In this document: positions 1-64,000 of the stretch, one piece after another
Layout of the letters: each line of letters starts with the position of its first letter
Position numbering within the stretch: the stretch's first letter is position 1
Source: Clostridiales bacterium UBA1742
Lineage (GTDB): Bacteria > Bacillota > Clostridia > TANB77 > CAG-508
Length of the DNA stretch: 64,000 bases
Direction: 5' to 3'
NCBI GenBank assembly: GCA_002314935.1
Contig: DCHW01000049.1
Span: 30 to 64,029, forward strand
Notes under the pieces: model-generated
Told to the model about the DNA's origin: nothing
The model's input: only the letters and a program-made list of their open reading frames with translations
Databases searched by the model: none
Program-made: the position numbers and the translations under genes

Positions 1-168
1 TTCATATTGTGATTCTTTCAACTCTAAGATTGCTCTTGAGAGTGAAAGTGGTGCCAATTTATATATTGAATATAGCACCTGGGTGAAATCAACATAACTT
101 TTTTCTGCTGATTTCGATTTTAAGAGCTCCTCCCGGAGCTTTTCAAGTTCAGATGACAAGATTATCAT
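1..168 (-). CDS. hypothetical protein, first 56 codons only (gene runs off the window start)
   Basis: ATG at 168-166 with AAGGAGG just upstream on the minus strand. Open to base 1 (MIILSSELEKLREELLKSKSAEKSYVDFTQ...). Visibly more GC than the adjacent DNA. Contains an in-frame CGG at 135-133. Confidence 0.4.
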   Translation of the reverse strand, partial: MIILSSELEKLREELLKSKSAEKSYVDFTQVLYSIYKLAPLSLSRAILELKESQYE

Positions 169-483
169 CCTCCTTTTTAGAATATACTTAATTATATCAT
201 AAAATAGTCAAAAAATCAAAAGTTATATAAGTAATTAATCATTAATTGTGGCTAGTAAATATTTATGTAAGCAAATAAATGTAAAAGTGTTTACATTTAT
301 AATTTTTTCATATATAATGTCATTAAATTAGAATGAAAGAAAAAGAGACAAAACTTTTTATGATGTAGTATGCAAGCAATTTAATAAAAGTAAAAAGAAA
401 TACTATAAAAAGATATTAAAATATAAAACTAATAATGGCGTATAACTATGTTTGTTATATAAATGTAAAATGGAGGAAACTAA

Positions 484-2020
484 ATGAATAAAACAAATGA
501 AAAAGGTATTACACTTATAGCATTAGTTATTACAATAATAGTAATGTTAATATTAGTTGCAGTAACTGTAAATATAGCTATAGAACGGTGGAATATTTTT
601 GAAAGCAAAAAAAGCAGCTTTTTATACTGAAATGCTTTCTTTAGAAGAAGAAAAACAGGGATATCTGATTGAAAAAGCAACAGAAAATAACACAGAAACA
701 AGCTGCTTTTTAGATGAAAATGTAACTACAAGTGATTTACTTAGCTTTTCAAACACATTAAAAGCAGAAATTATATATATGAGAAGTGATCCTGGGGCAG
801 AAATAAGTACAAAAACAATATGGGAAAATAATTTATATAATTGTAATGAAGCTTTTTTGGAAGAAAACTTAAATGATACAACTAAAAGTAATTTAGCAAC
901 TACAATATATTATTTAAAGAAGTCAAAAGACTATGTATACGATGAAAAAACAGACACTATTTATAAAGTAAAAGATACTAAAATAGGCAAATATACGGTA
1001 CATAGTTTAGTATATGCAAAATTAATGTTAGATGGAATTGGATTTTCTGGACATGGATTGGTTGATATGACAGTATCAGCTATAACTTCAAGTGATGGAA
1101 CGATATTCTATGAACCAAATTTAAATGATTTTACATATGAAACAGAAATAATTTATTATGCTGATGATATGACTACTTATAGTGTAAATGTAAGAGATTA
1201 TATACAAGGTGGCAAAAAAAATAATATAGAGTTTAATGAAAAACAATATACGTTTGCTAATTATGTTGATACAAAAACTGCAACTGAAAAAACAATATGG
1301 GGAAATATAAGATGTACAGCAAATGGATTAGAAACTAATTGGGTATGGATACCAAGGTATGCGTATAAATTAGATACAACGACTAAAACATCAGATATTA
1401 TATTTATTGATTTAAATGATAAACCATTAGATCAGATTAAATATGGAACTGAATTACCGGATGGTTATACACCCCACGAGGCTTTTACTCAAGATGATGG
1501 ATTATATGGTATATGGTATAGTAAATACGAACCATCATATATAGAATCTCAAAGAGATTGCATAGAACCAAAAGCACCAGATATGAGTAATTTTAATAGT
1601 TCTAATACAAAATTAATATATTATAATTTACAAGATTTAACAGATACTAAGGAAATGCCATATAGTGAAAATCCAAGTCAAACATATACAGAAAATGGAA
1701 CGACATATTATTTCTACAAATATGTAGATAAAATATGGGCAAATGTAAAATGTACAGCAAATGGATTAGAAACTAATTGGGTATGGATACCAAGATATGC
1801 ATACAAACTTGGCTCAGCTACCAATACATTGACTATAGGGTTACATACTGGAGAAGCGGATATAATATTAGTAGATGAAAATGACAAACCTATAGATACA
1901 GAAAAATGGGGAAACAAATTACCTGAAGGGTATAGGGTACATGATGCATTTAATCAAGATGGTAATATGAAGGGAATATGGTTTAGTAAATATGAACCAT
2001 CACAAGTTGTTTCTAAATAA
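484..2020 (+). CDS. prepilin-type N-terminal (type IV pilin-like/pseudopilin) protein with two C-terminal tandem repeats; needs a +1 shift at 586
   Basis: ATG 484 after GGAGGAAAC. N-terminus MNKTNEKGITLIALVITIIVMLILVAV resembles a prepilin cleavage/methylation segment. The zero frame stops at 628-630. The frame from 587 is open to 2020 (track ORF 599..2020). It contains two ~85-aa repeats (CTANGLETNWVWIPRYAYKL ... GIW(Y/F)SKYEPS). Confidence 0.6.
586..589 (+). other. candidate +1 recoding site: GAA C GGT (zero-frame CGG, protein resumes on GGT Gly)
   Basis: Joins ...VNIAIE to GGIFLKAKKAAFYTEM...; the zero frame terminates 14 codons later. Confidence 0.65.
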
Positions 2021-2105
2021 CAATTAATAGGATAGCATAATGTGATTTATAGAAAAAGTATAGGAAAAAATTATGATTATTTATATAAAAAGGAGAAATT
2101 TAAAT

Positions 2106-2750
2106 ATGAAAATAAAAAAAATATTATTTTTAAATTTTTTAATGTTAATAGCAATGTTAATAATAAATAAAAATTATTGTGCAATAGATGAAACTATAAA
2201 AATGGAAATTAAAGAGGGAACAACGGCATGGACTAATATTTCAACATCTGATGCTTATGATGAAAGCCAATATTTAAATAATGAATCATCAAGTCTTGGA
2301 ACAAACGGTTTACAAGCACATTTAACAACTATGAATGATTGGAATGCTATGGCAATTTTTTCAATTGGACAATATGGTGGAACAAAATCAAACAATCCAA
2401 CATCTACAAATAATAATGAAAGTGGAATTTATAACGTTGGCAGTAAAAGGACATGGACATCTGATGCATTAGATATCATGTCAAAAACTAATTATAATGA
2501 GTCTATATACAATAATAAAGATAGTAAATATGTAAATTTATGGAAGAAAACTTTTAATGAAAATTCTTTTTATGGTGTAATTAATACAACGGGTTGGTTG
2601 AATGGATATACATGGTGGGGGAATTTTTCTAGTACGCGTTGTCAATGCTTTTATAATGGACTGTTTGGAACTTGTTGTTATTATAATGGAGGAGATTCTA
2701 GTGGGGGGCCACAAAACAATATGACTTTTCGTCCTGTGCTTTGGAATTAA
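2106..2750 (+). CDS. secreted hypothetical protein
   Basis: ATG 2106 after AAGGAGAAA (inside track ORF 2073..2750). N-terminal hydrophobic signal-like segment ILFLNFLMLIAMLIINKNYC. No family recognised. Confidence 0.5.
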   Translation: MKIKKILFLNFLMLIAMLIINKNYCAIDETIKMEIKEGTTAWTNISTSDAYDESQYLNNESSSLGTNGLQAHLTTMNDWNAMAIFSIGQYGGTKSNNPTSTNNNESGIYNVGSKRTWTSDALDIMSKTNYNESIYNNKDSKYVNLWKKTFNENSFYGVINTTGWLNGYTWWGNFSSTRCQCFYNGLFGTCCYYNGGDSSGGPQNNMTFRPVLWN

Positions 2751-2758
2751 TTTAAACC

Positions 2759-2792
2759 AAAAGCAATATGTTAATTCGTATTGCTTTTTTTG
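2759..2792 (+). terminator. rho-independent terminator
   Basis: Stem aagcaata (2761-2768) pairs with tattgctt (2779-2786), followed by a T-run. Confidence 0.6.
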
Positions 2793-2835
2793 TTATTTAA
2801 ATATATAATTTATGATAATGTAAAGGAGATTTTTA

Positions 2836-3840
2836 ATGGATGATGAAAATTTATTAATTCCAAATATTCAAAACGAACTTGAAGAAAGAAATGAAATTTC
2901 ATTAAGACCTAAATGTTTAGAAGAATATGTTGGACAAACTAAAGTAAAAGAAAATATGAAAATTTATATAGAAGCAGCTAAAAAGAGAGAAGAACCTTTG
3001 GATCACATTTTATTATATGGTCCTCCAGGACTTGGAAAAACAACATTATCTAATATTATTGCTTCAGAAATGAATACAAATATTAGAATAACATCTGGAC
3101 CTGCAATAGAAAAGCCAGGAGATTTAGCAGCTTTGCTTACTAATTTGTCTTCCAATGATATTTTATTTATTGACGAAATTCATAGATTAAATAGAAGTAT
3201 TGAAGAAATTTTATATCCAGCTTTAGAGGATTATAATTTGGATATTATTATAGGAAAAGGCCCAAGTGCTAGATCTATAAGATTAGATTTGCCAAAGTTT
3301 ACTTTGATTGGTGCAACAACAAGAGCTGGATCACTTACTACTCCATTAAGAGATAGATTTGGAATAATACATAGATTAGAGTTATATACTGTTGAAGAAT
3401 TAAATGATATTGTTCAAAGATCTGCAAAAATTTTAGAAATAACAATTGATAACGAAGGAAGTATGGAAATTGCAAGACGTTCAAGAGGAACTCCAAGAAT
3501 TGCAAATAGATTACTTAAAAGAGTAAGAGATTATGCAGCAGTGTTAGGAGATGGAAATATAACAAATAAAATTGCAAAATTTGCATTAGAAAAATTAGAA
3601 ATTGATGATTTGGGATTAGATAATATTGATAGAAAAATATTAGAATGTATAATTTTAAACTATGCAGGTGGACCAGTGGGAATAGAAACTTTGGCATCTA
3701 CAATCGGCGAGGAAACAGAAACAATAGAAGATGTTTATGAGCCATATTTAATGCAAATAGGTTTCTTGGGAAGAACACCAAGAGGAAGAATTGCAACACC
3801 AAAAGCGTATAAACATTTGAAAATAGAAATTGAAAATTAA
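2836..3840 (+). CDS. ruvB: Holliday junction branch migration ATPase RuvB
   Basis: 334 aa. Walker [10 protein letters not shown], Walker [26 protein letters not shown] region. Collinear with RuvB over the full length. Confidence 0.95.
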
Positions 3841-3893
3841 TTTTTAAATTGTAGGGGCATTTTTAATTGCTCGTAAAAAACGGAGGAAATAAA

Positions 3894-4826
3894 ATGAAAA
3901 AAATATCAGTAGTTATACCAGTTTATAACGAAGAAGAGGTTGTGAAAAAATGTTATGTTAAATTAAAAGAAACTTTAGAAAATATTATAGACTATGAAAA
4001 TGAAATGATATTTATTGATGATGGAAGTAAAGATAAGACTTTAGAATTTTTAGAAACTATTGCAAACGAAAATAAAAATGTAAAAATTTTATCTTTTTCA
4101 AGAAATTTTGGACATCAATGTGCTGTAACAGCTGGGTTAAGAGAAACAACAGGAGATGCAGTTGTTATAATTGATAGTGATTTGCAAGATCCTCCGGAAC
4201 TAATTCCAGAAATGTTAAAATTATGGGAAGATGGTAATGATGTAATATATGGAAAAAGAAAAAAGAGAAAAGGTGAGTCTTGCTTTAAATTATTTACAGC
4301 AAAAATGTTTTATAAAACATTAAATAAACTATCTGATGTTGAAATTCCGAAAGATACAGGGGATTTTAGACTAGTAGATAGAAAAGTTGTTGATACTATA
4401 AACAATTTACCAGAACATAATAAATTTTTAAGGGGATTATTTAGTTGGGTTGGATTTAAAACAGTACCTTTTGAGTACGAAAGAAATGAACGTGCTGCAG
4501 GAAAAACAAAGTATCCTTTAAAAAAGATGTTAAAACTTGCATCTGATGGAATAATTAGTTTTTCTAATAAACCTTTAAAAATAATTGGTGGAATTGGAAT
4601 ATTTTCAATATTTATTTCATTTATAATTCTTATATATGCATTACTTTCTTTCTTTTTGAAATGGAATGATTTAACTCCTGGATGGACTTCTTTAATGGTT
4701 GCTATAACTTTTTTTGCTGGAGTTCAATTATCATCATTATGGATAATTTCTGAATATATTTCTAGAATTTATGATGAATCTAAAAATAGACCTGAATATA
4801 TAATTAATAAAAAAATAAATTTATAA
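3894..4826 (+). CDS. GT2 polyprenyl-phosphate glycosyltransferase (GtrB/DPM1-like)
   Basis: ATG 3894 after GGAGGAAAT. VVIPVYNEE, DDGSKD and DSDLQDPPE GT-A motifs plus two C-terminal TM helices. Confidence 0.8.
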   Translation: MKKISVVIPVYNEEEVVKKCYVKLKETLENIIDYENEMIFIDDGSKDKTLEFLETIANENKNVKILSFSRNFGHQCAVTAGLRETTGDAVVIIDSDLQDPPELIPEMLKLWEDGNDVIYGKRKKRKGESCFKLFTAKMFYKTLNKLSDVEIPKDTGDFRLVDRKVVDTINNLPEHNKFLRGLFSWVGFKTVPFEYERNERAAGKTKYPLKKMLKLASDGIISFSNKPLKIIGGIGIFSIFISFIILIYALLSFFLKWNDLTPGWTSLMVAITFFAGVQLSSLWIISEYISRIYDESKNRPEYIINKKINL

Positions 4827-4844
4827 AAGGAGAGTTAATAAAAA

Positions 4845-6053
4845 ATGATACCTAAAATTGAAGAAAAATTCTTAGATTTTATAAAAAAATATATATTTGA
4901 AATTTTACTTTTTTTAACTGTAATTGTCTCTTTATTAATAAGAATAAATTTTTTGAAATTTAAATCTGATGATTATATAGCATTTTTATCAGAATGGTTT
5001 AACATACTAAAAACTAATGGCAGAATATTTGCTTTAAAAAATTCAATTGGAGATTATAATATTCCATACTTGGTTATAATGGCTTTAATTACATATTTAC
5101 CAATAAAACAACTTGTTGCATTAAAAATAGTGTCTATTATTTTTGATTATTTGATGGCATTTGCTGGGATGTTAATAATATATGAGTTATTAAAAAATAA
5201 CCGAAATAAAGATTTATACGCATTAATTACTTTTTTAATTATAACTTTATTACCAACAGTTTTTTTAAATTCATCAGCTTGGTGTCAATGTGATTCAATA
5301 TATACTACTTTTGTATTATTTTCAATTTTATATTTACTAAAGGAAAAATATACTAAAGCATTTATTTTTTTTGGTATTGCATTTGCTTTTAAATTGCAGA
5401 CAATATTTGCGTTACCTATATTTTTATTAGTATATTTATCAAAAAAAAATTATTCATTAATTGAATTTTTTATAATTCCAATAGTAAATTTTATAATGAG
5501 TTTACCCGCTATTATAGTAGGGAAACCTATAAAAGAATGTTTTAGTATATATTTTAATCAGACTACTCAATATTCAAATTATTTAGCAATGAATTTTCCA
5601 AGTATTTATGCTATATTTTTTAAAGTTAAGGCGGCTAATTTAATTGAAAATCCAAGTTTAGAATTATCAAAAGCTGGAACGTTTATAACATTAATTATTT
5701 TGGCAGGAACAGCTGCATACTTTTTAATAAGAAATATTAAAATAAATCAAAAATTAATAATTGAAATATTTCTTTGGTCTGTAATGATTGTTACATTTTT
5801 GTTGCCTCATATGCATGATAGATATCTATTTATTGCTGATGTTATAAGTGTAATTTATTTTATAATTTATCCAAAAAGATTTTATATACCAATTGCAGTT
5901 AATTTTATTTCGTTATATACATATATTGTATATCTATATAAAGTAATTGTAATACCAATGAGTTATGTTGCGATTTTGTTTGGAGTTATTATAATAATTA
6001 TGACAAAATATATGATAGAAGATATAAAAGAATATCAAATTCAGGAGGAATAA
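4845..6053 (+). CDS. polytopic membrane protein, probable GT-C-type glycosyltransferase partner of the upstream GT2
   Basis: 402 aa with about 10 hydrophobic helices. Tightly coupled downstream of the GT2 gene. Family not identified from sequence alone. Confidence 0.45.
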   Translation: MIPKIEEKFLDFIKKYIFEILLFLTVIVSLLIRINFLKFKSDDYIAFLSEWFNILKTNGRIFALKNSIGDYNIPYLVIMALITYLPIKQLVALKIVSIIFDYLMAFAGMLIIYELLKNNRNKDLYALITFLIITLLPTVFLNSSAWCQCDSIYTTFVLFSILYLLKEKYTKAFIFFGIAFAFKLQTIFALPIFLLVYLSKKNYSLIEFFIIPIVNFIMSLPAIIVGKPIKECFSIYFNQTTQYSNYLAMNFPSIYAIFFKVKAANLIENPSLELSKAGTFITLIILAGTAAYFLIRNIKINQKLIIEIFLWSVMIVTFLLPHMHDRYLFIADVISVIYFIIYPKRFYIPIAVNFISLYTYIVYLYKVIVIPMSYVAILFGVIIIIMTKYMIEDIKEYQIQEE

Positions 6054-6054
6054 A

Positions 6055-6628
6055 ATGAAATTATTGTTACATACATGCTGTGCTCCGTGTAGTGTATATT
6101 GCATTGATACACTTAGAAAAGAAGAAATAGAACCAACTATTTATTGGTTTAATCCAAATATTCACCCATATATGGAATATAAGGCAAGAAGAGATTGCTT
6201 AAAAGATTATGCTAAAAGTATAGATGCTAATGCCATTTTTGAAGATAATTATGGATTGAGAGAATTTTGTAAGAATGTTGTAAATAATTTAGATAATAGA
6301 TGTTCTAATTATTGTTATAGAGTAAGACTAGAACAAACTGCAAAATTTGCAAAGGAAAATCGGATATGATTGCTTTTCTACAACATTACTAGTGAGTCCA
6401 TATCAAAATCATGAAGCATTAAAACAAATTGGGAAAGAAATAGCTAAAAAGTATGATTTACAATTTTTATATAGAGATTTTAGAGTTGGTTTTAGAGAGG
6501 GACAATCAAAGGCAAGAGAATTGGGATTATATATGCAAAAATACTGTGGCTGTGTATTTTCAGAAGAAGATAGATACAGTAAACAAATAAATATAAAAAA
6601 CGTCATAAACCTAAGGGATAAAATATAA
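6055..6628 (+). CDS. queH: epoxyqueuosine reductase QueH (DUF208); needs a +1 shift at 6361
   Basis: N-terminal LLHTCCAPCS and C-terminal YCGC motifs. Track ORFs 6055..6369 and 6347..6628 join as ...TAKFAKEN-GYDCFSTTLLVSPYQ.... Confidence 0.75.
6361..6364 (+). other. candidate +1 recoding site: AAT C GGA
   Basis: The zero frame reads CGG ATA TGA (stop 6367-6369). Skipping C6361 restores the conserved GYDxF(S/T)TTL block. Confidence 0.8.
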
Positions 6629-6670
6629 ATTTGAAGATAAACAATAATTATTTAACAGAAAGGAATTATA

Positions 6671-8068
6671 ATGAATAATTTTAATAAAAAGTTTAATGAA
6701 TTTGAAGAAAGTTTATTAAACAAAAAAATTGCAATAGTTGGAATGGGAGTTAGTAATATTCCACTTATAGATTATTTTTCTGATAAACAAGTAGAAGTTA
6801 CTGTGTTTGATGATAATGAGATAAATGATGAAATTCAAAAGAAAATTAATCAAAATGGATATAGTACTAAAATCGGAAGGGATAAATTTAATGAATTAAA
6901 AAATTATGATATTATATTTAGATCTCCAAGTATTTTGCCATCAATTCCAGAAATTAAAGATGCTATAAACAATGGAGTTAAGGTTACATCAGAAATAGAA
7001 TTGGTTATAGAATTAGCACCATGTAAAATTATCGGAGTAACTGGAACAGAAGGTAAAACAACAACAACAACACTTATTTATGAAATATTAAAATATTCTG
7101 GAAACAATTGCTTTTTAGGTGGAAATATGGGATATCCATTATTTACTAAAATCCTAGAAATGAAAGCAAGTGATATAATTGCATTAGAATTAAGCAGTTT
7201 TCAATTAATGGATATGGAAATTAGTCCATCAATTGCAGTTGTAACTAATATATATCCAGATCATTTAAATTTTCATTCATCATATGAAGAATATCAAGAG
7301 GCAAAGAAAAATATATTTATTCATCAAGATGCAAACGAAAAGGTAATATTAAATTATGATAATGAAATTACACGTACATTTGTAAATGATGTTAAAAGCA
7401 ATGTTATATTTTTTAGTAGTAAGGAAAAATTATCTAATGGATATATATATGACAAAGATGATGGATTTATTAAATATATTAACAATGGATTTATAGAAAA
7501 TATTATATCTAAAGCTGATATAAAAGTTAAGGGCATACATAATTATGAAAATATTTGTGTAGCTTTAGCAGCAACAGATACTATTGTAGATAGAAAAAAA
7601 CAAATAGAAGCTATTAAAAATTTTAAAGGCGTAGAACATAGATTAGAATATGTAAAAACTATTAATGGAGTAAAATATTATAATGATTCAATTGGAACAA
7701 GTCCTGCAAGTACAATTGCTGGTTTGAATTCTTTTGATGAAAATATTATTTTAATTGCAGGTGGTTCTGATAAAGGATTAGATTATACAGAAATTGGTAA
7801 AAAAATTGCTGAAAAAGTTAGTACCTTAATTTTAACTGGACCAACATCCGAAAAAATAGAAAAAGCAACTAAAGATGCTTTAAAAGATGATATGAATCAA
7901 ATTAATATTATAAACTGTGCAAATTTAGAAGAAGCAGTTTTAACAGCAAAAAATGTTGCAGTTGAAAATGACATTGTTTTACTTTCTCCTGCAAGTGCAA
8001 GTTTTGATGCTTTTAAAAACTTTATTGAAAGAGGAAATAAATTTAAAGAATTGGTAAATAAATTATAA
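6671..8068 (+). CDS. murD: UDP-N-acetylmuramoylalanine--D-glutamate ligase
   Basis: 465 aa. N-terminal Rossmann IAIVGMGVSN, ATP loop GVTGTEGKTTTT, Mur ligase middle and C-terminal domains. Confidence 0.85.
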   Translation: MNNFNKKFNEFEESLLNKKIAIVGMGVSNIPLIDYFSDKQVEVTVFDDNEINDEIQKKINQNGYSTKIGRDKFNELKNYDIIFRSPSILPSIPEIKDAINNGVKVTSEIELVIELAPCKIIGVTGTEGKTTTTTLIYEILKYSGNNCFLGGNMGYPLFTKILEMKASDIIALELSSFQLMDMEISPSIAVVTNIYPDHLNFHSSYEEYQEAKKNIFIHQDANEKVILNYDNEITRTFVNDVKSNVIFFSSKEKLSNGYIYDKDDGFIKYINNGFIENIISKADIKVKGIHNYENICVALAATDTIVDRKKQIEAIKNFKGVEHRLEYVKTINGVKYYNDSIGTSPASTIAGLNSFDENIILIAGGSDKGLDYTEIGKKIAEKVSTLILTGPTSEKIEKATKDALKDDMNQINIINCANLEEAVLTAKNVAVENDIVLLSPASASFDAFKNFIERGNKFKELVNKL

Positions 8069-8086
8069 TTATAGGAGATAACTAAA

Positions 8087-8941
8087 ATGTATACTTCAAT
8101 AAAAAAATCAAGTGTATTAGGTATTGTTGGAAACATATTTTTACTTATTATTAAAACTTTTGCGGGAATAATGACTAAAAGTCAAGCAATGATTGGAGAT
8201 GCAGCAAATAGTGCTGGAGATATTTTTTCATCTGCTATGACATTAATAGGAAATAAAATTGCTAGTAAGCCAGAAGATGAATCACATAATTTAGGACATG
8301 GAAAGGCAGAATACATTTTTTCAATGTTAATAAGTATATCTATGTTAGCCGTTTCGGCAAAATTACTTGCAGATTCAATTGAAACACTTATATTTAGAAG
8401 TGAGTATAAGTTTTCTTGGTTATTAGTTATTGTATCTAGTATAACAATAATAGTAAAATTCTTTTTATACATATATACACATTCAGTTTCAAAAAAATAT
8501 AATAATTTATTAATAGATGCAAATGCAAAGGATCATATAAATGATTGTTGTGTAACTGCATTTACTTTGCTATCTTCACTATTAAGCTTAAAAAATATAA
8601 CATGGTTTGATGGTGTAGTTGGTGTTGGAATAGCAATTTGGATATGTATTACAGGAATAAAAATATTTAAGAAAAGCTATGATGTTTTAATGGATATGGC
8701 TATAAGTGAAAGTGATAAGCAAAAAGTTTTAGATATTATAAATAATCATTCTGAAATAAAAAAAATACAACATTTTAATTCTATTCCTGTAGGATATAAA
8801 TATCAGATATCTTTTACAATATATGTAGATGGAAATTTATCTACATTCGAAAGTCACAAAATTGCAGATGATCTTGAAAAAGAAATTAATAAAAAAATTG
8901 AAGAAGTGTATTTAACAGTGATACATGTAAATCCAATTTAA
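8087..8941 (+). CDS. cation diffusion facilitator family transporter
   Basis: 284 aa with six TM helices plus a cytoplasmic C-domain. Has the HNLGHGKAEY and DAANSAGD type CDF signatures. Confidence 0.8.
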   Translation: MYTSIKKSSVLGIVGNIFLLIIKTFAGIMTKSQAMIGDAANSAGDIFSSAMTLIGNKIASKPEDESHNLGHGKAEYIFSMLISISMLAVSAKLLADSIETLIFRSEYKFSWLLVIVSSITIIVKFFLYIYTHSVSKKYNNLLIDANAKDHINDCCVTAFTLLSSLLSLKNITWFDGVVGVGIAIWICITGIKIFKKSYDVLMDMAISESDKQKVLDIINNHSEIKKIQHFNSIPVGYKYQISFTIYVDGNLSTFESHKIADDLEKEINKKIEEVYLTVIHVNPI

Positions 8942-8972
8942 TTGTCAAGTATAAAAGAATTAGGAGAGAAAT

Positions 8973-19531: not shown

Positions 19532-20173
19532 ATGAATAAAAGATATAGAAAAAATATGCATATAAAAACAAAAATTCTAATTAATATACAAAGAGATATA
19601 AGACATTATTTTGTTTTTTTTGCGTTATTTATAATTGGAATAATATTAGGAATAGTTTTAATTAACAATATATCTCCAGAACAAAAACAAGAAACGTTAG
19701 AATATATAGCTAAATTAGTTGATGTAGTAAGAAATAATTCTATAGAACAAAAGAATATATTAATATATTCTATAAAAAATAATTTGTTTTTGGGAATTTT
19801 ATTATGGTTTATGGGGACATCAATTATTGGACTATTAATTGTTGCTGGAATTATTTTATTTAGAGGATTGTGTTTGGGATATTCTATTTCTTCTGCTTTA
19901 GCTATATATGGAAGCGGAAAGGGGTTATTATTTGCAGTATCTTTGTTATTATCACAAAATTTAATATTTGTTCCGACAATTATTTTGATTGCAGTAAGTG
20001 GAACTAAATTTGTTAGTAATATGCTAAAAAATATAAAGAAAAATAATATTAGAATAGAAATTATAAAACACACAATATTTTGTTGGAGTATGTTTATATT
20101 TTTAATAATTTCATCTTTTGTAGAAATTTTTGTTTCAAAAAATATTTTAAAATTTTTTATAAAATATTTTTAA
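19532..20173 (+). CDS. spoIIM: stage II sporulation protein M
   Basis: 213 aa with five TM helices. SPEQKQE segment after TM1. Conserved position directly upstream of xerD. Confidence 0.7.
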   Translation: MNKRYRKNMHIKTKILINIQRDIRHYFVFFALFIIGIILGIVLINNISPEQKQETLEYIAKLVDVVRNNSIEQKNILIYSIKNNLFLGILLWFMGTSIIGLLIVAGIILFRGLCLGYSISSALAIYGSGKGLLFAVSLLLSQNLIFVPTIILIAVSGTKFVSNMLKNIKKNNIRIEIIKHTIFCWSMFIFLIISSFVEIFVSKNILKFFIKYF

Positions 20174-20249
20174 ACTATTTACTTTTTTATATTAATTTGA
20201 TATAAATATAAACATAATATCTATTCATAAAAATAAAGGAGCCAAAAAT

Positions 20250-21131
20250 ATGAATAAACAAGTTGAATCTTTTTTAGAATTCATAAAAATTGAAAAGAAA
20301 ATGTCTGAAAATACATTACAATCTTATAAAAGAGATATTACCCAGTTTGAATCTTATGTTTTAAACAATAATATTAATTATTTAAAATTGAAAAAAGATG
20401 ATATACATACATATTTAAATTATTTAGAAGGATTAAATAAAAAGCCATCTACAATTTCAAGAAATTTGGCTTCAATAAGATTATTTTATCAATTTGAATT
20501 AAGAAATAAAAAAGTAAAAGAAGATCCTACAGAAGGTGTACAATCACCTAAAATTGCTAAAAGGGTGCCAAGTATTTTAACAGCACAAGAAGTTTCTTTA
20601 CTTTTAGATCAACCTAAAAATATTGATTTAAAAGGAATAAGAGATAAGGCAATGTTAGAATTTGCATATGCAACAGGAATGAGAGTTACAGAAATAATTT
20701 CTCTTAATATTAGTGATGTTAATTTGCAAGATGGTTGTGTGCATTGTAAAAATTCTTCAAGAGAAAGAACAATTCCACTTGGATCATTATCTTTAAAAGC
20801 ATTAAAAGAATATATGGATCAGGCAAGACCAATAATGATTAAAGCTGAAAATGAAAAAGCTTTATTTGTAAATATAAATGGAAAAAGATTAACAAGACAG
20901 GGATTTTGGAAAATTATTAAATATTATAAAGATCAAGCTCATATCACAAAAGATATAACTCCACATGTTTTAAGACATTCTTTTGCAACACATTTATTAC
21001 AAAATGGTGCAGATTTGAAGTCGATTCAAAATATGTTAGGACATTCAGATATTTCATCAACACAAGTTTATATGCAATTTCAAGATGAAAGTTTGAAAAA
21101 AATATATAAAAGCGCTCATCCAAGAGCATAA
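20250..21131 (+). CDS. xerD: site-specific tyrosine recombinase XerD
   Basis: 293 aa. ATGMRVTE, HVLRHSFATHLL and LGHSDISSTQVY catalytic boxes (R-H-R-Y). Confidence 0.8.
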   Translation: MNKQVESFLEFIKIEKKMSENTLQSYKRDITQFESYVLNNNINYLKLKKDDIHTYLNYLEGLNKKPSTISRNLASIRLFYQFELRNKKVKEDPTEGVQSPKIAKRVPSILTAQEVSLLLDQPKNIDLKGIRDKAMLEFAYATGMRVTEIISLNISDVNLQDGCVHCKNSSRERTIPLGSLSLKALKEYMDQARPIMIKAENEKALFVNINGKRLTRQGFWKIIKYYKDQAHITKDITPHVLRHSFATHLLQNGADLKSIQNMLGHSDISSTQVYMQFQDESLKKIYKSAHPRA

Positions 21132-21214
21132 ACATTTTTAAAATATATTAGAGATTAATTATAATTAATCTCTATATTATTATACATTTTTTAAATTTAA
21201 GGAGGAAAAAAGTC

Positions 21215-22729
21215 ATGTCACAAATATTACCAGATATTTCAAGAACTTTTAATGAGTTTTTATTGTTACCTAATTTAACAACAGAGGAATGTATTCCTAA
21301 TAAAGTTTCATTAAGAACTCCACTAGTAAAATACAAAAAAGGAGAAGAAGCTAAATATTATGCAAATGTACCTATGGTTTCTGCAATTATGCAATCAGTT
21401 TCTGGAGAAAAAATGGGAATTGCACTTGCACGTGAAGGAGGACTTGCGTTTATATATGGTTCCCAAAGTATAAAGTCTCAAGCTGAAATGGTCTATCATG
21501 TAAAAAAACATAAGGCTGGTTTTGTAATAAGTGATTCAAATGTAAAACCTACTGCAACTTTAAAGGAAGTATTAGATATTGTTGAAACGACAGGTCATTC
21601 AACAGTTATTATTACAGATGATGGTACACCAAATGGAAAATTTTTAGGTATTGTAACTAATAAAGACTATAGATTATCTAGAGATAATCAAGATACAACG
21701 ATAGATAATTTTATGACAAAAAAAGAAAATGTTGTTTATGCAAATAAGGGAATTACATTATCTGAAGCAAATGATTTAATTTGGGAAAATAAAATAAATT
21801 GTTTACCAATACTTACTGAAGAAGGAAATTTGAAGTATCTAGTGTTTAGAAAAGATTATGAAGATAGAAAAAATAATCCAAATTCCTTATTAGATGAAAA
21901 TAAAAGATATATTGTTGGAGCAGGAATTAATACTAGAGATTATGAAGAAAGAATTCCAGCATTAGTGGAAGCTGGAGTAGATATACTTTGTATGGATTCT
22001 TCTGATGGATATTCTGTTTGGCAAAAAAATACTATTGATTTTGTAAGAGAAAAATATGGAGAAGATGTTAAAATTGGTGCAGGTAATGTTGTTGATAGAG
22101 AAGGATTTAGATATTTAGCAGATGCTGGAGCTGACTTTATAAAAGTTGGTGTAGGCGGTGGATCAATTTGTATAACTCGTGAAACTAAAGGAATTGGTAG
22201 AGGACAAGCTAGTGCATTAATGGAAGTAGTAGATGAAAGAAATAAATATTTCGATGAAACTGGTATTTATATTCCTGTATGTTCTGATGGAGGAATTGTA
22301 TATGATCATCATATTACATTAGCATTGGCAATGGGAGCAGATTATGTAATGATGGGAAGGTATTTTGCAAGATTTGACGAAAGCCCTACAAGAGTCGTTA
22401 AAATTGGAAATAATTATGTAAAAGAATATTGGGGAGAAGGTTCAAATAGAGCAAGAAATTGGCAAAGATATGATTTAGGAGGAGAGGCTAAAGATAAGTT
22501 GGCATTTGAAGAAGGAGTTGATTCATATATTCCTTATGCAGGTAGTTTAAAAGAAAATTTAGACATAACTGTTGCTAAAATAAAATCTACAATGTGTAAT
22601 TGCGGGGCAATAACAATACCAGAGCTTCATAAAAAAGCAAGACTTACAATGGTTTCTGATGTTAGTATTTCAGAAGGTGGAGCACATGATGTTATGCTAA
22701 AAGAAATAGATAATTCTTATAAATCATAA
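21215..22729 (+). CDS. guaB: IMP dehydrogenase family protein (with CBS pair)
   Basis: 504 aa. TIM-barrel with catalytic loop [15 protein letters not shown] insertion present. Convergent with guaA. Confidence 0.7.
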
Positions 22730-22734
22730 AAATA

Positions 22735-22772
22735 AAAGGCTTGTAATCCATTAAGATTATAAGCCTTTATTT
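22735..22772. terminator. bidirectional terminator between guaB and guaA
   Basis: aaaggcttgtaatc (22735-22748) pairs with gattataagccttt (22755-22768) with one G-U, followed by a T-run. Confidence 0.6.
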
Positions 22773-24308
22773 TTATTCCCATTCAATTGTTGCTGGTGGT
22801 TTTGAAGTTATATCATATACAACTCTATTAATATGCTTTACTTCGTTTACAATTCTTGATGAAACTTTTTCTAATATATCATAAGGAATTTTACTCCAAG
22901 TTGCTGTCATAAAATCTGTTGTACATACACTACGTAGAGCAAGAGTATAGTCATAAGTTCTATAATCTCCCATAACACCAACTGATTTTAAATTTGTAAG
23001 TACTGCAAAATATTGATTTAATTCTTTATCTAATCCTGCATTTGCAACTTCCTCTCTAAAAATATAATCTGCATCTTTTAATATTTCTAATTTTTCTTTT
23101 GTAATATCACCAATAATTCTTATTGCAAGACCAGGACCTGGAAATGGTTGTCTATATACTAGCTTTTCTGGAATTCCAAGTTCTAATCCAGTTTTACGAA
23201 CTTCATCTTTAAATAAATCTCTTAATGGTTCTATAATTTCCTTAAAATCTACATAATCAGGTAGCCCACCAACATTATGATGACTTTTTATAACTGCGGC
23301 TTTTCCTTTACCACTTTCTATAACGTCAGGATAAATTGTTCCTTGAACAAGAAAATCAACTTTTCCAATTTTTTTTGCTTCTTCTTCAAAAACACGTATA
23401 AATTCTTCACCAATTATTTTTCTTTTCTTTTCTGGTTCAGAAATATCTTTAAGTTTTGTTAAAAATCTTTCTTCTGCATTTACTCTAATTAAATTTATAT
23501 CGAATTGATTTCTAAAAATAGTTTCAACTTCATCACCTTCGTTTTTTCTAAGTAGTCCATGATCAACAAATATACATGTTAATTGTTTGCCAATTGCTTT
23601 ATGAAGTAGAACAGCAGCAACAGAAGAATCAACTCCACCAGAAAGAGCAAGTAATACTTTTTTATCACCGATTTTTTCTTTTAATTGTTGAATAGATTCT
23701 TCTACAAAAGAAGACATTTTCCAATCTCCACTACATTTACAAATATTATATAAGAAATTTCTTATAATTTTAGTTCCATTCTTAGTATTATTTACTTCAG
23801 CATGAAATTGAATTCCGTAAAAATTTAAATCTGTATTTTCAAATCCAGCTATAGCACAATTATCGGTATTTGCAATTTTTTTAAATCCATTAGGTAATTT
23901 ATTTACTAAATCAGTATGACTCATTAAACAAATATTTTTATTATCAAAACCTTCAAAAAGAGGGGAAGAAGTATCTAATGAAACTTCAATTTCGCCATAT
24001 TCTTTTTTGGTGCCTTTTTCAACATTACCACCTAAAGTCGCACTCATAAGTTGCATTCCATAACAAATACCTAAAATTGGAATACCTAAATTGAAAATTT
24101 CTTTATCGCAGGTTGGAGCATCTTCTTCATAAACACTTGCTGGTCCACCTGTAAAAATAATTCCTTTAGGATTAATTTCTTTTATTTTTTCGATTGATGT
24201 ATCATATGGTAAAACTTCAGAATACACATTACATTCTCTTACACGTCTAGCTATTAATTGATTAAATTGACTATAAAAATCTAAAATTACAATAGTTTCT
24301 TTTTTCAT
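22773..24308 (-). CDS. guaA: GMP synthase (glutamine-hydrolysing)
   Basis: 511 aa. GATase domain (GICYGMQL), ATP-PPase SGGVDSS, C-terminal dimerisation domain ending IEWE. Confidence 0.95.
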
Positions 24309-24386
24309 ATTTTATCCTCCTAAATATAGCATATATATATCATAAAAGTGGTGTATTTGCAATAATTAAAAATTTTTAAAAAACTA

Positions 24387-24415
24387 TTGACAAACGAAAA
24401 AATGTTCGTTAAAAT
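24387..24415 (+). promoter_or_regulatory. sigma-A-type promoter with an embedded LexA (SOS) box
   Basis: TTGACA (24387-24392), 17 nt spacer, TAAAAT (24410-24415). The spacer contains CGAAAAAATGTTCG (24395-24408), which matches the Firmicute CGAAC-N4-GTTCG box at 13 of 14 defined positions. A weaker half-site ATGTTCG lies at 24431-24437. Confidence 0.45.
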
Positions 24416-24454
24416 AATTGTAACAAATAAATGTTCGTAAAAAGGGTGATAAAA

Positions 24455-24751
24455 ATGAAAATTAAAAATATGGTAAAATTTATAAGAAGTATAGTGATAA
24501 TTTTATTAATAATAGGTTTTTCTTCATTAATAATTACTAAATCAATATTTTCACATGCTGAAAAAGAATATAAAACAATATATGTTGAAAGTGGAGATAC
24601 ATTATGGAATATTGCAAAGGAAGAGTCAAAAACAAATAATTATTATAAAAATAAAGATATAAGATTTATTGTAGATGATATTACAAAAGAAAATAATTTA
24701 TCTTCAAACTTTTTAATGATTAATCAAACATTAAAAATTCCAAGTATTTAA
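24455..24751 (+). CDS. YneA-like LysM-domain membrane protein (candidate SOS cell-division inhibitor)
   Basis: 98 aa from ATG 24455. N-terminal TM helix plus C-terminal LysM (YVESGDTLWNIAKE...INQTLKIP). Sits behind a LexA-box promoter. Confidence 0.5.
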   Translation: MKIKNMVKFIRSIVIILLIIGFSSLIITKSIFSHAEKEYKTIYVESGDTLWNIAKEESKTNNYYKNKDIRFIVDDITKENNLSSNFLMINQTLKIPSI

Positions 24752-24754
24752 AAA

Positions 24755-24786
24755 TAAACACTATAAAACCTAATTTATAGTGTTTA
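24755..24786. terminator. bidirectional terminator
   Basis: taaacactataaa (24755-24767) pairs with tttatagtgttta (24774-24786). Confidence 0.6.
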
Positions 24787-24795
24787 CTAATAACT

Positions 24796-25776
24796 TTATT
24801 TTTTTAAATTTGCAAGAGGGTTGCTTTCAACTGCATTTCTAATTTGAAGATTATCTACATGGGTATAAATTTCTGTTGTTGAAATACTTTCGTGTCCTAA
24901 CAATTCCTGCAAAGCTCTAATATCAACATTTCCATATTGATACATTAATGTTGCTGCTGTATGTCTTAATTTATGTACAGAATATTTATTTATGTCTAAT
25001 CCAGATCTTAAAAGTTCTTTTTTTACTATTAACTGTACAGTTCTATTACTAATTCTTTCACGTCTTTCACTTAAAAACAAGGCATCTTTAGAATCATATT
25101 TAATTCCTTCTTTAGGTCTTTCTGTCAAATAATCATTTAAAGCATTAATACAAGATGTATTTAAATAAATTGCTCTTTCTTTATTTCCTTTTCCAATAAC
25201 ATTTAATTTTGCTTCACTAAAAGTTATGTCTTTTATATTTATATTAACTAATTCAGACAAACGCATTCCACAGTTTAAAAATAGTGTTATAATAGCATAA
25301 TCTCTTTTTGCATTTCTATTATCATCAGATGAAGCACTTTCTAAAAGCTTTTTACTTTCATCTAATGTTAAATATTTTGGCATTCTTTTTCCAAGTTTTG
25401 GAGTTTCTAAATTTTGAGCAGGATTTACATTAATTAGATTTGCTTTTAAAGAAAGATATTTAAAGAAAATTCTTATTGTAGAAATTTTTCTGGCACGTGT
25501 AGCAGGTTTACTTCTAAGAATAGTAGCCATATATGAAATATATTTATGAATATCCTCTAAAGATATTTTTTTAATATAATCAATAGATAAATCATTAATA
25601 AATATTTTAGTATAATCAATTTCTTTTGTTAATCCAAATTCTATTTTTATAAATTTCAAAAAATTTGTAATATCATAATTATATTCTTTAATACTGTTTG
25701 GTGATTTATTTAAAATAGTTATACTATAATCTAAAAATGAATTTAAATAATCTGGATTTAAATTTCTATCTATCAT
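24796..25776 (-). CDS. tyrosine recombinase, XerC/CodV-like
   Basis: 326 aa. CGMRLSEL, HKLRHTAATLMY and LGHESISTTEIYTHV catalytic boxes. Confidence 0.7.
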   Translation of the reverse strand: MIDRNLNPDYLNSFLDYSITILNKSPNSIKEYNYDITNFLKFIKIEFGLTKEIDYTKIFINDLSIDYIKKISLEDIHKYISYMATILRSKPATRARKISTIRIFFKYLSLKANLINVNPAQNLETPKLGKRMPKYLTLDESKKLLESASSDDNRNAKRDYAIITLFLNCGMRLSELVNINIKDITFSEAKLNVIGKGNKERAIYLNTSCINALNDYLTERPKEGIKYDSKDALFLSERRERISNRTVQLIVKKELLRSGLDINKYSVHKLRHTAATLMYQYGNVDIRALQELLGHESISTTEIYTHVDNLQIRNAVESNPLANLKK

Positions 25777-25968
25777 TTTATATTATCTCCTTCTAAATAG
25801 TTATTTCTAAAGTAATTTTAGACTATTTAAATAGTAAAGTCAATTATATAAAAATAAATAAATTTTTGAGAGAATATTTATTGTTTTAATAAAAAATATA
25901 ATATATAATAACTATAAAATAAGATGTTTTTTACAAATGATTTAAATTAAAGGAGATATACATAAGAT

Positions 25969-27942
25969 ATGGACAATTTTTCAAATCAAAATAAAAATGA
26001 TGTACTTAAACAATTAGGAGTTAAGGTCTTAAATTCTAATAATGAGTGTGTAGAAGAATATACAAATGTTAGAATTTCGGATATAGAGTTCTATATAATA
26101 AATGAAAATAAAGAAAAACTAAAATCTATATTTGAATTTTTAGAACAACAAAACAAAAATTATGCAATACAATTAGCAGAAAATTTTGGAAAAAATATAG
26201 CTATTATTATTAATAATGGTTGGGAATGTGAGAATTTACAAAGTAGAGAAGAATATTTAATAACAGGTGAATTTTTACCAAGTGCATTTTTTAATATTAT
26301 AGAAATGCAGAAAAAAATTGAAGAAGAATATTCAGATAATCCTGAAAAAGCAAATTTAGCTTTATGGGAAATAAGGAGAAAATATACAAGTCAAGTTATG
26401 CACATTGCATCATGTATTAAAGTTGTACAAAATGCAATGAAATTCCTTGAAAAAGACCAGAATGAAATTAATAATGTATTAGAAAAATTTATAGATAGTT
26501 TTACAGAAACATTGGATTTGAAGAAAATAGGAGATTTAATTCAATTAAAAGAAAACATAATAGTAGAAACAATATTAAAAGAATTTATGGATAATCAAAA
26601 TTGGGCAGAAAAAATGGCTAAAGTTGATTATAAAAACATAAATAAAGATATATTAGATTTTCATATTAATAATAATGAATTTTATTCTGAGGTTTCTAAA
26701 AAAATATATAAAAGAATAAATAATAAACAAATAATAGATAATGATAAAATTTTAACGAAAAATTTTATCACTTATGTTTGCAATAAAGCAAATGAATTAT
26801 ATAATCAAATTTTAAAAGATGGAATAAAACCAATTATACAAATACTTTCAGAAGAGAAAAAAAGAGTAGAAAATATAGAGATATATAATGCAAACGAATA
26901 CATAAAAAAAATGATAGCATCACAATTAAACTTTGATAAATTATTGTTTAATAATAAATATAATTTGTTAAAATGGAATTCTAACCCTGATATAGAAAGG
27001 GAAAGTCATATAATAAAAACAATAATTGAGGATGAAAAACATTTAAATTTTGATAAAAATTTAATAGAGACTTTGTTTGGAAATCCTTTAAAAATAGAAT
27101 CAGAATATGATTATGAACAATGGAAAAATTTTTTGTATTACGATTCGCACGGAATAAAAAAATTTGATACCATTTTCTTTGAAGAAGAATTTAAATTTAA
27201 TTATGATAAAGAAAAAAATTCAATAAAAAAATTTTTTCAATCGTTTAAATATAAAAGATTAAAAAATTCAAAAGAATTAGAGGATGTATACGTAAAAAAA
27301 GCTCGACAAATTATAAAGGAAAAATTATTTGACAACCCTAAAAATACATCTGAGGTTTTACCTTTTGTAGAAAATATAATGATAAATTATATAAATCAAT
27401 ACGAATGTATAAAAGAAGTAGAAGATACTACAAGAATGATACTAAAGTCACTTTCTAAATCAGACATTGAAAAGTTAAATGTTGCAAATGAATGTAAAAT
27501 ATTGAGAAGTGAATTTAAAAATAATGTTCAACAAGTTAAATTAGAAGTTGAGTATAGACAATGTGATATAAATATTGAATTTGACGATATCAAGGTTCAA
27601 GCAAGATCTTTTAAAGAAATATCTAATGAAATAGAAAATTTACAAAACTCATATATATCTTCATATGAAAATGCTAAAAATTCAGAGGATTATATAAAGA
27701 AAATTTCCAAAATATATACTGATTTTTTATTCTTAAAGCCATATGAGGATGGAAATAAAAGAACAGCAATATGTTTATTTAATAAAATGATATTAGCTAA
27801 TAAATTAATTCCCCCATGCATTAGTTTGATAAATAAAGAAAGTTTAATAGAGGCATATAAGAAAGCATATAAGAATAACGATTATACAATGATTGAAGAT
27901 TTAATATTAGCTAGATATAAAAAACTTAAAAATAATTTATGA
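25969..27942 (+). CDS. large hypothetical protein with a C-terminal Fic/DOC-like segment carrying a degenerate motif
   Basis: 657 aa. Near the C-terminus LKPYEDGNKRTAI aligns with the Fic motif HPFx(D/E)GN(G/K)R, but Lys replaces the catalytic His. Confidence 0.45.
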   Translation: MDNFSNQNKNDVLKQLGVKVLNSNNECVEEYTNVRISDIEFYIINENKEKLKSIFEFLEQQNKNYAIQLAENFGKNIAIIINNGWECENLQSREEYLITGEFLPSAFFNIIEMQKKIEEEYSDNPEKANLALWEIRRKYTSQVMHIASCIKVVQNAMKFLEKDQNEINNVLEKFIDSFTETLDLKKIGDLIQLKENIIVETILKEFMDNQNWAEKMAKVDYKNINKDILDFHINNNEFYSEVSKKIYKRINNKQIIDNDKILTKNFITYVCNKANELYNQILKDGIKPIIQILSEEKKRVENIEIYNANEYIKKMIASQLNFDKLLFNNKYNLLKWNSNPDIERESHIIKTIIEDEKHLNFDKNLIETLFGNPLKIESEYDYEQWKNFLYYDSHGIKKFDTIFFEEEFKFNYDKEKNSIKKFFQSFKYKRLKNSKELEDVYVKKARQIIKEKLFDNPKNTSEVLPFVENIMINYINQYECIKEVEDTTRMILKSLSKSDIEKLNVANECKILRSEFKNNVQQVKLEVEYRQCDINIEFDDIKVQARSFKEISNEIENLQNSYISSYENAKNSEDYIKKISKIYTDFLFLKPYEDGNKRTAICLFNKMILANKLIPPCISLINKESLIEAYKKAYKNNDYTMIEDLILARYKKLKNNL

Positions 27943-28386
27943 TATTAATAAATAAGCTAAATTAGAAAATGAGGAATAGAATGAATGAAATGAAAATGTG
28001 GAAAAATTCACAATTGTAGTATAAAAGAAGTTATTATTGAAGAAATTGCAATAAAATATTCAAAGTATTTAAAAGATAGGTTTACTGTTTTATGGATTAA
28101 CTAGAATAATCTCATTTAAGGAAAAGATATAAATTTGATAAAAGATATTTATTGTTGACTTTTTACCTGAATCTGAATTATTATATATGTAAAGTATAAA
28201 AACTATATTTTAATAGGTTATTAATTAACAAAAATTTTATATATAGAATAACTTTAAAAAATAATTCAGAGATATATAATAATTAGTTTGATATATACAA
28301 ATATGTTTATTAACAGATAGAGATTAGTTTTTAAACCAACTAATCTTTTTACGGTATAATTGTATAAAAGATGAAAGGAAATAATT

Positions 28387-28893
28387 ATGGATTTAATTTA
28401 CAAGGAAATTGAAAAAAAAGACAAAGTACAATTATATAGTTTAATAAATATTGTTCTTGAGGGGATAGAAGATAAATTACAGTTTATACCATATGAAAAA
28501 TGGGAATTAGAATGCATATTTGATAAAAAAAATTATGCATTATTACATGGAGCATATAATGGAAATAAATTGGTTGGTATGTCTCAACTTTATGTTTGTC
28601 AAGATATGCTTGCTAATTTGAAAAATGAATTTGAAATTTCTAATTTTAAAGTATGTGAATTAGCTAATGATTTAGTTTTGCCAGAATATAGAAATAATGG
28701 AATTGCTACTAACTTACAATTATTACAATTAGATTTTGCGAAAAAAATGAAATTTGATTATTGTATTGCAACTGTTCATCCAGATAATATAGCTAGCTTA
28801 AAAACTTTAGAAAAAATTGGTATGAAATTTATTAAAGAGACAGTATTATTAAATAATTATTTAAGAAAATTATATATACTAAAATTAAATTAA
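28387..28893 (+). CDS. GNAT family N-acetyltransferase
   Basis: 168 aa. Acetyl-CoA motif A-like LPEYRNNGIATNL. Confidence 0.7.
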   Translation: MDLIYKEIEKKDKVQLYSLINIVLEGIEDKLQFIPYEKWELECIFDKKNYALLHGAYNGNKLVGMSQLYVCQDMLANLKNEFEISNFKVCELANDLVLPEYRNNGIATNLQLLQLDFAKKMKFDYCIATVHPDNIASLKTLEKIGMKFIKETVLLNNYLRKLYILKLN

Positions 28894-29030
28894 ACTATAA
28901 AAAAGAAGACTTTAAAAGTTAAATTAGAAAAAAATATATAAATAGAGAAAAATAATTATTTGCAATTATGTGGAAAAGCAAATATATAAATTTAAATTAA
29001 ATGTAAAATAAGAAAGGAATTTTTGTTATT

Positions 29031-29777
29031 ATGGCTTTTATGGGTAGAGGGGATTTTCCATCTATGAGAGGTGGTGAATTAGGAACAAGTAAAAATAACC
29101 ATCATGGTTATTATAGAAGACCGTATTTTTATAGAAGATTTTTTTATTATATTCCATTGGATAATACATATGTAATAATGCAAATGATAGTAACATTTAT
29201 TATCTTTATAATAGGTGGACTAACTTTTATATCAACATATAAATCATCTGTTTTAGATCCAATAGAAAATACTAAATCATTATTTTTAAATACACATTTA
29301 ATAATAATAGCTATTTTTTTAATATTATCATTTATAATTAACTATTCATCCAAAAATGAATATACATTACTGAAAAGACTAACCGTATTTTTATTAATAT
29401 CTATGCTAATAATGATAATATTCCTTGGAATAAAATTAAATTTAGATTTGACATATACAAGAGATTTTTTCGAACAATTTTATACAGAACAAAATATAGA
29501 AGATATATCATCTGAAAATGATATTACAAAATCTAAAATTGATATTGGAATTACAGGAATAAGTATGAAAACAGAAAAGGAATATTATGTTGATGAATGT
29601 GTAAAATTGTATAGCATATTTAAAATAAAATCATATGGTACTTTACTATTACATCTATTACTTAATATTTTAGTTGTTGTTCAAATATCGAAAATTTCTA
29701 AAATACAATCTAAAAAGGAACAAATGAATAAAAATGATGCAATACTATTTGATGAAGAACAAAATGTAAAATTTTAA
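29031..29777 (+). CDS. membrane protein, hypothetical
   Basis: 248-aa ORF with about five TM helices. No family recognised. Confidence 0.45.
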   Translation: MAFMGRGDFPSMRGGELGTSKNNHHGYYRRPYFYRRFFYYIPLDNTYVIMQMIVTFIIFIIGGLTFISTYKSSVLDPIENTKSLFLNTHLIIIAIFLILSFIINYSSKNEYTLLKRLTVFLLISMLIMIIFLGIKLNLDLTYTRDFFEQFYTEQNIEDISSENDITKSKIDIGITGISMKTEKEYYVDECVKLYSIFKIKSYGTLLLHLLLNILVVVQISKISKIQSKKEQMNKNDAILFDEEQNVKF

Positions 29778-29793
29778 ATTATAGGAGTTTTAT

Positions 29794-30282
29794 ATGTCAG
29801 ATGAAGAAAAACAATTTGCAATAAAAATAAATGTAGATAAAGCTAAAAATAAAAGTATTCCACTTATTTTATTAATTAGTATTAGTATATTAACATATAT
29901 TCCACCACTTATAGTTGGAGAGTTCGATTTTGGAATAGTGTTTGAAGTTATTTCATTTTTATTTCTTTTAATAGCAATAAAATATATGAAAAATTATGAT
30001 GAGATAAGATCAAAAAGATATGTGGTATATGCTATAATCCCAATAGGCTGGCTATTAATCTATGACTTAATTGCTATGATTTCATCTTTGAAAAATTTTA
30101 TTGATTTTTTATTTTTGGGATATGATTATTATTTTAGTGAAATTTTATTAATTGTATATATACTTGTATTATTTAAAATAAATAAAGATTTAGCAAAAGC
30201 TGATAACCCAATTAAATATAAAGAGAGTACAGATTGGTTCTATGAAACTTTAAGTGAAAAAGATAGAATGAAAAAGCTTTAA
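29794..30282 (+). CDS. membrane protein, hypothetical
   Basis: 162-aa ORF after RBS TAGGAG, with four TM helices. Confidence 0.45.
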   Translation: MSDEEKQFAIKINVDKAKNKSIPLILLISISILTYIPPLIVGEFDFGIVFEVISFLFLLIAIKYMKNYDEIRSKRYVVYAIIPIGWLLIYDLIAMISSLKNFIDFLFLGYDYYFSEILLIVYILVLFKINKDLAKADNPIKYKESTDWFYETLSEKDRMKKL

Positions 30283-30356
30283 GATGGAAATAGATGAAAA
30301 TATTGTAAAAAAATTTTTCTTATGATATAAGAAAAAACAAAAAGGAGATGTTTTTT

Positions 30357-31518
30357 ATGAAAAAGAAAATTTTAAGTATAATTATCATTACAATTATTTT
30401 AATTGTAGGTATACTTTTATTAACTGGATGTCGGAAGTAATAATGAAAAGAATACACAAGAAAAAGATAACAATATTAAAAGCGCAGACAATACTTTAAA
30501 TGATACCAATGCAGTTAAATTTACATATATTACATCTAATAATGCTAATACAGTAGCATTAGATTTAGAAGGAAATGTATGGACTATGTATAATGCAAAA
30601 GAACCTACAAAGGTAAATATTGATGCAAAAATTGTATCAATTGATGCAGGACAACATTTTACAGTAGCATTAGATGAAGATGGAAATGTATGGACATGGG
30701 GTAAAAATAATTGTGGTCAACTAGGGGATGGAACAACTACAGAAAATCAAACTCCGCAAAAAGTTTTAGAAAATATCTCAATGATTTCAGTAGGTTATGA
30801 TTGTGTATTAGCAATTACTAAAAATAATGAACTATATTCATGGGGATATGGAAAACAGCATTATCTTCCTAAGGATAATTCAAATGATACAAACGATTAT
30901 TTAGTTCCAACTAAATATGATAGCAATGTAGAATTTGTTTACGCTGAAGCTGGTAAACCTGGAGGAGGAACGGCAATTGACAAAGATGGAAATAGATATG
31001 TATGGGGAGCATATACTTATTTGTTAGGAGTTGAACCTTATCAAATAGGGGAAGAAACAGAAGTAATTCCATTTATAGTAAAAAAAGTTTCAGATGATAC
31101 AATAAAATTCAAAAAAATCTTTCTTTATGCAAATTCAGCTTTTGCAATAGATGAAAATGGTAATTTATATGGAGCAGGAAACAAAAATGCAGTTATTGGT
31201 ATATCTCATGAAAATGAGATTGTACCGAAACTCACTCAAATTGCAGAAGGTACGAAATTTATAGAAGTTTGCACTAGAGATAAATATACTATAGCTCTTG
31301 ATGAAAATGGAAACATTTGGGCCTGGGGAGAAAAAAATGATATAACAACAAAAGAATCTGTAGAGCCTTTTAAATTAACAAGCGATAAAAAATATACTGG
31401 CATAGCTTTTAATAATTTTAGTAGTAAAATTGCATATGCTATAGATGAAAATGGTAATTTGTATGTATGGGGAGAAGAAAAATCTACAGAACCTATGTTG
31501 CTAAAAGTTAATAAATAA
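30357..31518 (+). CDS. RCC1-repeat lipoprotein; needs a +1 shift at 30432
   Basis: ATG 30357 after AAGGAGATG. Signal plus lipobox MKKKILSIIIITIILIVGILLLTGC. RCC1-type repeats (DEDGNVWTWGKNNCGQLGDG). Track ORF 30586..31518 is the downstream frame. Confidence 0.7.
30432..30435 (+). other. candidate +1 recoding site: TGT C GGA
   Basis: The zero frame reads CGG AAG TAA. Skipping C30432 gives LLTGC-GSNNEKNTQEKDNN..., open into ORF 30586. Confidence 0.8.
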
Positions 31519-31566
31519 AAAAATGATTTAAAAAATCATAAAAAAAATTGAAGGAATGATTTTATA

Positions 31567-32446
31567 GTGAATACTCAATATAATAAATTATGTGAATATT
31601 TATTAAGTTTTGCTGAAAATGATGAAATAAAAAATAAAATGAAGCTTATTTTATATGATGGGAAAATAGGAGATTTTTCGGTTGATTCAGGAATAATGAA
31701 GAACAATGAATTAATTGAACAAAAAAAACGTATAGGATATGCATATTTATTAGCAAGTAATCCAAATACTTTTGAAGAATTTTTAAAAAATAATATTAAT
31801 TTATTTCATGGTACAAATTCTAATTCTATATCAAGTATTTTAAAATATGGAATGATGAGCTTGAAAGAACAGGATAAAAATAAAATTACTAATACTACAG
31901 GAGAAAGATGGTCAAGAATTAAAAATCATCCAAGAAGTTTTATTAGTTTAACAGATGATTTGGATTTAGCAATGGATTATTCTACGGGTGGAAAGTTTGA
32001 AGATGGTTCTTTTGAAGTAATAATAGGAATATCAACAAAAGATATACATAATTTAAAGCAAGTTCCATTTCGGAATTTCATCTGATTATCCAGAAATAGG
32101 TATAGAAGATAATATTCCATTAGAATACATAAAAAGTATTTCGGTTCAAGAAGATAAAATTGAATTTATACGTAAAATAGTAGGTGATAGAAATATAATG
32201 GTTTTACCTATTAATATGAATGAAAGGTTTTATTCTATATTTGATTCACAAATATATATTAGTGATGATATGCTTAAACAGTTTAAAAATGTAAAAGAAA
32301 TACCGAAGTTTACTTCTGAAGAGATGATAAATATGTCTACATCAAGAAAATGTAGTAATATTAAAAAAATTTTTTTTGAATTAAAAGATGCTGTTTTACA
32401 TAAAAATAATGAAAGGGAAAAAAATGAATCAAATTCAAGAGATTAA
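31567..32446 (+). CDS. hypothetical protein (weak PARP/ART-like H-Y-E resemblance); needs a +1 shift at 32071
   Basis: GTG start. Track ORFs 31567..32085 and 32198..32446 join as ...KQVPF-GISSDYPEIGIEDNIPLEYIK.... The LFHGTNSNSISSILKYGM and FISLTDDLDLAMDYS segments are only loosely ART-like. Confidence 0.45.
32071..32074 (+). other. candidate +1 recoding site: TTT C GGA
   Basis: The zero frame stops at 32083-32085. The shifted frame is open for 125 further codons. Confidence 0.7.
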
Positions 32447-32903
32447 TGATATCTGCAAAGAAGTTCTTGTTATATTAGCTTTTTTTGAAAATGATGTTAT
32501 AAAAAAAATACCGAACAAAATATTGATAGAATTAAATAATTTAGCTGCTGAATCTCAAATAGAGTGTTATATTGATCAGGAAAAAGATTTATTAAATCAA
32601 AATATTTCTGAGAGAAGCAAAGATTTAATTGCATTATTGTATTATAGTTATATAGCTAATGAAAGTGAAAAAAATAAAATACTACAAAAATGGGAAACAA
32701 ACGAAATAGAATATTATAAAGAATTAGATAAAAAATATAATTCTAAATCAATGTTTTTTAAAGTGACAGAATTTAATAATACAAACAAAAAAAACGATAT
32801 CAAAAATAATACAAGTATGGAGCTAATAGAACATAAGAAAACTTATTGGACAAAATTTAAAAATTTTATATTTAAATTATTATATAAAAACAAGAATTTA
32901 TAA
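32424..32903 (+). CDS. hypothetical protein
   Basis: ATG 32424 after AAGGGAAAAAA (inside track ORF 32388..32903). Overlaps the end of the preceding gene by 23 nt. Confidence 0.45.
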   Translation: MNQIQEINDICKEVLVILAFFENDVIKKIPNKILIELNNLAAESQIECYIDQEKDLLNQNISERSKDLIALLYYSYIANESEKNKILQKWETNEIEYYKELDKKYNSKSMFFKVTEFNNTNKKNDIKNNTSMELIEHKKTYWTKFKNFIFKLLYKNKNL

Positions 32904-32935
32904 AAAGTTATTTTATATAAGAGTGGGAGAAAAAT

Positions 32936-33244
32936 ATGAATAAAAAAATAAAATTAATTAAAACTATTCTTTTAGGTGTTATAAAAATTTTTGTAATACA
33001 AATATTTTTTTTGATGGCATACATAGATGATTATATGCCTCCTTTGCCACGTATTGAAAAAATATTAATATCACTAACTGGATTAGGTATTTCATTTTTG
33101 TTAGATATTATAGTAAATTATATTACCTATAGGGTTTTGAGAAAAAAAGACATTAATATAAAATTTATGAGTTTTTTAATAATAGATTTAATTATAACAG
33201 GTATATTTTTTGCTTTTTGTATAATTCTTATGAATATGAATTAG
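32936..33244 (+). CDS. small membrane protein
   Basis: 102 aa with three TM helices. RBS GGGAGAAAAA. Confidence 0.45.
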   Translation: MNKKIKLIKTILLGVIKIFVIQIFFLMAYIDDYMPPLPRIEKILISLTGLGISFLLDIIVNYITYRVLRKKDINIKFMSFLIIDLIITGIFFAFCIILMNMN

Positions 33245-33415
33245 AAAAAAAGAAATAAAAGAATATATGGGAGAAAGAATGAAAAATATTTTCCAAACAA
33301 TGAAATAAAATATATTGTATAAAAATTTAAATTTTATAAAAAAAATACTAGATTTTTTTAATATCTATATATAATAGTATTGAATTATAAAATAAATAAA
33401 AAAGGAGAAATAAAA

Positions 33416-36079
33416 ATGAAAAAGAAAAAATTAATAATTATATTAGTACTATTAATAATTTTAACTGCAATAGGAATTTATGGATATATTAATACCTCTA
33501 ATGTTAATGAGCTTGCAGATAAAGTAATATTTGGAACTATTTATACAGGGGATGATAACTTAAAAGAAGCAAATGCAGTAGCAATAAAAGGAGACACTAT
33601 TGTTTATGTTGGAAATGAAAACGATGTAAAAAAATATATTGGTAAAAAAACAGAAGTTACTGAATTTAAAAATGGTGAATTAATTACATCAGCTTTTGTA
33701 GATGGACATACTCATTCAACAGAATATGTTATTGCAGCAAATGCAAATTTATGTACAATTGAAGATGGAGCTACAAAAGAAGAATGTGTTGAAACTATAA
33801 AAAAATATATTGAAGAAAATCCGGATTTAGATTTTATAATAGCAAATGGATGGAACAATAGTGCTTTTGGTGAACTTGGTCCAACTGCTGATTTATTAGA
33901 TTCAATAGATACAGACAAACCAATTCTTGCATCTTCAAGCGATGGTCATAGTTATTGGGTAAATACAAAATTAATAAATATGGCAAATGTTACTAAAGAT
34001 ACAGAAGATCCAGAAGGCGGCGTAATTATAAGATACAAAGATGGAACTCCTTCAGGATGTTTTAAAGATACTGCAGAATATATTATTGATAAAGTTAAAC
34101 CTAATAAAACAGAAGAAACATATAAAAGTGGAATAGCTGCTGCAGATACTTTTAATATAAATCAAGGATATTTAATAAGGTTTCAAGCAGGAGATAATGA
34201 ACAATATGATTTAACTAAAGCACCAGTAATAGAATATTCGGAAGAAATGGATAAAGCTGGTGAATTAAGCACATACACGCAAGCATCTTTTATAATTAAT
34301 AATTATGATAATGCAGTAAAAATGGTAGACAAAGCAATTGAATATAGAAATTTGACTAAAGGTGGAAATTTTGAAGTAAATACAATAAAAATATTTTTAG
34401 ATGGTATTGTTGAAAATGAAGGTGCATATTTGTCAGATGCTTATTCAAACAATTCTAAAAATTATGGAAGTCCAAGATGGGAAGGCGAAGAATCAATTAA
34501 AAGAATGTCAGAAGTTATTGCAAAAGCAAATGAAAATGGTATGACGGTTCATTTTCATGCTATGGGAGATCAAGCAACTAATGATGCATTAAAAGCAATA
34601 GAAATGGCAGCTGAAAAAATAGGAATTGAAAAAGTAAAAGAAGCAAGAAATGCATTTGTTCATCTTGCATTAGTTAAAGATGAAGATTATGAAAAAATGG
34701 CAAAATATAATGTTATAGCTGTTCTTAATCCATGGGGAGTTAAAGATCCAAGTTATTATGCTGATCAAGTTTCTTTTTTGGGTGAAGAAAGAGCTGCAAA
34801 ACAATATCCTTATAAAAGCTTTATTAAAAATGGTATAAATATTTCTTTTGGTACTGATTTTGGTGCTTCATTCACTTATAATAGTATTGAATGTTTTCAT
34901 GTTTTAACAACAAGAGCAAGTATAAATGATGATCCAGAAACTATATTAAATGCAGATGAAAAATTAACTAGAGAGCAAGCTTTAAACGCAATGACAAAAG
35001 GTGGAGCGTACCAACTAAAAAAAGAAAATGAATTTGGTACAATTACAGTTGGAAAACAAGCTAATATAGTTGTTTTAAGCCAAAATTTATTAACAATACC
35101 TGATGATGAAATAATGAATACAGAAATAATTAACACAATGTATAAAGGAAAATGGAATAAACAAAAAGAAGAAGTACAAGAGAAAAATAATTCACTACCT
35201 ATGGAAATTTCTCAAGAAGATTGGGAAAGCTCTAAAAAGTTTGTAGATTTATCAACTGGTATAACTATGGCATATGTTGAAATGGGAAATCCTGATGGAC
35301 AACCAATTATTTTACAACATGGCATGACAGATAATTCTAGATCATGGAGTTTAGCAGCATCTTATTTTACAGAAGCAGGATATCATGTATATTTGCCTGA
35401 TTTAAGAGGAATGGGAAAAACTGATGCCCCTGATGGATATTATACACCAATTACTTATGCTACTGATTTAGAAGCTTTCTTTGATGCAATGGGTATAGAG
35501 AAAGCAATATTAGTTGGGCATTCTTTGGGAAGCTTTACAGTTCAAAATTTTTCAATAATGTTTCCAGAAAGATGTGAAAAAATTGTACTAGTAAGCTCTA
35601 TACCACAAAAAAATTATCAAAATGAAGCATTACTTGCTGCGTATAAAAAATATATTGAACCATTGAATGATGATGAACATCCTTCAGATGCTTTTATGGA
35701 TTCATGGTATGCTACAAACTTAAAAGAAGATGAATTTCAAGAAGTGTTTGACACATTTTTAGCAAACATGAAAAAAGAAGCACAAAGTTTATCAGCTAAG
35801 GCATGGAAAAATATATTTCTTGGCATGATGGCTGGAAATATTGAGACTTTATATTCACAAATTGATACAACAATTCCAGTTCTTGTGTTACATGGAGATG
35901 ATGACACAATGACAATTACGCAGTATCAAAAAGAACTATGTACAATATTTAATGTAAATGAAAATAGCTATAGAAATTATGAAGGAATAGGGCATAATAT
36001 CCAATTTGAAATTCCTAAAAAATGTGCAAATGATATAATCACATGGATTGAAAATGGAGAATTACCAATTAATAACTAA
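33416..36079 (+). CDS. membrane-anchored amidohydrolase (YtcJ-like) fused to a C-terminal alpha/beta hydrolase
   Basis: ATG 33416 after AAAGGAG. N-terminal anchor. Metal-binding FVDGHTHS and HFHAMGD motifs. The C-terminal about 290 aa carry GHSLGS nucleophile-elbow and HG..D...T features. Confidence 0.7.
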   Translation: MKKKKLIIILVLLIILTAIGIYGYINTSNVNELADKVIFGTIYTGDDNLKEANAVAIKGDTIVYVGNENDVKKYIGKKTEVTEFKNGELITSAFVDGHTHSTEYVIAANANLCTIEDGATKEECVETIKKYIEENPDLDFIIANGWNNSAFGELGPTADLLDSIDTDKPILASSSDGHSYWVNTKLINMANVTKDTEDPEGGVIIRYKDGTPSGCFKDTAEYIIDKVKPNKTEETYKSGIAAADTFNINQGYLIRFQAGDNEQYDLTKAPVIEYSEEMDKAGELSTYTQASFIINNYDNAVKMVDKAIEYRNLTKGGNFEVNTIKIFLDGIVENEGAYLSDAYSNNSKNYGSPRWEGEESIKRMSEVIAKANENGMTVHFHAMGDQATNDALKAIEMAAEKIGIEKVKEARNAFVHLALVKDEDYEKMAKYNVIAVLNPWGVKDPSYYADQVSFLGEERAAKQYPYKSFIKNGINISFGTDFGASFTYNSIECFHVLTTRASINDDPETILNADEKLTREQALNAMTKGGAYQLKKENEFGTITVGKQANIVVLSQNLLTIPDDEIMNTEIINTMYKGKWNKQKEEVQEKNNSLPMEISQEDWESSKKFVDLSTGITMAYVEMGNPDGQPIILQHGMTDNSRSWSLAASYFTEAGYHVYLPDLRGMGKTDAPDGYYTPITYATDLEAFFDAMGIEKAILVGHSLGSFTVQNFSIMFPERCEKIVLVSSIPQKNYQNEALLAAYKKYIEPLNDDEHPSDAFMDSWYATNLKEDEFQEVFDTFLANMKKEAQSLSAKAWKNIFLGMMAGNIETLYSQIDTTIPVLVLHGDDDTMTITQYQKELCTIFNVNENSYRNYEGIGHNIQFEIPKKCANDIITWIENGELPINN

Positions 36080-36142
36080 TTATAATTATAGAAACCAACA
36101 TTCTTTCTTATAATATTTATTATTTATACAATTAGAAATTAA

Positions 36143-36382
36143 ATAGGTAATAAATTAATATACAAAAGTGAAACTCTTTGTAATAACTTTTATTTAGACG
36201 TAGAAATTATAGATGTTGATAAAGATCAAAATGAAGAATTGTTAATTAAAAGTATAGAATCTTCTCATACAAGTATTAATAATAATATTAATAATAAAAT
36301 TTTAAAAGTTCAAGATAACGAAACAAAGATTTATAGTGAGGAAGAATTTTATAAGTTAGACTTCAATGTACAAAACTTGTAG
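36143..36382 (+). pseudogene. 3' gene remnant without a start codon
   Basis: Open frame ...LDVEIIDVDKDQNEELLIKSIESSH...KLDFNVQNL* bounded upstream by a stop at 36140-36142. Followed by the cassette-type terminator at 36418. Confidence 0.3.
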
Positions 36383-36417
36383 AAAAAATTATATATTATT
36401 TCAAATATAGAAATATA

Positions 36418-36446
36418 AGATTAGATTGAAAATCTAGTCTTTTTTA
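36418..36446 (+). terminator. cassette-end terminator (agattag family)
   Basis: agattagat pairs with atctagtct plus a T-run. The same stem sequence recurs at 28321, 40714 and 44933. Confidence 0.55.
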
Positions 36447-36741
36447 TTTTAGGGTAAAATGCATGGCAGAATAGAGGAAGAAGATCATTTTTATATGAAG
36501 AGATAAAAGATAATTAATAGACTAAAAAATGTTAATTAATGAAATTTAAAAGTTTTAGATTTTATTTTTGTTCTTAACTCAAAAACCGAACATTTGTTAT
36601 TTGCAAAATTATTATATAAATTTATAAATAATTTTTATAATCTTATAATTTGATTTTATATTTATTAATTTTTAAGGCATTTTTAAAAATTAGGCATATA
36701 AGACCTGACCCATTAATGCAATCAAAGATTGCAAATGGGTA

Positions 36742-36868
36742 CCCCAAAAGCCACTTTTTGATATAGATGATAAATTTTATAAAAATTGTAGTTTTAATTA
36801 TAAAGAAATGATATAATATTAATAGTGTTTTATTGAGAGGTAATTAATATATCAATAGAAAAACAAAA
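36742..36868 (+). repeat. junction-repeat 3' end (copy A) plus a decayed stub of the 46062 antitoxin cassette
   Basis: ccccaaaagccactttttgatatagatgataaatttt matches the 3' end of the 138-bp repeat. 36774-36868 matches 45988-46083, with the RBS GGGAGG changed to GAGAGG and the ATG changed to ATA. Confidence 0.7.
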
Positions 36869-36925
36869 ATTCTTGAATATATTAATTTACAAATGATATA
36901 TTTAAAAATTGTATGGAGGTATTTT

Positions 36926-37540
36926 ATGAACGATGAATTAAAGAAATTAGTAGGAGATAATGAGAAAATTTTATATGAAGGTAAACCTAACAAAAAATGT
37001 TTTGTTTTTGAAAGCATTTTTAATCCATTATTACCATTTGCTGTACTATGGGCAATAATTGATTTTGGAATTTTGGGAGTATCTATTTTTTCATCTGATG
37101 TTCCAAATGAAATGTTATTTTTTATTATTCCATTTATGTTGTTACATTTAATGCCAGTATGGTTATATTTAGGTGGAATCCTTTTAACATTTAAACGTTA
37201 CAGAAATACATATTATATTGTAACAGACAATGCTATATATGTATCTGGAGGAACATTTAGTAAAACATTTAATTCAAAACCATTTGCAGAATTATCACAT
37301 ATAGATTTGCATAGAGGAATATTTGACCAAATGTTTAATGTTGGAGATATAATATCAACGTCAAGTCAATTTTCAAACAATAATACTAATGCTTCTATTT
37401 CAATAAATAGCATTTCTGACTATATGGCTGTTTATAATTTAGTAAAAAAATTGCAAAAAGATATATATACCGATGTTATGTACCCAAATGATAAAAGACC
37501 TAGTGAAAATCATGGGTATAATACAGAATATAAAGGTTAA
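36926..37540 (+). CDS. membrane protein with bacterial PH (YdbS/YdbT-like) domain
   Basis: ATG 36926 after TGGAGGT. Two TM helices followed by a YYIVTDNAIYVSGG-type bPH segment. Confidence 0.5.
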   Translation: MNDELKKLVGDNEKILYEGKPNKKCFVFESIFNPLLPFAVLWAIIDFGILGVSIFSSDVPNEMLFFIIPFMLLHLMPVWLYLGGILLTFKRYRNTYYIVTDNAIYVSGGTFSKTFNSKPFAELSHIDLHRGIFDQMFNVGDIISTSSQFSNNNTNASISINSISDYMAVYNLVKKLQKDIYTDVMYPNDKRPSENHGYNTEYKG

Positions 37541-37965
37541 ATATTATATTAAAGAAAAATAGTAAATAAAGTTATTTTAAATTTTTATAATATAAAATAA
37601 ATTAAAAATACAAAATTAGAATTTATATAATTTTAGTTTTGTATTTTTTTCTAAAATCGTTTTTATTTGATTTATTAAAATAAATTTTAAAGCTTTAAAT
37701 TTATTTAGTAATAATTATATATGAATTAAAATTTTATATATTTATATAAAGATATGCTGATTAATGATAGTCAGTAACAATTGCCAGTAAATTTTTTATT
37801 TCATAAAAAATTTCCAGACTGCGTTGAATTTCGAAAAATTAAAGTAATATAAGTTGTTGCATGAAGTATGATAAAAGAATATATAAAGCCTTATGTAAGA
37901 GGGCTTTCAAGCACCGAGAGATGACTCCAAAGAGGGGTTCTATTATTTTGCTCCTATTCATTTTT

Positions 37966-38103
37966 GCACAAAACTTTGATAGCAGACACCAGTATTTTAA
38001 AAGATATTCAAATTGTACAAGCCACTAATATCAATGCTTACAAAAATTCTATGTTGCTTTATTACCCCAAAAACCACTTTTTGATATAGATGATAAAAAT
38101 TTT
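37966..38103 (+). repeat. 138-bp cassette junction repeat, copy B
   Basis: gcacaaaactttgatagcagacaccag...ccccaaaaaccactttttgatatagatgataaaaatttt. Preceded by the variant-1 upstream module (about 37878-37965). Confidence 0.85.
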
Positions 38104-38207
38104 TTAAATTTGTAATGAAAATGTAATATTAAAATTATTGTAAAATATAAAAATTAAATATATAATATAGTAAATTTAATAAGTTAAATATTTAGAGGTA
38201 TTAAAAT

Positions 38208-39815
38208 ATGAAAACAAAAACAAGATTTTTAATTATTATGGTTATAACTTTAATTTTAATAATGATATTTAACCTAAAGGTTTATGCAGCTGATGAAGCG
38301 TTTACTTTAGAAGAAACTAATGTAGAGGTTAAGCTAAATGGTACAAAATGGCTATCATATAGTGGAGGAAGCGGAGCAATTACTTGGTCAAGTAGTGATA
38401 CAAGTGTAGCAACAGTAGAAAATGGAACCGTTAGTGGTAAAAAAATAGGAACAACTACTATTACAGCAACTAGAGGAGAAGAAACAGCAATTTGTAATGT
38501 AAATGTCGTGTATTATGATTTAACTATAGGTGGGAATGCTAGTAAAAATGTTTCGAGAGTAAATTTAGTATTAAACGAACATGATACTGAAAATTTATAT
38601 GCAAATGTCAAAGATGATAAATATGAAGCAGTAGAGAATGCTAACGTATCATGGTCAAGTAGTGATACAAGCATCGTAACAGTAGACAATAAAGGAACAA
38701 TAAAAGGATTAAAAGCTGGAACTACAACAGTTACTGCAACAGCAGCTGGAGTTACAGATTCTTGCGAAATAAAAGTAGTAAATGGACCAGCATTTACAAA
38801 CTTTTCTAATGCTAAATATGAATTACTTTTTGATACAGATGTAGACTTAAAAATAACAGGAGTTAAAGGAAATGATAAAAATAACTATTATTATATTATA
38901 ACTTCTGATAAAAATAAACCAACATTATGTAAGACAAATTATGGTGGATTAGATACAGAAACAACTGCCAATACAAAATATTTAATTACTAATACTGAAG
39001 AAGATTATATATATGCTAGGAATTTAGATGAATATGTTGAACGCAATCAAGATTTATATTTATGGATAATTGAAGATGTTAAACTTGAAGAATCATATTC
39101 GACAACTGAAGAAAATACCTATATATCACATTCTACAAAATTTGTAGTTGAAGGAGAAAAATTAAAAAGACCTGAATTACCACAATTAAATTTAATAATG
39201 AAATCATTATCAATATGGGGTGGCGTTGGTCGCAGTGGTGAAGAATCAAGTTATCTTCATTTTAGATTTCCATCAGGTACAGATAATAGAAAATTCAAAT
39301 TAAAAATAGGTAAAATTACAGATGATTCAATATTACAGAAAATACAAAATAACGATTATTCAGGTATAACAGCATTACTATCATATGCAAAAAATAATAT
39401 GGCAGTATATACAGCTGATTTAACAACAACAAGCCAAAACTACTATAGTAAAGAGACAGCATTATTTGATGGACTAAAAACATTAGAAAATAAAGCGTAT
39501 TATTACATATATGTCCAATTTGATGATGAAAATGGTAAATATTATCCAATTGAAGGTGTAACTTTAGGACAAGCTTGGATAAGCAGTTCAAGTGCATATT
39601 GGGATTTATGGGCATATACTTCTGACAATTTTGAATGGAATAATTTATCTAGTACACCTATAGAAACAGGTGAAACAGAGGAACCAGATGATACAAAAGC
39701 CCCTGATAAATTACCTAAAGCTGGTACTGTATATAGTATAGTTTGTGTAATATTAGCTTTAGTTGGTGGCAGTATATTTGTATATCGTAAATATAATAAT
39801 TTAAGAGGAATTTAA
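38208..39815 (+). CDS. cell-wall-anchored surface protein with Big_2 domains (LPxTG-type sorting signal)
   Basis: Signal peptide. Two Big_2 repeats (ITWSSSDTSVATVENGTVSGKKIGTTTITAT). C-terminal LPKAG plus hydrophobic helix plus RKYNNLRG tail. Confidence 0.75.
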   Translation: MKTKTRFLIIMVITLILIMIFNLKVYAADEAFTLEETNVEVKLNGTKWLSYSGGSGAITWSSSDTSVATVENGTVSGKKIGTTTITATRGEETAICNVNVVYYDLTIGGNASKNVSRVNLVLNEHDTENLYANVKDDKYEAVENANVSWSSSDTSIVTVDNKGTIKGLKAGTTTVTATAAGVTDSCEIKVVNGPAFTNFSNAKYELLFDTDVDLKITGVKGNDKNNYYYIITSDKNKPTLCKTNYGGLDTETTANTKYLITNTEEDYIYARNLDEYVERNQDLYLWIIEDVKLEESYSTTEENTYISHSTKFVVEGEKLKRPELPQLNLIMKSLSIWGGVGRSGEESSYLHFRFPSGTDNRKFKLKIGKITDDSILQKIQNNDYSGITALLSYAKNNMAVYTADLTTTSQNYYSKETALFDGLKTLENKAYYYIYVQFDDENGKYYPIEGVTLGQAWISSSSAYWDLWAYTSDNFEWNNLSSTPIETGETEEPDDTKAPDKLPKAGTVYSIVCVILALVGGSIFVYRKYNNLRGI

Positions 39816-39819
39816 AAAT

Positions 39820-39856
39820 AAGAGGAATGTTGTAAAATATATTCCTCTTATTTTTT
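39820..39856 (+). terminator. rho-independent terminator
   Basis: aagaggaat (39820-39828) pairs with attcctctt (39841-49), followed by a T-run. Confidence 0.65.
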
Positions 39857-39926
39857 ATAGGAAGATTGATTTTGAATATAGAGGAATATGCAAAGTAAAA
39901 TAATTATATAATAAGCAAGCTCTTTA

Positions 39927-40064
39927 TGCACAAAACTTTGATAGCAGACACCAGTATTTTTAAAGATATTCACATTGTACAAGCCACTAATATAAATACT
40001 TACAAAAATTCCATATTGCTTTATTACCCCAAAAGCCACTTTTAGATATATATGATAAAAATTT
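39927..40064 (+). repeat. 138-bp cassette junction repeat, copy C
   Basis: Same length as and collinear with copies B, E and F. Lacks the upstream module. Confidence 0.85.
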
Positions 40065-40141
40065 TATAATATTATATAAAACTATTAACGCACCAGAAAA
40101 ATATATATGTGGATATTTTAAATAAATGTTTTTCAAAATAA

Positions 40142-40170
40142 TGGAAATCATATAAAATATATGGTATACT
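40142..40170 (+). promoter_or_regulatory. candidate extended -10 promoter of the TA cassette
   Basis: TGgTATACT at 40162-40170, with a weak -35 TGGAAA at 40142-40147. An identical element lies upstream of the second copy (about 43685). Confidence 0.35.
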
Positions 40171-40202
40171 AATTATAATAATTTTAAAGGAGATTTTATA
40201 TT

Positions 40203-40379
40203 ATGAGTGATAAACAATTAATTTTAAATACAGTTCAAAGTATTGAAGATACAAAAAGTTATGAAGAAATTCTATATACTTTATTTATGCAATTAGAAAT
40301 TCAAAAGGGTATTACTGATATGGAAAATGGTAATGTAAAAACAAGTGATGAATTAAAGGAGATTATTAATAAATGGTAA
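40203..40379 (+). CDS. type II antitoxin (ParD/RelB-like), 58 aa
   Basis: ATG after AAAGGAG. Its stop overlaps the toxin start (ATGGTAA). Below the track cutoff. Confidence 0.6.
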   Translation: MSDKQLILNTVQSIEDTKSYEEILYTLFMQLEIQKGITDMENGNVKTSDELKEIINKW

Positions 40380-40684
40380 GATGGACTGATAATTCAATTT
40401 CTAATATTACAGATTTTATTGATTCTGCTAAAGAAGGAACAGAAAATACTGCAAAAGCATATATGAATAAATTAATAGACTATGTAGATATACTAAATAC
40501 AATGCCAGAATTGGGCAAGGTAGTTGAAAATTATATATTTAAATATAAAATTAGACAGATTGTTTATAAAAGCCACAAAGTTATATATCATAAAAAAGAT
40601 AATGATATAATTATTTTAACTGTTTTACATTCAAAAATGGATTACAATGCAGCATTAAACCGATTAAAGAAAATTATAAAATAA
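40373..40684 (+). CDS. type II toxin, RelE/ParE family
   Basis: 103 aa. IRQIVYKSHKVIYHKKDNDIIILTVLHSKMD is a typical ParE/RelE C-terminal fold signature. Confidence 0.7.
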   Translation: MVRWTDNSISNITDFIDSAKEGTENTAKAYMNKLIDYVDILNTMPELGKVVENYIFKYKIRQIVYKSHKVIYHKKDNDIIILTVLHSKMDYNAALNRLKKIIK

Positions 40685-40713
40685 GAAAGCAATAATAAAA
40701 GAATAATCCATTA

Positions 40714-40750
40714 AAAGATTAGGTTGAAATATATCTAATCTTTTATTTTA
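40714..40750 (+). terminator. cassette-end terminator (agattag family)
   Basis: aaagattag (40714-22) pairs with ctaatcttt (40735-43) plus a T-rich tail. Confidence 0.55.
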
Positions 40751-40954
40751 TGCCAAAATTAAGCAGAGTAGGGGAAAGAGCTCTATTTTCAACGGATTAA
40801 TAAAAAAATATAAAATCTATAATTAAAAAGTTAAAGTTCTTGTAAAATTATTTTTAAAAAATATAATGAAAATTTGAAAATAAAAAGATGAATTTATTAA
40901 TATGAATTTTGTGATTTTTTATATTTAGAATTTGAATAATTTTTGAAAAAATTT

Positions 40955-41091
40955 TGTAGGGGCGATTTTAATCGCCCGAAATTTAAAACGAATAATAAAA
41001 TTGTTATTAATAATATAAAATAACCAGCTTATAAAAGTCTGAAATATATGTAGAATAGGATATTACACGGGCGATTAAAATCGCCCCTACA
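40955..41091. repeat. MITE-like element with perfect 24-bp terminal inverted repeats
   Basis: tgtaggggcgattttaatcgcccg (40955-40978) and its exact reverse complement (41068-41091) flank 89 bp. Each arm is itself a hairpin (gggcgat/atcgccc). Confidence 0.7.
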
Positions 41092-41098
41092 TCTTTTT

Positions 41099-41125
41099 GT
41101 ACAAAACTTTGATAGGGGGACACAA
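41099..41125 (+). repeat. junction repeat, diverged copy D (core only)
   Basis: gtacaaaactttgatag matches the repeat core. The downstream about 120 bp is a different sequence of similar length. Confidence 0.55.
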
Positions 41126-41330
41126 GGCTTTTTTTGACTTTTCTGATAAAGAAACATTAATTTATCAGTATTTTGCGGCTACGAAAAGGCTTCCTTGTGA
41201 CCAATAATGAAAATGCTTTTTGACATAAATATAAAGTAATAAATGTTATATATATATATTAGAATATTTTGTTGAATAATAATATTTTATATGATATATT
41301 TAATAAAAATATAATTTTGGAGGATAAATA

Positions 41331-42668
41331 ATGAAAAATAAATTTATTGAAATTATAACAACTATATTAATTTGTTTATTGATACTATTATTAGATTACT
41401 TATTTTATTGGTATAAATTACCTGTTTTGCTATTAATTTTTCCACTAATAATTGCATCCTCTTACTTAATATCATTATTTATTTTCAAAAAAAGCAATAT
41501 TGAAAAAAGAAAAGAAATAGGAAAATTAACAAGACTTATAATTGTGATAGTTGCATGTATTGGAACTTTACCGTTTATTTATGATTTTACTTTGAATGAC
41601 TATACTTTTTTTGGAATTCAAGATATTCTTAGACCACTTTATTTTTTAACATATATTTTCTTGTCAATTACAATGTTAGTTTTGTCTTTTTTGTTTTATT
41701 TTTTATATAAAAATAAAACAAAAAAATTAAAAAATAATGAAATACCATTTGATATTGATGAACAAAGAGAAAAGAATGTTATAAAGACAATAAGCATATA
41801 TTTATTAATATTAATAATTTGTATTACGTTATATTTATGTAAATTACCTGGACTATTGTTTGTTTTTCCAACAATTTTAGCAATTATTTATTTAATATCA
41901 TTATTAATTTTTAGGGAAACAAATATAGCCCAGAGGGAAAAAGTTGGATCTTTAACAAGACCTCTAGCGGTAGTATTCGCATCATGTATAACTTGTTTTC
42001 TTTCTTTAGCTCTGGATATTAATTGGTTAAATTCAGATAAACACATAAAATTATTAGAGATTGATATAGCAAGTTCTATTGTATGCTATTTTTCATATAA
42101 AAATAAAACAAAAAAATTAAAAAATAATGAAATGTCACATGATAAAAAAGTAATTATTGAAAAGAAAAGTGATGAAATACTATTTGATAAAAAAATTAGT
42201 GTCGAAAAGGAAAAAAATAAAATAAAAATTGAAAATAATAGGTATAAAGGAAAAAAGAATAAATATATAATTAGTGATTTTTTATTTATAATTATATCAG
42301 CACTAATAATTTTATATTTTATTTTCATTATTGTTCCAATTGGTGAACAGGGAAATTTTTTCAATGAAGAAATCAATCCAAGAGTTGATTTGGTTACAAA
42401 ATATAAAATGATGGTAAACCCAATTTTTTGGGGATATTTAATTTATTGTAACCTAAAAATTTGTAATGTTAATAAATATATGAAATTTTTTGTATACCCT
42501 ATAACTGCAATAACATTTTTTATATCATTAATTTTTTTCTTATCAACATATGGAGGAAGTGCAATATGGTTGCTATTCTTTATTTTACCTATTGCGCCGT
42601 TAATTTTTTATTTAAATATTAAATTAATAAAAAAAATGAAAAACATATTAAAAATAAATAATACATAA
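41331..42668 (+). CDS. polytopic membrane protein with internal duplication
   Basis: 445 aa. Two copies of KLP.LL..FP.I.A..YLISL.IF...NI..R...G.LTR and of YKNKTKKLKNNE. The 38-nt DNA repeat at about 41703 and about 42092 is near-identical. Confidence 0.55.
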   Translation: MKNKFIEIITTILICLLILLLDYLFYWYKLPVLLLIFPLIIASSYLISLFIFKKSNIEKRKEIGKLTRLIIVIVACIGTLPFIYDFTLNDYTFFGIQDILRPLYFLTYIFLSITMLVLSFLFYFLYKNKTKKLKNNEIPFDIDEQREKNVIKTISIYLLILIICITLYLCKLPGLLFVFPTILAIIYLISLLIFRETNIAQREKVGSLTRPLAVVFASCITCFLSLALDINWLNSDKHIKLLEIDIASSIVCYFSYKNKTKKLKNNEMSHDKKVIIEKKSDEILFDKKISVEKEKNKIKIENNRYKGKKNKYIISDFLFIIISALIILYFIFIIVPIGEQGNFFNEEINPRVDLVTKYKMMVNPIFWGYLIYCNLKICNVNKYMKFFVYPITAITFFISLIFFLSTYGGSAIWLLFFILPIAPLIFYLNIKLIKKMKNILKINNT

Positions 42669-43450
42669 TAGTTAATTATACAGGTGAAAAGATGAATTAG
42701 GTTTAAACATAGATTTATATAAAAAATATAATAACTCTTGTGAAATTTTAAAAAAACAATAGAGTAGGGGAAAGAACCCTATTTTCAACAGGTTAATAAA
42801 AAATATAAAATCTATAATTATTTTGTATAATTTTATAAATTTTTTTATAATCATACAATTTAATTTTATAATTATTCATCTCAAAATCGTTTTTTAAGCG
42901 TTTTAAAATATAAATCCATAAAGTTATTATTTAATTACTTAAAATCGATTTTAAAGCTATATTTTTAGAATGATAATTTATATATTAGTTAAAATTTCAT
43001 ATAGTTTTATATAGATATGCTGATTATGTGCAATTTTCAGTATATCTGTAAAATGCCTAAAAATAGCCAAAAAAACGACGCACGAGAATCGATTTTAAGC
43101 CGCTTTTAAAAATTAGCCATATAGTTTGTTATCTAAAATATGAGGCTATTTTAAGGCGAGGCTCTAAAATCGATTTTAAGGCGTTTTTTTATTTAAGTAA
43201 TATAAGTTGTTGTTTAAAATATAAGAATTAATATATGAATATAAATATTATGAATAAAAATTATAATACTGAACAATAAAAATAAAAAATAGCCACATAC
43301 TGAAATATACTGAAAATGATTAAAATGCATATATAATGGCTTAATAATAACTATATAATAGATACTAAAGGAAGCTCATACACTAGTAGTATCAAGACTT
43401 GAAGGGGATACCTGAAAGAGGTATTCTTTATTTTATCCCTACACCTTTTT

Positions 43451-43588
43451 GCACAAAACTTTGATAGCAGACACCAGTATTTTTAAAGATATTCAAATTG
43501 TACAAGCCACTAATATCAATGCTTACAAAAATTCTATGTTGCTTTATTACCCCAAAAGCCACTTTTGGATATAGATGATAAAAATTTT
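43451..43588 (+). repeat. 138-bp cassette junction repeat, copy E
   Basis: Preceded by the variant-2 upstream module. 43168-43464 matches 48647-48943 over 297 bp. Confidence 0.85.
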
Positions 43589-43725
43589 ATAATATTATAT
43601 AAAGCTATTGACACACAAGAAAAATATATATGTGGATATTTTAAATAAATGTTTTTCAAAATAATGGAAATCATATAAAATATATGTTATACTAATTATA
43701 ATAATTTTAAAGGAGATTTTATAAT

Positions 43726-43902
43726 ATGAGTGATAAACAATTAATTTTAAATACTGTTCAAAGTATTGAAGATACAAAAAGTTATGAAGAAATTCTATAT
43801 ACATTATTTATGCAATTAGAAATTCAAAAGGGTATTACAGATATGGAAAATGGTAATGTAAAAACAAGTGAGGAATTAAAGGAGATTATTAATAAATGGT
43901 AA
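43726..43902 (+). CDS. type II antitoxin (duplicate of 40203..40379)
   Basis: Same length and near-identical sequence to the first copy. Overlaps the toxin start. Confidence 0.6.
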   Translation: MSDKQLILNTVQSIEDTKSYEEILYTLFMQLEIQKGITDMENGNVKTSEELKEIINKW

Positions 43903-44207
43903 GATGGACTGATAATTCAATTTCTAATATTACAGATTTTATAGATTCTTCTAAAGAAGGAACAGAAAATACAGCAAAAGCATATATGAATAAATTAATA
44001 GACTATGTAGATATACTAAATACAATGCCAGAATTGGGCAAAGTAGTTGAAAATAATATATTTAAATATGAAATTAGACAGATTGTTTATAAAAGCCACA
44101 AAGTTATATATCATAAAAAAGATAATGATATAATTATTTTAACTGTTTTACATTCAAAAATGGATTACAATGCAGCATTAAAAAGATTAAAGAATATTAT
44201 AAAATAA
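43896..44207 (+). CDS. type II toxin, RelE/ParE family (duplicate of 40373..40684)
   Basis: 103 aa. Five substitutions relative to the first copy (A18S, Y54N, K58E, N96K, K100N). Confidence 0.7.
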   Translation: MVRWTDNSISNITDFIDSSKEGTENTAKAYMNKLIDYVDILNTMPELGKVVENNIFKYEIRQIVYKSHKVIYHKKDNDIIILTVLHSKMDYNAALKRLKNIIK

Positions 44208-44297
44208 GAAAACAATATATATACTTTATTCGCTGTATGTCTATACTATTATAAAAAATTGCATGACAAATAGTAAGTTATAGAGGAGATTATAAAT

Positions 44298-44915
44298 ATG
44301 ATTAAAAGATATTTTAGTGGATTAAAATTTGGATTATTATTGCAGATAGCAGTTGGACCTATGTGTTTAATGGTATTTAATACAGCAAAGAATGTTGGAT
44401 TTTTAGTCGCTTTATCATTAGTATTAGCAATTGCATTAGTAGATGCATTTTATATAACATTAGCAAGTATAGGAGTAAGCAAACTATTAGAAAAAGAAAA
44501 GATTAAAAAGATATTTAAGATAATAGGTTCTATTGTACTTATGGTATTTGGAATTAATATTATATTAAATGTATTTGGAACAAATATTATTCCAGGATTA
44601 AACTTAAGACCGACATCAGCTAATATTTTTATGCAAGGCTTAATATTAACATTATCAAATCCAATAACAATAGTATTTTGGGGAAGTGTTTTAACTACTA
44701 AAATTATAGATGATAAATTAAAAAAGAAAGAATTAGTAATATTTTCAGTAGGCTTAGTATCTGCAACATTACTATTTTTAACAGCAGTTGCAATATTAGG
44801 AACAATACTATCAAGCTTTATACCTAATAATATTTCAAATATACTAAATGTTATTGTAGGAGCATTAATAATATTCTTTGGAATTAAGATGTTAATAAAA
44901 AAAGATAAAAACTAA
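44298..44915 (+). CDS. LysE/RhtB family amino-acid exporter
   Basis: 205 aa with six TM helices. LysE-type N-terminal GLLLQIAVGPMCLMVF and central NPITIVFWGSV segments. Confidence 0.65.
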   Translation: MIKRYFSGLKFGLLLQIAVGPMCLMVFNTAKNVGFLVALSLVLAIALVDAFYITLASIGVSKLLEKEKIKKIFKIIGSIVLMVFGINIILNVFGTNIIPGLNLRPTSANIFMQGLILTLSNPITIVFWGSVLTTKIIDDKLKKKELVIFSVGLVSATLLFLTAVAILGTILSSFIPNNISNILNVIVGALIIFFGIKMLIKKDKN

Positions 44916-44932
44916 AAATTACAATTTATTTT

Positions 44933-44962
44933 AAAGATTAGATTTGATAGCTAGTCTTTTTT
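44933..44962 (+). terminator. cassette-end terminator (agattag family)
   Basis: aaagattag (44933-41) pairs with ctagtcttt (44951-59) plus a T-run. Confidence 0.55.
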
Positions 44963-45786
44963 AATTTTTGATAAAAATGGCGAAGTAGGGGGAAGAGCTC
45001 TATTTTCAAGAATTATAACTTTTTATTAAATTTTATATTTAGAAAAAAAGAAGAACTAGGTAGTAAAATATTTTGTGCAATGTTATAAAATTATTTTCAG
45101 AAAAAAATTTTTGAATTAAAAATAATAATTAATAAAATATTTCTTAAAATTTAATTTTTGAATTTTAAATTTTGTTTGGTTAAAAATTCTTAAACCGAAC
45201 ATTTGATTATTATAAATTAATTTAAAAATTTTAATTATGATTTTAGATTTATAATTATATTTATAAAGTCTGAAAATCAATTTTAAGCAATTAAAATTAT
45301 TAACTAATTAAATTATTCATTTAAAACTTTATAAATTGATTTTGAAGCTTTTAAACTTATAATATGTAATTTGAATTTATAGATTCTAATTAGATTTATA
45401 CAATTATTACTATATATAAAAATCTCTGAAATTAGCTAAAATAATGGCTTACGAGAATCGATTTTAAGCCGTTTTTAAAAAATTAGGCATATAGTTTGTT
45501 GCGTAGCGTAAGCGAAGCCTGAAACATTTTTGAGCATTTTGTGATAAAAATGTTGCTGGTCAGATTAATATAAGAAATTTTAAAATTATGCCAGTAAATA
45601 ATTTCCAGAGTTCGCAATTAAAAATTGCTCACCAGAATCGATTTTAAGACGTTTAAATATTAAAATAATATAAGTTGTTGCATTAAATATAATAACAGAA
45701 TATATAAAGCCTTATATAAGAGGGCTTTCAAGCACCGAGAGAGGACTCCAAAGAGGGGTTCTATTATTTTGCTCCTATTCCTTTTT

Positions 45787-45924
45787 GCACAAAACTTTGA
45801 TAGCAGACACCAGTATTTTTAAAGATAGTCAAATTGTACAAGTCACTAATATCAGTACTTACAGGAACTTTGTATCGTTTCATTACCCCAAAAGCCACTT
45901 TTAGATATATATGATAAAAATTTT
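45787..45924 (+). repeat. 138-bp cassette junction repeat, copy F (most diverged full-length copy)
   Basis: Same 138-bp length as B, C and E, with substitutions only. Preceded by the variant-1 module (about 45698-45786). Confidence 0.85.
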
Positions 45925-46061
45925 ATAATATTATATAAAGCTATTGACACACAAGAAAAATATATCTGTGGATATTTTTTTGAGTAATTTTATAAAAATT
46001 GTAGTTTTAATTATAAAGAAATGATATAATATTAATAGTGTTTTATTGGGAGGTAATTAAT

Positions 46062-46304
46062 ATGTCAATAGAAAAACAAAAAATATTAAGTGAAATAGAA
46101 ACATTACCAGAAGAACTTTCAAAACAAGTTATTGATTTTATTGAATATTTGAAATTTTCACAAATATCTAATGAAGCTCCAGATAGTGTTACAATAAAAA
46201 GTAAAAAAGATTTAAAAGAAAAAATCCAAAAAGGAATTGATGATATAGAAGCTGGTAGAGTTTATACGGTAGAAGAAGTATTTGAAAAACTGGATAATAT
46301 ATAA
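46062..46304 (+). CDS. type II antitoxin (DUF2281/RelB-like)
   Basis: ATG 46062 after GGGAGG. ILSEIETLPEELSKQVIDFIEYLKF N-terminal segment. 80 aa. Confidence 0.6.
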   Translation: MSIEKQKILSEIETLPEELSKQVIDFIEYLKFSQISNEAPDSVTIKSKKDLKEKIQKGIDDIEAGRVYTVEEVFEKLDNI

Positions 46305-46323
46305 ATCCTTAGGAGTTGATAGA

Positions 46324-46647
46324 ATGAAGAAATATAAAGTTACAGTTTCTGAAACTGCTAAGCAGGATTTGGAAAATATCATTTCATATCTTAGATATGA
46401 TTTATCAGAAGATATTATTGCAGATAAATACAAGATTTTATTTAAGCAAAAATTAATGACATTAGAAGATATTGCTGAAAGTATGCCTATTATAAATGAA
46501 GAACTAATTGGACATAAAAATATAAGAAAAATAAATGCTAAAAACTATATTATTTTCTATAAGATAGATGAACATACAAATACAGCTTACATTATCAGAG
46601 TTGGTCATGCATTTATGGATTGGGAAAGATATTTGAAAGATATATAA
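46324..46647 (+). CDS. type II toxin, RelE/ParE family
   Basis: ATG 46324 after TAGGAG. 107 aa. IRKINAKNYIIFYKIDEHTNTAYIIRVGH signature. Confidence 0.65.
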   Translation: MKKYKVTVSETAKQDLENIISYLRYDLSEDIIADKYKILFKQKLMTLEDIAESMPIINEELIGHKNIRKINAKNYIIFYKIDEHTNTAYIIRVGHAFMDWERYLKDI

Positions 46648-47090
46648 TCATAGTAATATTAGAAAATAATAGAAACTATATGGAAGATATGATATACTAC
46701 AAAAAGAAAATAATTGGAGGATGATATATGTTTGATGTAAATGAATATTTGAAAAATTTTTATAGTTGTGTATTATATACATAATGTGGACTGACAAACA
46801 AATATAAAAAAACACCACATTTAGCTTTGCCGAGCTGTGTGGTGTTTCTTGAATTTATTTAGGTAACACACATTGTCTGTGGCTACTTACTTTCTATCTT
46901 TATTATATACACTTTTTTATATTTGTCAAATTTTTTGAAAAAACTCATAGCATACACAATAATAATATTGCAATTTACATAAAGATATGATAATATATAG
47001 CAGCAAAAATTTATTAGCAAAATTCCTTATTTTTGCAACTGGAGGTCAGACAGTTACTATAAAAATATATTTTAAAGGAGTGAAATTTAA

Positions 47091-47546
47091 ATGAAGAAAT
47101 TTAAAGATGTATCATTCAACAAATCACGGTTCATTTCTATATTTATTGGTATATTAATTTTTTTATTAGCTATAAGTATTTTGTGTATTAAGCTTAAATA
47201 TTCTTTTTATGTATCAATTCCCTTAGGAATAATAGTTGGAGCAGTAACATATTCAATTATTTTTTCTATTTTTGATGGACCTACTAAGAATGTATACAGA
47301 AAAAGATTAAGAGTCAGCTTAGTATATCAAAATTCAGCTACTGAAGTTAAGTGCAAATCAATAGAATTAAATCCATACAATACGAGATATGATGCGTTTG
47401 GCAATTGCAGATTTTACGCAATGTTGTTGACAGACAACAAGGTCTGGATTTCTATATGTGCTCAGAAAGAAAATGGAAACTTTATTCCACGAGCATATGA
47501 AATTGTAGATTTATCTAAGTTTTATCAATATTTTTCTTTCATTTAA
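47091..47546 (+). CDS. membrane protein, hypothetical; contains an in-frame CGG
   Basis: ATG after AAAGGAG. Two TM helices. The CGG at 47127-47129 must be read in frame (KS-R-FISIF), because a +1 shift there hits a stop after 10 codons. Confidence 0.5.
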   Translation: MKKFKDVSFNKSRFISIFIGILIFLLAISILCIKLKYSFYVSIPLGIIVGAVTYSIIFSIFDGPTKNVYRKRLRVSLVYQNSATEVKCKSIELNPYNTRYDAFGNCRFYAMLLTDNKVWISICAQKENGNFIPRAYEIVDLSKFYQYFSFI

Positions 47547-47552
47547 GCTAAA

Positions 47553-47577
47553 GAGAGTCAGAAATGACTCTTTTTTA
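47553..47577 (+). terminator. rho-independent terminator
   Basis: agagtca (47554-60) pairs with tgactct (47565-71) plus T6. Confidence 0.65.
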
Positions 47578-47718
47578 GTTTTGTGATGTTATTTACTTGA
47601 AATTGAAGATAATAGTCCAGTTATGGATATAAATATATTACCAGAAGATTTAAGAGAAAAAGTAATAACAAGATATAAAGAAAACATTTACGAATATTTA
47701 AAAAAAGGTGAAAAATAA

Positions 47719-48012
47719 ATGAAAATATATATTGTAAGACATGGACAAGTTGATTTAATATTAAGATCAATAGAATTATATAGCTATAATCTTGAATTTA
47801 TGCTTGATGCAGATGAGTCAAATGAAGAAAAGAAGCGAGAAAAACTTGCAAAATTAAAATATACCTATGAGCAAATATTATCATGTCTTGCTGACCAAGT
47901 TAATGGAAAGGCTGAAGAATATGAAAAGAGGAGAACAACAGGTAGAAACATGCTTGGAGATAACATTATAGATATAATACCATCTAAAAAAGAAAAATTT
48001 CAAGTTGGTTAA
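47719..48012 (+). pseudogene. chimeric remnant: histidine-phosphatase N-terminus (MKIYIVRHGQ) fused to unrelated sequence
   Basis: Only the first about 12 codons resemble the RHG phosphatase motif. The remaining 85 codons are low-complexity and charged. Confidence 0.35.
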
Positions 48013-48929
48013 AAGCAGTAGAATAGGGGGGAACAGAGGAATTTTTATAGTTTATAATTAATTAATAAAATTTTTTAAAAATTATATTAAAAAATAATTT
48101 TTAAGTTGAAAAATAAAAATTATAAAATTTAAAATATAAAATAAATAATAAAACTTTAAAATTTAATTTTGAAAATTTTTTAAATTTTTTATATAATAAT
48201 TATTATTTTTATATTTTAAACCTCTCAAAATCGTTTTTAAGGCATTTTTATAATTAACTAATAAAAAATTACTCATTTGAATTATTATTATAATACTATA
48301 ACTTATATAAAATTTTAATTTATCAATACTTTTATAAATTAATTATAATTAAATTAGTAATAATTACTATTTTTGATGAATTATATAAATTAATGTAATT
48401 ATTGCAGCAACTTGGTTTTAGCTCAAAAATTGCCAAAATAATGACGCACGAGAATCGATTTTAAGCCGTTTTTAAAAATTAGCCATATAGTTTGTTGCGT
48501 AGCGTAAGCGAAGCCTGAAACATTTTTGAGCATTTTGCGATAAAAATGTTGCTGGTCAGATTAATATAAGAAATTTTATATAAAAATTTATACAGATATA
48601 AAATTATATTAATCAGTTATAAAAATTGATTTAAATGGATTGTCAGAATCGTTTTTAAGGCGTTTTTTTATTTAAGTAATATAAGTTGTTGTTTAAAATA
48701 TAAGATTTAATATATGAATATAAATATTATGAATAAAAATTATAATACTGAACAATATAAATAAAAAATAGCCACATACTGAAATATACTGAAAATTATT
48801 AAAATGCATATATAATAGCTTAATAATAACTATATAATAGATGCTAAAGAAAGCTCATACGCTAGTAGTATCAAGACTTGAAGGGGATACCTGAAAGGGG
48901 TATTCTTTATTTTATCCCTACACCTTTTT

Positions 48930-48951
48930 GCACAAAACTTTGATTTTGTGC
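48930..48951. other. perfect 8-6-8 palindrome closing the cassette array (candidate recombinase core site)
   Basis: GCACAAAA-CTTTGA-TTTTGTGC. The left arm plus spacer equal the first 14 nt of every junction repeat. The right arm starts a 17-mer (ttttgtgcaatgttata) also present at 45071-45087. Confidence 0.6.
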
Positions 48952-49136
48952 AATGTTATATATTCCTTTTTTGATACTTTTCCATATCTACTTCTGCCTC
49001 TCATCTACTATCCTTTGACCTGTTAAAGTGAATTCAATTGTAATTTACTATTTAATTAATTATTTATTTTATGTTTTATTTTTCAAATTAGATTTCGCCA
49101 TGATTTTTTATTTTAAAAATTATTTTTTTTAAGTAA

Positions 49137-49176
49137 ACGACACATCGCTCTGCAGAAGCAAATGTGTCGTGTTTTA
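49137..49176. terminator. bidirectional terminator at the right edge of the array
   Basis: acgacacat (49137-45) pairs with atgtgtcgt (49162-70), with T-rich tracts on both strands. Confidence 0.6.
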
Positions 49177-49198
49177 TTTCAATTTTACTTATTACGTT

Positions 49199-51004
49199 TT
49201 ATTCTAAAATTTTCTTTATCATCAATTTGTTTTTTCCATTTGTAAATTCATATTCTATTTTATCAGATATTTTTTTTACAATACCAATACCTAATCCACC
49301 ATATTTTCTATCATTTACAGATATATTTTTGTTTATTTCTTTTGCATTTAAAGGGTTATATGGTATTCCCCTATCTTCAAAAATAATATTTAAAGAAAGA
49401 GGATTTTTCGTTAAAAATGCGCTAACCTCTACCTTTCCTTCCGTTTTATTATATGCATATTTAGCTATGTTACCAAATATTTCATCAATTATTATATTAA
49501 TTTCGGCTCTTGTTTTAGTTTCAACTTTACACTCAGCTATTAATTTATTAATAAAATTTGTTACATCTTCAATTTTATCTGTTTTTGCTTCAAATGACCC
49601 ATTAATACTTTTATTAGATATAACATCTAATCCGTTATATTTTAAGCAAACCATAGTAATATCATCAAACTGTTCAGAATTGTTGCTAAAACTATCTATA
49701 TCTTTTTTTACATCTTTACAAATATCTTCTATTGATTTATTTGACTCATTTAATAATAAATTTTTTAATCTCTCTTCTCCATATTGCTCTTTTGATAAAT
49801 TTATTGTTTCTGTTATTCCATCAGTATATAAAAATAACATATCTCCCTTTTCTAGTTTAATATTAAATGAATTATATTTTGAATCTTTTTTTCCTGCTAA
49901 AATAAATCCAGATCTATTTTTTAAAAAGCAAATTTCGTTATTAGATTTTTTTAATATAGGATAGTTATGCCCCGCATTAATAAATTCAACTTTTCCTGTA
50001 GAAATTTCAAGAACTCCTATCCATGATGTAACAAACATACTTTCTTTATTTCCTTCAAAAAGTTGTGTATTTGTTTTTTCTATTGCTTCTTCAAAACTTA
50101 ATCCTAATTGTAAATTTGTTTTAATAATTGTTTTTGAAATAACCATAAATAAAGCCGAAGGAACTCCTTTTCCAGATACATCAGAAATCAAAAATGCAAA
50201 ATGATCTTGATCTATAAAATAGAAGTCATAAAAGTCGCCTCCAACTTGTTTAGCTGGAATCATATTAGCAAATATTTCAAATTCATTTCTTCCTGGGAAA
50301 TATGGCAAAATAGCCGGAAGCATAGACTTTTGAATATTTGTTGCTGTTTTTAATTCTATTTCAATTGCGTCTTTATTTTTTTCAATATTTTTATATTTAT
50401 CAATCATATCTGTTGTAAATATCATTAAGCCAAATGCTAATGCATTTGAAAATAAAAATGATGGGGCTACATTAAGTATTAAATTCCAACTTGTGCTTAA
50501 ATTTTCAGTAAACCACATGTATATAAATACTACGCTTAAATGTAAACATTCCATTAATATTGCAATAAAAAATGCAAAAACTCCTCTACTTTTTTTTGAT
50601 TCAAATGGTTTAAATAATAAACCACATAACATACCAATTAAAACAGTAGAAATTGAGCATGGAATTGTTGTTCCTAAAGGTAAATTATTTATTCCTTGAA
50701 TTAAGCGATGCATTCCTGCTATTAATCCAGCAATAATTCCACCTATTGGACCAGCTAAACATCCAGCCATCATTGGTCCTACATCTCTTATTGCAATTAC
50801 AGCTCCATTTGAATTTGTATAACCGTTAATAGTTGCATAAATACCAAACAAACCACCTATAATGCCTAAGTTAATTGCTACTCTTAAATTGCTTTTACCT
50901 TCCCCTTTTCTTAAAATTTTTTTAGTTCCTTGAAGAATAATAGCAATAAGGTTAATAACAGCTATAGTACCAATCATTGAAATAATTTCATTATAATTAT
51001 TCAT
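49199..51004 (-). CDS. 5TM sensor / PP2C (SpoIIE-type) phosphatase / HATPase (RsbW-like) fusion protein
   Basis: 601 aa. N-terminal LytS-type 5TM domain. PP2C block GGDFYDF...ISDVSGKGVPSALFM. C-terminal IDEIFGNIAKYAY...GGLGIGIVKK ATP-binding fold. Confidence 0.75.
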   Translation of the reverse strand: MNNYNEIISMIGTIAVINLIAIILQGTKKILRKGEGKSNLRVAINLGIIGGLFGIYATINGYTNSNGAVIAIRDVGPMMAGCLAGPIGGIIAGLIAGMHRLIQGINNLPLGTTIPCSISTVLIGMLCGLLFKPFESKKSRGVFAFFIAILMECLHLSVVFIYMWFTENLSTSWNLILNVAPSFLFSNALAFGLMIFTTDMIDKYKNIEKNKDAIEIELKTATNIQKSMLPAILPYFPGRNEFEIFANMIPAKQVGGDFYDFYFIDQDHFAFLISDVSGKGVPSALFMVISKTIIKTNLQLGLSFEEAIEKTNTQLFEGNKESMFVTSWIGVLEISTGKVEFINAGHNYPILKKSNNEICFLKNRSGFILAGKKDSKYNSFNIKLEKGDMLFLYTDGITETINLSKEQYGEERLKNLLLNESNKSIEDICKDVKKDIDSFSNNSEQFDDITMVCLKYNGLDVISNKSINGSFEAKTDKIEDVTNFINKLIAECKVETKTRAEINIIIDEIFGNIAKYAYNKTEGKVEVSAFLTKNPLSLNIIFEDRGIPYNPLNAKEINKNISVNDRKYGGLGIGIVKKISDKIEYEFTNGKNKLMIKKILE

Positions 51005-51015
51005 AGTAACTCCTT

Positions 51016-51318
51016 TTATTCGATAGTAAGCATTTCATTAAAACCTGTAATTTCAAATACTTCCATAACAATTTCATTTACATTTATTAACTTCATAGAA
51101 CCACCTTTAGAATCCATTAGTTTTTGAGATTTTAATAGTACTCTAAGTCCTGCGGAAGATGTATATTGTATTTCTTTCATATTTATTATTAATTTTTTTA
51201 CATTTAAATTTTCTAAATTGTCTATTTCTTTTTCAAAGTCTGTAGATGTAACTGTATCCAATCTACCAGAAAGTACTATTTCTACTTCATCATTAATAAT
51301 ATTTTTTTCAATTTTCAT
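51016..51318 (-). CDS. STAS-domain anti-sigma-factor antagonist
   Basis: 100 aa. The SpoIIAA/RsbV-like segment QYTSSAGLRVLL carries the phosphorylatable Ser. Confidence 0.8.
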   Translation of the reverse strand: MKIEKNIINDEVEIVLSGRLDTVTSTDFEKEIDNLENLNVKKLIINMKEIQYTSSAGLRVLLKSQKLMDSKGGSMKLINVNEIVMEVFEITGFNEMLTIE

Positions 51319-51340
51319 TATTCTTCCCTCTTTCTTTTTA

Positions 51341-53140
51341 TTAAATTTCTATTGTAATTACATTCATTTTATAGACATAAGAATATTCTATTTTTTTTGC
51401 AAATTTTTGTATCATTACAATTCCAAGTTTTGAAAAATCATTTTTATTAAAAGTAAAATCTAAAGGATTATATGGACGAGCAATATTTCTAATTATTAAT
51501 GTAAGGTTACCTTTATCTGAAATAAGCTTAATATCCATAACTTCTTTTTCAATATTAACATCTTTTTTACTATTTTTTATATGTTCCATAAAATCCGCAT
51601 TTAACTCTTCTAGACATAAGCCGCACATATTTGCAATTCTATCTGAATATTTTTCTTGCTTTAAAAATTCAATTACTTTTTCTGATATTATTGAATTTTT
51701 TTGATTTGTTTCTGATGTTGTACTAAAATCAAAAACAACATCTTCCTTAAAACTATTATCTATTAATAGCATTTTATCAATTGGCCATTTAAGTTTTCCT
51801 TTATTTAAAATGTAATAAAGATAAATTAATGCTAAAAATATTAAATAGCATCCACCATATGATATCCATACAGCATCATATCCTAAATTGAATCCAGCAA
51901 GAAGTATAAACATTAGCCAAGGAAAAATTATTGAATCTGGTATTACTGTTAAAATAAGCGTACGCTTAAAATTACCAATAGCTTGATAATAACTTGCTAA
52001 ACATTTTATTATTAAATAACCAGGGATTAATAATAAACAAATAGTTACTCCTCTACTTACAACATTATATGTATATGGGTTTATTTCTTCACTAAAGAAA
52101 GGAATAATTACAGGCAAAAATGCATAAATAAGTAAACACCATAAAATTGTACATATAAGCGAAACTGAAATTGATTTTTTTACTGCTGAAATTGTTCCAT
52201 TTTTATCTCTTGCTCCAAACAAAAGACCAAAAAGAGGTGCTCCTGCATTTCCTCCTGCTTCTGCAGCAGCTCTGGCAAGCAATATTATACTTTCTACAAT
52301 AGTATAAAATCCAAGAGCTTCTTCTCCAATATATCTAACAAGCAGCAAATTAATAATTGCACAAATTGCTGCATCAATAGCAAAATTTATTCCACCTGAA
52401 AAGCCATATTTAATAATTTCTAATAATTCCTTTAATTTAACAGTAAATGTTACAATTTTTAATTTTATTTGTTTTCTAAATTTTATAAATAATAGTCCTA
52501 AATCTTCAAAAAGAGTTGATACAAAATATCCAAATACAAGCCCAGCTATTGCATACATTTCATTAATAGCTCCAAACCATTTTAATCCTAAAATTGAAAA
52601 AACAACATTTACGGGAATTCCTAAAACATTTATTATAGCAACTTCTTTATTATATCCATAAATTGCAAGCACTTGACTTAATATTACTTCTATAAAAAAT
52701 AAAGGTATTACAAATCCATATGATCTTGCATAAATTTCTGCTAAAGTTAGTATATCTCCCGTTGCTCCACCTGAAAATAATTTAACCATTGGTCCTGGAA
52801 CAAAGAATATTATTATTCCAATAATTGCTACAATAGTTGTTATTGTAACCATACCTATAGAATATAATCTATTGCTTTCTTCCTTATTACCTCTACCAAT
52901 ATTTATTGAAAGTAACAAAGATACACCAAGTGAAAAAATTGCACAAACAGCTAAAATAACTGCTATTCCTGGCCATCCAATAGAAACAGCTGCAATAGCG
53001 TCATCACCAAGTCTTCCTCCAGCAAGTAAAGCATCTAAAAATTCTTCAATTTGACTTATAAATGCAAGTAATAGACTTGATGGATACATTAATAAAAAAG
53101 CTTTTTTTAATAATTTATTTTTTTCTAGTTTTTTCTCCAT
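51341..53140 (-). CDS. MATE-family polytopic transporter fused to a C-terminal HATPase (RsbW/SpoIIAB-like) domain
   Basis: 599 aa. About 12 TM helices with MATE-like organisation, then a soluble 150-aa tail (CLEELNADFMEHIK...LTLIIRNIARPYNPLDF...IVMIQKFAKKIEY). Confidence 0.6.
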   Translation of the reverse strand: MEKKLEKNKLLKKAFLLMYPSSLLLAFISQIEEFLDALLAGGRLGDDAIAAVSIGWPGIAVILAVCAIFSLGVSLLLSINIGRGNKEESNRLYSIGMVTITTIVAIIGIIIFFVPGPMVKLFSGGATGDILTLAEIYARSYGFVIPLFFIEVILSQVLAIYGYNKEVAIINVLGIPVNVVFSILGLKWFGAINEMYAIAGLVFGYFVSTLFEDLGLLFIKFRKQIKLKIVTFTVKLKELLEIIKYGFSGGINFAIDAAICAIINLLLVRYIGEEALGFYTIVESIILLARAAAEAGGNAGAPLFGLLFGARDKNGTISAVKKSISVSLICTILWCLLIYAFLPVIIPFFSEEINPYTYNVVSRGVTICLLLIPGYLIIKCLASYYQAIGNFKRTLILTVIPDSIIFPWLMFILLAGFNLGYDAVWISYGGCYLIFLALIYLYYILNKGKLKWPIDKMLLIDNSFKEDVVFDFSTTSETNQKNSIISEKVIEFLKQEKYSDRIANMCGLCLEELNADFMEHIKNSKKDVNIEKEVMDIKLISDKGNLTLIIRNIARPYNPLDFTFNKNDFSKLGIVMIQKFAKKIEYSYVYKMNVITIEI

Positions 53141-53300
53141 TTTTTCTCCTTTTTAACTCATATAAAAAATCTCTATTTTATGTTATTATAACATATAACC
53201 TTAAAATATTTACTTTTGTCATCAAAATTTAATTTTAAAAATATATTTTTGAAATATTTAAACTAAATAAGAGGAGAAAATTTTCTCCTCTAAATTTTAT

Positions 53301-55271
53301 TTAATATGACTGGTTAATTTCAGTTTGTATATATGCCACAACATAGTATGTGACATTTTTTTGTCTCCATGTATCAAAATATGTTCCATTAAAAGCTAAG
53401 TAATAGTCGTTTTCATCTATTGCTGCATTATAATATACATTTCTAAAACCTTTACCAGATGAAGAATAATACCATACATTTTTATTATTAATATTATTAC
53501 TGTTGTGACGTAAACAATGGTCCGCATTTTCGAATAATGTTAAGTTATCAGCATCGTATATAACATACCCAAGCGATGAATATTTTTTTATTGTCCAAAT
53601 AGTTGACGAATCACTAGTTACTATATAATTTTGGTTATTAACCTTAACAATATCCGCCACTGCCATATTGTTCACAGTTCCACCTTCTTCTGGCCAAACC
53701 GTACCATCTTTTAAAATTGTTACTATTTTTCCAGAAATTTCAGGTGCTAAAACATATTTACTTCCATCTGTAATTGAATCAACTTTTTTATATCCCGTAA
53801 ATGTCCATTTAGCCCATAGTGTAACATCTCCTGTTGTACCTTGAGTAATTTGTGTTATTGCTGTTCCTTCACATGAAGAATTATCATACCAACCCTTAAA
53901 TACAAATCCAGTTGAGGTTGGAGTATCTAATGTAATGGTATCCGTCATACTATTAAAAGATGTTTTTTCACTTGAAGGTGTATATGGCATAGCGCCAGTT
54001 ATATATGTAATACTATATATTGGTGCTTTTATAGTTGTACTTATAAATTTCTCGTTTAAATCATTATGATTTGAATCTCCGATTATTTTATAATAAATTG
54101 TATATGTTCCTATATTTGTTGCTTTAGGGATAACTGTACTATATGAACCACCACTTAATTTATATTGAATTGTTCCACAAGATGTTGCTCCAGATGTTAT
54201 AAGTTCCTGTTCTAATCCATTATATGTTAGTGTTTTATTAGCTGGTTCCGTACTGTATACGCTATTTGCTTTTGAAATAGTAACACTTATAGATTTTTCA
54301 GAAAAATCATTATGATTTGAATCAGCATCTACTTTATAGTATACAGTATATGTCCCTGCATTGGTCTCTTTCGGTATACTAGTACTATAATCTCCACTGC
54401 CAATTTTATATTTTATAGTTCCGTCATTAGTTGAACCTGAATTTATTAATTCTTGTAAAGCTCCAGTATATGTTAGTGTTTTTGCTGTTGGTTCTGTTAA
54501 TGTTACATCAGCTTTTGTTATAGTAATTGTTAATTCTCCTTTAAATGTATCATAATCATCTGCTGTAATCTTATAATAAACAGTATACACTCCAACATCT
54601 ATAAAACCTGGAATTGCATTTAAAGAATAGTCCCCTTCTGTTGTTCCATATAAAATAGTATAATTACTTGTTGGCTCAATTACTTCTATATTAGCATTTC
54701 CTGAATTTTTTTGCCCTGTATATGTTGCTGAACCATTTGTTACTTTAACATTCATTGGAACACTTTCAACCATTTTAAAATTCAAATATGAATCGAGTTG
54801 ATTACTAGTTGCTACAACATTATTTTTATACTTAAATGTAATATAAATTTCTTTTGATTCATTTGGTGCAATTTTATCATCAATATTAAAATTACTTATT
54901 TCAAAAATAATTCCCTGATTACTATAATAATCATTATCATATAAAACTTCTTTAAAAGTATATGTTTTGTTGGTATTATTATAGATTTTAACGCTTTCTG
55001 TTATGTATGAACTACTATTTGAACCTGAAAGTGTTACTATGCTATGCATTGTTGTATTGGTATAGTTTTGTATATCCGCTGAAGAGTTACTACTAGCCAC
55101 ATATTCCACATCATATATAAACACTCCGCTTGGTTGATTTGCAAGCACAGAACCTTTAACTTCCATAGTTACAGTATTAATAGTGGCATATCCAACACTC
55201 ATAAATAAAATTGCTAGAAGAAATACAATTCCATAAAAGAAAACAGAATTTGTTTTTTTTCTATTCAGCAT
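53301..55271 (-). CDS. large secreted adhesin-like protein (Ig-like MBG-type repeats plus Listeria-Bacteroides-type repeat)
   Basis: 656 aa. N-terminal signal FFYGIVFLLAILFMSVGYATINTVTMEVKG. Three repeats of ...LTYTG..QELI.SG....GTI.YK......YST.IPK.TN.GTYT.YYK. Also FKGWYDNSSCEGTAITQI...LWAKW. Confidence 0.6.
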   Translation of the reverse strand: MLNRKKTNSVFFYGIVFLLAILFMSVGYATINTVTMEVKGSVLANQPSGVFIYDVEYVASSNSSADIQNYTNTTMHSIVTLSGSNSSSYITESVKIYNNTNKTYTFKEVLYDNDYYSNQGIIFEISNFNIDDKIAPNESKEIYITFKYKNNVVATSNQLDSYLNFKMVESVPMNVKVTNGSATYTGQKNSGNANIEVIEPTSNYTILYGTTEGDYSLNAIPGFIDVGVYTVYYKITADDYDTFKGELTITITKADVTLTEPTAKTLTYTGALQELINSGSTNDGTIKYKIGSGDYSTSIPKETNAGTYTVYYKVDADSNHNDFSEKSISVTISKANSVYSTEPANKTLTYNGLEQELITSGATSCGTIQYKLSGGSYSTVIPKATNIGTYTIYYKIIGDSNHNDLNEKFISTTIKAPIYSITYITGAMPYTPSSEKTSFNSMTDTITLDTPTSTGFVFKGWYDNSSCEGTAITQITQGTTGDVTLWAKWTFTGYKKVDSITDGSKYVLAPEISGKIVTILKDGTVWPEEGGTVNNMAVADIVKVNNQNYIVTSDSSTIWTIKKYSSLGYVIYDADNLTLFENADHCLRHNSNNINNKNVWYYSSSGKGFRNVYYNAAIDENDYYLAFNGTYFDTWRQKNVTYYVVAYIQTEINQSY

Positions 55272-55287
55272 TGCTATTATTCCTCTC

Positions 55288-56421
55288 TTAAATTTTTTTA
55301 TTTTTTTGTCTACTTTTTTCTCTTAAATTTTCTCTTATTAATTTTGAATCTAAAATATAAACAAATAATCTTTTATCATCAATAATCCAAAATTTAGTTC
55401 TGTATTTTGATTCTTTATACATTAATATTGGAGCATTTATTACATCTCTCATTTCTATTAAATTATTAAATGAAGTCATTCCTATTTTTTCATATTCATT
55501 TTCATTTAAATCATTATTTATTTCTTGAATATAACTTTTATAACTTATTAATATTTTTTTAAATATTTGGTCATACATGGTTTCAGCACTTCTAACATCT
55601 AAAGAATATTTAATAAATCGAATTAGAGTTATTATAGCAATTCCCATTAAAACCAATCCACTATATAAAATAATTGCTGAGTGCTTTACTTCTTTAGTGT
55701 TAACTAATACACTACCATTATTATTAATTACATTTGTAATAATTCCAATATTTACTGTTTGTGTTGTTAATGGTATTTTTATTGTCAGAACATCTGTATT
55801 TTTATTTATCTGTGATCCATCATATGGATTAATTACATGTAAATGCATTGTTAAAACAAGTCTATTTAATGTATCATTTAATGAATATGTTGTAATAAAA
55901 CTATTTAATTTATCATTATATGCTCCATAATCAATATCTACTTTTTCATTAATATGCAAAGATTTATTTTTTTCTATAATATTATCTACTTTTACTAATG
56001 ATTCTTCTTTTTCAAGTAATGTATCTTCTTCTTCACCTTCAAGCACCTCAAGTTTTGCAGTAATATCATAATTATAAATATACTCTATATCTTGGTCAAA
56101 ATTCATATCATATTCAAAATTTGCTTCAATATTTTTAATTAAGCTTGCAACAACATTTGTACCTTTTTCCAAAAACTCTCTGTCATAAAAATCATTTTGC
56201 TTTAAAAAAGCTTTGTAATTTAAATTAGAATTTTCAACACAATTTATATAAGTATTAGTATTTAAATAATTATAAACAATAATAAAAATTGCACCAATAA
56301 TACCTGTAATTAAAGTTATACAAGCTAATTTCTTTTTTCTTTTTTTTCTCTTTTCTTTATGTTTTTTTATTATTTCATCCTGTTCTAATCCTTCTTTCTT
56401 ATTAATAAATTGATCTTCCAT
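55288..56421 (-). CDS. bitopic membrane protein, paralog of 60735..61766
   Basis: 377 aa. Lys-rich N-terminus, TM helix, large extracytoplasmic region, second TM helix near residue 255, cytoplasmic tail. Confidence 0.55.
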   Translation of the reverse strand: MEDQFINKKEGLEQDEIIKKHKEKRKKRKKKLACITLITGIIGAIFIIVYNYLNTNTYINCVENSNLNYKAFLKQNDFYDREFLEKGTNVVASLIKNIEANFEYDMNFDQDIEYIYNYDITAKLEVLEGEEEDTLLEKEESLVKVDNIIEKNKSLHINEKVDIDYGAYNDKLNSFITTYSLNDTLNRLVLTMHLHVINPYDGSQINKNTDVLTIKIPLTTQTVNIGIITNVINNNGSVLVNTKEVKHSAIILYSGLVLMGIAIITLIRFIKYSLDVRSAETMYDQIFKKILISYKSYIQEINNDLNENEYEKIGMTSFNNLIEMRDVINAPILMYKESKYRTKFWIIDDKRLFVYILDSKLIRENLREKSRQKNKKI

Positions 56422-56437
56422 TGTATTAACCTCCTAT

Positions 56438-57568
56438 TTATTTAAACAAATCACTTATCCATAAGTTTAAATATCCTATGTATGATATTTTATAAAAAAC
56501 CCTACCTATAATATCGGCTTTTTGAATATATCCATTATCTTTTTGGATATTGGCATCTCCTTTAGTATAATATCGTATTCCTTCTGTAGTTTCCTTCATA
56601 TCTATTACTCTATGTACAGTTGTAACATCTTTTTTAGAAAAAACCAATATTTCTCCACGTTTTATATTTGTATCATCATATTTTTTATAAAAAATAATAT
56701 CTCCTTTATTAATTGTTCCTGTCATACTTTCAGAGCCAATTACCAATACCCCATATGTAAATTTACAAGATACAAGCATTACAACTAATGTTATAAAAAT
56801 TGATGCAATAATAACAAATACTATTTCTTCTTTTTTTCTTTTACTTGTTTTAACAATCTTTTTTTTATTATAAATTATTTCTAAAATAGCATATATAATA
56901 TATGGAATTAGTATTCTAATAATAGATTCAAAGAAAACATATATGTTTGGTGTTATTGGAATAAAAAAAACATATAAAGTAGTAATGATTTTATAAATAA
57001 TATTTGCCCTGATTGTTTTAAATCTATTAACCATATAATTAAATAATAAATTATTTGCAATTGATGCAAAAATCACAAAACTTATAATTGTTACATATTC
57101 TTCTAATCCATTTAAGTTTTTTATATCTGTAGTTAAAATTATATCTAATAAAACAAAAGCAATTGTAATTAATATTTTAGAAATATTAGAATTTGAATTT
57201 AAATATAACTTTATTCTAATAATTTCGGAAGAAATTATTATTACAATATAAGGTATAATAAAAGTTTGTATCGACCAAAATGAAAGTTTAACAGGAGATG
57301 TATAGTATCCAAAATATAATCCCATTATATACAAGCACATTATATACACTACACTAATTGATAAAACTAATAAACATATTTGTTTTATATGCACATTTTT
57401 ATTGCTATCATTTTTTATAAACTTTATACAAAATAAAGATATTAAAAATAAAACAATAGCAATTATTCTTCTTGTAAATATATAAGAAAAGTTCGTTGCT
57501 ATAATTAAAAAAATAAAAAAAATAATTTCAATTATATATATTAACTTTTTTTCTAAAAAAATTTTCAT
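56438..57568 (-). CDS. polytopic membrane domain fused to a SipW-type (S26B) signal peptidase
   Basis: 376 aa. About 6-7 TM helices, then GSESMTGTINKGD (catalytic Ser), TVHRVI (His) and YTKGDANIQKD boxes. Confidence 0.7.
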   Translation of the reverse strand: MKIFLEKKLIYIIEIIFFIFLIIATNFSYIFTRRIIAIVLFLISLFCIKFIKNDSNKNVHIKQICLLVLSISVVYIMCLYIMGLYFGYYTSPVKLSFWSIQTFIIPYIVIIISSEIIRIKLYLNSNSNISKILITIAFVLLDIILTTDIKNLNGLEEYVTIISFVIFASIANNLLFNYMVNRFKTIRANIIYKIITTLYVFFIPITPNIYVFFESIIRILIPYIIYAILEIIYNKKKIVKTSKRKKEEIVFVIIASIFITLVVMLVSCKFTYGVLVIGSESMTGTINKGDIIFYKKYDDTNIKRGEILVFSKKDVTTVHRVIDMKETTEGIRYYTKGDANIQKDNGYIQKADIIGRVFYKISYIGYLNLWISDLFK

Positions 57569-57703
57569 TATTATTCACAGCCTTTTTTAATAAACTTATT
57601 AGTATCGATAATATAACTTAATCTGATACAAATACTAATAAATTTATTAGTAATAAAGGGTAAGACATGTGTTTTACGTCATACCCTTATATATTAATAA
57701 TTA

Positions 57704-58201
57704 TTAATTAGCTGGATCAGCTGATATTGTAACAGTAAATTCACCTGATGTTTGATCAGTTGCAGGTGTTTTTAATAATTTTACTGTAACAGTTATTGTA
57801 GTAGTTCCGCTAGCAGCTATTGTTGAACTAGCTATACTTTTACTTACTTCAAAATATTCGCTATTTGTTAGTGATGATATAGTGGCATCTACTGACGCTT
57901 TTAAATCTGTACTTTCATTAGATATTGTAAATGTTGCTGTTGCTGTTTGATCTTTTGTTGTTAATCCAGATACATTCATAGTTGCTGATTTGCCATCATT
58001 TGCAATTTCAGCTGTTGTTGTTCCACTACCTCCAGTTGTTGGTGTTCCTGTTAATTTTACATTAAAATTAGATTGTGAAGCTGAAGCAGCTGCATTACCA
58101 GTAATTTTTAAATTGACTGTAGCAATAGTTGCAAAGCCAACTGCTATTACTAAAATCGCTAACAATAATGTTATTATAATTACTAAAGTATAATTTTTCA
58201 T
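57704..58201 (-). CDS. small secreted Thr/Ser-rich protein (candidate fibre subunit, SipW-type signal)
   Basis: 165 aa. RBS GGGAGGG. Signal MKNYTLVIIITLLLAILVIAVGFATIATVNLKITG. The mature part is beta-rich and low in charge. Confidence 0.6.
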   Translation of the reverse strand: MKNYTLVIIITLLLAILVIAVGFATIATVNLKITGNAAASASQSNFNVKLTGTPTTGGSGTTTAEIANDGKSATMNVSGLTTKDQTATATFTISNESTDLKASVDATISSLTNSEYFEVSKSIASSTIAASGTTTITVTVKLLKTPATDQTSGEFTVTISADPAN

Positions 58202-58400
58202 ATTTATATCCCTCCCTTTGATATTTTTTCTTAACCATTTGATTAAAGAATATTAATCTTCTTTGAATATACCATATTAGCTATTATACAGTCAATGCAA
58301 AAAGAAAGATATTTTTGTTACATTTTTATTACATTTAAGTTGCGGTTTTATGACTTTTTAAAACACAATAACACTCATCTTTTGATAAGTGTTATTACAT

Positions 58401-64000: not shown

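Follow-up and report, generated by a model that had tools for sequence, protein, structure and literature searches.

The window analysed here, a 64 kb stretch of contig DCHW01000049.1 from Clostridiales bacterium UBA1742, contains an array of small gene units that all lie on the + strand. Six such units (36.7-48.9 kb) are separated by repeat-built spacers that were found nowhere else in the window. They encode toxin-antitoxin (TA) pairs as well as membrane and surface proteins, and two tyrosine recombinase genes are located upstream of the array (Table 1).

Table 1. Features of the window, with coordinates counted from its first nucleotide
Coordinates	Strand	Feature	Content
20250-21131	+	Canonical XerD gene	293 aa; next to spoIIM
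24796-25776	-	XerC-like tyrosine recombinase gene	326 aa; divergent from the array; candidate cognate recombinase of the site
25969-36079	+	Variable block between the recombinase gene and the first spacer	GC content 0.20-0.30; Fic, acetyltransferase, RCC1-repeat, amidohydrolase/abhydrolase fusion and other genes
36080-36892	+	Spacer S0, a degraded copy of the native arm	47-aa stub ORF; agattag terminator (about 36418-36447); weak b module (36468); 'ccgaacatttg'; c/d fragment; strong hairpin (36708-36744); copy of the TA3 promoter plus antitoxin start with ATG changed to ATA (36768-36874); core missing
36893-37979	+	Unit 1	bPH_2 membrane protein gene (36893-37540); spacer S1; core 1 (37963-37979)
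37980-39941	+	Unit 2	Right-arm module P'-1 (TAGCAGACACC... to TACCCCAAAAACCAC plus promoter-like TTGATA); Big_2 surface protein gene with a C-terminal LPKAG/TM tail (38208-39815); terminator; almost no spacer; core 2 (39925-39941, TATGCACAAAACTTTGA)
39942-41112	+	Unit 3	P'-1; antitoxin + ParE (40203-40684); agattag terminator; b module (40768-40792); spacer S3 with the inverted GTAGGGGCGATT.../...AATCGCCCCTAC hairpins; core 3 (41096-41112, TTTGTACAAAACTTTGA)
41113-43464	+	Unit 4	Alternative right-arm module P'-2 (TAGGGGGACACAAGG... hairpin); gene of a 445-aa TM protein with an internal duplication (41331-42668); b (42764-42788); spacer S4 (c, cd x2, 298-nt block 43168-43465); core 4 (43448-43464)
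43465-45800	+	Unit 5	P'-1; second antitoxin + ParE copy, 95% identical to the first (43726-44207); LysE (44298-44915); terminator; b (44985-45009); internal right-arm-like motif ATTTTGTGCAATGTTATA (45070-45097); spacer S5; core 5 (45784-45800)
45801-48926	+	Unit 6	P'-1; third, DUF2281-like antitoxin + ParE pair (46062-46647); 151-aa TM protein (47091-47546); chimeric 97-aa ORF (47719-48012); spacer S8; no integrase gene
48927-48954	+	Complete 11-6-11 palindrome	TTTGCACAAAA-CTTTGA-TTTTGTGCAAT; candidate dif or attachment site
48955-49060	+	Right flank (B')	Partly conserved in relatives

Genes, spacers and recombinases of the locus

The observation made in the sequence-only reading, namely short and functionally unrelated gene units pointing the same way and separated by spacers of shared modules, was confirmed. 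All credible ORFs between 36080 and 48960 are on the + strand and match the genes it listed, and all of the repeat modules that it described exist and exceed chance. TTTTGCACAAAACTTTGATAG occurs 6 times against 0.00 expected, TACCCCAAAAGCCACTTTT 5 times against 0.03, AAAATCGATTTTAAGSCG 8 times against 0.00, and GTAGGGGAAAGAGCTCTATTTTCAA 3 times against 0.00. Every copy is on the + strand and lies only between 36.7 and 49.0 kb of the window. The long spacers S1, S4, S5, and S8 are homologous to each other over 0.4-0.9 kb at about 70%, with patches of 94-97%. Each unit had been proposed to bring its own promoter-like region and terminator; terminator-like hairpins are enriched (10 against 2.1 expected), whereas promoter-like hits are barely enriched (155 against 127) in this DNA of 20-25% GC. 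The hairpin in spacer S0 has a folding z-score of -5.2. One spacer module, cd (GAATCGATTTTAAGSCGTTTT), is generic in phage-like contigs of this clade, and this terminator-like hairpin was found in 27 viral contigs.

Two corrections to the earlier description are required. First, the array had been described as lacking a visible integrase, which does not hold for the window, since it contains two xer genes. The XerD protein scores 347.1 bits with the NCBIfam XerD equivalog model (cut-off of 329.6), and its gene is syntenic in relatives. The best NCBIfam hits of the XerC-like protein are XerC at 230 bits, which is below the cut-off of 335, and archaeal XerA at 200 bits, whereas the integron-integrase model gives only 108.8 bits against a cut-off of 265. 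Its best PDB hit is XerA (5hxy). Orthologs of 78-88% identity are present in many Clostridia MAGs and lie next to the yneA-like LysM gene in every context examined. The variable block that follows the gene has no nucleotide similarity to relatives and no core or cd hit, whereas the other side of xerC is syntenic at 75-85%. Second, it had gone unnoticed that the most conserved repeat is one half of a recombinase-type palindrome, which is complete at the distal end of the array.

The last ORF of the array joins the N terminus MKIYIVRHGQ to a homolog of a 93-aa protein (p93) that is the partner of the integrase in related elements. A tblastn search with the 93-aa proteins hit 47746-47895 with E = 8e-07 to 2e-05, and the only integrase hits in the window were the host xer genes. 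Phage-like contigs carry an int gene, encoding a Xer-like protein 34-39% identical to the host XerC-like protein, followed by p93, the arm, and the core; this order is seen in L133, L146, and L036/L044 (handles starting with L denote the contigs compared). Modules of this kind occur in at least 7 IMG/VR contigs.

The repeat core and its counterparts in related genomes

The key repeat is a core of 17-21 nt, TTTGCACAAAACTTTGA, which is present six times and always on the + strand. Only the last copy is a full and perfect 11-6-11 palindrome, and it sits exactly where gene orientation and GC skew flip (48.9-49.0 kb). As single-stranded DNA it folds with z = -5.85. Of its 22 arm positions, 15 match E. 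coli dif, placing it in the top 10 of 127,946 positions in the window, and 12 match that of B. subtilis, so that the similarity to canonical dif is modest. The flanks left and right of the cores assort independently, with breakpoints within 5 nt to the left and 1-3 nt to the right of TTGCACAAAACTTTGA. For example, cores 43449 and 48928 are 95-100% identical on the left and 32-40% on the right, whereas cores 37964 and 43449 are 39% identical on the left and 95-98% on the right. This mosaic is the footprint of site-specific recombination.

Related MAGs carry the same palindrome, the same spacer of about 0.8 kb, and a partly conserved right flank next to the ortholog of the XerC-like gene; in five relative configurations, this gene lies 0.9-8 kb from the palindrome. 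In the relative L031, whose XerC-like protein is 85% identical, one spacer plus TTGCGCAAAA-CTTACA-TTTTGTGCAA plus the right flank lies 0.9 kb from xerC and contains no cassettes. It is found at the strand and skew switch of that contig, directly after a PGA_cap gene 0.2 kb downstream of rho. The first about 20 nt of the right flank are almost identical between the window and L031, followed by CCATATC and CT.CTG.CTCTC motifs over about 60 nt, and the first about 10 nt (GTTATRTATT) are also shared with the species represented by L183-L190. However, L032 has no site within 10 kb of xerC.

Strain-level variation was observed in one species, among contigs with an identical XerC-like protein (P0101). 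L183, L186, and L190 show the empty state, consisting of rho, flank, site, an 860-nt spacer, and xerC. In the occupied state, an insert of 6.1 kb (L185) or 7 kb (L188, L189) without a called integrase is placed exactly at the site, and the identical chromosomal flank gttatgtattgataaataataagcag reappears after a degenerate left arm + TGA + TTTTGTGCAAT. One insert encodes a rolling-circle Rep-type protein. In L178/L179, a 5.7 kb element with Zot-like and replication-protein genes and no integrase is bracketed by two copies of the site. Further cassette-type junctions (left arm + centre + TA...) were found in L180, which has a Fic gene between two cores that is 89% identical to the L178 Fic gene on the other side of the spacer, in L182, which has an AAA_14/DUF4143 gene after a core, and in L003, with ToxN-like and AlbA_2-like genes.

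Both conditions that had been named in advance as refuting the earlier reading, an invariant locus and a generic repeat, were examined, and neither refuted it. The locus is hypervariable in relatives and between strains, with breakpoints at the core, although only one strain of the window's own organism is in the collections, so that this variation does not concern these particular units. The core is not a generic genome-wide repeat, since an exact scan of 185,579 species representatives found only two loci and a metagenome scan found only chance hits.

Proposed origin of the array and alternative readings

The interpretation of the locus as integron-like in the sequence-only reading is partly supported. 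Discrete gene units have accumulated in one orientation at a recombination site, but the locus is not an integron. The neighbouring recombinase scores best as XerC/XerA, the sites are an 11-6-11 double-strand-type palindrome rather than attC hairpins, and the units carry their own promoter-like regions. The same-strand orientation, which had been offered as an integron hallmark, is also what leading-strand bias gives, and the 10 kb upstream of the array is all + strand too.

We propose, with moderate confidence, that the locus is a tandem accumulation of small integrative elements at a Xer/dif-type site of an uncultured low-GC Clostridia lineage. In the native configuration, seen empty in relatives, a XerC-like recombinase gene is followed by an AT-rich non-coding arm of about 0.8 kb, corresponding to the spacer, and then by the palindrome TTGCRCAAAA-N6-TTTTGYGCAA. 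In the window and in two relatives, this sits where the two gene-orientation domains converge, which is the likely replication terminus. However, the terminus call rests on gene orientation in sequence stretches of 21-64 kb, and GC skew is not independent evidence, since it tracks the coding strand here (- strand genes at 13-16 and 23-26 kb have zero or negative skew). In this model, incoming circles carry a mimic of the site, which for the cassette-type units has a good left arm and central region (TTTGCACAAAACTTTGA) but an unrelated right arm (TAGCAGACACC and similar). Recombination at the site would insert the circle, with the asymmetric 6-bp centre fixing its orientation. The proximal junction would become a crippled hybrid (good left arm, centre, foreign right arm) that locks the unit in, and a complete palindrome would be regenerated at the distal end, ready for the next insertion. 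Six rounds, or fewer followed by internal duplication and deletion, would give the present array.

The sites with their mosaic flanks, the empty and occupied states in relatives, the linkage to the xer gene, and the existence of both integrase-less and integrase-bearing elements using the same site are read directly from the sequences. In contrast, it is inferred from sequence alone that recombination takes place and that the host XerC-like/XerD proteins catalyse it, that the palindrome is the chromosome dimer resolution site, that the small units move as units rather than being deletion remnants of larger elements, and that insertion was stepwise at the distal end. The proposal agrees with published IMEX sites, in that conservation of one arm plus the centre with divergence of the other arm is the pattern reported for TLC-phi attP and for difGGI (PMC5357621). 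Several findings nevertheless weigh against it. A perfect palindrome is unusual for a XerC/XerD heterodimer site, and a canonical dif elsewhere in the genome cannot be excluded. Homologs of the TA cassette in other genomes are not at such sites and the P'-1 module was not found in viral contigs, so that horizontal movement of these exact cassettes is unproven. Some differences in gene content are not at cores, since LysE follows the TA2 stop codon directly and an AraC unit lies inside the spacer in L184, and the internal right-arm-like motif at 45070 is not explained by the proposal.

A possible but considerably less likely alternative is accretion driven by element-encoded integrases alone. 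In this view, the site is the attB of a family of temperate phage-like elements encoding a Xer-like integrase plus p93, the units are deletion remnants in which cargo genes near the att ends survived, host Xer plays no part, and the site is not dif. The modules of int, p93, arm, and core in viral contigs are in line with this reading, as is the p93 remnant fused to the start of another gene at the end of unit 6, which shows an internal deletion that removed the integrase; one contig, L064, carries a GH25 lysin. However, elements with no called integrase occupy the same site in several genomes, the site is genetically linked to a conserved core xerC-like gene in at least five genomic configurations, units 2-5 show no phage gene remnants, and the empty site with its long arm is conserved next to core genes.

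It appears unlikely that the XerC-like recombinase with its adjacent site and 0.8 kb arm forms a specialised gene-capture system that evolved from Xer, with chromosome dimer resolution being handled by a canonical XerC/dif elsewhere. The recombinase gene is divergent from an adjacent site at which cassettes accumulate in one orientation, its product falls below the XerC equivalog cut-off whereas XerD passes its own, the cargo of TA, Fic, and Abi genes is typical of integron-like arrays, and integron integrases are themselves reported to derive from Xer-like ancestors (PMC4792948). However, the site sits at the orientation switch in three genomes, which a capture platform would not need, and the recombinase evolves like a core gene and is named XerC by PGAP. 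Genes typical of filamentous phages (Zot-like, rolling-circle Rep) lie in the integrase-less elements at the site, as in dif-integrating IMEX (PMC5357621). No canonical dif was seen in the 64 kb window, although this is weak evidence.

Local duplication and homologous recombination only, with a spacer duplicated by unequal crossing-over, genes arriving by unrelated events, and the core being merely its best-conserved part, such as a regulatory or terminator element, is very unlikely: although the TA pair with 280 nt of its upstream region is duplicated at 95% identity, two 298-nt spacer blocks are 97% identical, and the cd module is generic, the independent assortment of flanks with breakpoints exactly at a core of 16-21 nt is not what homologous exchange inside repeats of 0.4-1 kb would give, insertions in other genomes are bounded precisely by the site with the chromosomal flank restored, and the core has the geometry of a recombinase site.

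Relation to described systems

Sedentary chromosomal integrons and CALINs resemble the locus in that a tyrosine recombinase gene is divergent from a site where unidirectional, TA-rich arrays of small unrelated cassettes accumulate, with repeats bounding each cassette. Here, however, there is no IntI and there are no attC-type single-strand hairpin sites, the cassettes carry their own promoter-like regions, and new units appear to enter at the end distal to the recombinase gene. In CIME/ICE arrays, such as ICESt1/ICESt3 at fda, integrase-less remnants flanked by att cores also sit in direct orientation beside sites used by integrase-bearing relatives, but the units of the present array are much smaller and the site has Xer/dif geometry and position.

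The pdif modules of Acinetobacter plasmids are likewise discrete small gene modules bounded by repeated Xer-type sites (10.1101/2022.12.17.520857, 10.1101/2024.04.09.588662). These modules include toxin-antitoxin pairs. They are located on plasmids with sites in alternating orientation, whereas the present array is chromosomal, all sites are direct, and only the terminal one is complete. An atypical dif genetically linked to its recombinase gene is also found in XerS/difSL of streptococci and XerL/dif of Legionella (PMC2731167, PMC1914069), and in Legionella a dif was recognised through a mobile element, LME-1, that mimics it and integrates there (PMC9765430). In the present case a canonical XerD is also present 4 kb away, so that the system need not be single-recombinase.

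The closest described kind is tandem IMEX accumulation at dif, as in Vibrio cholerae TLC-phi/RS1/CTX-phi, the gonococcal genetic island GGI, and EludIMEX-1. There, elements integrate at a terminus-located 11-6-11 site, the site mimic of the element keeps one arm plus the central region and diverges in the other arm, and elements stack head-to-tail with a functional site regenerated at one end; many lack an integrase, and elements with genes typical of filamentous phages are among the users (PMC5357621). What differs here is that the hosts are Clostridia instead of Proteobacteria, that the site is a near-perfect palindrome with modest similarity to canonical dif, that it is preceded by a conserved 0.8 kb non-coding arm that the units also carry, that the units are promoter-bearing cassettes of one or two genes, and that some users of the site encode their own Xer-like integrase plus a 93-aa partner. 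The locus is best read as a tandem array of IMEX-type elements at a non-canonical dif-like site of this Clostridia lineage, at which small gene units have piled up head-to-tail, so that it works like an integron but is not one.

Gene units, repeats and the palindromic core

The window is about 25% GC, and between the end of an amidohydrolase/abhydrolase fusion gene and position 48960 every credible ORF is on the + strand. In order, these encode a bPH_2 membrane protein, a Big_2 surface protein with an LPKAG tail, a small antitoxin + ParE pair, a 445-aa internally duplicated TM protein, a 95%-identical second copy of the TA pair followed by LysE, a third ParE pair with a DUF2281-like antitoxin, a 151-aa TM protein, and a 97-aa chimeric ORF. 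The gene list of the sequence-only reading is thus correct, and its observation of same-strand gene units separated by shared repeats holds. The repeat modules are real, far above chance, all on the + strand, and confined to 36.7-49.0 kb of the 64 kb. The long spacers are homologous to one another along most of their length at about 70% identity, with patches of 94-97%, whereas a permissive blastn of the spacers against the window gave mostly low-complexity AT-rich noise outside the array. A search of the whole window against Rfam at gathering thresholds gave no hit, so that the repeats are not a curated RNA family. The region upstream of the bPH gene was found to be a 94%-identical copy of the promoter, RBS, and first codons of the third antitoxin gene, with the ATG mutated to ATA, a remnant showing that gene replacement has occurred downstream of a shared promoter module. 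The duplication within the 445-aa TM protein gene comprises 92 nt at 78% identity, encoding the repeated motif YKNKTKKLKNNE.

The most conserved repeat is TTTGCACAAAACTTTGA, which occurs six times. In the last copy it continues as TTTTGTGCAAT, making a perfect 11-6-11 palindrome, TTTGCACAAAA-CTTTGA-TTTTGTGCAAT, which is the geometry of a simple tyrosine-recombinase (Xer/dif-type) site. The five internal copies keep the left arm and the asymmetric 6-bp center but continue into unrelated right arms, namely, TAGCAGACACC four times and TAGGGGGACAC once. A pairwise analysis of the six junctions showed that the sequence classes to the left and to the right of the core assort independently, with similarity breaking within 5 nt to the left and 1-3 nt to the right of TTGCACAAAACTTTGA. 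For example, the junctions at 43449 and 48928 are 95-100% identical on the left but 32-40% on the right, whereas those at 37964 and 43449 are 39% identical on the left and 95-98% on the right. This mosaic is the footprint expected of site-specific exchange at the core, and homologous exchange inside 0.4-1 kb repeats would not give it.

Coordinates of features in the window and in related contigs
Feature	Sequence	Position	Strand	Remark
XerD gene	window	20250-21131		canonical
LexA-box-like motifs	window	24360-24440		CGAAAAAATGTTCG and AAATGTTCG, preceding the yneA-like LysM gene
yneA-like LysM gene	window	24431-24751		convergent with the XerC-like gene
XerC-like gene	window	24796-25776	-	326 aa
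Variable block	window	25.9-36.1 kb		10 kb
Amidohydrolase/abhydrolase fusion gene	window	ends 36079		
Copy of promoter, RBS, and first codons of the third antitoxin gene	window	36768-36874		compared with 45981-46087
Cores	window	37963, 39925, 41096, 43448, 45784, 48927	+	last copy a full palindrome
Promoter-like modules	window	40043, 43566, 45902, and elsewhere		TTGATA/TAGATA-N16-18-TATAAT
Module b (GTAGGGG...)	window	40768-40792, 42764-42788, 44985-45009	+	
Internal duplication, 445-aa TM protein gene	window	41685-41776 and 42075-42166	+	
cd module	window	43083-43131, 45452-45501, 48449-48497, and weaker copies		
Right-arm-like motif	window	45070-45097		inside spacer S5; weak copy at 42820
Right-arm-like motif	L178	about 7113	-	inside the spacer
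Chimeric ORF	window	47719-48012	+	p93 homology at 47746-47895
Switch of gene orientation and GC skew	window	48.9-49.0 kb		
p93 gene	L133	7877-8158		
p93 gene	L064	623-904	-	
Element without a called integrase	L178	840-6381		
Element without a called integrase	L185	3001-8863		equivalents in L188 and L189
AraC/GyrI-like gene plus 100-aa ORF	L184, L187, L188	8538-9759 (L188)		inside the spacer
ToxN/AbiQ-like gene region	L003	1-610		

Short inverted repeats bound the long spacers, since module b is the reverse complement of the motif just upstream of the cores (CCCTAC / CTCCTAT), in the 10-20 nt before each core. Across genomes, an outer stem that encloses the pre-core hairpin and T-run changes sequence but stays complementary (GGGGAT/ATCCC, GGGT/ACCC, AGTA/TACT, GAGG/CCTC, and GTAG/CTAC). 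A copy of the right arm plus the first flank bases, ATTTTGTGCAATGTTATA, lies inside spacers of the window and of the related contig L178 shortly after module b, and also reads as an extended -10 promoter (TGTTATAAA). Because of this motif, the possibility that the spacers are MITE-like elements bounded by a right arm and a left arm was considered, but it was dismissed since no left arm plus center abuts the motif.

Both gene orientation and GC skew flip at the terminal palindrome, where about 49 kb of mostly + strand genes meet 15 kb of - strand genes. As skew follows the coding strand here, it was rejected as independent evidence, but the convergence of two long co-oriented gene runs suggests a replication terminus, an inference that rests on 21-64 kb stretches of sequence. 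Contrary to the sequence-only reading, which saw no integrase, the window encodes two tyrosine recombinases, and tblastn revealed no further homolog in it. One is a canonical XerD (347 bits against a cut-off of 329.6), and the other is a XerC-like protein that scores 230 bits on XerC, below the cut-off, and 200 bits on archaeal XerA. Orthologs of the latter, with 78-88% identity, were found in many uncultured "Clostridia bacterium" MAGs, in every context examined next to a yneA-like LysM gene, so that the gene behaves as a core gene. The two LexA-box-like motifs preceding the yneA-like gene of the window suggest an SOS-regulated neighbor of the recombinase.

The site in relatives and in integrase-bearing elements

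The side of xerC that carries yneA, guaA, IMPDH, xerD, and spoIIM is syntenic at 75-85% nucleotide identity in the related contigs L178 and L182, whereas L180 shares only the guaA-yneA-xerC part. The other side of xerC shares nothing with the window except spacer modules. The gene on the right-hand flank of the array, a SpoIIE-like phosphatase, has no close orthologs (58% identity at best) and was of no use for synteny. In the related contig L031, the site is empty: a single spacer of about 770 nt with the same modules follows directly after a PGA_cap gene that lies 0.2 kb downstream of rho, and ends in TTGCGCAAAA-CTTACA-TTTTGTGCAA. The right flank that follows is partly conserved with the window, the first about 20 nt being almost identical, followed by CCATATC and CT.CTG.CTCTC motifs over about 60 nt. 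This site is 0.9 kb from xerC, lies at the strand and skew switch of the contig, and is not accompanied by cassettes.

Strain-level variation was observed in one species that has been sampled many times (22 contigs read, with an identical XerC-like protein, P0101). The empty state, consisting of rho, flank, site, an 860-nt spacer, and a divergent xerC, is found in L183, L186, and L190. Other strains carry either a 6.1 kb insert encoding a rolling-circle Rep-type protein (REP_ORF2-G2P; L185) or a 7 kb insert (L188 and L189), both inserted exactly at the site and neither with a called integrase. In these strains the proximal junction keeps the full palindrome, whereas the distal junction is a degenerate left arm + TGA + TTTTGTGCAAT, followed by the identical chromosomal flank gttatgtattgataaataataagcag. 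The spacer-site-flank segment has the opposite orientation relative to rho and xerC in L031 and L183, which suggests an inversion around the palindromic site. In L178/L179, a 5.7 kb element with a Zot-like protein, a replication protein (phrog_702), and no integrase is bracketed by two copies of the site. L185, L188, and L189 each contain a reverse-oriented DUF2726 gene, and another DUF2726 gene lies just outside the L178 element. These small (5.7-7 kb) elements look like filamentous (inovirus-type) prophages, a class suggested only by their gene content.

Cassette-type junctions like those of the window were found in three further contigs. L180 has a Fic gene between two cores, which is 89% identical to the Fic gene of L178 that sits on the other side of the spacer. 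L182 has an AAA_14/DUF4143 gene after a core, and L003, from an unrelated Clostridium MAG, has two units carrying a ToxN-like and an AlbA_2-like gene. The ToxN/AbiQ-like gene of L003 is preceded by short direct repeats that resemble a ToxI-type antitoxin RNA, and its 3' end is cut by a cd module. However, not all differences in gene content lie at cores. LysE follows directly after the stop codon of the second TA pair, and an AraC/GyrI-like regulator gene plus a 100-aa ORF is inserted inside the spacer in L184, L187, and L188. Furthermore, homologs of the ParE toxin elsewhere (60-76% identical) sit in other contexts without the core, such as next to a diversity-generating retroelement or in a chromosomal Fic/PPDK neighborhood. 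The closest foreign homologs of the ParE pair (71% identical; contigs L191-L194) lie directly downstream of such a retroelement (bAvd + reverse transcriptase).

The sequence-only reading had named two outcomes that would speak against it, namely, invariance of the locus and repeats of a generic genome-wide type, and neither was found. The locus is variable, with breakpoints at the repeat, as judged from relatives and from a single strain of the window's own organism. All copies of the core, of module b, of the right-arm module P', and of the spacer module c are confined to 36.7-49.0 kb on one strand of the window, the core with TAG was found in only 2 of 185,579 species genomes, and a scan of metagenome contigs for the 19-mer core returned 24 single hits, nearly all in coding DNA of unrelated marine organisms, that is, chance matches. 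The repeats therefore do not behave like dispersed REP/BOX/MITE-like elements. The exception is the cd module (ACGACGCACGAGAATCGATTTTAAGSCGTTTTT, then about 10 nt, then CATATAGTTTGTTG), which is widespread in phage-like contigs of low-GC Clostridia (27 IMG/VR contigs, L154-L177), in many contexts that include gene ends and sites next to strong promoters. In some copies, for example in L155, its 5' part pairs perfectly with TAAGCCG, so that it looks like a terminator-like hairpin with a conserved loop, and not every module is specific to this system.

Elements with their own integrase use the same site. Low-GC IMG/VR contigs carry the core with the same upstream arm (cd module, hairpin, T-run, and CCTAC motif), next to a Xer-like integrase, 34-39% identical to the host XerC-like protein, and a conserved 93-aa partner protein, here termed p93. 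Two arrangements occur: int, p93, arm, and core in that order (L133, L146, and L036/L044), and int and p93 converging on a full palindrome (L064) or, in the same way, on the arm (L160 and L175). A 16-mer scan of viral sequences was dominated by a conserved coding 16-mer of unrelated phages, and only its low-GC hits were informative. In contrast, the P'-1 variant of the right-arm module and the TACCCCAAAAGCCAC motif are absent from IMG/VR, and a phage database contained no DNA match to the arm plus site and only integrase hits of 35% identity or less. The p93 protein (motif QVDLILRSLEFYSYTY...LRISLVRDTYxQI; also in L176) is always encoded immediately after the Xer-like integrase of the elements that use this site, has no NCBIfam hit, and is a candidate directionality factor or Xer-activation factor. 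The last ORF of the array is a fusion, of which the start, MKIYIVRHGQ, resembles by inspection the N terminus of a histidine-phosphatase-type protein, whereas the rest is a homolog of p93 (tblastn E = 8e-07 to 2e-05). It is followed by a spacer and the terminal site. Unit 6 is therefore at least partly a deletion derivative of such an element.

Relation to IMEX and integrons

The pattern of one conserved arm plus center with a divergent other arm, seen at the five internal junctions and in mirror arrangement in the elements with Rep or Zot-like genes, is that described for integrative mobile elements exploiting Xer (IMEX), such as TLC-phi attP and the gonococcal difGGI. IMEX integrate at dif, can stack in tandem, and are stabilized by crippled hybrid sites (PMC5357621). 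As in IMEX, no integrase or remnant of one was found between 25.9 and 49 kb, and none was called or detected in the L178, L185, L188, and L189 elements, although the integrase-bearing elements mentioned share the site. An atypical dif genetically linked to its recombinase gene is known for XerS/difSL, and an atypical dif was discovered in Legionella through an element that mimics it (PMC2731167, PMC1914069, PMC9765430). The palindrome has the 11-6-11 geometry of dif, lies at the gene-orientation switch in the window, L031, and L183, and is linked to xerC-like in five configurations, all seen on contigs of limited length. Its arms match E. coli dif at 15/22 positions, which is in the top 10 of 127,946 window positions, but B. 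subtilis dif at only 12/22, and a perfect palindrome is unusual for a heterodimeric XerC/XerD site. Searches of the window with the Bacillus-type dif consensus and the ATAA-N6-TTATGT pattern gave nothing above chance.

The window is therefore read as a native xerC-arm-dif configuration that has been split by the 10 kb variable block, after which a degraded native arm (S0) follows. In this view, six cassette-type units were then inserted one after another at the site, each leaving a locked hybrid junction while the functional palindrome was regenerated at the distal end. The asymmetric center would explain the single orientation of the cores, and leading-strand bias much of the gene orientation. 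The sequences themselves document the sites, the mosaic flanks, the empty and occupied states, the linkage to xerC, and the existence of both integrase-less and integrase-bearing users of the site, whereas catalysis by the host XerC-like/XerD proteins, identity of the palindrome with the dimer-resolution site, mobility of the small units as units, and the order of insertion are inferences.

The integron interpretation of the sequence-only reading is partly supported, since the locus works like an integron, with a recombinase gene next to a site and a one-way array of small, often TA-type cassettes bounded by repeats. All six units and six cores are on the + strand with the recombinase gene on the - strand upstream, although 10 kb of other + strand genes intervene. 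However, no IntI is present, as the XerC-like protein scores only 108.8 bits on the NCBIfam integron-integrase model TIGR02249 (cut-off 265) and 72 bits on PRK15417 (cut-off 435), with XerC and XerA as the best hits. The cassettes are not promoterless either, as each unit has its own conserved promoter-like module and its own terminator, identified as consensus matches only. As for attC, by inspection alone no attC-type site was seen, the conserved junction being half of an 11-6-11 duplex-type site with no GTTRRRY, and the flanking hairpin modules fold weakly (z = -1.96, +0.42, and -1.94). The locus fails the defining integron features that could be tested or inspected.

The locus fits best with tandem IMEX accumulation at a dif-like site and differs from described cases in its Clostridia host, its palindromic, noncanonical site with a conserved 0.8 kb arm, its cassette-sized units, and the sharing of the site with integrase-bearing phage-like elements. 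An alternative that is unlikely but not excluded is an independent, Xer-derived integron analogue in Clostridia, in which a conserved recombinase gene physically coupled to a palindromic site and a 0.8 kb accessory arm would serve as a dedicated gene-capture platform. Promoter-bearing mini-cassettes (TA, Fic, Abi, surface, and membrane proteins) would be inserted, locked by crippled hybrid sites, and exchanged between genomes, with phages and integrase-less elements with filamentous-phage-type genes competing for the same site. Such a platform might be distinct from dif or might double as the unrecognized, noncanonical dif of the lineage.

Implications for Clostridia

If the IMEX reading is correct, these arrays are, as far as could be found, the first of IMEX style outside Proteobacteria, and being made of one- or two-gene cassettes they bridge the concepts of IMEX, pdif modules, and integrons. 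It also replaces a vague integron-like idea with a defined 28-bp site and two defined proteins that are amenable to experiment. The palindrome would be the likely chromosome dimer resolution site, or at least the main Xer-type attachment site, of a widespread group of uncultured gut and rumen-type Clostridia, and it differs from the Bacillus-type dif used for prediction in Firmicutes; Kono et al. could not predict dif in some Clostridium genomes (PMC3025954). Short-read assemblies break at these repeats, with contigs ending at the core, at the duplicated TA pair, or at the TACCCC repeat, or 100-250 nt upstream of xerC in another species (L002, L030, L001, L029, L199-L201, and L206), and such arrays are therefore likely to be under-represented in MAGs. 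The locus would represent a hotspot where integrase-less elements carrying genes typical of filamentous phages, temperate phage-like elements with Xer-like integrases, and TA, Fic, and Abi cargo meet, which bears on MAG assembly and on the formation of defense islands.

Follow-up and report, generated by a model that had tools for sequence, protein, structure and literature searches.

The 64,000-nt stretch of Clostridiales bacterium UBA1742 analyzed here (the window) carries a 138-bp repeat that recurs between gene cassettes, and raises the question of why its full copies are all of the same length. The initial annotation took this constancy to imply selection, acting on a protein-coding frame, on nucleic-acid structure or on a protein-binding architecture, and its picture of junctions between cassettes was right. 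With a probability of about three in four, we propose that the 36.1-48.95 kb region of the window consists of small integrative cassettes in tandem, serially inserted by Xer-type tyrosine-recombinase site-specific recombination into a palindromic dif-like terminus site.

Copies and boundaries of the repeat

Sequence comparison recovered the four full collinear copies, without gaps, together with the partial copies A, D and G.

37966-38103, plus strand: copy B, hybrid site and 138-bp leader
39928-40065, plus strand: copy C (register corrected), hybrid site and leader
43451-43588, plus strand: copy E, hybrid site and leader
45787-45924, plus strand: copy F, hybrid site and leader
36739-36787, plus strand: copy A, 3' leader module only, with a small palindrome (CCAAAAG-CCA-CTTTT) and a promoter-like region

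Copy C had been placed at 39927-40064, one nucleotide out of register. Pairwise identities were 97.8% (B/E), 94.9% (C/E), 93.5% (B/C), 89.9% (C/F), 89.1% (E/F) and 87.7% (B/F), and copy F, already noted to differ at many positions, is an outlier (87.7-89.9% to B, C and E). The next start codon lies 105 nt (B) or 138-139 nt (C, E, F) away, at the low end of the 100-280 bp claimed. The 15-mer ACAAAACTTTGATAG occurred 5 times (0.05 expected), as did TTACCCCAAAAGCCACTTTT (0 expected), and all repeat copies were confined to 36.7-49.0 kb of the window. Searches beyond the window found no further occurrence of the 138-bp leader; other contigs of the same organism were identical to the window or broken off at the array.

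Among the partial copies, A retains the 3' part, sharing the promoter module at the 3' end alone, and is a decayed junction preceding a bPH_2 cassette (36893-37540). Copies D (41085-41115) and G (48916-48946) retain the 5' part alone; their common 31-mer begins 14 nt upstream of the 138-bp unit, and the part shared with the unit ends at CTTTGAT. Homology also continues past the unit, upstream for ~116 nt in B/F and 298 nt in E/G, and downstream for 46 nt in C/E/F and 618 nt in C/E. The 138-bp boundary is arbitrary.

Composition of the 138-bp unit

The unit is composite. In the four-copy alignment none of the first 25 columns varied, variable columns were concentrated at positions 57-98, and the last 40 nt (3') were conserved again. 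It consists, in order, of the last 8 nt of a left arm TTGCACAAAA, a 6-bp central region CTTTGA, a degenerate arm TAGCAGACACC and a leader of ~113 nt. Of the three explanations for its length, a protein-binding architecture is supported for the first ~25 nt only, an invariant stretch that matches the central region plus a single arm of a palindromic 10-6-11 recombinase site of replication termini; the coding frame and the structured nucleic acid find no support, as set out below.

37964-37979, plus strand: hybrid site of copy B, left arm and central region, then degenerate arm TAGCAGACACC
39926-39941, plus strand: hybrid site of copy C, ATGCACAAAACTTTGA
41097-41112, plus strand: hybrid site of copy D, TTGTACAAAA-CTTTGA
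43449-43464, plus strand: hybrid site of copy E
45785-45800, plus strand: hybrid site of copy F
36366-36385, plus strand: possible oldest core, decayed (AATGTACAAAACTTGTAG, lacking 2 nt relative to the core)

The last of these was read directly from the sequence and missed by a mismatch search of the window, and its assignment is tentative and of low confidence; towards its left end the array has decayed and shows no clean chromosomal left arm. Cassettes B, C, E and F, whose cargo differs, share the leader and form one cassette family. In copy D (41097-41330) the hybrid site is followed by a different leader (TAGGGGGACAC...), non-homologous to the 138-bp leader. At its 3' end the latter carries the small palindrome and then a promoter-like TTGGAT-17-TATAAT, although promoter-like matches were not enriched over shuffles in the AT-rich window DNA (155 vs 127 +/- 12).

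40041-40070, plus strand: promoter-like hexamers of copy C
43566-43593, plus strand: promoter-like TGGATA-16-TATAAT of copy E
45900-45929, plus strand: promoter-like hexamers of copy F

A palindromic site at the replication terminus

Copy G carries both arms of the site, in a 10-6-11 palindrome.

48928-48954, plus strand: copy G, full palindrome TTGCACAAAA-CTTTGA-TTTTGTGCAAT, proposed chromosomal dif-like site
48928-48937: left arm TTGCACAAAA
48938-48943: central region CTTTGA
48944-48954: right arm TTTTGTGCAAT

GC skew changes here from +0.11 (48000-48999) to -0.30 (49000-49999), the cumulative skew of the window peaks 41 nt from copy G, and gene strand switches at the site, from plus for all genes before it to minus for all after. 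Copy G shows no resemblance to the canonical Firmicute dif, so the label dif is applied for its position and architecture only. From the skew and strand flip in the window, together with the metagenome loci described below, copy G appears to be a non-canonical dif-like site marking the replication terminus in a Clostridium-like bacterium, where it may serve chromosome-dimer resolution.

A metagenome scan returned 120 loci. Its search pattern required the sequence immediately preceding the left arm, so the statement that the backbone always flanks the site is biased; the skew test is free of this bias. The full palindrome was found in 77 cases among these loci, with arms varying in step (TTGCGCAAAA paired with TTTTGCGCAA). 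GC skew was positive left of the palindrome in 34/35 and negative to its right in 51/51, and its sign flipped at the palindrome in 25 of the 26 loci scorable on both sides; the cumulative peak lay 27-56 nt from the palindrome in 15/19. Long-ORF bases were 88% on the plus strand to the left and 95% on the minus strand to the right. This type of dif-like site proves to be common in gut metagenomes.

Furthermore, the loci yielded 65 hybrid junctions, which continue on the right into at least 15 sequences unrelated to each other. All 65 preserve the left arm and the central region, the latter as CTTTGA (60/65) or CTTTTA (5/65), the same two variants as in full sites; one locus (L086) has CTTTTA in hybrid and full site alike. 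More than 60 independent junctions break inside or directly after the central region. Arrays of 2-3 sites were present in 14 other loci, with cargo on the plus strand in all and the full site last wherever the end was visible, and the same cassette types recurred in differing orders and combinations. In addition, a phage-like contig with PHROG matches (L048) has, in order, an integrase, a 93-aa ORF, backbone, TTGCACAAAA-CTTTGA-TTATACCGTGA and early genes, and its site is a hybrid-type attP.

Cassettes and their proposed insertion

The cassettes of the window measure 1.2-3.1 kb and carry toxin-antitoxin pairs and membrane and surface proteins; phage, replication or transfer genes were not found in them.

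38208-39815: cassette B, Big_2 surface protein
40203-40684: cassette C, antitoxin/ParE
41331-42668: cassette D, 445-aa membrane protein
43727-44207 and 44298-44915: cassette E, antitoxin/ParE and LysE
46062-46647, 47091-47546 and 47719-48012: cassette F, DUF2281 antitoxin/ParE, 151-aa ORF and 97-aa ORF
48882-48908, plus strand: intrinsic-terminator-like hairpin with T-run, directly upstream of copy G
37923-37939, 43403-43429 and 45742-45762: equivalent hairpins before B, E and F
44984-45009, plus strand: motif AGTAGGGGRAAGAGC..TTTCAA, with which a conserved 3' backbone begins downstream of the cargo; further copies at 40767-40792 and 42763-42788, degenerate at 36468 and ~48016
45071-45081, plus strand: lone right-arm-like half-site TTTTGTGCAAT(GTTATA) inside the cassette E backbone
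43087-43102, plus strand: backbone motif AATCGATTTTAAGSCG; other starts at 42943, 43168, 45456, 45636, 48229, 48453 and 48647

Terminator-like sites numbered 10 (2.1 expected). By visual inspection, the stems in other loci vary in sequence but still pair. The AGTAGGGGRAAGAGC..TTTCAA motif also follows a small-protein gene in two metagenome loci (L177 and L190), whose backbones contain the lone half-site as well. Backbone motif AATCGATTTTAAGSCG, with 8 matches against 0.06 expected, was found in 26 viral contigs too. Since homology between the copies is mosaic, homologous recombination also operates in the array, where it could spread or shuffle the repeated backbones.

In the mechanism that we propose, cassettes would have been inserted successively into the dif-like site, new ones probably entering at the distal full site, so that a complete site persists solely at that end (copy G). 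Every earlier insertion would leave an internal attP-like hybrid site, made of the element-borne left arm and shared 6-bp central region, then the element's own degenerate right arm. Copies B, C, D, E and F would thus be hybrid attP-like junctions of serially integrated cassettes, as in IMEX arrays, and the 138-bp repeat an integration scar plus the common leader of one cassette family. The sigma-70-like promoter of the leader may drive the cargo, and the terminator hairpin upstream of each junction may insulate each cassette.

The array could instead have arisen without site-specific integration, by tandem duplication and homologous recombination of copies of the conserved intergenic backbone near the terminus, with cargo swapped ordinarily. 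Junction homology reaching different distances in different pairs fits this account, as do the duplicated cassettes C and E (95% identical across ~750 nt) and the backbone without cargo beside the site in L177. However, homologous recombination does not predict that 65 junctions with such varied right sides should switch in or directly after a 6-bp central region, and the hybrid site beside an integrase on the phage-like contig and the full site at the end of each array also count against it. We consider this origin unlikely.

Candidate recombinases

24796-25776, minus strand: Xer-like tyrosine recombinase, candidate catalyst
20250-21131, plus strand: XerD equivalog (TIGR02225, 347 bits vs 329.6 cut-off)
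47719-48012, plus strand: last gene before copy G, truncated at its 5' end or chimeric, from a family of helical proteins of ~110 aa (motif QVDLILRSLELYSYNLEF)

The Xer-like protein scored 230 bits against the XerC model, under the 335 cut-off. In related genomes its gene borders the cassette region on the left side of the chromosome; orthologues with 70-77% identity lie 1-8 kb to the left of the site, in L177, L089, L138, L097, L161 and L168, and XerD adjoins the Xer-like gene in L089 and L177. Tandem Xer-like pairs and a small protein stand beside the site in at least 8 further loci, and related phage-like elements encode Xer-like recombinases of their own. Members of the ~110-aa family in related loci follow one or two Xer-like recombinase genes; the product in the window is predicted, with low confidence (pLDDT 61), to form a two-helix hairpin. 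Recombination would be catalysed by host XerD together with the Xer-like protein linked to the site, or in trans by Xer-like enzymes that elements or phages encode.

Integron integrases are members of an Xer-like clade, and the window could be viewed as an integron-like platform in which the Xer-like recombinase is the integrase and the junction repeats are attC sites. The geometry is similar, with a minus-strand recombinase followed by all-plus cassettes, toxin-antitoxin cassettes included, and the protein weakly matches the integron-integrase model. That match amounts to 108.8 bits against a cut-off of 265, however, and ~10 kb of ordinary-looking, repeat-free genes separate the gene from the first junction. 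The junctions lack the form of an imperfect hairpin with a GTTRRRY core, their folds are not significant, every cassette has promoter-like and terminator-like signals of its own, and the intact site coincides with the terminus at the end distant from the recombinase. We consider an integron-like platform unlikely as well.

Origin of the conserved length

The argument that equal length implies selection is weak, the copies being just 2-12% diverged. The homologous flanks outside the 138 bp are as indel-free as the unit itself. Given the low divergence and indel-free flanks, recent shared ancestry with mosaic recombination accounts adequately for the equal copy lengths.

A structured RNA, or a folded single-stranded DNA attP as in CTX-phi, would have to reside on the minus strand, where positions 57-87 pair with the core's reverse complement and the consensus fold reaches -20.9 kcal/mol (-6.35 for the plus strand). 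In this fold 98% of cells were paired (44-52% with partners slid) and 10/10 one-sided changes were preserved as wobble pairs, yet the structure was derived from the same four sequences used to judge pairing. Transitions make up 13/15 of the E/F differences. Compensatory pair changes were absent from the four copies, and the 3' partner never varies since it is the invariant core. Fold z-scores ranged from -1.5 to +1.85 as RNA (MFE: -1.4 for E, -1.5 for B, +0.98 for F) and from -0.15 to +1.13 as DNA, an Rfam search of the repeat gave no match, and leaders of other cassette families have unrelated sequence at the equivalent position. A structural role for the unit is thus very improbable. That it is a coding remnant or small ORF (63 aa, minus strand, 39848-40039) is hardly credible: a single minus-strand frame is open in C, E and F but has a stop codon in B, as every frame does in at least one copy, its E/F codon changes are 9 non-synonymous and 2 synonymous (manual translation, two copies), and variable columns of the four copies show no 3-periodicity (8/8/4).

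Comparison with known systems

The serially integrated array proposed here resembles integron arrays in its unidirectional small cassettes, rich in toxin-antitoxin genes and separated by putative sites of an Xer-clade tyrosine recombinase. In contrast to integrons, the window lacks IntI, attI and Pc, its sites are not attC hairpins, and its cassettes have their own promoter and terminator with the intact site distal. In ICE/CIME accretion arrays (e.g., ICESt1 of Streptococcus thermophilus), integrase-less non-autonomous elements pile up in tandem, with attP-like internal sites separating them and partial sites at the array ends. Tandem integrase-less elements are likewise split by attP-like internal sites here, but the units are cassette-sized and the target would be a dif-like site at the terminus instead of a tRNA or the 3' end of a gene.

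Acinetobacter pdif modules are small cargo modules, toxin-antitoxin genes included, flanked by Xer-type sites (PMC5790767, PMC7399989). Small cargo units with toxin-antitoxin genes also lie between Xer-type sites here; whereas the pdif sites are plasmid-borne and alternate in orientation, ours are all direct, chromosomal and at the terminus. Near the terminus, XerS/difSL and XerH/difH modules pair an atypical dif with a dedicated, genetically linked Xer-like recombinase (PMC1914069). Similarly, 1-8 kb separate the Xer-like gene and the site in six loci, although a bona fide XerD is also present here and the linkage is looser and cassette-interrupted.

A related layout is that of IMEX arrays at dif (Vibrio cholerae TLC-phi/CTX-phi/RS1, Neisseria GGI, Legionella LME-1/XerL), in which elements also occupy the terminus site. 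TLC-phi attP and difGGI keep one arm and the central region, the other arm being degenerate (PMC5357621), the same layout as our hybrid sites, and in both cases serial insertion would be possible because a full site re-forms on just one side. Differences from IMEX are the Clostridium-like Firmicute host, a near-perfect 10-6-11 palindrome unlike canonical dif, and window elements of cassette size without phage, replication or transfer genes, laid out as terminator, core, leader and promoter. Related larger elements carry one or two Xer-like recombinases of their own and a small protein, and so are not strictly exploiting host Xer. LME-1 is a mobile element that revealed a previously unrecognised dif (PMC9765430), and by the same logic the junctions in the window may point to a non-canonical dif.

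Repeat Copies and Their Setting

The 138-bp repeat (hereafter the unit) is the element-side part of four hybrid junctions together with the leader of one cassette family, and the region is best read, from its sequence, as a putative cassette array resembling those of integrative mobile elements exploiting Xer (IMEX), placed at a non-canonical palindromic site like dif, the chromosome dimer-resolution site. Hybrid junctions are sites in which a left arm and a 6-bp central region are followed by a degenerate or unrelated right side; the leader is the unit minus its site-like head, and the backbone is the conserved spacer DNA between cassette cargo and the next site. The initial annotation had described four collinear, ungapped copies, and repeat finding and alignment bore this out, with the coordinates of one copy shifted by 1 nt.

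Full copies of the 138-bp unit
37966-38103: copy B, as first annotated
39928-40065: copy C, register corrected by 1 nt
43451-43588: copy E, as first annotated
45787-45924: copy F, as first annotated

Pairwise identity among these copies ranged from 87.7% (B/F) to 97.8% (B/E). Two diagnostic sub-strings of the repeat were each found 5 times (0.05 and 0 expected), all within 36.7-49.0 kb. The ends of the unit do not mark natural limits of homology, which extends upstream for ~116 nt between B and F and 298 nt between E and G, and downstream for 46 nt more in C/E/F and 618 nt in C/E. Partial copy A retains the 3′ 48 nt of the unit only, while partial copies D and G consist of its first 15-17 nt plus a conserved upstream stretch (a 31-mer family with six copies). 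Copies B, C, E and F share one leader with differing cargo, D joins the same core to a leader of unrelated sequence, A is a junction decayed down to its promoter-like module, and G is the intact site. An exact 25-mer of the repeat was absent from GTDB representative genomes, and BLAST against 40 viral and 120 listed metagenome loci found no further homology to the unit beyond the core.

The repeats are bounded by an amidohydrolase/hydrolase gene (33380-36079, plus strand) and a SpoIIE-family gene (49199-51004, minus strand). The rest of the window (G+C ~25%) is ordinary spore-former chromosome, with genes for RuvB, a MurD-like ligase, PolA, SpoIIM, a XerD equivalog, IMP dehydrogenase and GMP synthase. 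At its left end the array is decayed. The cargo genes all lie on the plus strand.

Cargo of the array (plus strand)
bPH_2 protein
Big_2 surface protein
Antitoxin/ParE pair (two occurrences)
445-aa membrane protein
LysE
DUF2281/ParE pair
Two small ORFs

The 445-aa membrane protein (41331-42668, the cassette of copy D) had no Pfam match, and its gene contains internal DNA repeats (41685-41776 against 42075-42166, 78% identity, plus a 39-nt unit present three times). Outside the array, DNA polymerase I (8973-11595) appears split into a 614-aa ORF with the exonuclease domains and the first ~100 polymerase-model positions and a 206-aa ORF covering model positions 176-381, separated by a 157-nt gap; a frameshift, pseudogene formation or misassembly may account for the split.

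Anatomy of the Unit and the Meaning of Its Length

The 20 variable columns of the unit are unevenly spread, with 0 of 25 at positions 1-25, 3 of 31 at 26-56, 14 of 42 at 57-98 and 3 of 40 at 99-138. The invariant head reads GCACAAAA-CTTTGA-TAGCAGACACC, and the leader contains TTGATAGCAGACACCAGTAT. In the tail, a small palindrome (CCAAAAG-CCA-CTTTTGG) overlaps a promoter-like TTGGAT-17-TATAAT, which a consensus scan placed at the same position in C, E and F; because promoter-like matches are not enriched over shuffles in DNA this AT-rich, we treat the leader promoter as a lead only. Terminator-like hairpins with T-runs stand on the plus strand directly ahead of junctions B, E, F and G (10 terminator-like sites found, 2.1 expected). 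A second core-like direct repeat in the leader (positions ~68-90, AATGCTTACAAAAATTCTATG) was rejected as a functional element, being lost in F.

Strict length conservation had been taken as a sign of selection on a coding frame, a structured nucleic acid or a protein-binding architecture. At 2-12% divergence between copies equal length is unremarkable, since adjoining homologous stretches likewise lack indels. The protein-binding option survives in part: the head of the unit is a putative recombinase site, and the body is a shared cassette leader. A structured RNA or single-stranded DNA found no support in alifold on both strands, single-sequence RNA and DNA folds against shuffles, pair counts and Rfam, the folding energies being indistinguishable from those of shuffled sequences (z of −1.5 to +1.85 for RNA and −0.15 to +1.13 for DNA). 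Nothing in the window reached an Rfam gathering score, and in the array at E ≤ 1 the sole match was PhrS (E 0.92). A minus-strand helix pairing the core with positions 57-87 was 98% paired, but it was set aside with 0 compensatory changes and one side consisting of the invariant core. The differences between E and F are concentrated, 9 of 15 falling in an 18-nt stretch of copy F (45864-45881, unit positions 78-95); all nine are transitions, in both directions, as are 13 of the 15 overall, and those in the stretch preserve minus-strand wobble pairing with the core, in a fold that is itself not significant. The protein-coding reading was rejected, with no frame open in all copies, a non-synonymous to synonymous ratio of 9:2, no periodicity and substitutions that are not codon-like.

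A Palindromic Site at the Replication Terminus

Copy G continues as TTGCACAAAA-CTTTGA-TTTTGTGCAAT, a complete 10-6-11 palindrome (48928-48954) whose sequence has the predicted core-site architecture of a tyrosine recombinase. GC skew falls from +0.11 at 48.0-49.0 kb to −0.30 at 49.0-50.0 kb, with the cumulative peak at 48 kb, and gene orientation switches at the same place; the coincidence of the two changes places G where replication forks meet. No tRNA or tmRNA target was present. A small minus-strand ORF running through the palindrome was not retained as a candidate, the right flanks being entirely different from locus to locus.

We then scanned metagenomes with a pattern combining the sequence just left of the core and the left arm, which recovered at least 120 loci. 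Among the matches listed (120 loci) there were 131 sites, ~127 of them genuine by inspection, and at least 77 carried the full palindrome, in which changes in one arm were mirrored in the opposite arm (TTGCGCAAAA with TTTTGCGCAA). In the same listed matches, GC skew was positive left of the site in 34 of 35 loci (mean +0.20) and negative right of it in 51 of 51 (mean −0.19), and the sign flipped at the site in 25 of the 26 loci scorable on both sides. In 15 of 19 loci, among them the window (−41 nt), the cumulative maximum was 27-56 nt away from the site, and long-ORF bases, again among the matches listed, were 88% plus strand on the left and 95% minus strand on the right. These skew and ORF-strand tests are independent of how loci were selected; the scan pattern itself accounts in part for the constant presence of backbone at the site. 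Taken together, this is strong sequence-level evidence for the palindrome as a terminus-specific site of the dif kind.

The palindrome is dissimilar to the 28-bp canonical XerCD/dif consensus of Firmicutes, and the canonical B. subtilis-type site (…TATATTATGTAAACT) gave 6 matches in the window, where 8.4 would arise by chance; all lie away from the terminus. In C. perfringens and C. beijerinckii, published attempts at predicting dif were unsuccessful (PMC3025954). The palindrome sequence was not found in the searchable literature and, as far as could be found, the site type is widespread and apparently undescribed.

To the right of the site, ~190 nt (48941-49131 in the window) are ~80% conserved in five other loci (L103, L106, L123, L157, L168). 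The same stretch sits ~6 kb (L112) and ~2 kb (L090) right of the site in two more, a displacement suggesting that insertion of DNA on the right side may also be possible.

Hybrid Junctions and Arrays in Related Loci

The left arm TTGCRCAAAA with CTTTGA or CTTTTA is kept at six window junctions and, among the other loci listed, at 65 junctions (CTTTGA in 60, CTTTTA in 5). To the right of the central region at least 15 unrelated continuations follow, such as TGCCGCGACAG, TAATAYAAACC, TACTGGGAAGT and TACCCGGAACT, those in the window being TAGCAGACACC and TAGGGGGACAC. Full sites have the same two central-region variants, and at one locus (L086) CTTTTA occurs in both the hybrid and the full site. 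Among the loci listed, 14 besides the window had arrays of two to three sites, with plus-strand cargo. Wherever the end of an array was visible (the window, L086, L119, L127, L140, L141, L142 and L147), the last site was the full palindrome. The same cassette types recur among arrays in varying order and combination. Leaders in other genomes are family-specific, and in the arrays examined the first start codon lies ~110-330 nt past the crossover; this spacing, with a terminator just upstream of each core, fits a leader that serves as the promoter region of its own cassette.

Annotated phage and plasmid collections matched neither junction nor backbone motif. Among viral contigs, the backbone motif RAATCGATTTTAAGSCGYTTTT matched 26, and in five of these the same terminator and core follow. 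One phage-like contig (L048) comprises late genes, a Xer-like integrase, a 93-aa ORF, backbone, the site and early genes; its hybrid site, TTGCACAAAA-CTTTGA-TTATACCGTGA, is by its sequence the putative attP. A looser 18-mer core scan of genomes returned 26 chance matches and a single true relative, a contig (L005) from an uncultured Clostridium sp. that has two junctions of the window kind, the only relative in GTDB. The cassette upstream of its first junction has a 149-aa ORF (L005 158-607) whose frame runs into a GAATCGATTTTAAG motif and which, by eye, we take to resemble a ToxN/AbiQ-type toxin. Exact-protein look-ups returned no empty and filled site pair from one species; they recovered the window's own contig and one other, which breaks off at the array. 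A ParA-like ATPase (MKSAKIIAIANQKGG...), preceded by a conserved GTTATTGAAATAATATCTAACA, occurs in some cassettes at the same site (L093, L102, L130, L137, L150, L187), and plasmid-like elements may therefore also use it.

The backbone has further recurrent features. The backbone motif, in the form (CGACGCACGA)GAATCGATTTTAAGSCGTTTTT, often followed by ..TTAGACATATAGTTTGTTG and containing a 12-bp palindrome AAAATCGATTTT, is present in 8 copies in the window (42943-48662), at 1-4 per inter-cassette spacer. Of the 26 viral contigs that have it (IMG/VR; L030-L055), 21 are without a dif-like core. A lone right-arm-like half-site, TTT(T)GTGCAATGTT(ATA), also given as TTTTGTGCAATGTTATA, is conserved in the window (45071-45087), L177 (4364-4390) and L190 (~8548-8562). 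It follows the AGTAGGGG motif at a distance of ~80 nt in the window and L177 and ~190 nt in L190, and precedes the core by ~700-800 nt; it may serve as an accessory binding site or be left over from an older site.

Candidate Recombinases and a ~110-aa Protein

The window has genes for a XerD equivalog (347 bits, cut-off 329.6) and a second Xer-like tyrosine recombinase (24796-25776, minus strand) that scores below every family cut-off. Orthologues of the latter (70-77% identity) lie 1-8 kb left of the site on the same relative strand in six loci, two of them adjoining XerD. At L177 the Xer-like gene and the full site are only ~1 kb apart, with backbone between them, and this looks like a locus with little or no cargo. 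Both window recombinases are candidate catalysts.

At L190 and at least 8 other loci, a tandem pair of Xer-like recombinases and, after it, a ~110-aa helical protein point at the terminus site.

Three-gene module next to the terminus site
L112, L114, L116, L122, L130, L152, L153, L184, L190: two tandem Xer-like recombinases and a ~110-aa helical protein

The ~110-aa protein has the motif QVDLILRSLELYSYNLEF and no family match, and its structural model is a two-helix hairpin of low confidence (pLDDT 61). The last window ORF before the site (47719-48012, 97 aa) is a 5′-truncated or chimeric member of this family. Its start, MKIYIVRHGQ (47719-47750), is like that of the histidine-phosphatase-like last-cargo genes of L127 and L142, and with a family body behind such a start the ORF is apparently a recombination chimera. 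Given larger elements with their own recombinases and the ~110-aa protein, and the relic ORF in the window, the window cassettes look like miniature, non-autonomous relatives of those dif-targeting elements, and either host or element enzymes may move them.

Proposed Mechanism and Implications

In the proposed mechanism, a circular element with one good arm, the central region and one poor arm would recombine with a full site. The left product would be a hybrid, and the right product a regenerated full site, open to the next insertion.

We extend this tentatively, at odds of roughly one in three, to a large Clostridium-like group of low GC content, many of its members recovered from gut metagenomes, which would share a new palindromic dif (TTGCRCAAAA-CTTTGA-TTTTGYGCAAT) and a dedicated, linked Xer-like recombinase. 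The site would act as a gene-capture platform for phages and elements with tandem Xer-like recombinases and the ~110-aa protein, while miniature derivatives would be self-expressed cassettes (terminator, attP core, leader/promoter, cargo, backbone), mobilised in trans and stacked integron-like at the terminus. If correct, this would supply a candidate for the dimer-resolution site of those Clostridia where dif could not be predicted, a simple sequence signature with which replication termini and the cargo beside them can be located even when metagenome assemblies are fragmented, and a second route besides integrons for stacking small self-contained cassettes at one chromosomal address. Cassette cargo at the site includes toxin-antitoxin pairs, surface and membrane proteins, and Fic/RhuM-like and ParA-bearing modules.

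Comparison With Known Systems

The array differs from integrons in several respects. The window recombinase scores 108.8 bits with the integron-integrase model (cut-off 265) and lies 10 kb from the first junction, whereas IntI adjoins attI and Pc. attC sites fold into imperfect hairpins, have R''/L''-L'/R' boxes and carry a GTTRRRY core; the window core is TTGCACAAAA-CTTTGA, and the junction folds are not significant. In contrast to Acinetobacter pdif sites, which are on plasmids and alternate in inverted orientation, the sites here are chromosomal and directly oriented.

The likeness to IMEX is closer. The window array stands at the terminus, with its dif-like site at the switch in GC skew and gene strand; its junctions keep one arm and the central region with the other arm degenerate; and the tandem array ends in a full site, as regeneration of one functional dif at each integration would predict. 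IMEX have no recombinase of their own and use host XerC/XerD. The window cassettes encode none, host XerD and a Xer-like protein are present, and related larger elements carry Xer-like recombinases, so that the catalyst may be a host or an element enzyme. A comparable logic of insertion has been described for TLC-phi and the gonococcal island (PMC5357621) and for LME-1 (PMC9765430).

Follow-up and report, generated by a model that had tools for sequence, protein, structure and literature searches.

The window, a stretch of 64,000 nucleotides from Clostridiales bacterium UBA1742, carries a row of small cassettes between 36.1 and 48.9 kb, all on the plus strand. The leftmost cassette (36100-37979) is decayed; it encodes a bPH_2 protein (36893-37540) and its left core site is not recognisable. 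It is followed by cassette B (37980-39941) with a Big_2 surface protein (38208-39815), by cassette C (39942-41112) with an antitoxin (40203-40379) and a ParE toxin (40373-40684), and by cassette D (41113-43464), where the gene of a 445-aa membrane protein (41331-42668) precedes a non-coding module. Cassette E (43465-45800) encodes an antitoxin (43726-43902), ParE (43896-44207) and LysE (44298-44915) and ends with the non-coding module M2. Cassette F (45801-48943) encodes an antitoxin (46038-46304), ParE (46282-46647) and two unknown proteins (47091-47546 and 47719-48012), followed again by a non-coding module. The toxin-antitoxin genes of cassettes C and E are 95% identical, and the non-coding modules of the window are mosaics of one another. 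When the ten array ORFs of the window and about 10 sampled proteins from other species were searched with Pfam, no recombinase was found in the cassettes. The cargo in the window and in other species comprised ParE toxin-antitoxin pairs, LysE, Big_2 and bPH_2 proteins and, further, ToxN, an AAA/DUF4143 ATPase, a deaminase and a Schlafen-AlbA_2 protein.

A repeat of about 140 nt is found at 37963, 39925, 43448 and 45784. The four copies align without indels, and partial copies are present at 36740, 41096 and 48927. By sequence comparison within the window, the junction repeat proper of copy E extends from 43465 to 43595 on the plus strand and forms the left end of this cassette family. The other copies lie at 37980-38110, 39942-40072 and 45801-45931, and only the 3' part is present at 36740-36787. 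The conserved 3' part contains a promoter-like element, TGGATA-16-TATAAT, upstream of the cassette genes (43566-43593; also 40043-40070 and 45902-45929; plus strand), which was recognised as a consensus match only. The preceding cassette closes on its right with a terminator-like hairpin and a T-run, which the terminator scan placed at 43403-43429 on the plus strand. Others lie at 37923-37939, 45742-45762 and 48882-48908; 10 such sites were observed where 2.1 were expected. The 140 nt would be conserved because the four cassettes are one family, with the promoter-like element in the 3' part. The family of the window, consisting of the arm AGCAGACACC and the 140 nt, was found in no other place, and a metagenome scan with TTTGATAGCAGACACCAG for further copies gave 13 chance matches only.

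The right end of the array is marked by a perfect core site of 26 bp at 48928-48953 (plus strand), TTGCACAAAA-CTTTGA-TTTTGTGCAA, a 10-6-10 palindrome. Inspection of the site showed two inverted arms around the 6-nt central region CTTTGA, in agreement with the layout of dif sites, in which inverted recombinase-binding arms of about 11 bp stand 6-8 bp apart. The terminator scan tool scored the palindrome as terminator-like; its stem is A+T-rich and has no T-run. Five junctions of the window keep the left arm and the central region and then continue with TAGCAGACAC or TAGGGGGACA, and the sixth is the perfect palindrome. At hybrid site E (43449-43474), the left arm and the central region are intact (43449-43464) and the right arm is replaced by TAGCAGACAC; sites B (37964-37989) and F (45785-45810) have the same order. 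Site C (39926-39951) reads ATGCACAAAA-CTTTGA followed by TAGCAGACAC, and site D (41097-41122), the left end of another cassette family, reads TTGTACAAAA-CTTTGA followed by TAGGGGGACA. A reciprocal hybrid at 45055-45087, where the unrelated ACTAGGTAGT-AAAATA is joined to a perfect right arm TTTTGTGCAATGTTATA, marks the start of module M2. All these sites are on the plus strand. No core site was found at the leftmost junction A (36740), and none was recognisable between the recombinase gene and 36.1 kb.

The distribution of the site was analysed by a cross-species scan with an 18-mer query and one genome per species. At least 118 loci were obtained, about 100 of which belong to uncultured gut Clostridia, and these included at least 66 perfect sites, at least 40 hybrids and about 25 different element arms. 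The right arm and the GTT beyond it were 80-99% conserved, although the search pattern did not demand either. The arms of the 26-mer were conserved across 64 species, and the motif ATTTTRYYCCTA was conserved beside the recombination site in about 100. Among the matches listed, which are mostly draft MAGs and allow a lower-bound check, the 26-mer was single-copy in 66 of 93 Clostridia assemblies, two perfect copies occurred in none, and 27 assemblies had hybrid sites only. The element arms have no resemblance to the right arm, and about 25 unrelated arms with unrelated cargo abut exactly one same base (at least 66 species with the 26-mer). In every locus that has both kinds of site (L035, L050, L059, L076 and the window), the hybrids lie to the left of the perfect site. 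We found no earlier description in the literature of this 26-base site of about 100 uncultured gut Clostridia species.

Homology between species starts exactly at the site. The loci L014 and L049 are 96% identical from there onward for 1.7 kb and have unrelated left flanks, and L046 and L049 are 96% identical over 3.6 kb. The same element was seen in different contexts for other cassette families; since the family of the window was found nowhere else, its mobility would follow from these other families. The right flank of the window showed no synteny with that of the closest relative L001, so that there is no clean pair of an empty and an occupied site for this array. ARAGORN detected no tRNA or tmRNA as an integration target. 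An insertion of the IS200/IS605 type beside TTGAT was considered and rejected, as tnpA and tnpB genes are lacking and the target comprises an entire recombinase core site.

The site differs from classical dif at 11 of 28 positions for E. coli and at 14 of 28 for B. subtilis, and does not conform to the classical XerCD consensus. Of the 22 arm positions of the site, 5 fall outside the degenerate proteobacterial dif consensus. Neither the window nor the 740 kb of loci around the sites showed an enrichment of classical dif or a classical partner site for the canonical XerD of this genome. The cumulative GC skew of the window has its maximum at about 48.9 kb, the position of the perfect 26-mer, and the genes are oriented on the plus strand on its left side and on the minus strand on its right side. 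In the other genomes, judged from local flanks of up to 3 kb, all 28 loci that had both flanks showed a switch of the skew from plus to minus (left positive, right negative) at the site. Published dif predictions look for a palindrome that occurs once per chromosome and lies near the skew switch (PMC3025954). This palindromic core site of 26 bp for a tyrosine recombinase, located at the replication terminus, is thus most likely the dif of this clade, and it is from these features that we infer a dif function.

The cassettes D, E and F end in non-coding modules. Module M2 (45071-45800, plus strand) extends from the right half-site to the left half-site and is most strongly conserved in a block within 45428-45499 that continues to about 45530. 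Another M, shorter and less certain, occupies about 43024-43464 (block from 43059), and the stretch at about 48100-48943 is M-like (block from 48425); both are on the plus strand. Across species, 37 modules from about 35 loci have a reciprocal hybrid, with only the right arm intact, 470-1040 nt to the left of the left half-site. The central regions of these hybrids vary, and CTTTGA is kept at the left junctions. Most of the 37 modules in the alignment (about 35 loci) share the block AAAAAAGCGACGCACGAGAATCGATTTTAAGCCGTTTTTA...GGCATATAGTTTGTTG in near-invariant form. In about 35 species, and likewise in a phage attP, it lies to the left of the left arm, at a distance of about 230-480 nt. The block contains AAAATCGATTTT palindromes, and it resembles a promoter followed by a transcript start. 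Module M had no match in 72,556 plasmids or in the phage GenBank collection. It may serve as an accessory (protein-binding) region and is a candidate docking place for accessory factors that govern directionality.

Two Xer-family genes are located 23 and 28 kb to the left of the perfect site. The gene at 20250-21131 (plus strand), next to spoIIM, encodes a canonical XerD of 293 aa (TIGR02225, 347 bits vs a cutoff of 329.6). The gene at 24796-25776 (minus strand) encodes an Xer-family tyrosine recombinase of 326 aa with readable catalytic residues, a candidate partner of the site. This enzyme is closest to XerA/XerD/XerC and not to XerS or XerH, and it stays below the cutoffs of the integron-integrase models (TIGR02249, 108.8 bits, cutoff 265; NF011946, 72, cutoff 435) and does not qualify as an IntI. 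Orthologues (56-80% aa) were found in L001, L086, L097 and L045, 1.7-2.3 kb to the left of the first site and in the same orientation; the one in L045 looks frameshifted. A small ORF upstream of the recombinase gene is common to L001, L086 and L097, and guaA is also found in L086. Other species have conserved tandem pairs of related recombinases 1-3 kb from the site, and in five species variable genes lie immediately beside a recombinase gene that is linked to a co-oriented array. No conserved attI-like site was found beside the gene of the 326-aa enzyme. In single-recombinase Xer systems, the gene is near its dif (PMC5357621). In a phage-like contig of 39 kb, the order is an integrase, an M-like block, the left arm with the central region and a foreign arm, and a repressor, which reads as a classical int-attP module.

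Taken together, these data make it probable that small integrative cassettes without an integrase form a tandem array at the 26-bp terminus site, and that the junction repeat is the attL-type seam of this array. In a cassette circle, the attachment site would keep the left arm and the central region intact and would continue into a right arm of unrelated sequence. Ahead of the left arm, the cassette would carry a terminator-like hairpin and the motif TCCTAYYYCTT and, in some cassettes, also a module M of about 0.5-1 kb. An Xer-family recombinase would exchange the strands near the point where the central region meets the right arm. Candidate enzymes are the 326-aa protein at 24.8 kb, possibly together with XerD at 20.3 kb, or phage-borne relatives; both the acting recombinase and the position of the crossover we infer from sequence. 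The resident left half-site would fuse to the left end of the cassette, the stretch that a first-pass annotation had translated, and the left half-site of the cassette would meet the chromosomal right arm and restore a perfect site for the next insertion. As each cassette would bring its own left half-site and terminator, the perfect site would be rebuilt at the right end, and the newest cassette would consequently be the one nearest to 48.9 kb. For the clade as a whole we propose a wider picture, to which we give somewhat less than an even chance. Here, dimers would be resolved at a perfectly palindromic dif-type site with an accessory module, which would double as an integron-like capture platform for integrase-less toxin-antitoxin, defence and transport cassettes of 1-3 kb and for temperate phages with Xer-like integrases. 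The site would be rebuilt at each insertion and the arrays would grow at the terminus.

The first-pass annotation had instead interpreted the repeat as the conserved C-terminal 45 or so codons, the stop and the terminator of a minus-strand gene with its 3' end swapped by elements. Minus-strand ORFs are indeed present at 43428-43562 (copy E), 45764-45898 (F) and 39848-40039 (C), and the quoted peptides match. The absence of an ATG or RBS at the 5' edge was confirmed, and the sole start codon is a GTG at 43562. The frame is open in the copies C, E and F as described, but two in-frame stops interrupt copy B, and the frame of copy C continues past the stop position. The shared position of the stop codon in two kinds of upstream module speaks for a gene, yet the stop lies inside ATTTTRYYCCTA, the motif that accompanies the site in other species. 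The hairpins atacct/aggtat and aaagcc/ggcttt exist, but the T-run after each of them is on the plus strand, so that these terminator-like sites would serve the plus-strand cassette genes and would not terminate a minus-strand gene. Many of the differences between E and F had been called conservative or silent. Over the repeat copies, 3 synonymous and 21 non-synonymous codon differences were counted, and there was no bias towards third positions, with the variable columns distributed 8/8/5 by codon position; this test of four repeat copies has a low statistical power, and it was limited to these copies because the metagenome scan gave only chance matches. A parent gene was absent from 5.8 billion proteins in a word-indexed search, and an exhaustive phmmer (HMMER) search of 1.84 billion representatives returned two hits only, both tandem-repeat artefacts. 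Stop-free runs of at least 46 codons in some frame appeared in 382 of 2000 dinucleotide shuffles (19%) of the same 168 nt. Both strands were open over the repeat in 58 of 2000 shuffles, which is mildly unusual and a point in favour of a gene. A small minus-strand ORF over the empty site was rejected as a candidate: some species keep it open, but in the window and in L043 it is broken by a stop. Judged by criteria set beforehand, the coding half of this interpretation is refuted, and we see next to no chance that the repeat is the tail of a gene.

The idea of repeated integration with a replaced part fared better. The elements appear to have entered one site repeatedly, each bringing a replacement, but the target is not a gene. 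The part replaced by each element would be the left half-site with the upstream terminator and, in some cassettes, also the accessory module. This part and the supposed ORF would lie on opposite sides of the crossover, with the ORF on the side of the element. The 140 nt that had been translated are, as far as the junctions indicate, the element's own left end.

We then considered a structured RNA, such as a leader, an sRNA or an RNA antitoxin, on the plus strand of the repeat or of M as the cause of the conservation. The repeat is located 5' of every cassette gene, the M block is extremely conserved and has its promoter-then-transcript look, and ToxN cargo elsewhere implies neighbouring RNA antitoxins. 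However, Rfam gave nothing at the gathering score or at E values up to 5, the fold of the repeat was not significant on either strand (z-scores of -0.77 and -0.05), and RNAalifold found no consensus pairs in 69 left flanks or 27 M blocks. A hairpin in the M block that had been named by hand was dropped, as it pairs in 39% of the cells only and a slid register is better; an outer stem GGTAGGA/TCCTAYC around the terminator showed no covariation (own upstream 7.46, others' 7.45). In copy F, 10 changes fall in a 27-nt stretch that is the 3' arm of the MFE hairpin predicted from copy E. They are apparently uncompensated in the 5' arm, and a folded single-strand site is therefore unsupported; with the insignificant fold, an attC-like or CTX-like site of this kind in the repeat was rejected. 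A structured RNA is very unlikely, and the repeat evidently encodes neither a protein nor a structured RNA. We consider it extremely unlikely that the array arose with no site-specific mobility at all, by local tandem duplication and homologous recombination of a repeated intergenic region with the palindrome as a terminator or operator. The near-identical toxin-antitoxin genes of C and E, the mosaic modules and the terminator-like score of the palindrome would suit such an origin. Against it, the same 26-mer occurs in at least 66 species with unrelated cargo, about 25 unrelated arms join at exactly one base, and homology between species breaks exactly at the site. In addition, the phage-like contig has the site beside its integrase, the A+T-rich stem lacks a T-run, and the site is always at the skew switch.

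The remaining alternative accepts the mobility and denies the dif function. The 326-aa enzyme or the tandem pairs would be the integrase of an integron-like cassette platform, the 26-mer with M would be attI-like, and dimer resolution would take place at another, classical site through XerD and a classical partner. This is unlikely in our view, though it agrees with several observations: a canonical XerD is encoded, the site does not resemble classical dif, the co-oriented array has a recombinase gene linked to it with variable genes adjoining in five species, the cargo resembles that of chromosomal integrons including the toxin-antitoxin pairs, and phage-type relatives with their own integrase use the same site. 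A cassette platform, however, needs neither the skew switch in 28 of 28 loci nor the lack of duplication among the matches listed. Moreover, classical dif is absent from the window and from the 740 kb around the sites, the recombinase reaches 108.8 bits on an integron-integrase model with a cutoff of 265, the core sites are simple double-strand sites and not attC-type hairpins, and there is no conserved site beside the recombinase gene.

We favour a reading of the locus as an IMEX-like or integron-like array at what would be a non-canonical dif. Close to it are the IMEX (integrative mobile elements exploiting Xer), above all those of the TLC-phi type of Vibrio cholerae and the arrays at dif1. 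Like the elements of the window, they have no integrase, and their site mimics dif in one arm and in the central region, the other arm being defective; in both cases a functional dif would be rebuilt on one side, with tandem stacking in the order of arrival. Unlike these IMEX, the window elements are gene cassettes of 1-3 kb without phage or replication genes, known from comparative sequence. The host site does not belong to the classical XerCD dif type, some cassettes have a conserved non-coding module of about 0.5-1 kb beside the intact arm, and the central regions of the reciprocal junctions are unrelated. General descriptions of IMEX are given in PMC5357621 and PMC4246890. A crippled site on the left and a functional site on the right, as in IMEX, were found in the window, L035, L050, L059 and L076, provided that the site is dif. 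The cassettes encode no integrase, and the larger phage-like users of the site do encode one.

Several atypical Xer systems, XerS/difSL, XerH/difH and Legionella XerL/dif, have a non-canonical dif with inner AAAA...TTTT arms, as the putative dif of this locus does. The arms of difSL are TTTCCGAAAA/TTTTCTTGAAA and the left arm of difH is AGTTATGAAAA (PMC5357621). Both sites, like the one described here, do not fit the consensus of classical XerCD dif. The atypical systems and this locus also share a genetic linkage of recombinase gene and site, and the Legionella site was likewise exposed by a mimicking mobile element, LME-1 (PMC9765430). In contrast to XerS and XerH, the 326-aa enzyme is 1.7-23 kb away from the site and not adjacent, a canonical XerD is also present, and other species of the clade have tandem recombinase pairs instead.

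With chromosomal (sedentary) integrons, the locus shares co-oriented small cassettes rich in toxin-antitoxin pairs and unknown genes, a tyrosine recombinase gene on the opposite strand at the far end of the array, and cassette boundaries that are recombination sites. It differs from them by the lack of an IntI-specific signature and of attC hairpins, by the promoter-like and terminator-like elements of the cassettes themselves, and by an insertion that would occur distal to the recombinase gene, at the replication terminus. The plasmid sites cer and psi likewise have an Xer core site that is flanked on one side by a long stretch of conserved non-coding DNA (PMC5357621), and genes including toxin-antitoxin pairs that are bracketed by Xer-type sites are known from the pdif modules of Acinetobacter plasmids (PMC7399989). 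Unlike both, the sites here are chromosomal and at the terminus. They are all in direct orientation, in contrast to the alternating pdif sites, and the accessory role of module M, unlike that of the cer and psi regions, is suggested by its sequence.

If the 26-mer is dif, it would define the dimer-resolution site for about 100 uncultured gut Clostridia that have no visible classical dif at the terminus, and it would provide a marker of the replication terminus in draft genomes. If the proposed capture holds true, Xer-type recombination would be able to sustain, outside the Proteobacteria, an integron-like economy built on very small cassettes that have no integrase, and this would explain where toxin-antitoxin and defence genes gather in these small genomes. 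For annotation, short open frames over junctions of this kind are artefacts that should not be called genes.

Between 36.1 and 48.9 kb of the window, which has a G+C content of about 25%, every gene lies on the + strand and long repeated non-coding stretches separate the genes. Among these stretches is a junction repeat of about 140 nt, present in indel-free copies that start at 37963 (B), 39925 (C), 43448 (E) and 45784 (F); copy E belongs to the feature at 43375-43588. Partial copies were found at 41096 (D) and 48927 (G), where only the first 18 nt are present, and at 36740 (A), which has only the last ~48 nt. The repeat is common to B, C, E and F because the corresponding cassettes, small gene units between successive junctions, are of one family, with four copies in all in the window. 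Its 3' third, which is retained in copy A too, carries a promoter-like element upstream of the cassette genes (T(G/A)GATA-16-TATAAT, a match to the consensus only).

All junctions open with TTGCACAAAA-CTTTGA, C and D each being one base off. The arm after CTTTGA is TAGCAGACAC in B, C, E and F, TAGGGGGACA in D and TTTTGTGCAA in G. In G, TTTTGTGCAA exactly mirrors the first ten bases as an inverted repeat, which makes G (48928-48953) a perfect 10-6-10 palindrome around an asymmetric centre. Tyrosine-recombinase core sites have this layout. The junctions other than G retain the left arm and the centre, but their right arm is foreign. Within the window, the cumulative GC skew peaks at G, with + strand genes to the left of G and - strand genes to its right.

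On the left side of the array, junction A is without a core site, and no recognisable sites were found at 25.8-36.1 kb. In junction A (36700-36760), the repeat's 3' part (TACCCCAAAAGCC...) directly adjoins the hairpin CCCATT-AATGCAATCAAAGATTGCA-AATGGG with ATCAAAG, the reverse complement of the central CTTTGAT, in its loop region; the hairpin looks like a shortened, inverted core. The stretch at 24000-34000, between the gene of a 326-aa recombinase and the recognisable array, has 20-22% GC and encodes a Fic-domain protein, a GNAT acetyltransferase, an RCC1-repeat protein and several small proteins of no known kind. These genes may be older cassettes with decayed junctions; core-like sites were not found in this stretch.

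The first-pass annotation had taken the repeat for the last ~45 codons, the stop and the hairpin of a minus-strand gene whose 3' end is replaced by integrating elements. On re-reading, the minus-strand frames and their peptides were correct and the hairpins were present as quoted. A conserved parent gene did not emerge, as protein searches with the 46-47-aa frame brought up no related protein. Word-indexed searching of 5.8 billion proteins had no match, and an exhaustive phmmer search of 1.84 billion cluster representatives returned two matches only, both tandem-repeat proteins that summed many weak alignments of 19-29 residues. The substitutions, which had been described as often conservative or silent, bear no coding signature, with 3 synonymous versus 21 non-synonymous codon differences from copy E; the variable columns over the four copies fall 8/8/5 on codon positions 1/2/3. 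The shared stop holds for E and F, whereas copy C runs past that position. Copy B, which had been left untranslated, has two in-frame stops. E and F differ at 13 positions in frame, 10 of them within 27 nt. Of dinucleotide shuffles made from the same 168 nt, 19% contained a stop-free run of at least 46 codons; open frames on both strands were rarer (2.9%). The + strand of the repeat is open as well, with 41-aa TTG ORFs at 43449-43574 and 37964-38089, and this double-strand openness probably reflects the slightly lower A+T of the repeat rather than coding. Lacking a homologue and a codon pattern, and with the stops of copy B, the repeat is not real as a gene remnant; the feature itself is real.

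The hairpins had been assigned to the end of the minus-strand gene. Instead, T-runs trail them on the + strand, giving terminator-like sites at 37923-37939, 43403-43429, 45742-45762 and 48882-48908, and 10 such sites were seen versus 2.1 expected. The hairpins would accordingly be placed by their sequence at the ends of cassette transcripts and not of a minus-strand gene. A structured RNA on the + strand also fails to explain the conservation, since the repeat folds no better than shuffles on either strand and belongs to no Rfam family; tRNA and tmRNA were not found either.

The 18-mer TTTGCACAAAACTTTGAT was scanned against one genome per species and matched at least 118 loci, mostly in draft MAGs that were compared as 8-kb blocks. 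Among the matches listed, about 100 loci are from uncultured gut Clostridia (MAGs of the CAG:354, CAG:452 and CAG:492 type) and the rest are chance matches in unrelated phyla. Also among the matches listed, the 18-mer is followed by TTTG(T/C)GCAA in 66 cases, which makes a perfect site, and in 40 cases by one of ~25 unrelated arms, for example AATACAAACC, ACTGGGCTAT, AATGGTTCGT or GCCACGACAG; two perfect sites in one assembly were seen in 0 of 93. The right arm and three more bases, which lie outside the search pattern, are 80-99% conserved, and so is TCCTA, which lies ~10 nt to the left of the left arm. The GC skew is positive to the left (mean +0.20) and negative to the right (mean -0.21) in each of the 28 loci whose flanks both reach 1.2 kb or more; if the four sign combinations were equally likely, we calculate a chance of (1/4)^28. 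The published criteria for predicting dif, the chromosome dimer resolution site, are a palindromic structure, a single copy per chromosome and nearness to the skew switch (PMC3025954). A classical dif was not found beyond chance in the window or in 740 kb of the loci, and the core-site sequence had no match in 8 million full-text papers. On these sequence features, we lean towards the core site being the dif of these bacteria.

Homology between species starts exactly at the site. Rightward from the core, the loci L014 and L049 are 96% identical over 1.7 kb with unrelated DNA to the left, and L046 and L049 share 3.6 kb at 96%. The elements of other species are 1.2-3.3 kb long with all genes on the + strand. 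No recombinase was present among the cassette proteins examined in the window and in other species. The cargo in the window includes three ParE toxin-antitoxin pairs, LysE, a Big_2 surface protein, a bPH_2 protein and membrane proteins without known kind; elsewhere it includes ToxN, an AAA_14/DUF4143 ATPase, a cytidine deaminase, a RibD_C protein and a Schlafen-AlbA_2 protein. The metagenome collection had no match to the window's own cassette family. One cassette membrane protein of 445 aa (41331-42668), without a Pfam match, has an internal duplication (41685-41776 and 42075-42166, 78% DNA identity).

The hybrids lie left of the perfect site at every locus with both kinds (the window, L035, L050, L059 and L076). 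Reciprocal hybrids, in which the perfect right arm TTTTGTGCAA(T/A)GTT comes after a left arm of unrelated sequence and a centre that varies (AAAATA, TTTTGA, TTTGCA and others), occur 470-1040 nt left of a left half-site in 37 cases at about 35 loci, with a window example at 45071. From the polarity of the hybrids and from these reciprocal hybrids, cargo in the arrays therefore follows a left arm and centre and gives way to a right arm, module M and the next left arm and centre; this order repeats as far as the right end, which reads right arm, module M, left arm, centre, right arm. Since CTTTGA is constant at the left junctions and not at the reciprocal ones, we infer that the crossover would be at or next to the boundary of centre and right arm.

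Module M extends from a right half-site to the next left half-site, is non-coding and contains blocks that are near-invariant across species, chiefly AAAAAAGCGACGCACGAGAATCGATTTTAAGCCGTTTTTA...GGCATATAGTTTGTTG; the main block starts at 43059, 45428 and 48425 in the window. RNAalifold gave no structure for this block, and a hairpin proposed by eye was discarded, as it pairs in only 39% of cells. M is therefore conserved as primary sequence, as expected for protein-binding DNA. By analogy to cer and psi, it might be an accessory region of the recombination site, which is the weakest step of our model. M had no match in the plasmid and phage record sets. Two further units in M are based on a perfect 12-nt palindrome, AAAATCGATTTT, after which come AAG(C/G)CGTTTTT and TATA(A)GTT(T)GTTG, with 2-3 units in each non-coding module. 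About 35 species share them nearly unchanged, and in the window they are found at 43059-43205, 45271-45673 and 48225-48684, and also at 36660 and 37640. Their appearance suggests operators combined with promoters, or sites bound by an accessory protein; in locus L001, one lies ~25 nt from the recombinase start codon. Several cassettes have a conserved motif, approximately GCAGAGTAGGGGAAAGAGCTCTATTTTCAA, after the terminator of their last gene (about 36455, 40765, 44975 and 48010), and a block AAAACGAACATTTGTT at about 36580 and 45190 is conserved across species.

The window encodes a canonical XerD (20250-21131, + strand, 347 bits versus a cutoff of 329.6) and a tyrosine recombinase of 326 aa (24796-25776, - strand), 23 kb from the perfect site. 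The best profile scores of the latter are to XerC, XerD and XerA, all under the cutoffs; it stands well apart from the integron-integrase model, XerA and XerD are its closest matches among solved structures, and the catalytic R, K, HxxR, H and Y are legible in its sequence. Orthologues with 56-80% amino acid identity lie in the same orientation 1.7-2.3 kb left of the first site in L001, L086, L097 and L045, the last appearing frameshifted. A small upstream ORF is common to L001, L086 and L097, with guaA homology in L086; the DNA between recombinase and site is different in each species. In other species, conserved tandem pairs of related recombinases point at the perfect site from 1-3 kb. These pairs (L066, L069, L099, L033 and L051, also L003, L023 and L091) fall into two families, with 47-79% identity across species inside each family and 33-42% identity to the 326-aa enzyme, and could be a two-subunit Xer specific for the core site in those lineages.

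Two IMG/VR contigs, L135 and L136, have genuine hybrid-type sites. In L135 (39 kb; UViG_3300045988_165745), large structural-type proteins are followed at 6853-8960 by a 331-aa integrase, a 93-aa ORF, an M-like block, left arm, centre and foreign arm, and an XRE-type repressor (called by eye from the sequence), and after these by an exonuclease. This order is that of a classical int-attP-repressor module, and L135 is a temperate phage-like element with a copy of the window site. L136 has an integrase-like gene near its site. The site thus serves both phages equipped with their own Xer-like integrase and cassettes without any.

Taken together, the comparative sequence evidence makes it probable that the window contains a tandem array of integrase-less cassettes integrated at a dif-like core site. 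A circular cassette would carry left arm, centre and foreign arm, with a terminator and, in some cassettes, module M ahead of them, and would recombine with the chromosomal core site. The resident left half-site would then join the left end of the cassette, forming the seam at 43375-43588, and the left half-site of the cassette would meet the chromosomal right arm, restoring the perfect site. Hybrid sites without the right arm are presumably poor substrates, so that cassettes would be kept and the array would extend at its terminus-proximal end.

Integrative mobile elements exploiting Xer (IMEX) of the TLC-phi type have one intact arm, a matching centre and a defective other arm, and dif is rebuilt on one side. 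The same logic is found here. For the discovery route, XerL/LME-1 is a close precedent: in Legionella, an atypical dif was found through a mobile element that mimics it (PMC9765430). The linkage of recombinase and site recalls XerS/difSL and XerH/difH, where the recombinase gene is linked to its site (PMC5357621). Chromosomal integrons are alike in cargo and appearance, but the defining integron features that were looked for, an IntI-type integrase and attC sites, are absent here. Compared to all these systems, the site sequence, the tiny cargo-only cassettes, module M in some cassettes and the host clade are distinct.

Outside the array, DNA polymerase I is in two ORFs about 157 nt apart. The first (8973-10817) has the 5'-3' exonuclease, the 3'-5' exonuclease and positions 2-104 of the DNA_pol_A profile, and the second (10975-11595) has positions 176-381; the split may result from a frameshift, a sequencing error or an intervening sequence, or may mark a pseudogene. 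Directly right of the perfect site, 49199-53140 encodes a fusion of a SpoIIE-type PP2C phosphatase with a 5TM-LYT sensor and a HATPase_c_2 kinase-like domain, a STAS protein and a MatE protein of 599 aa that has a long extension at its C-terminus. These three genes make up an unusual partner-switching module.
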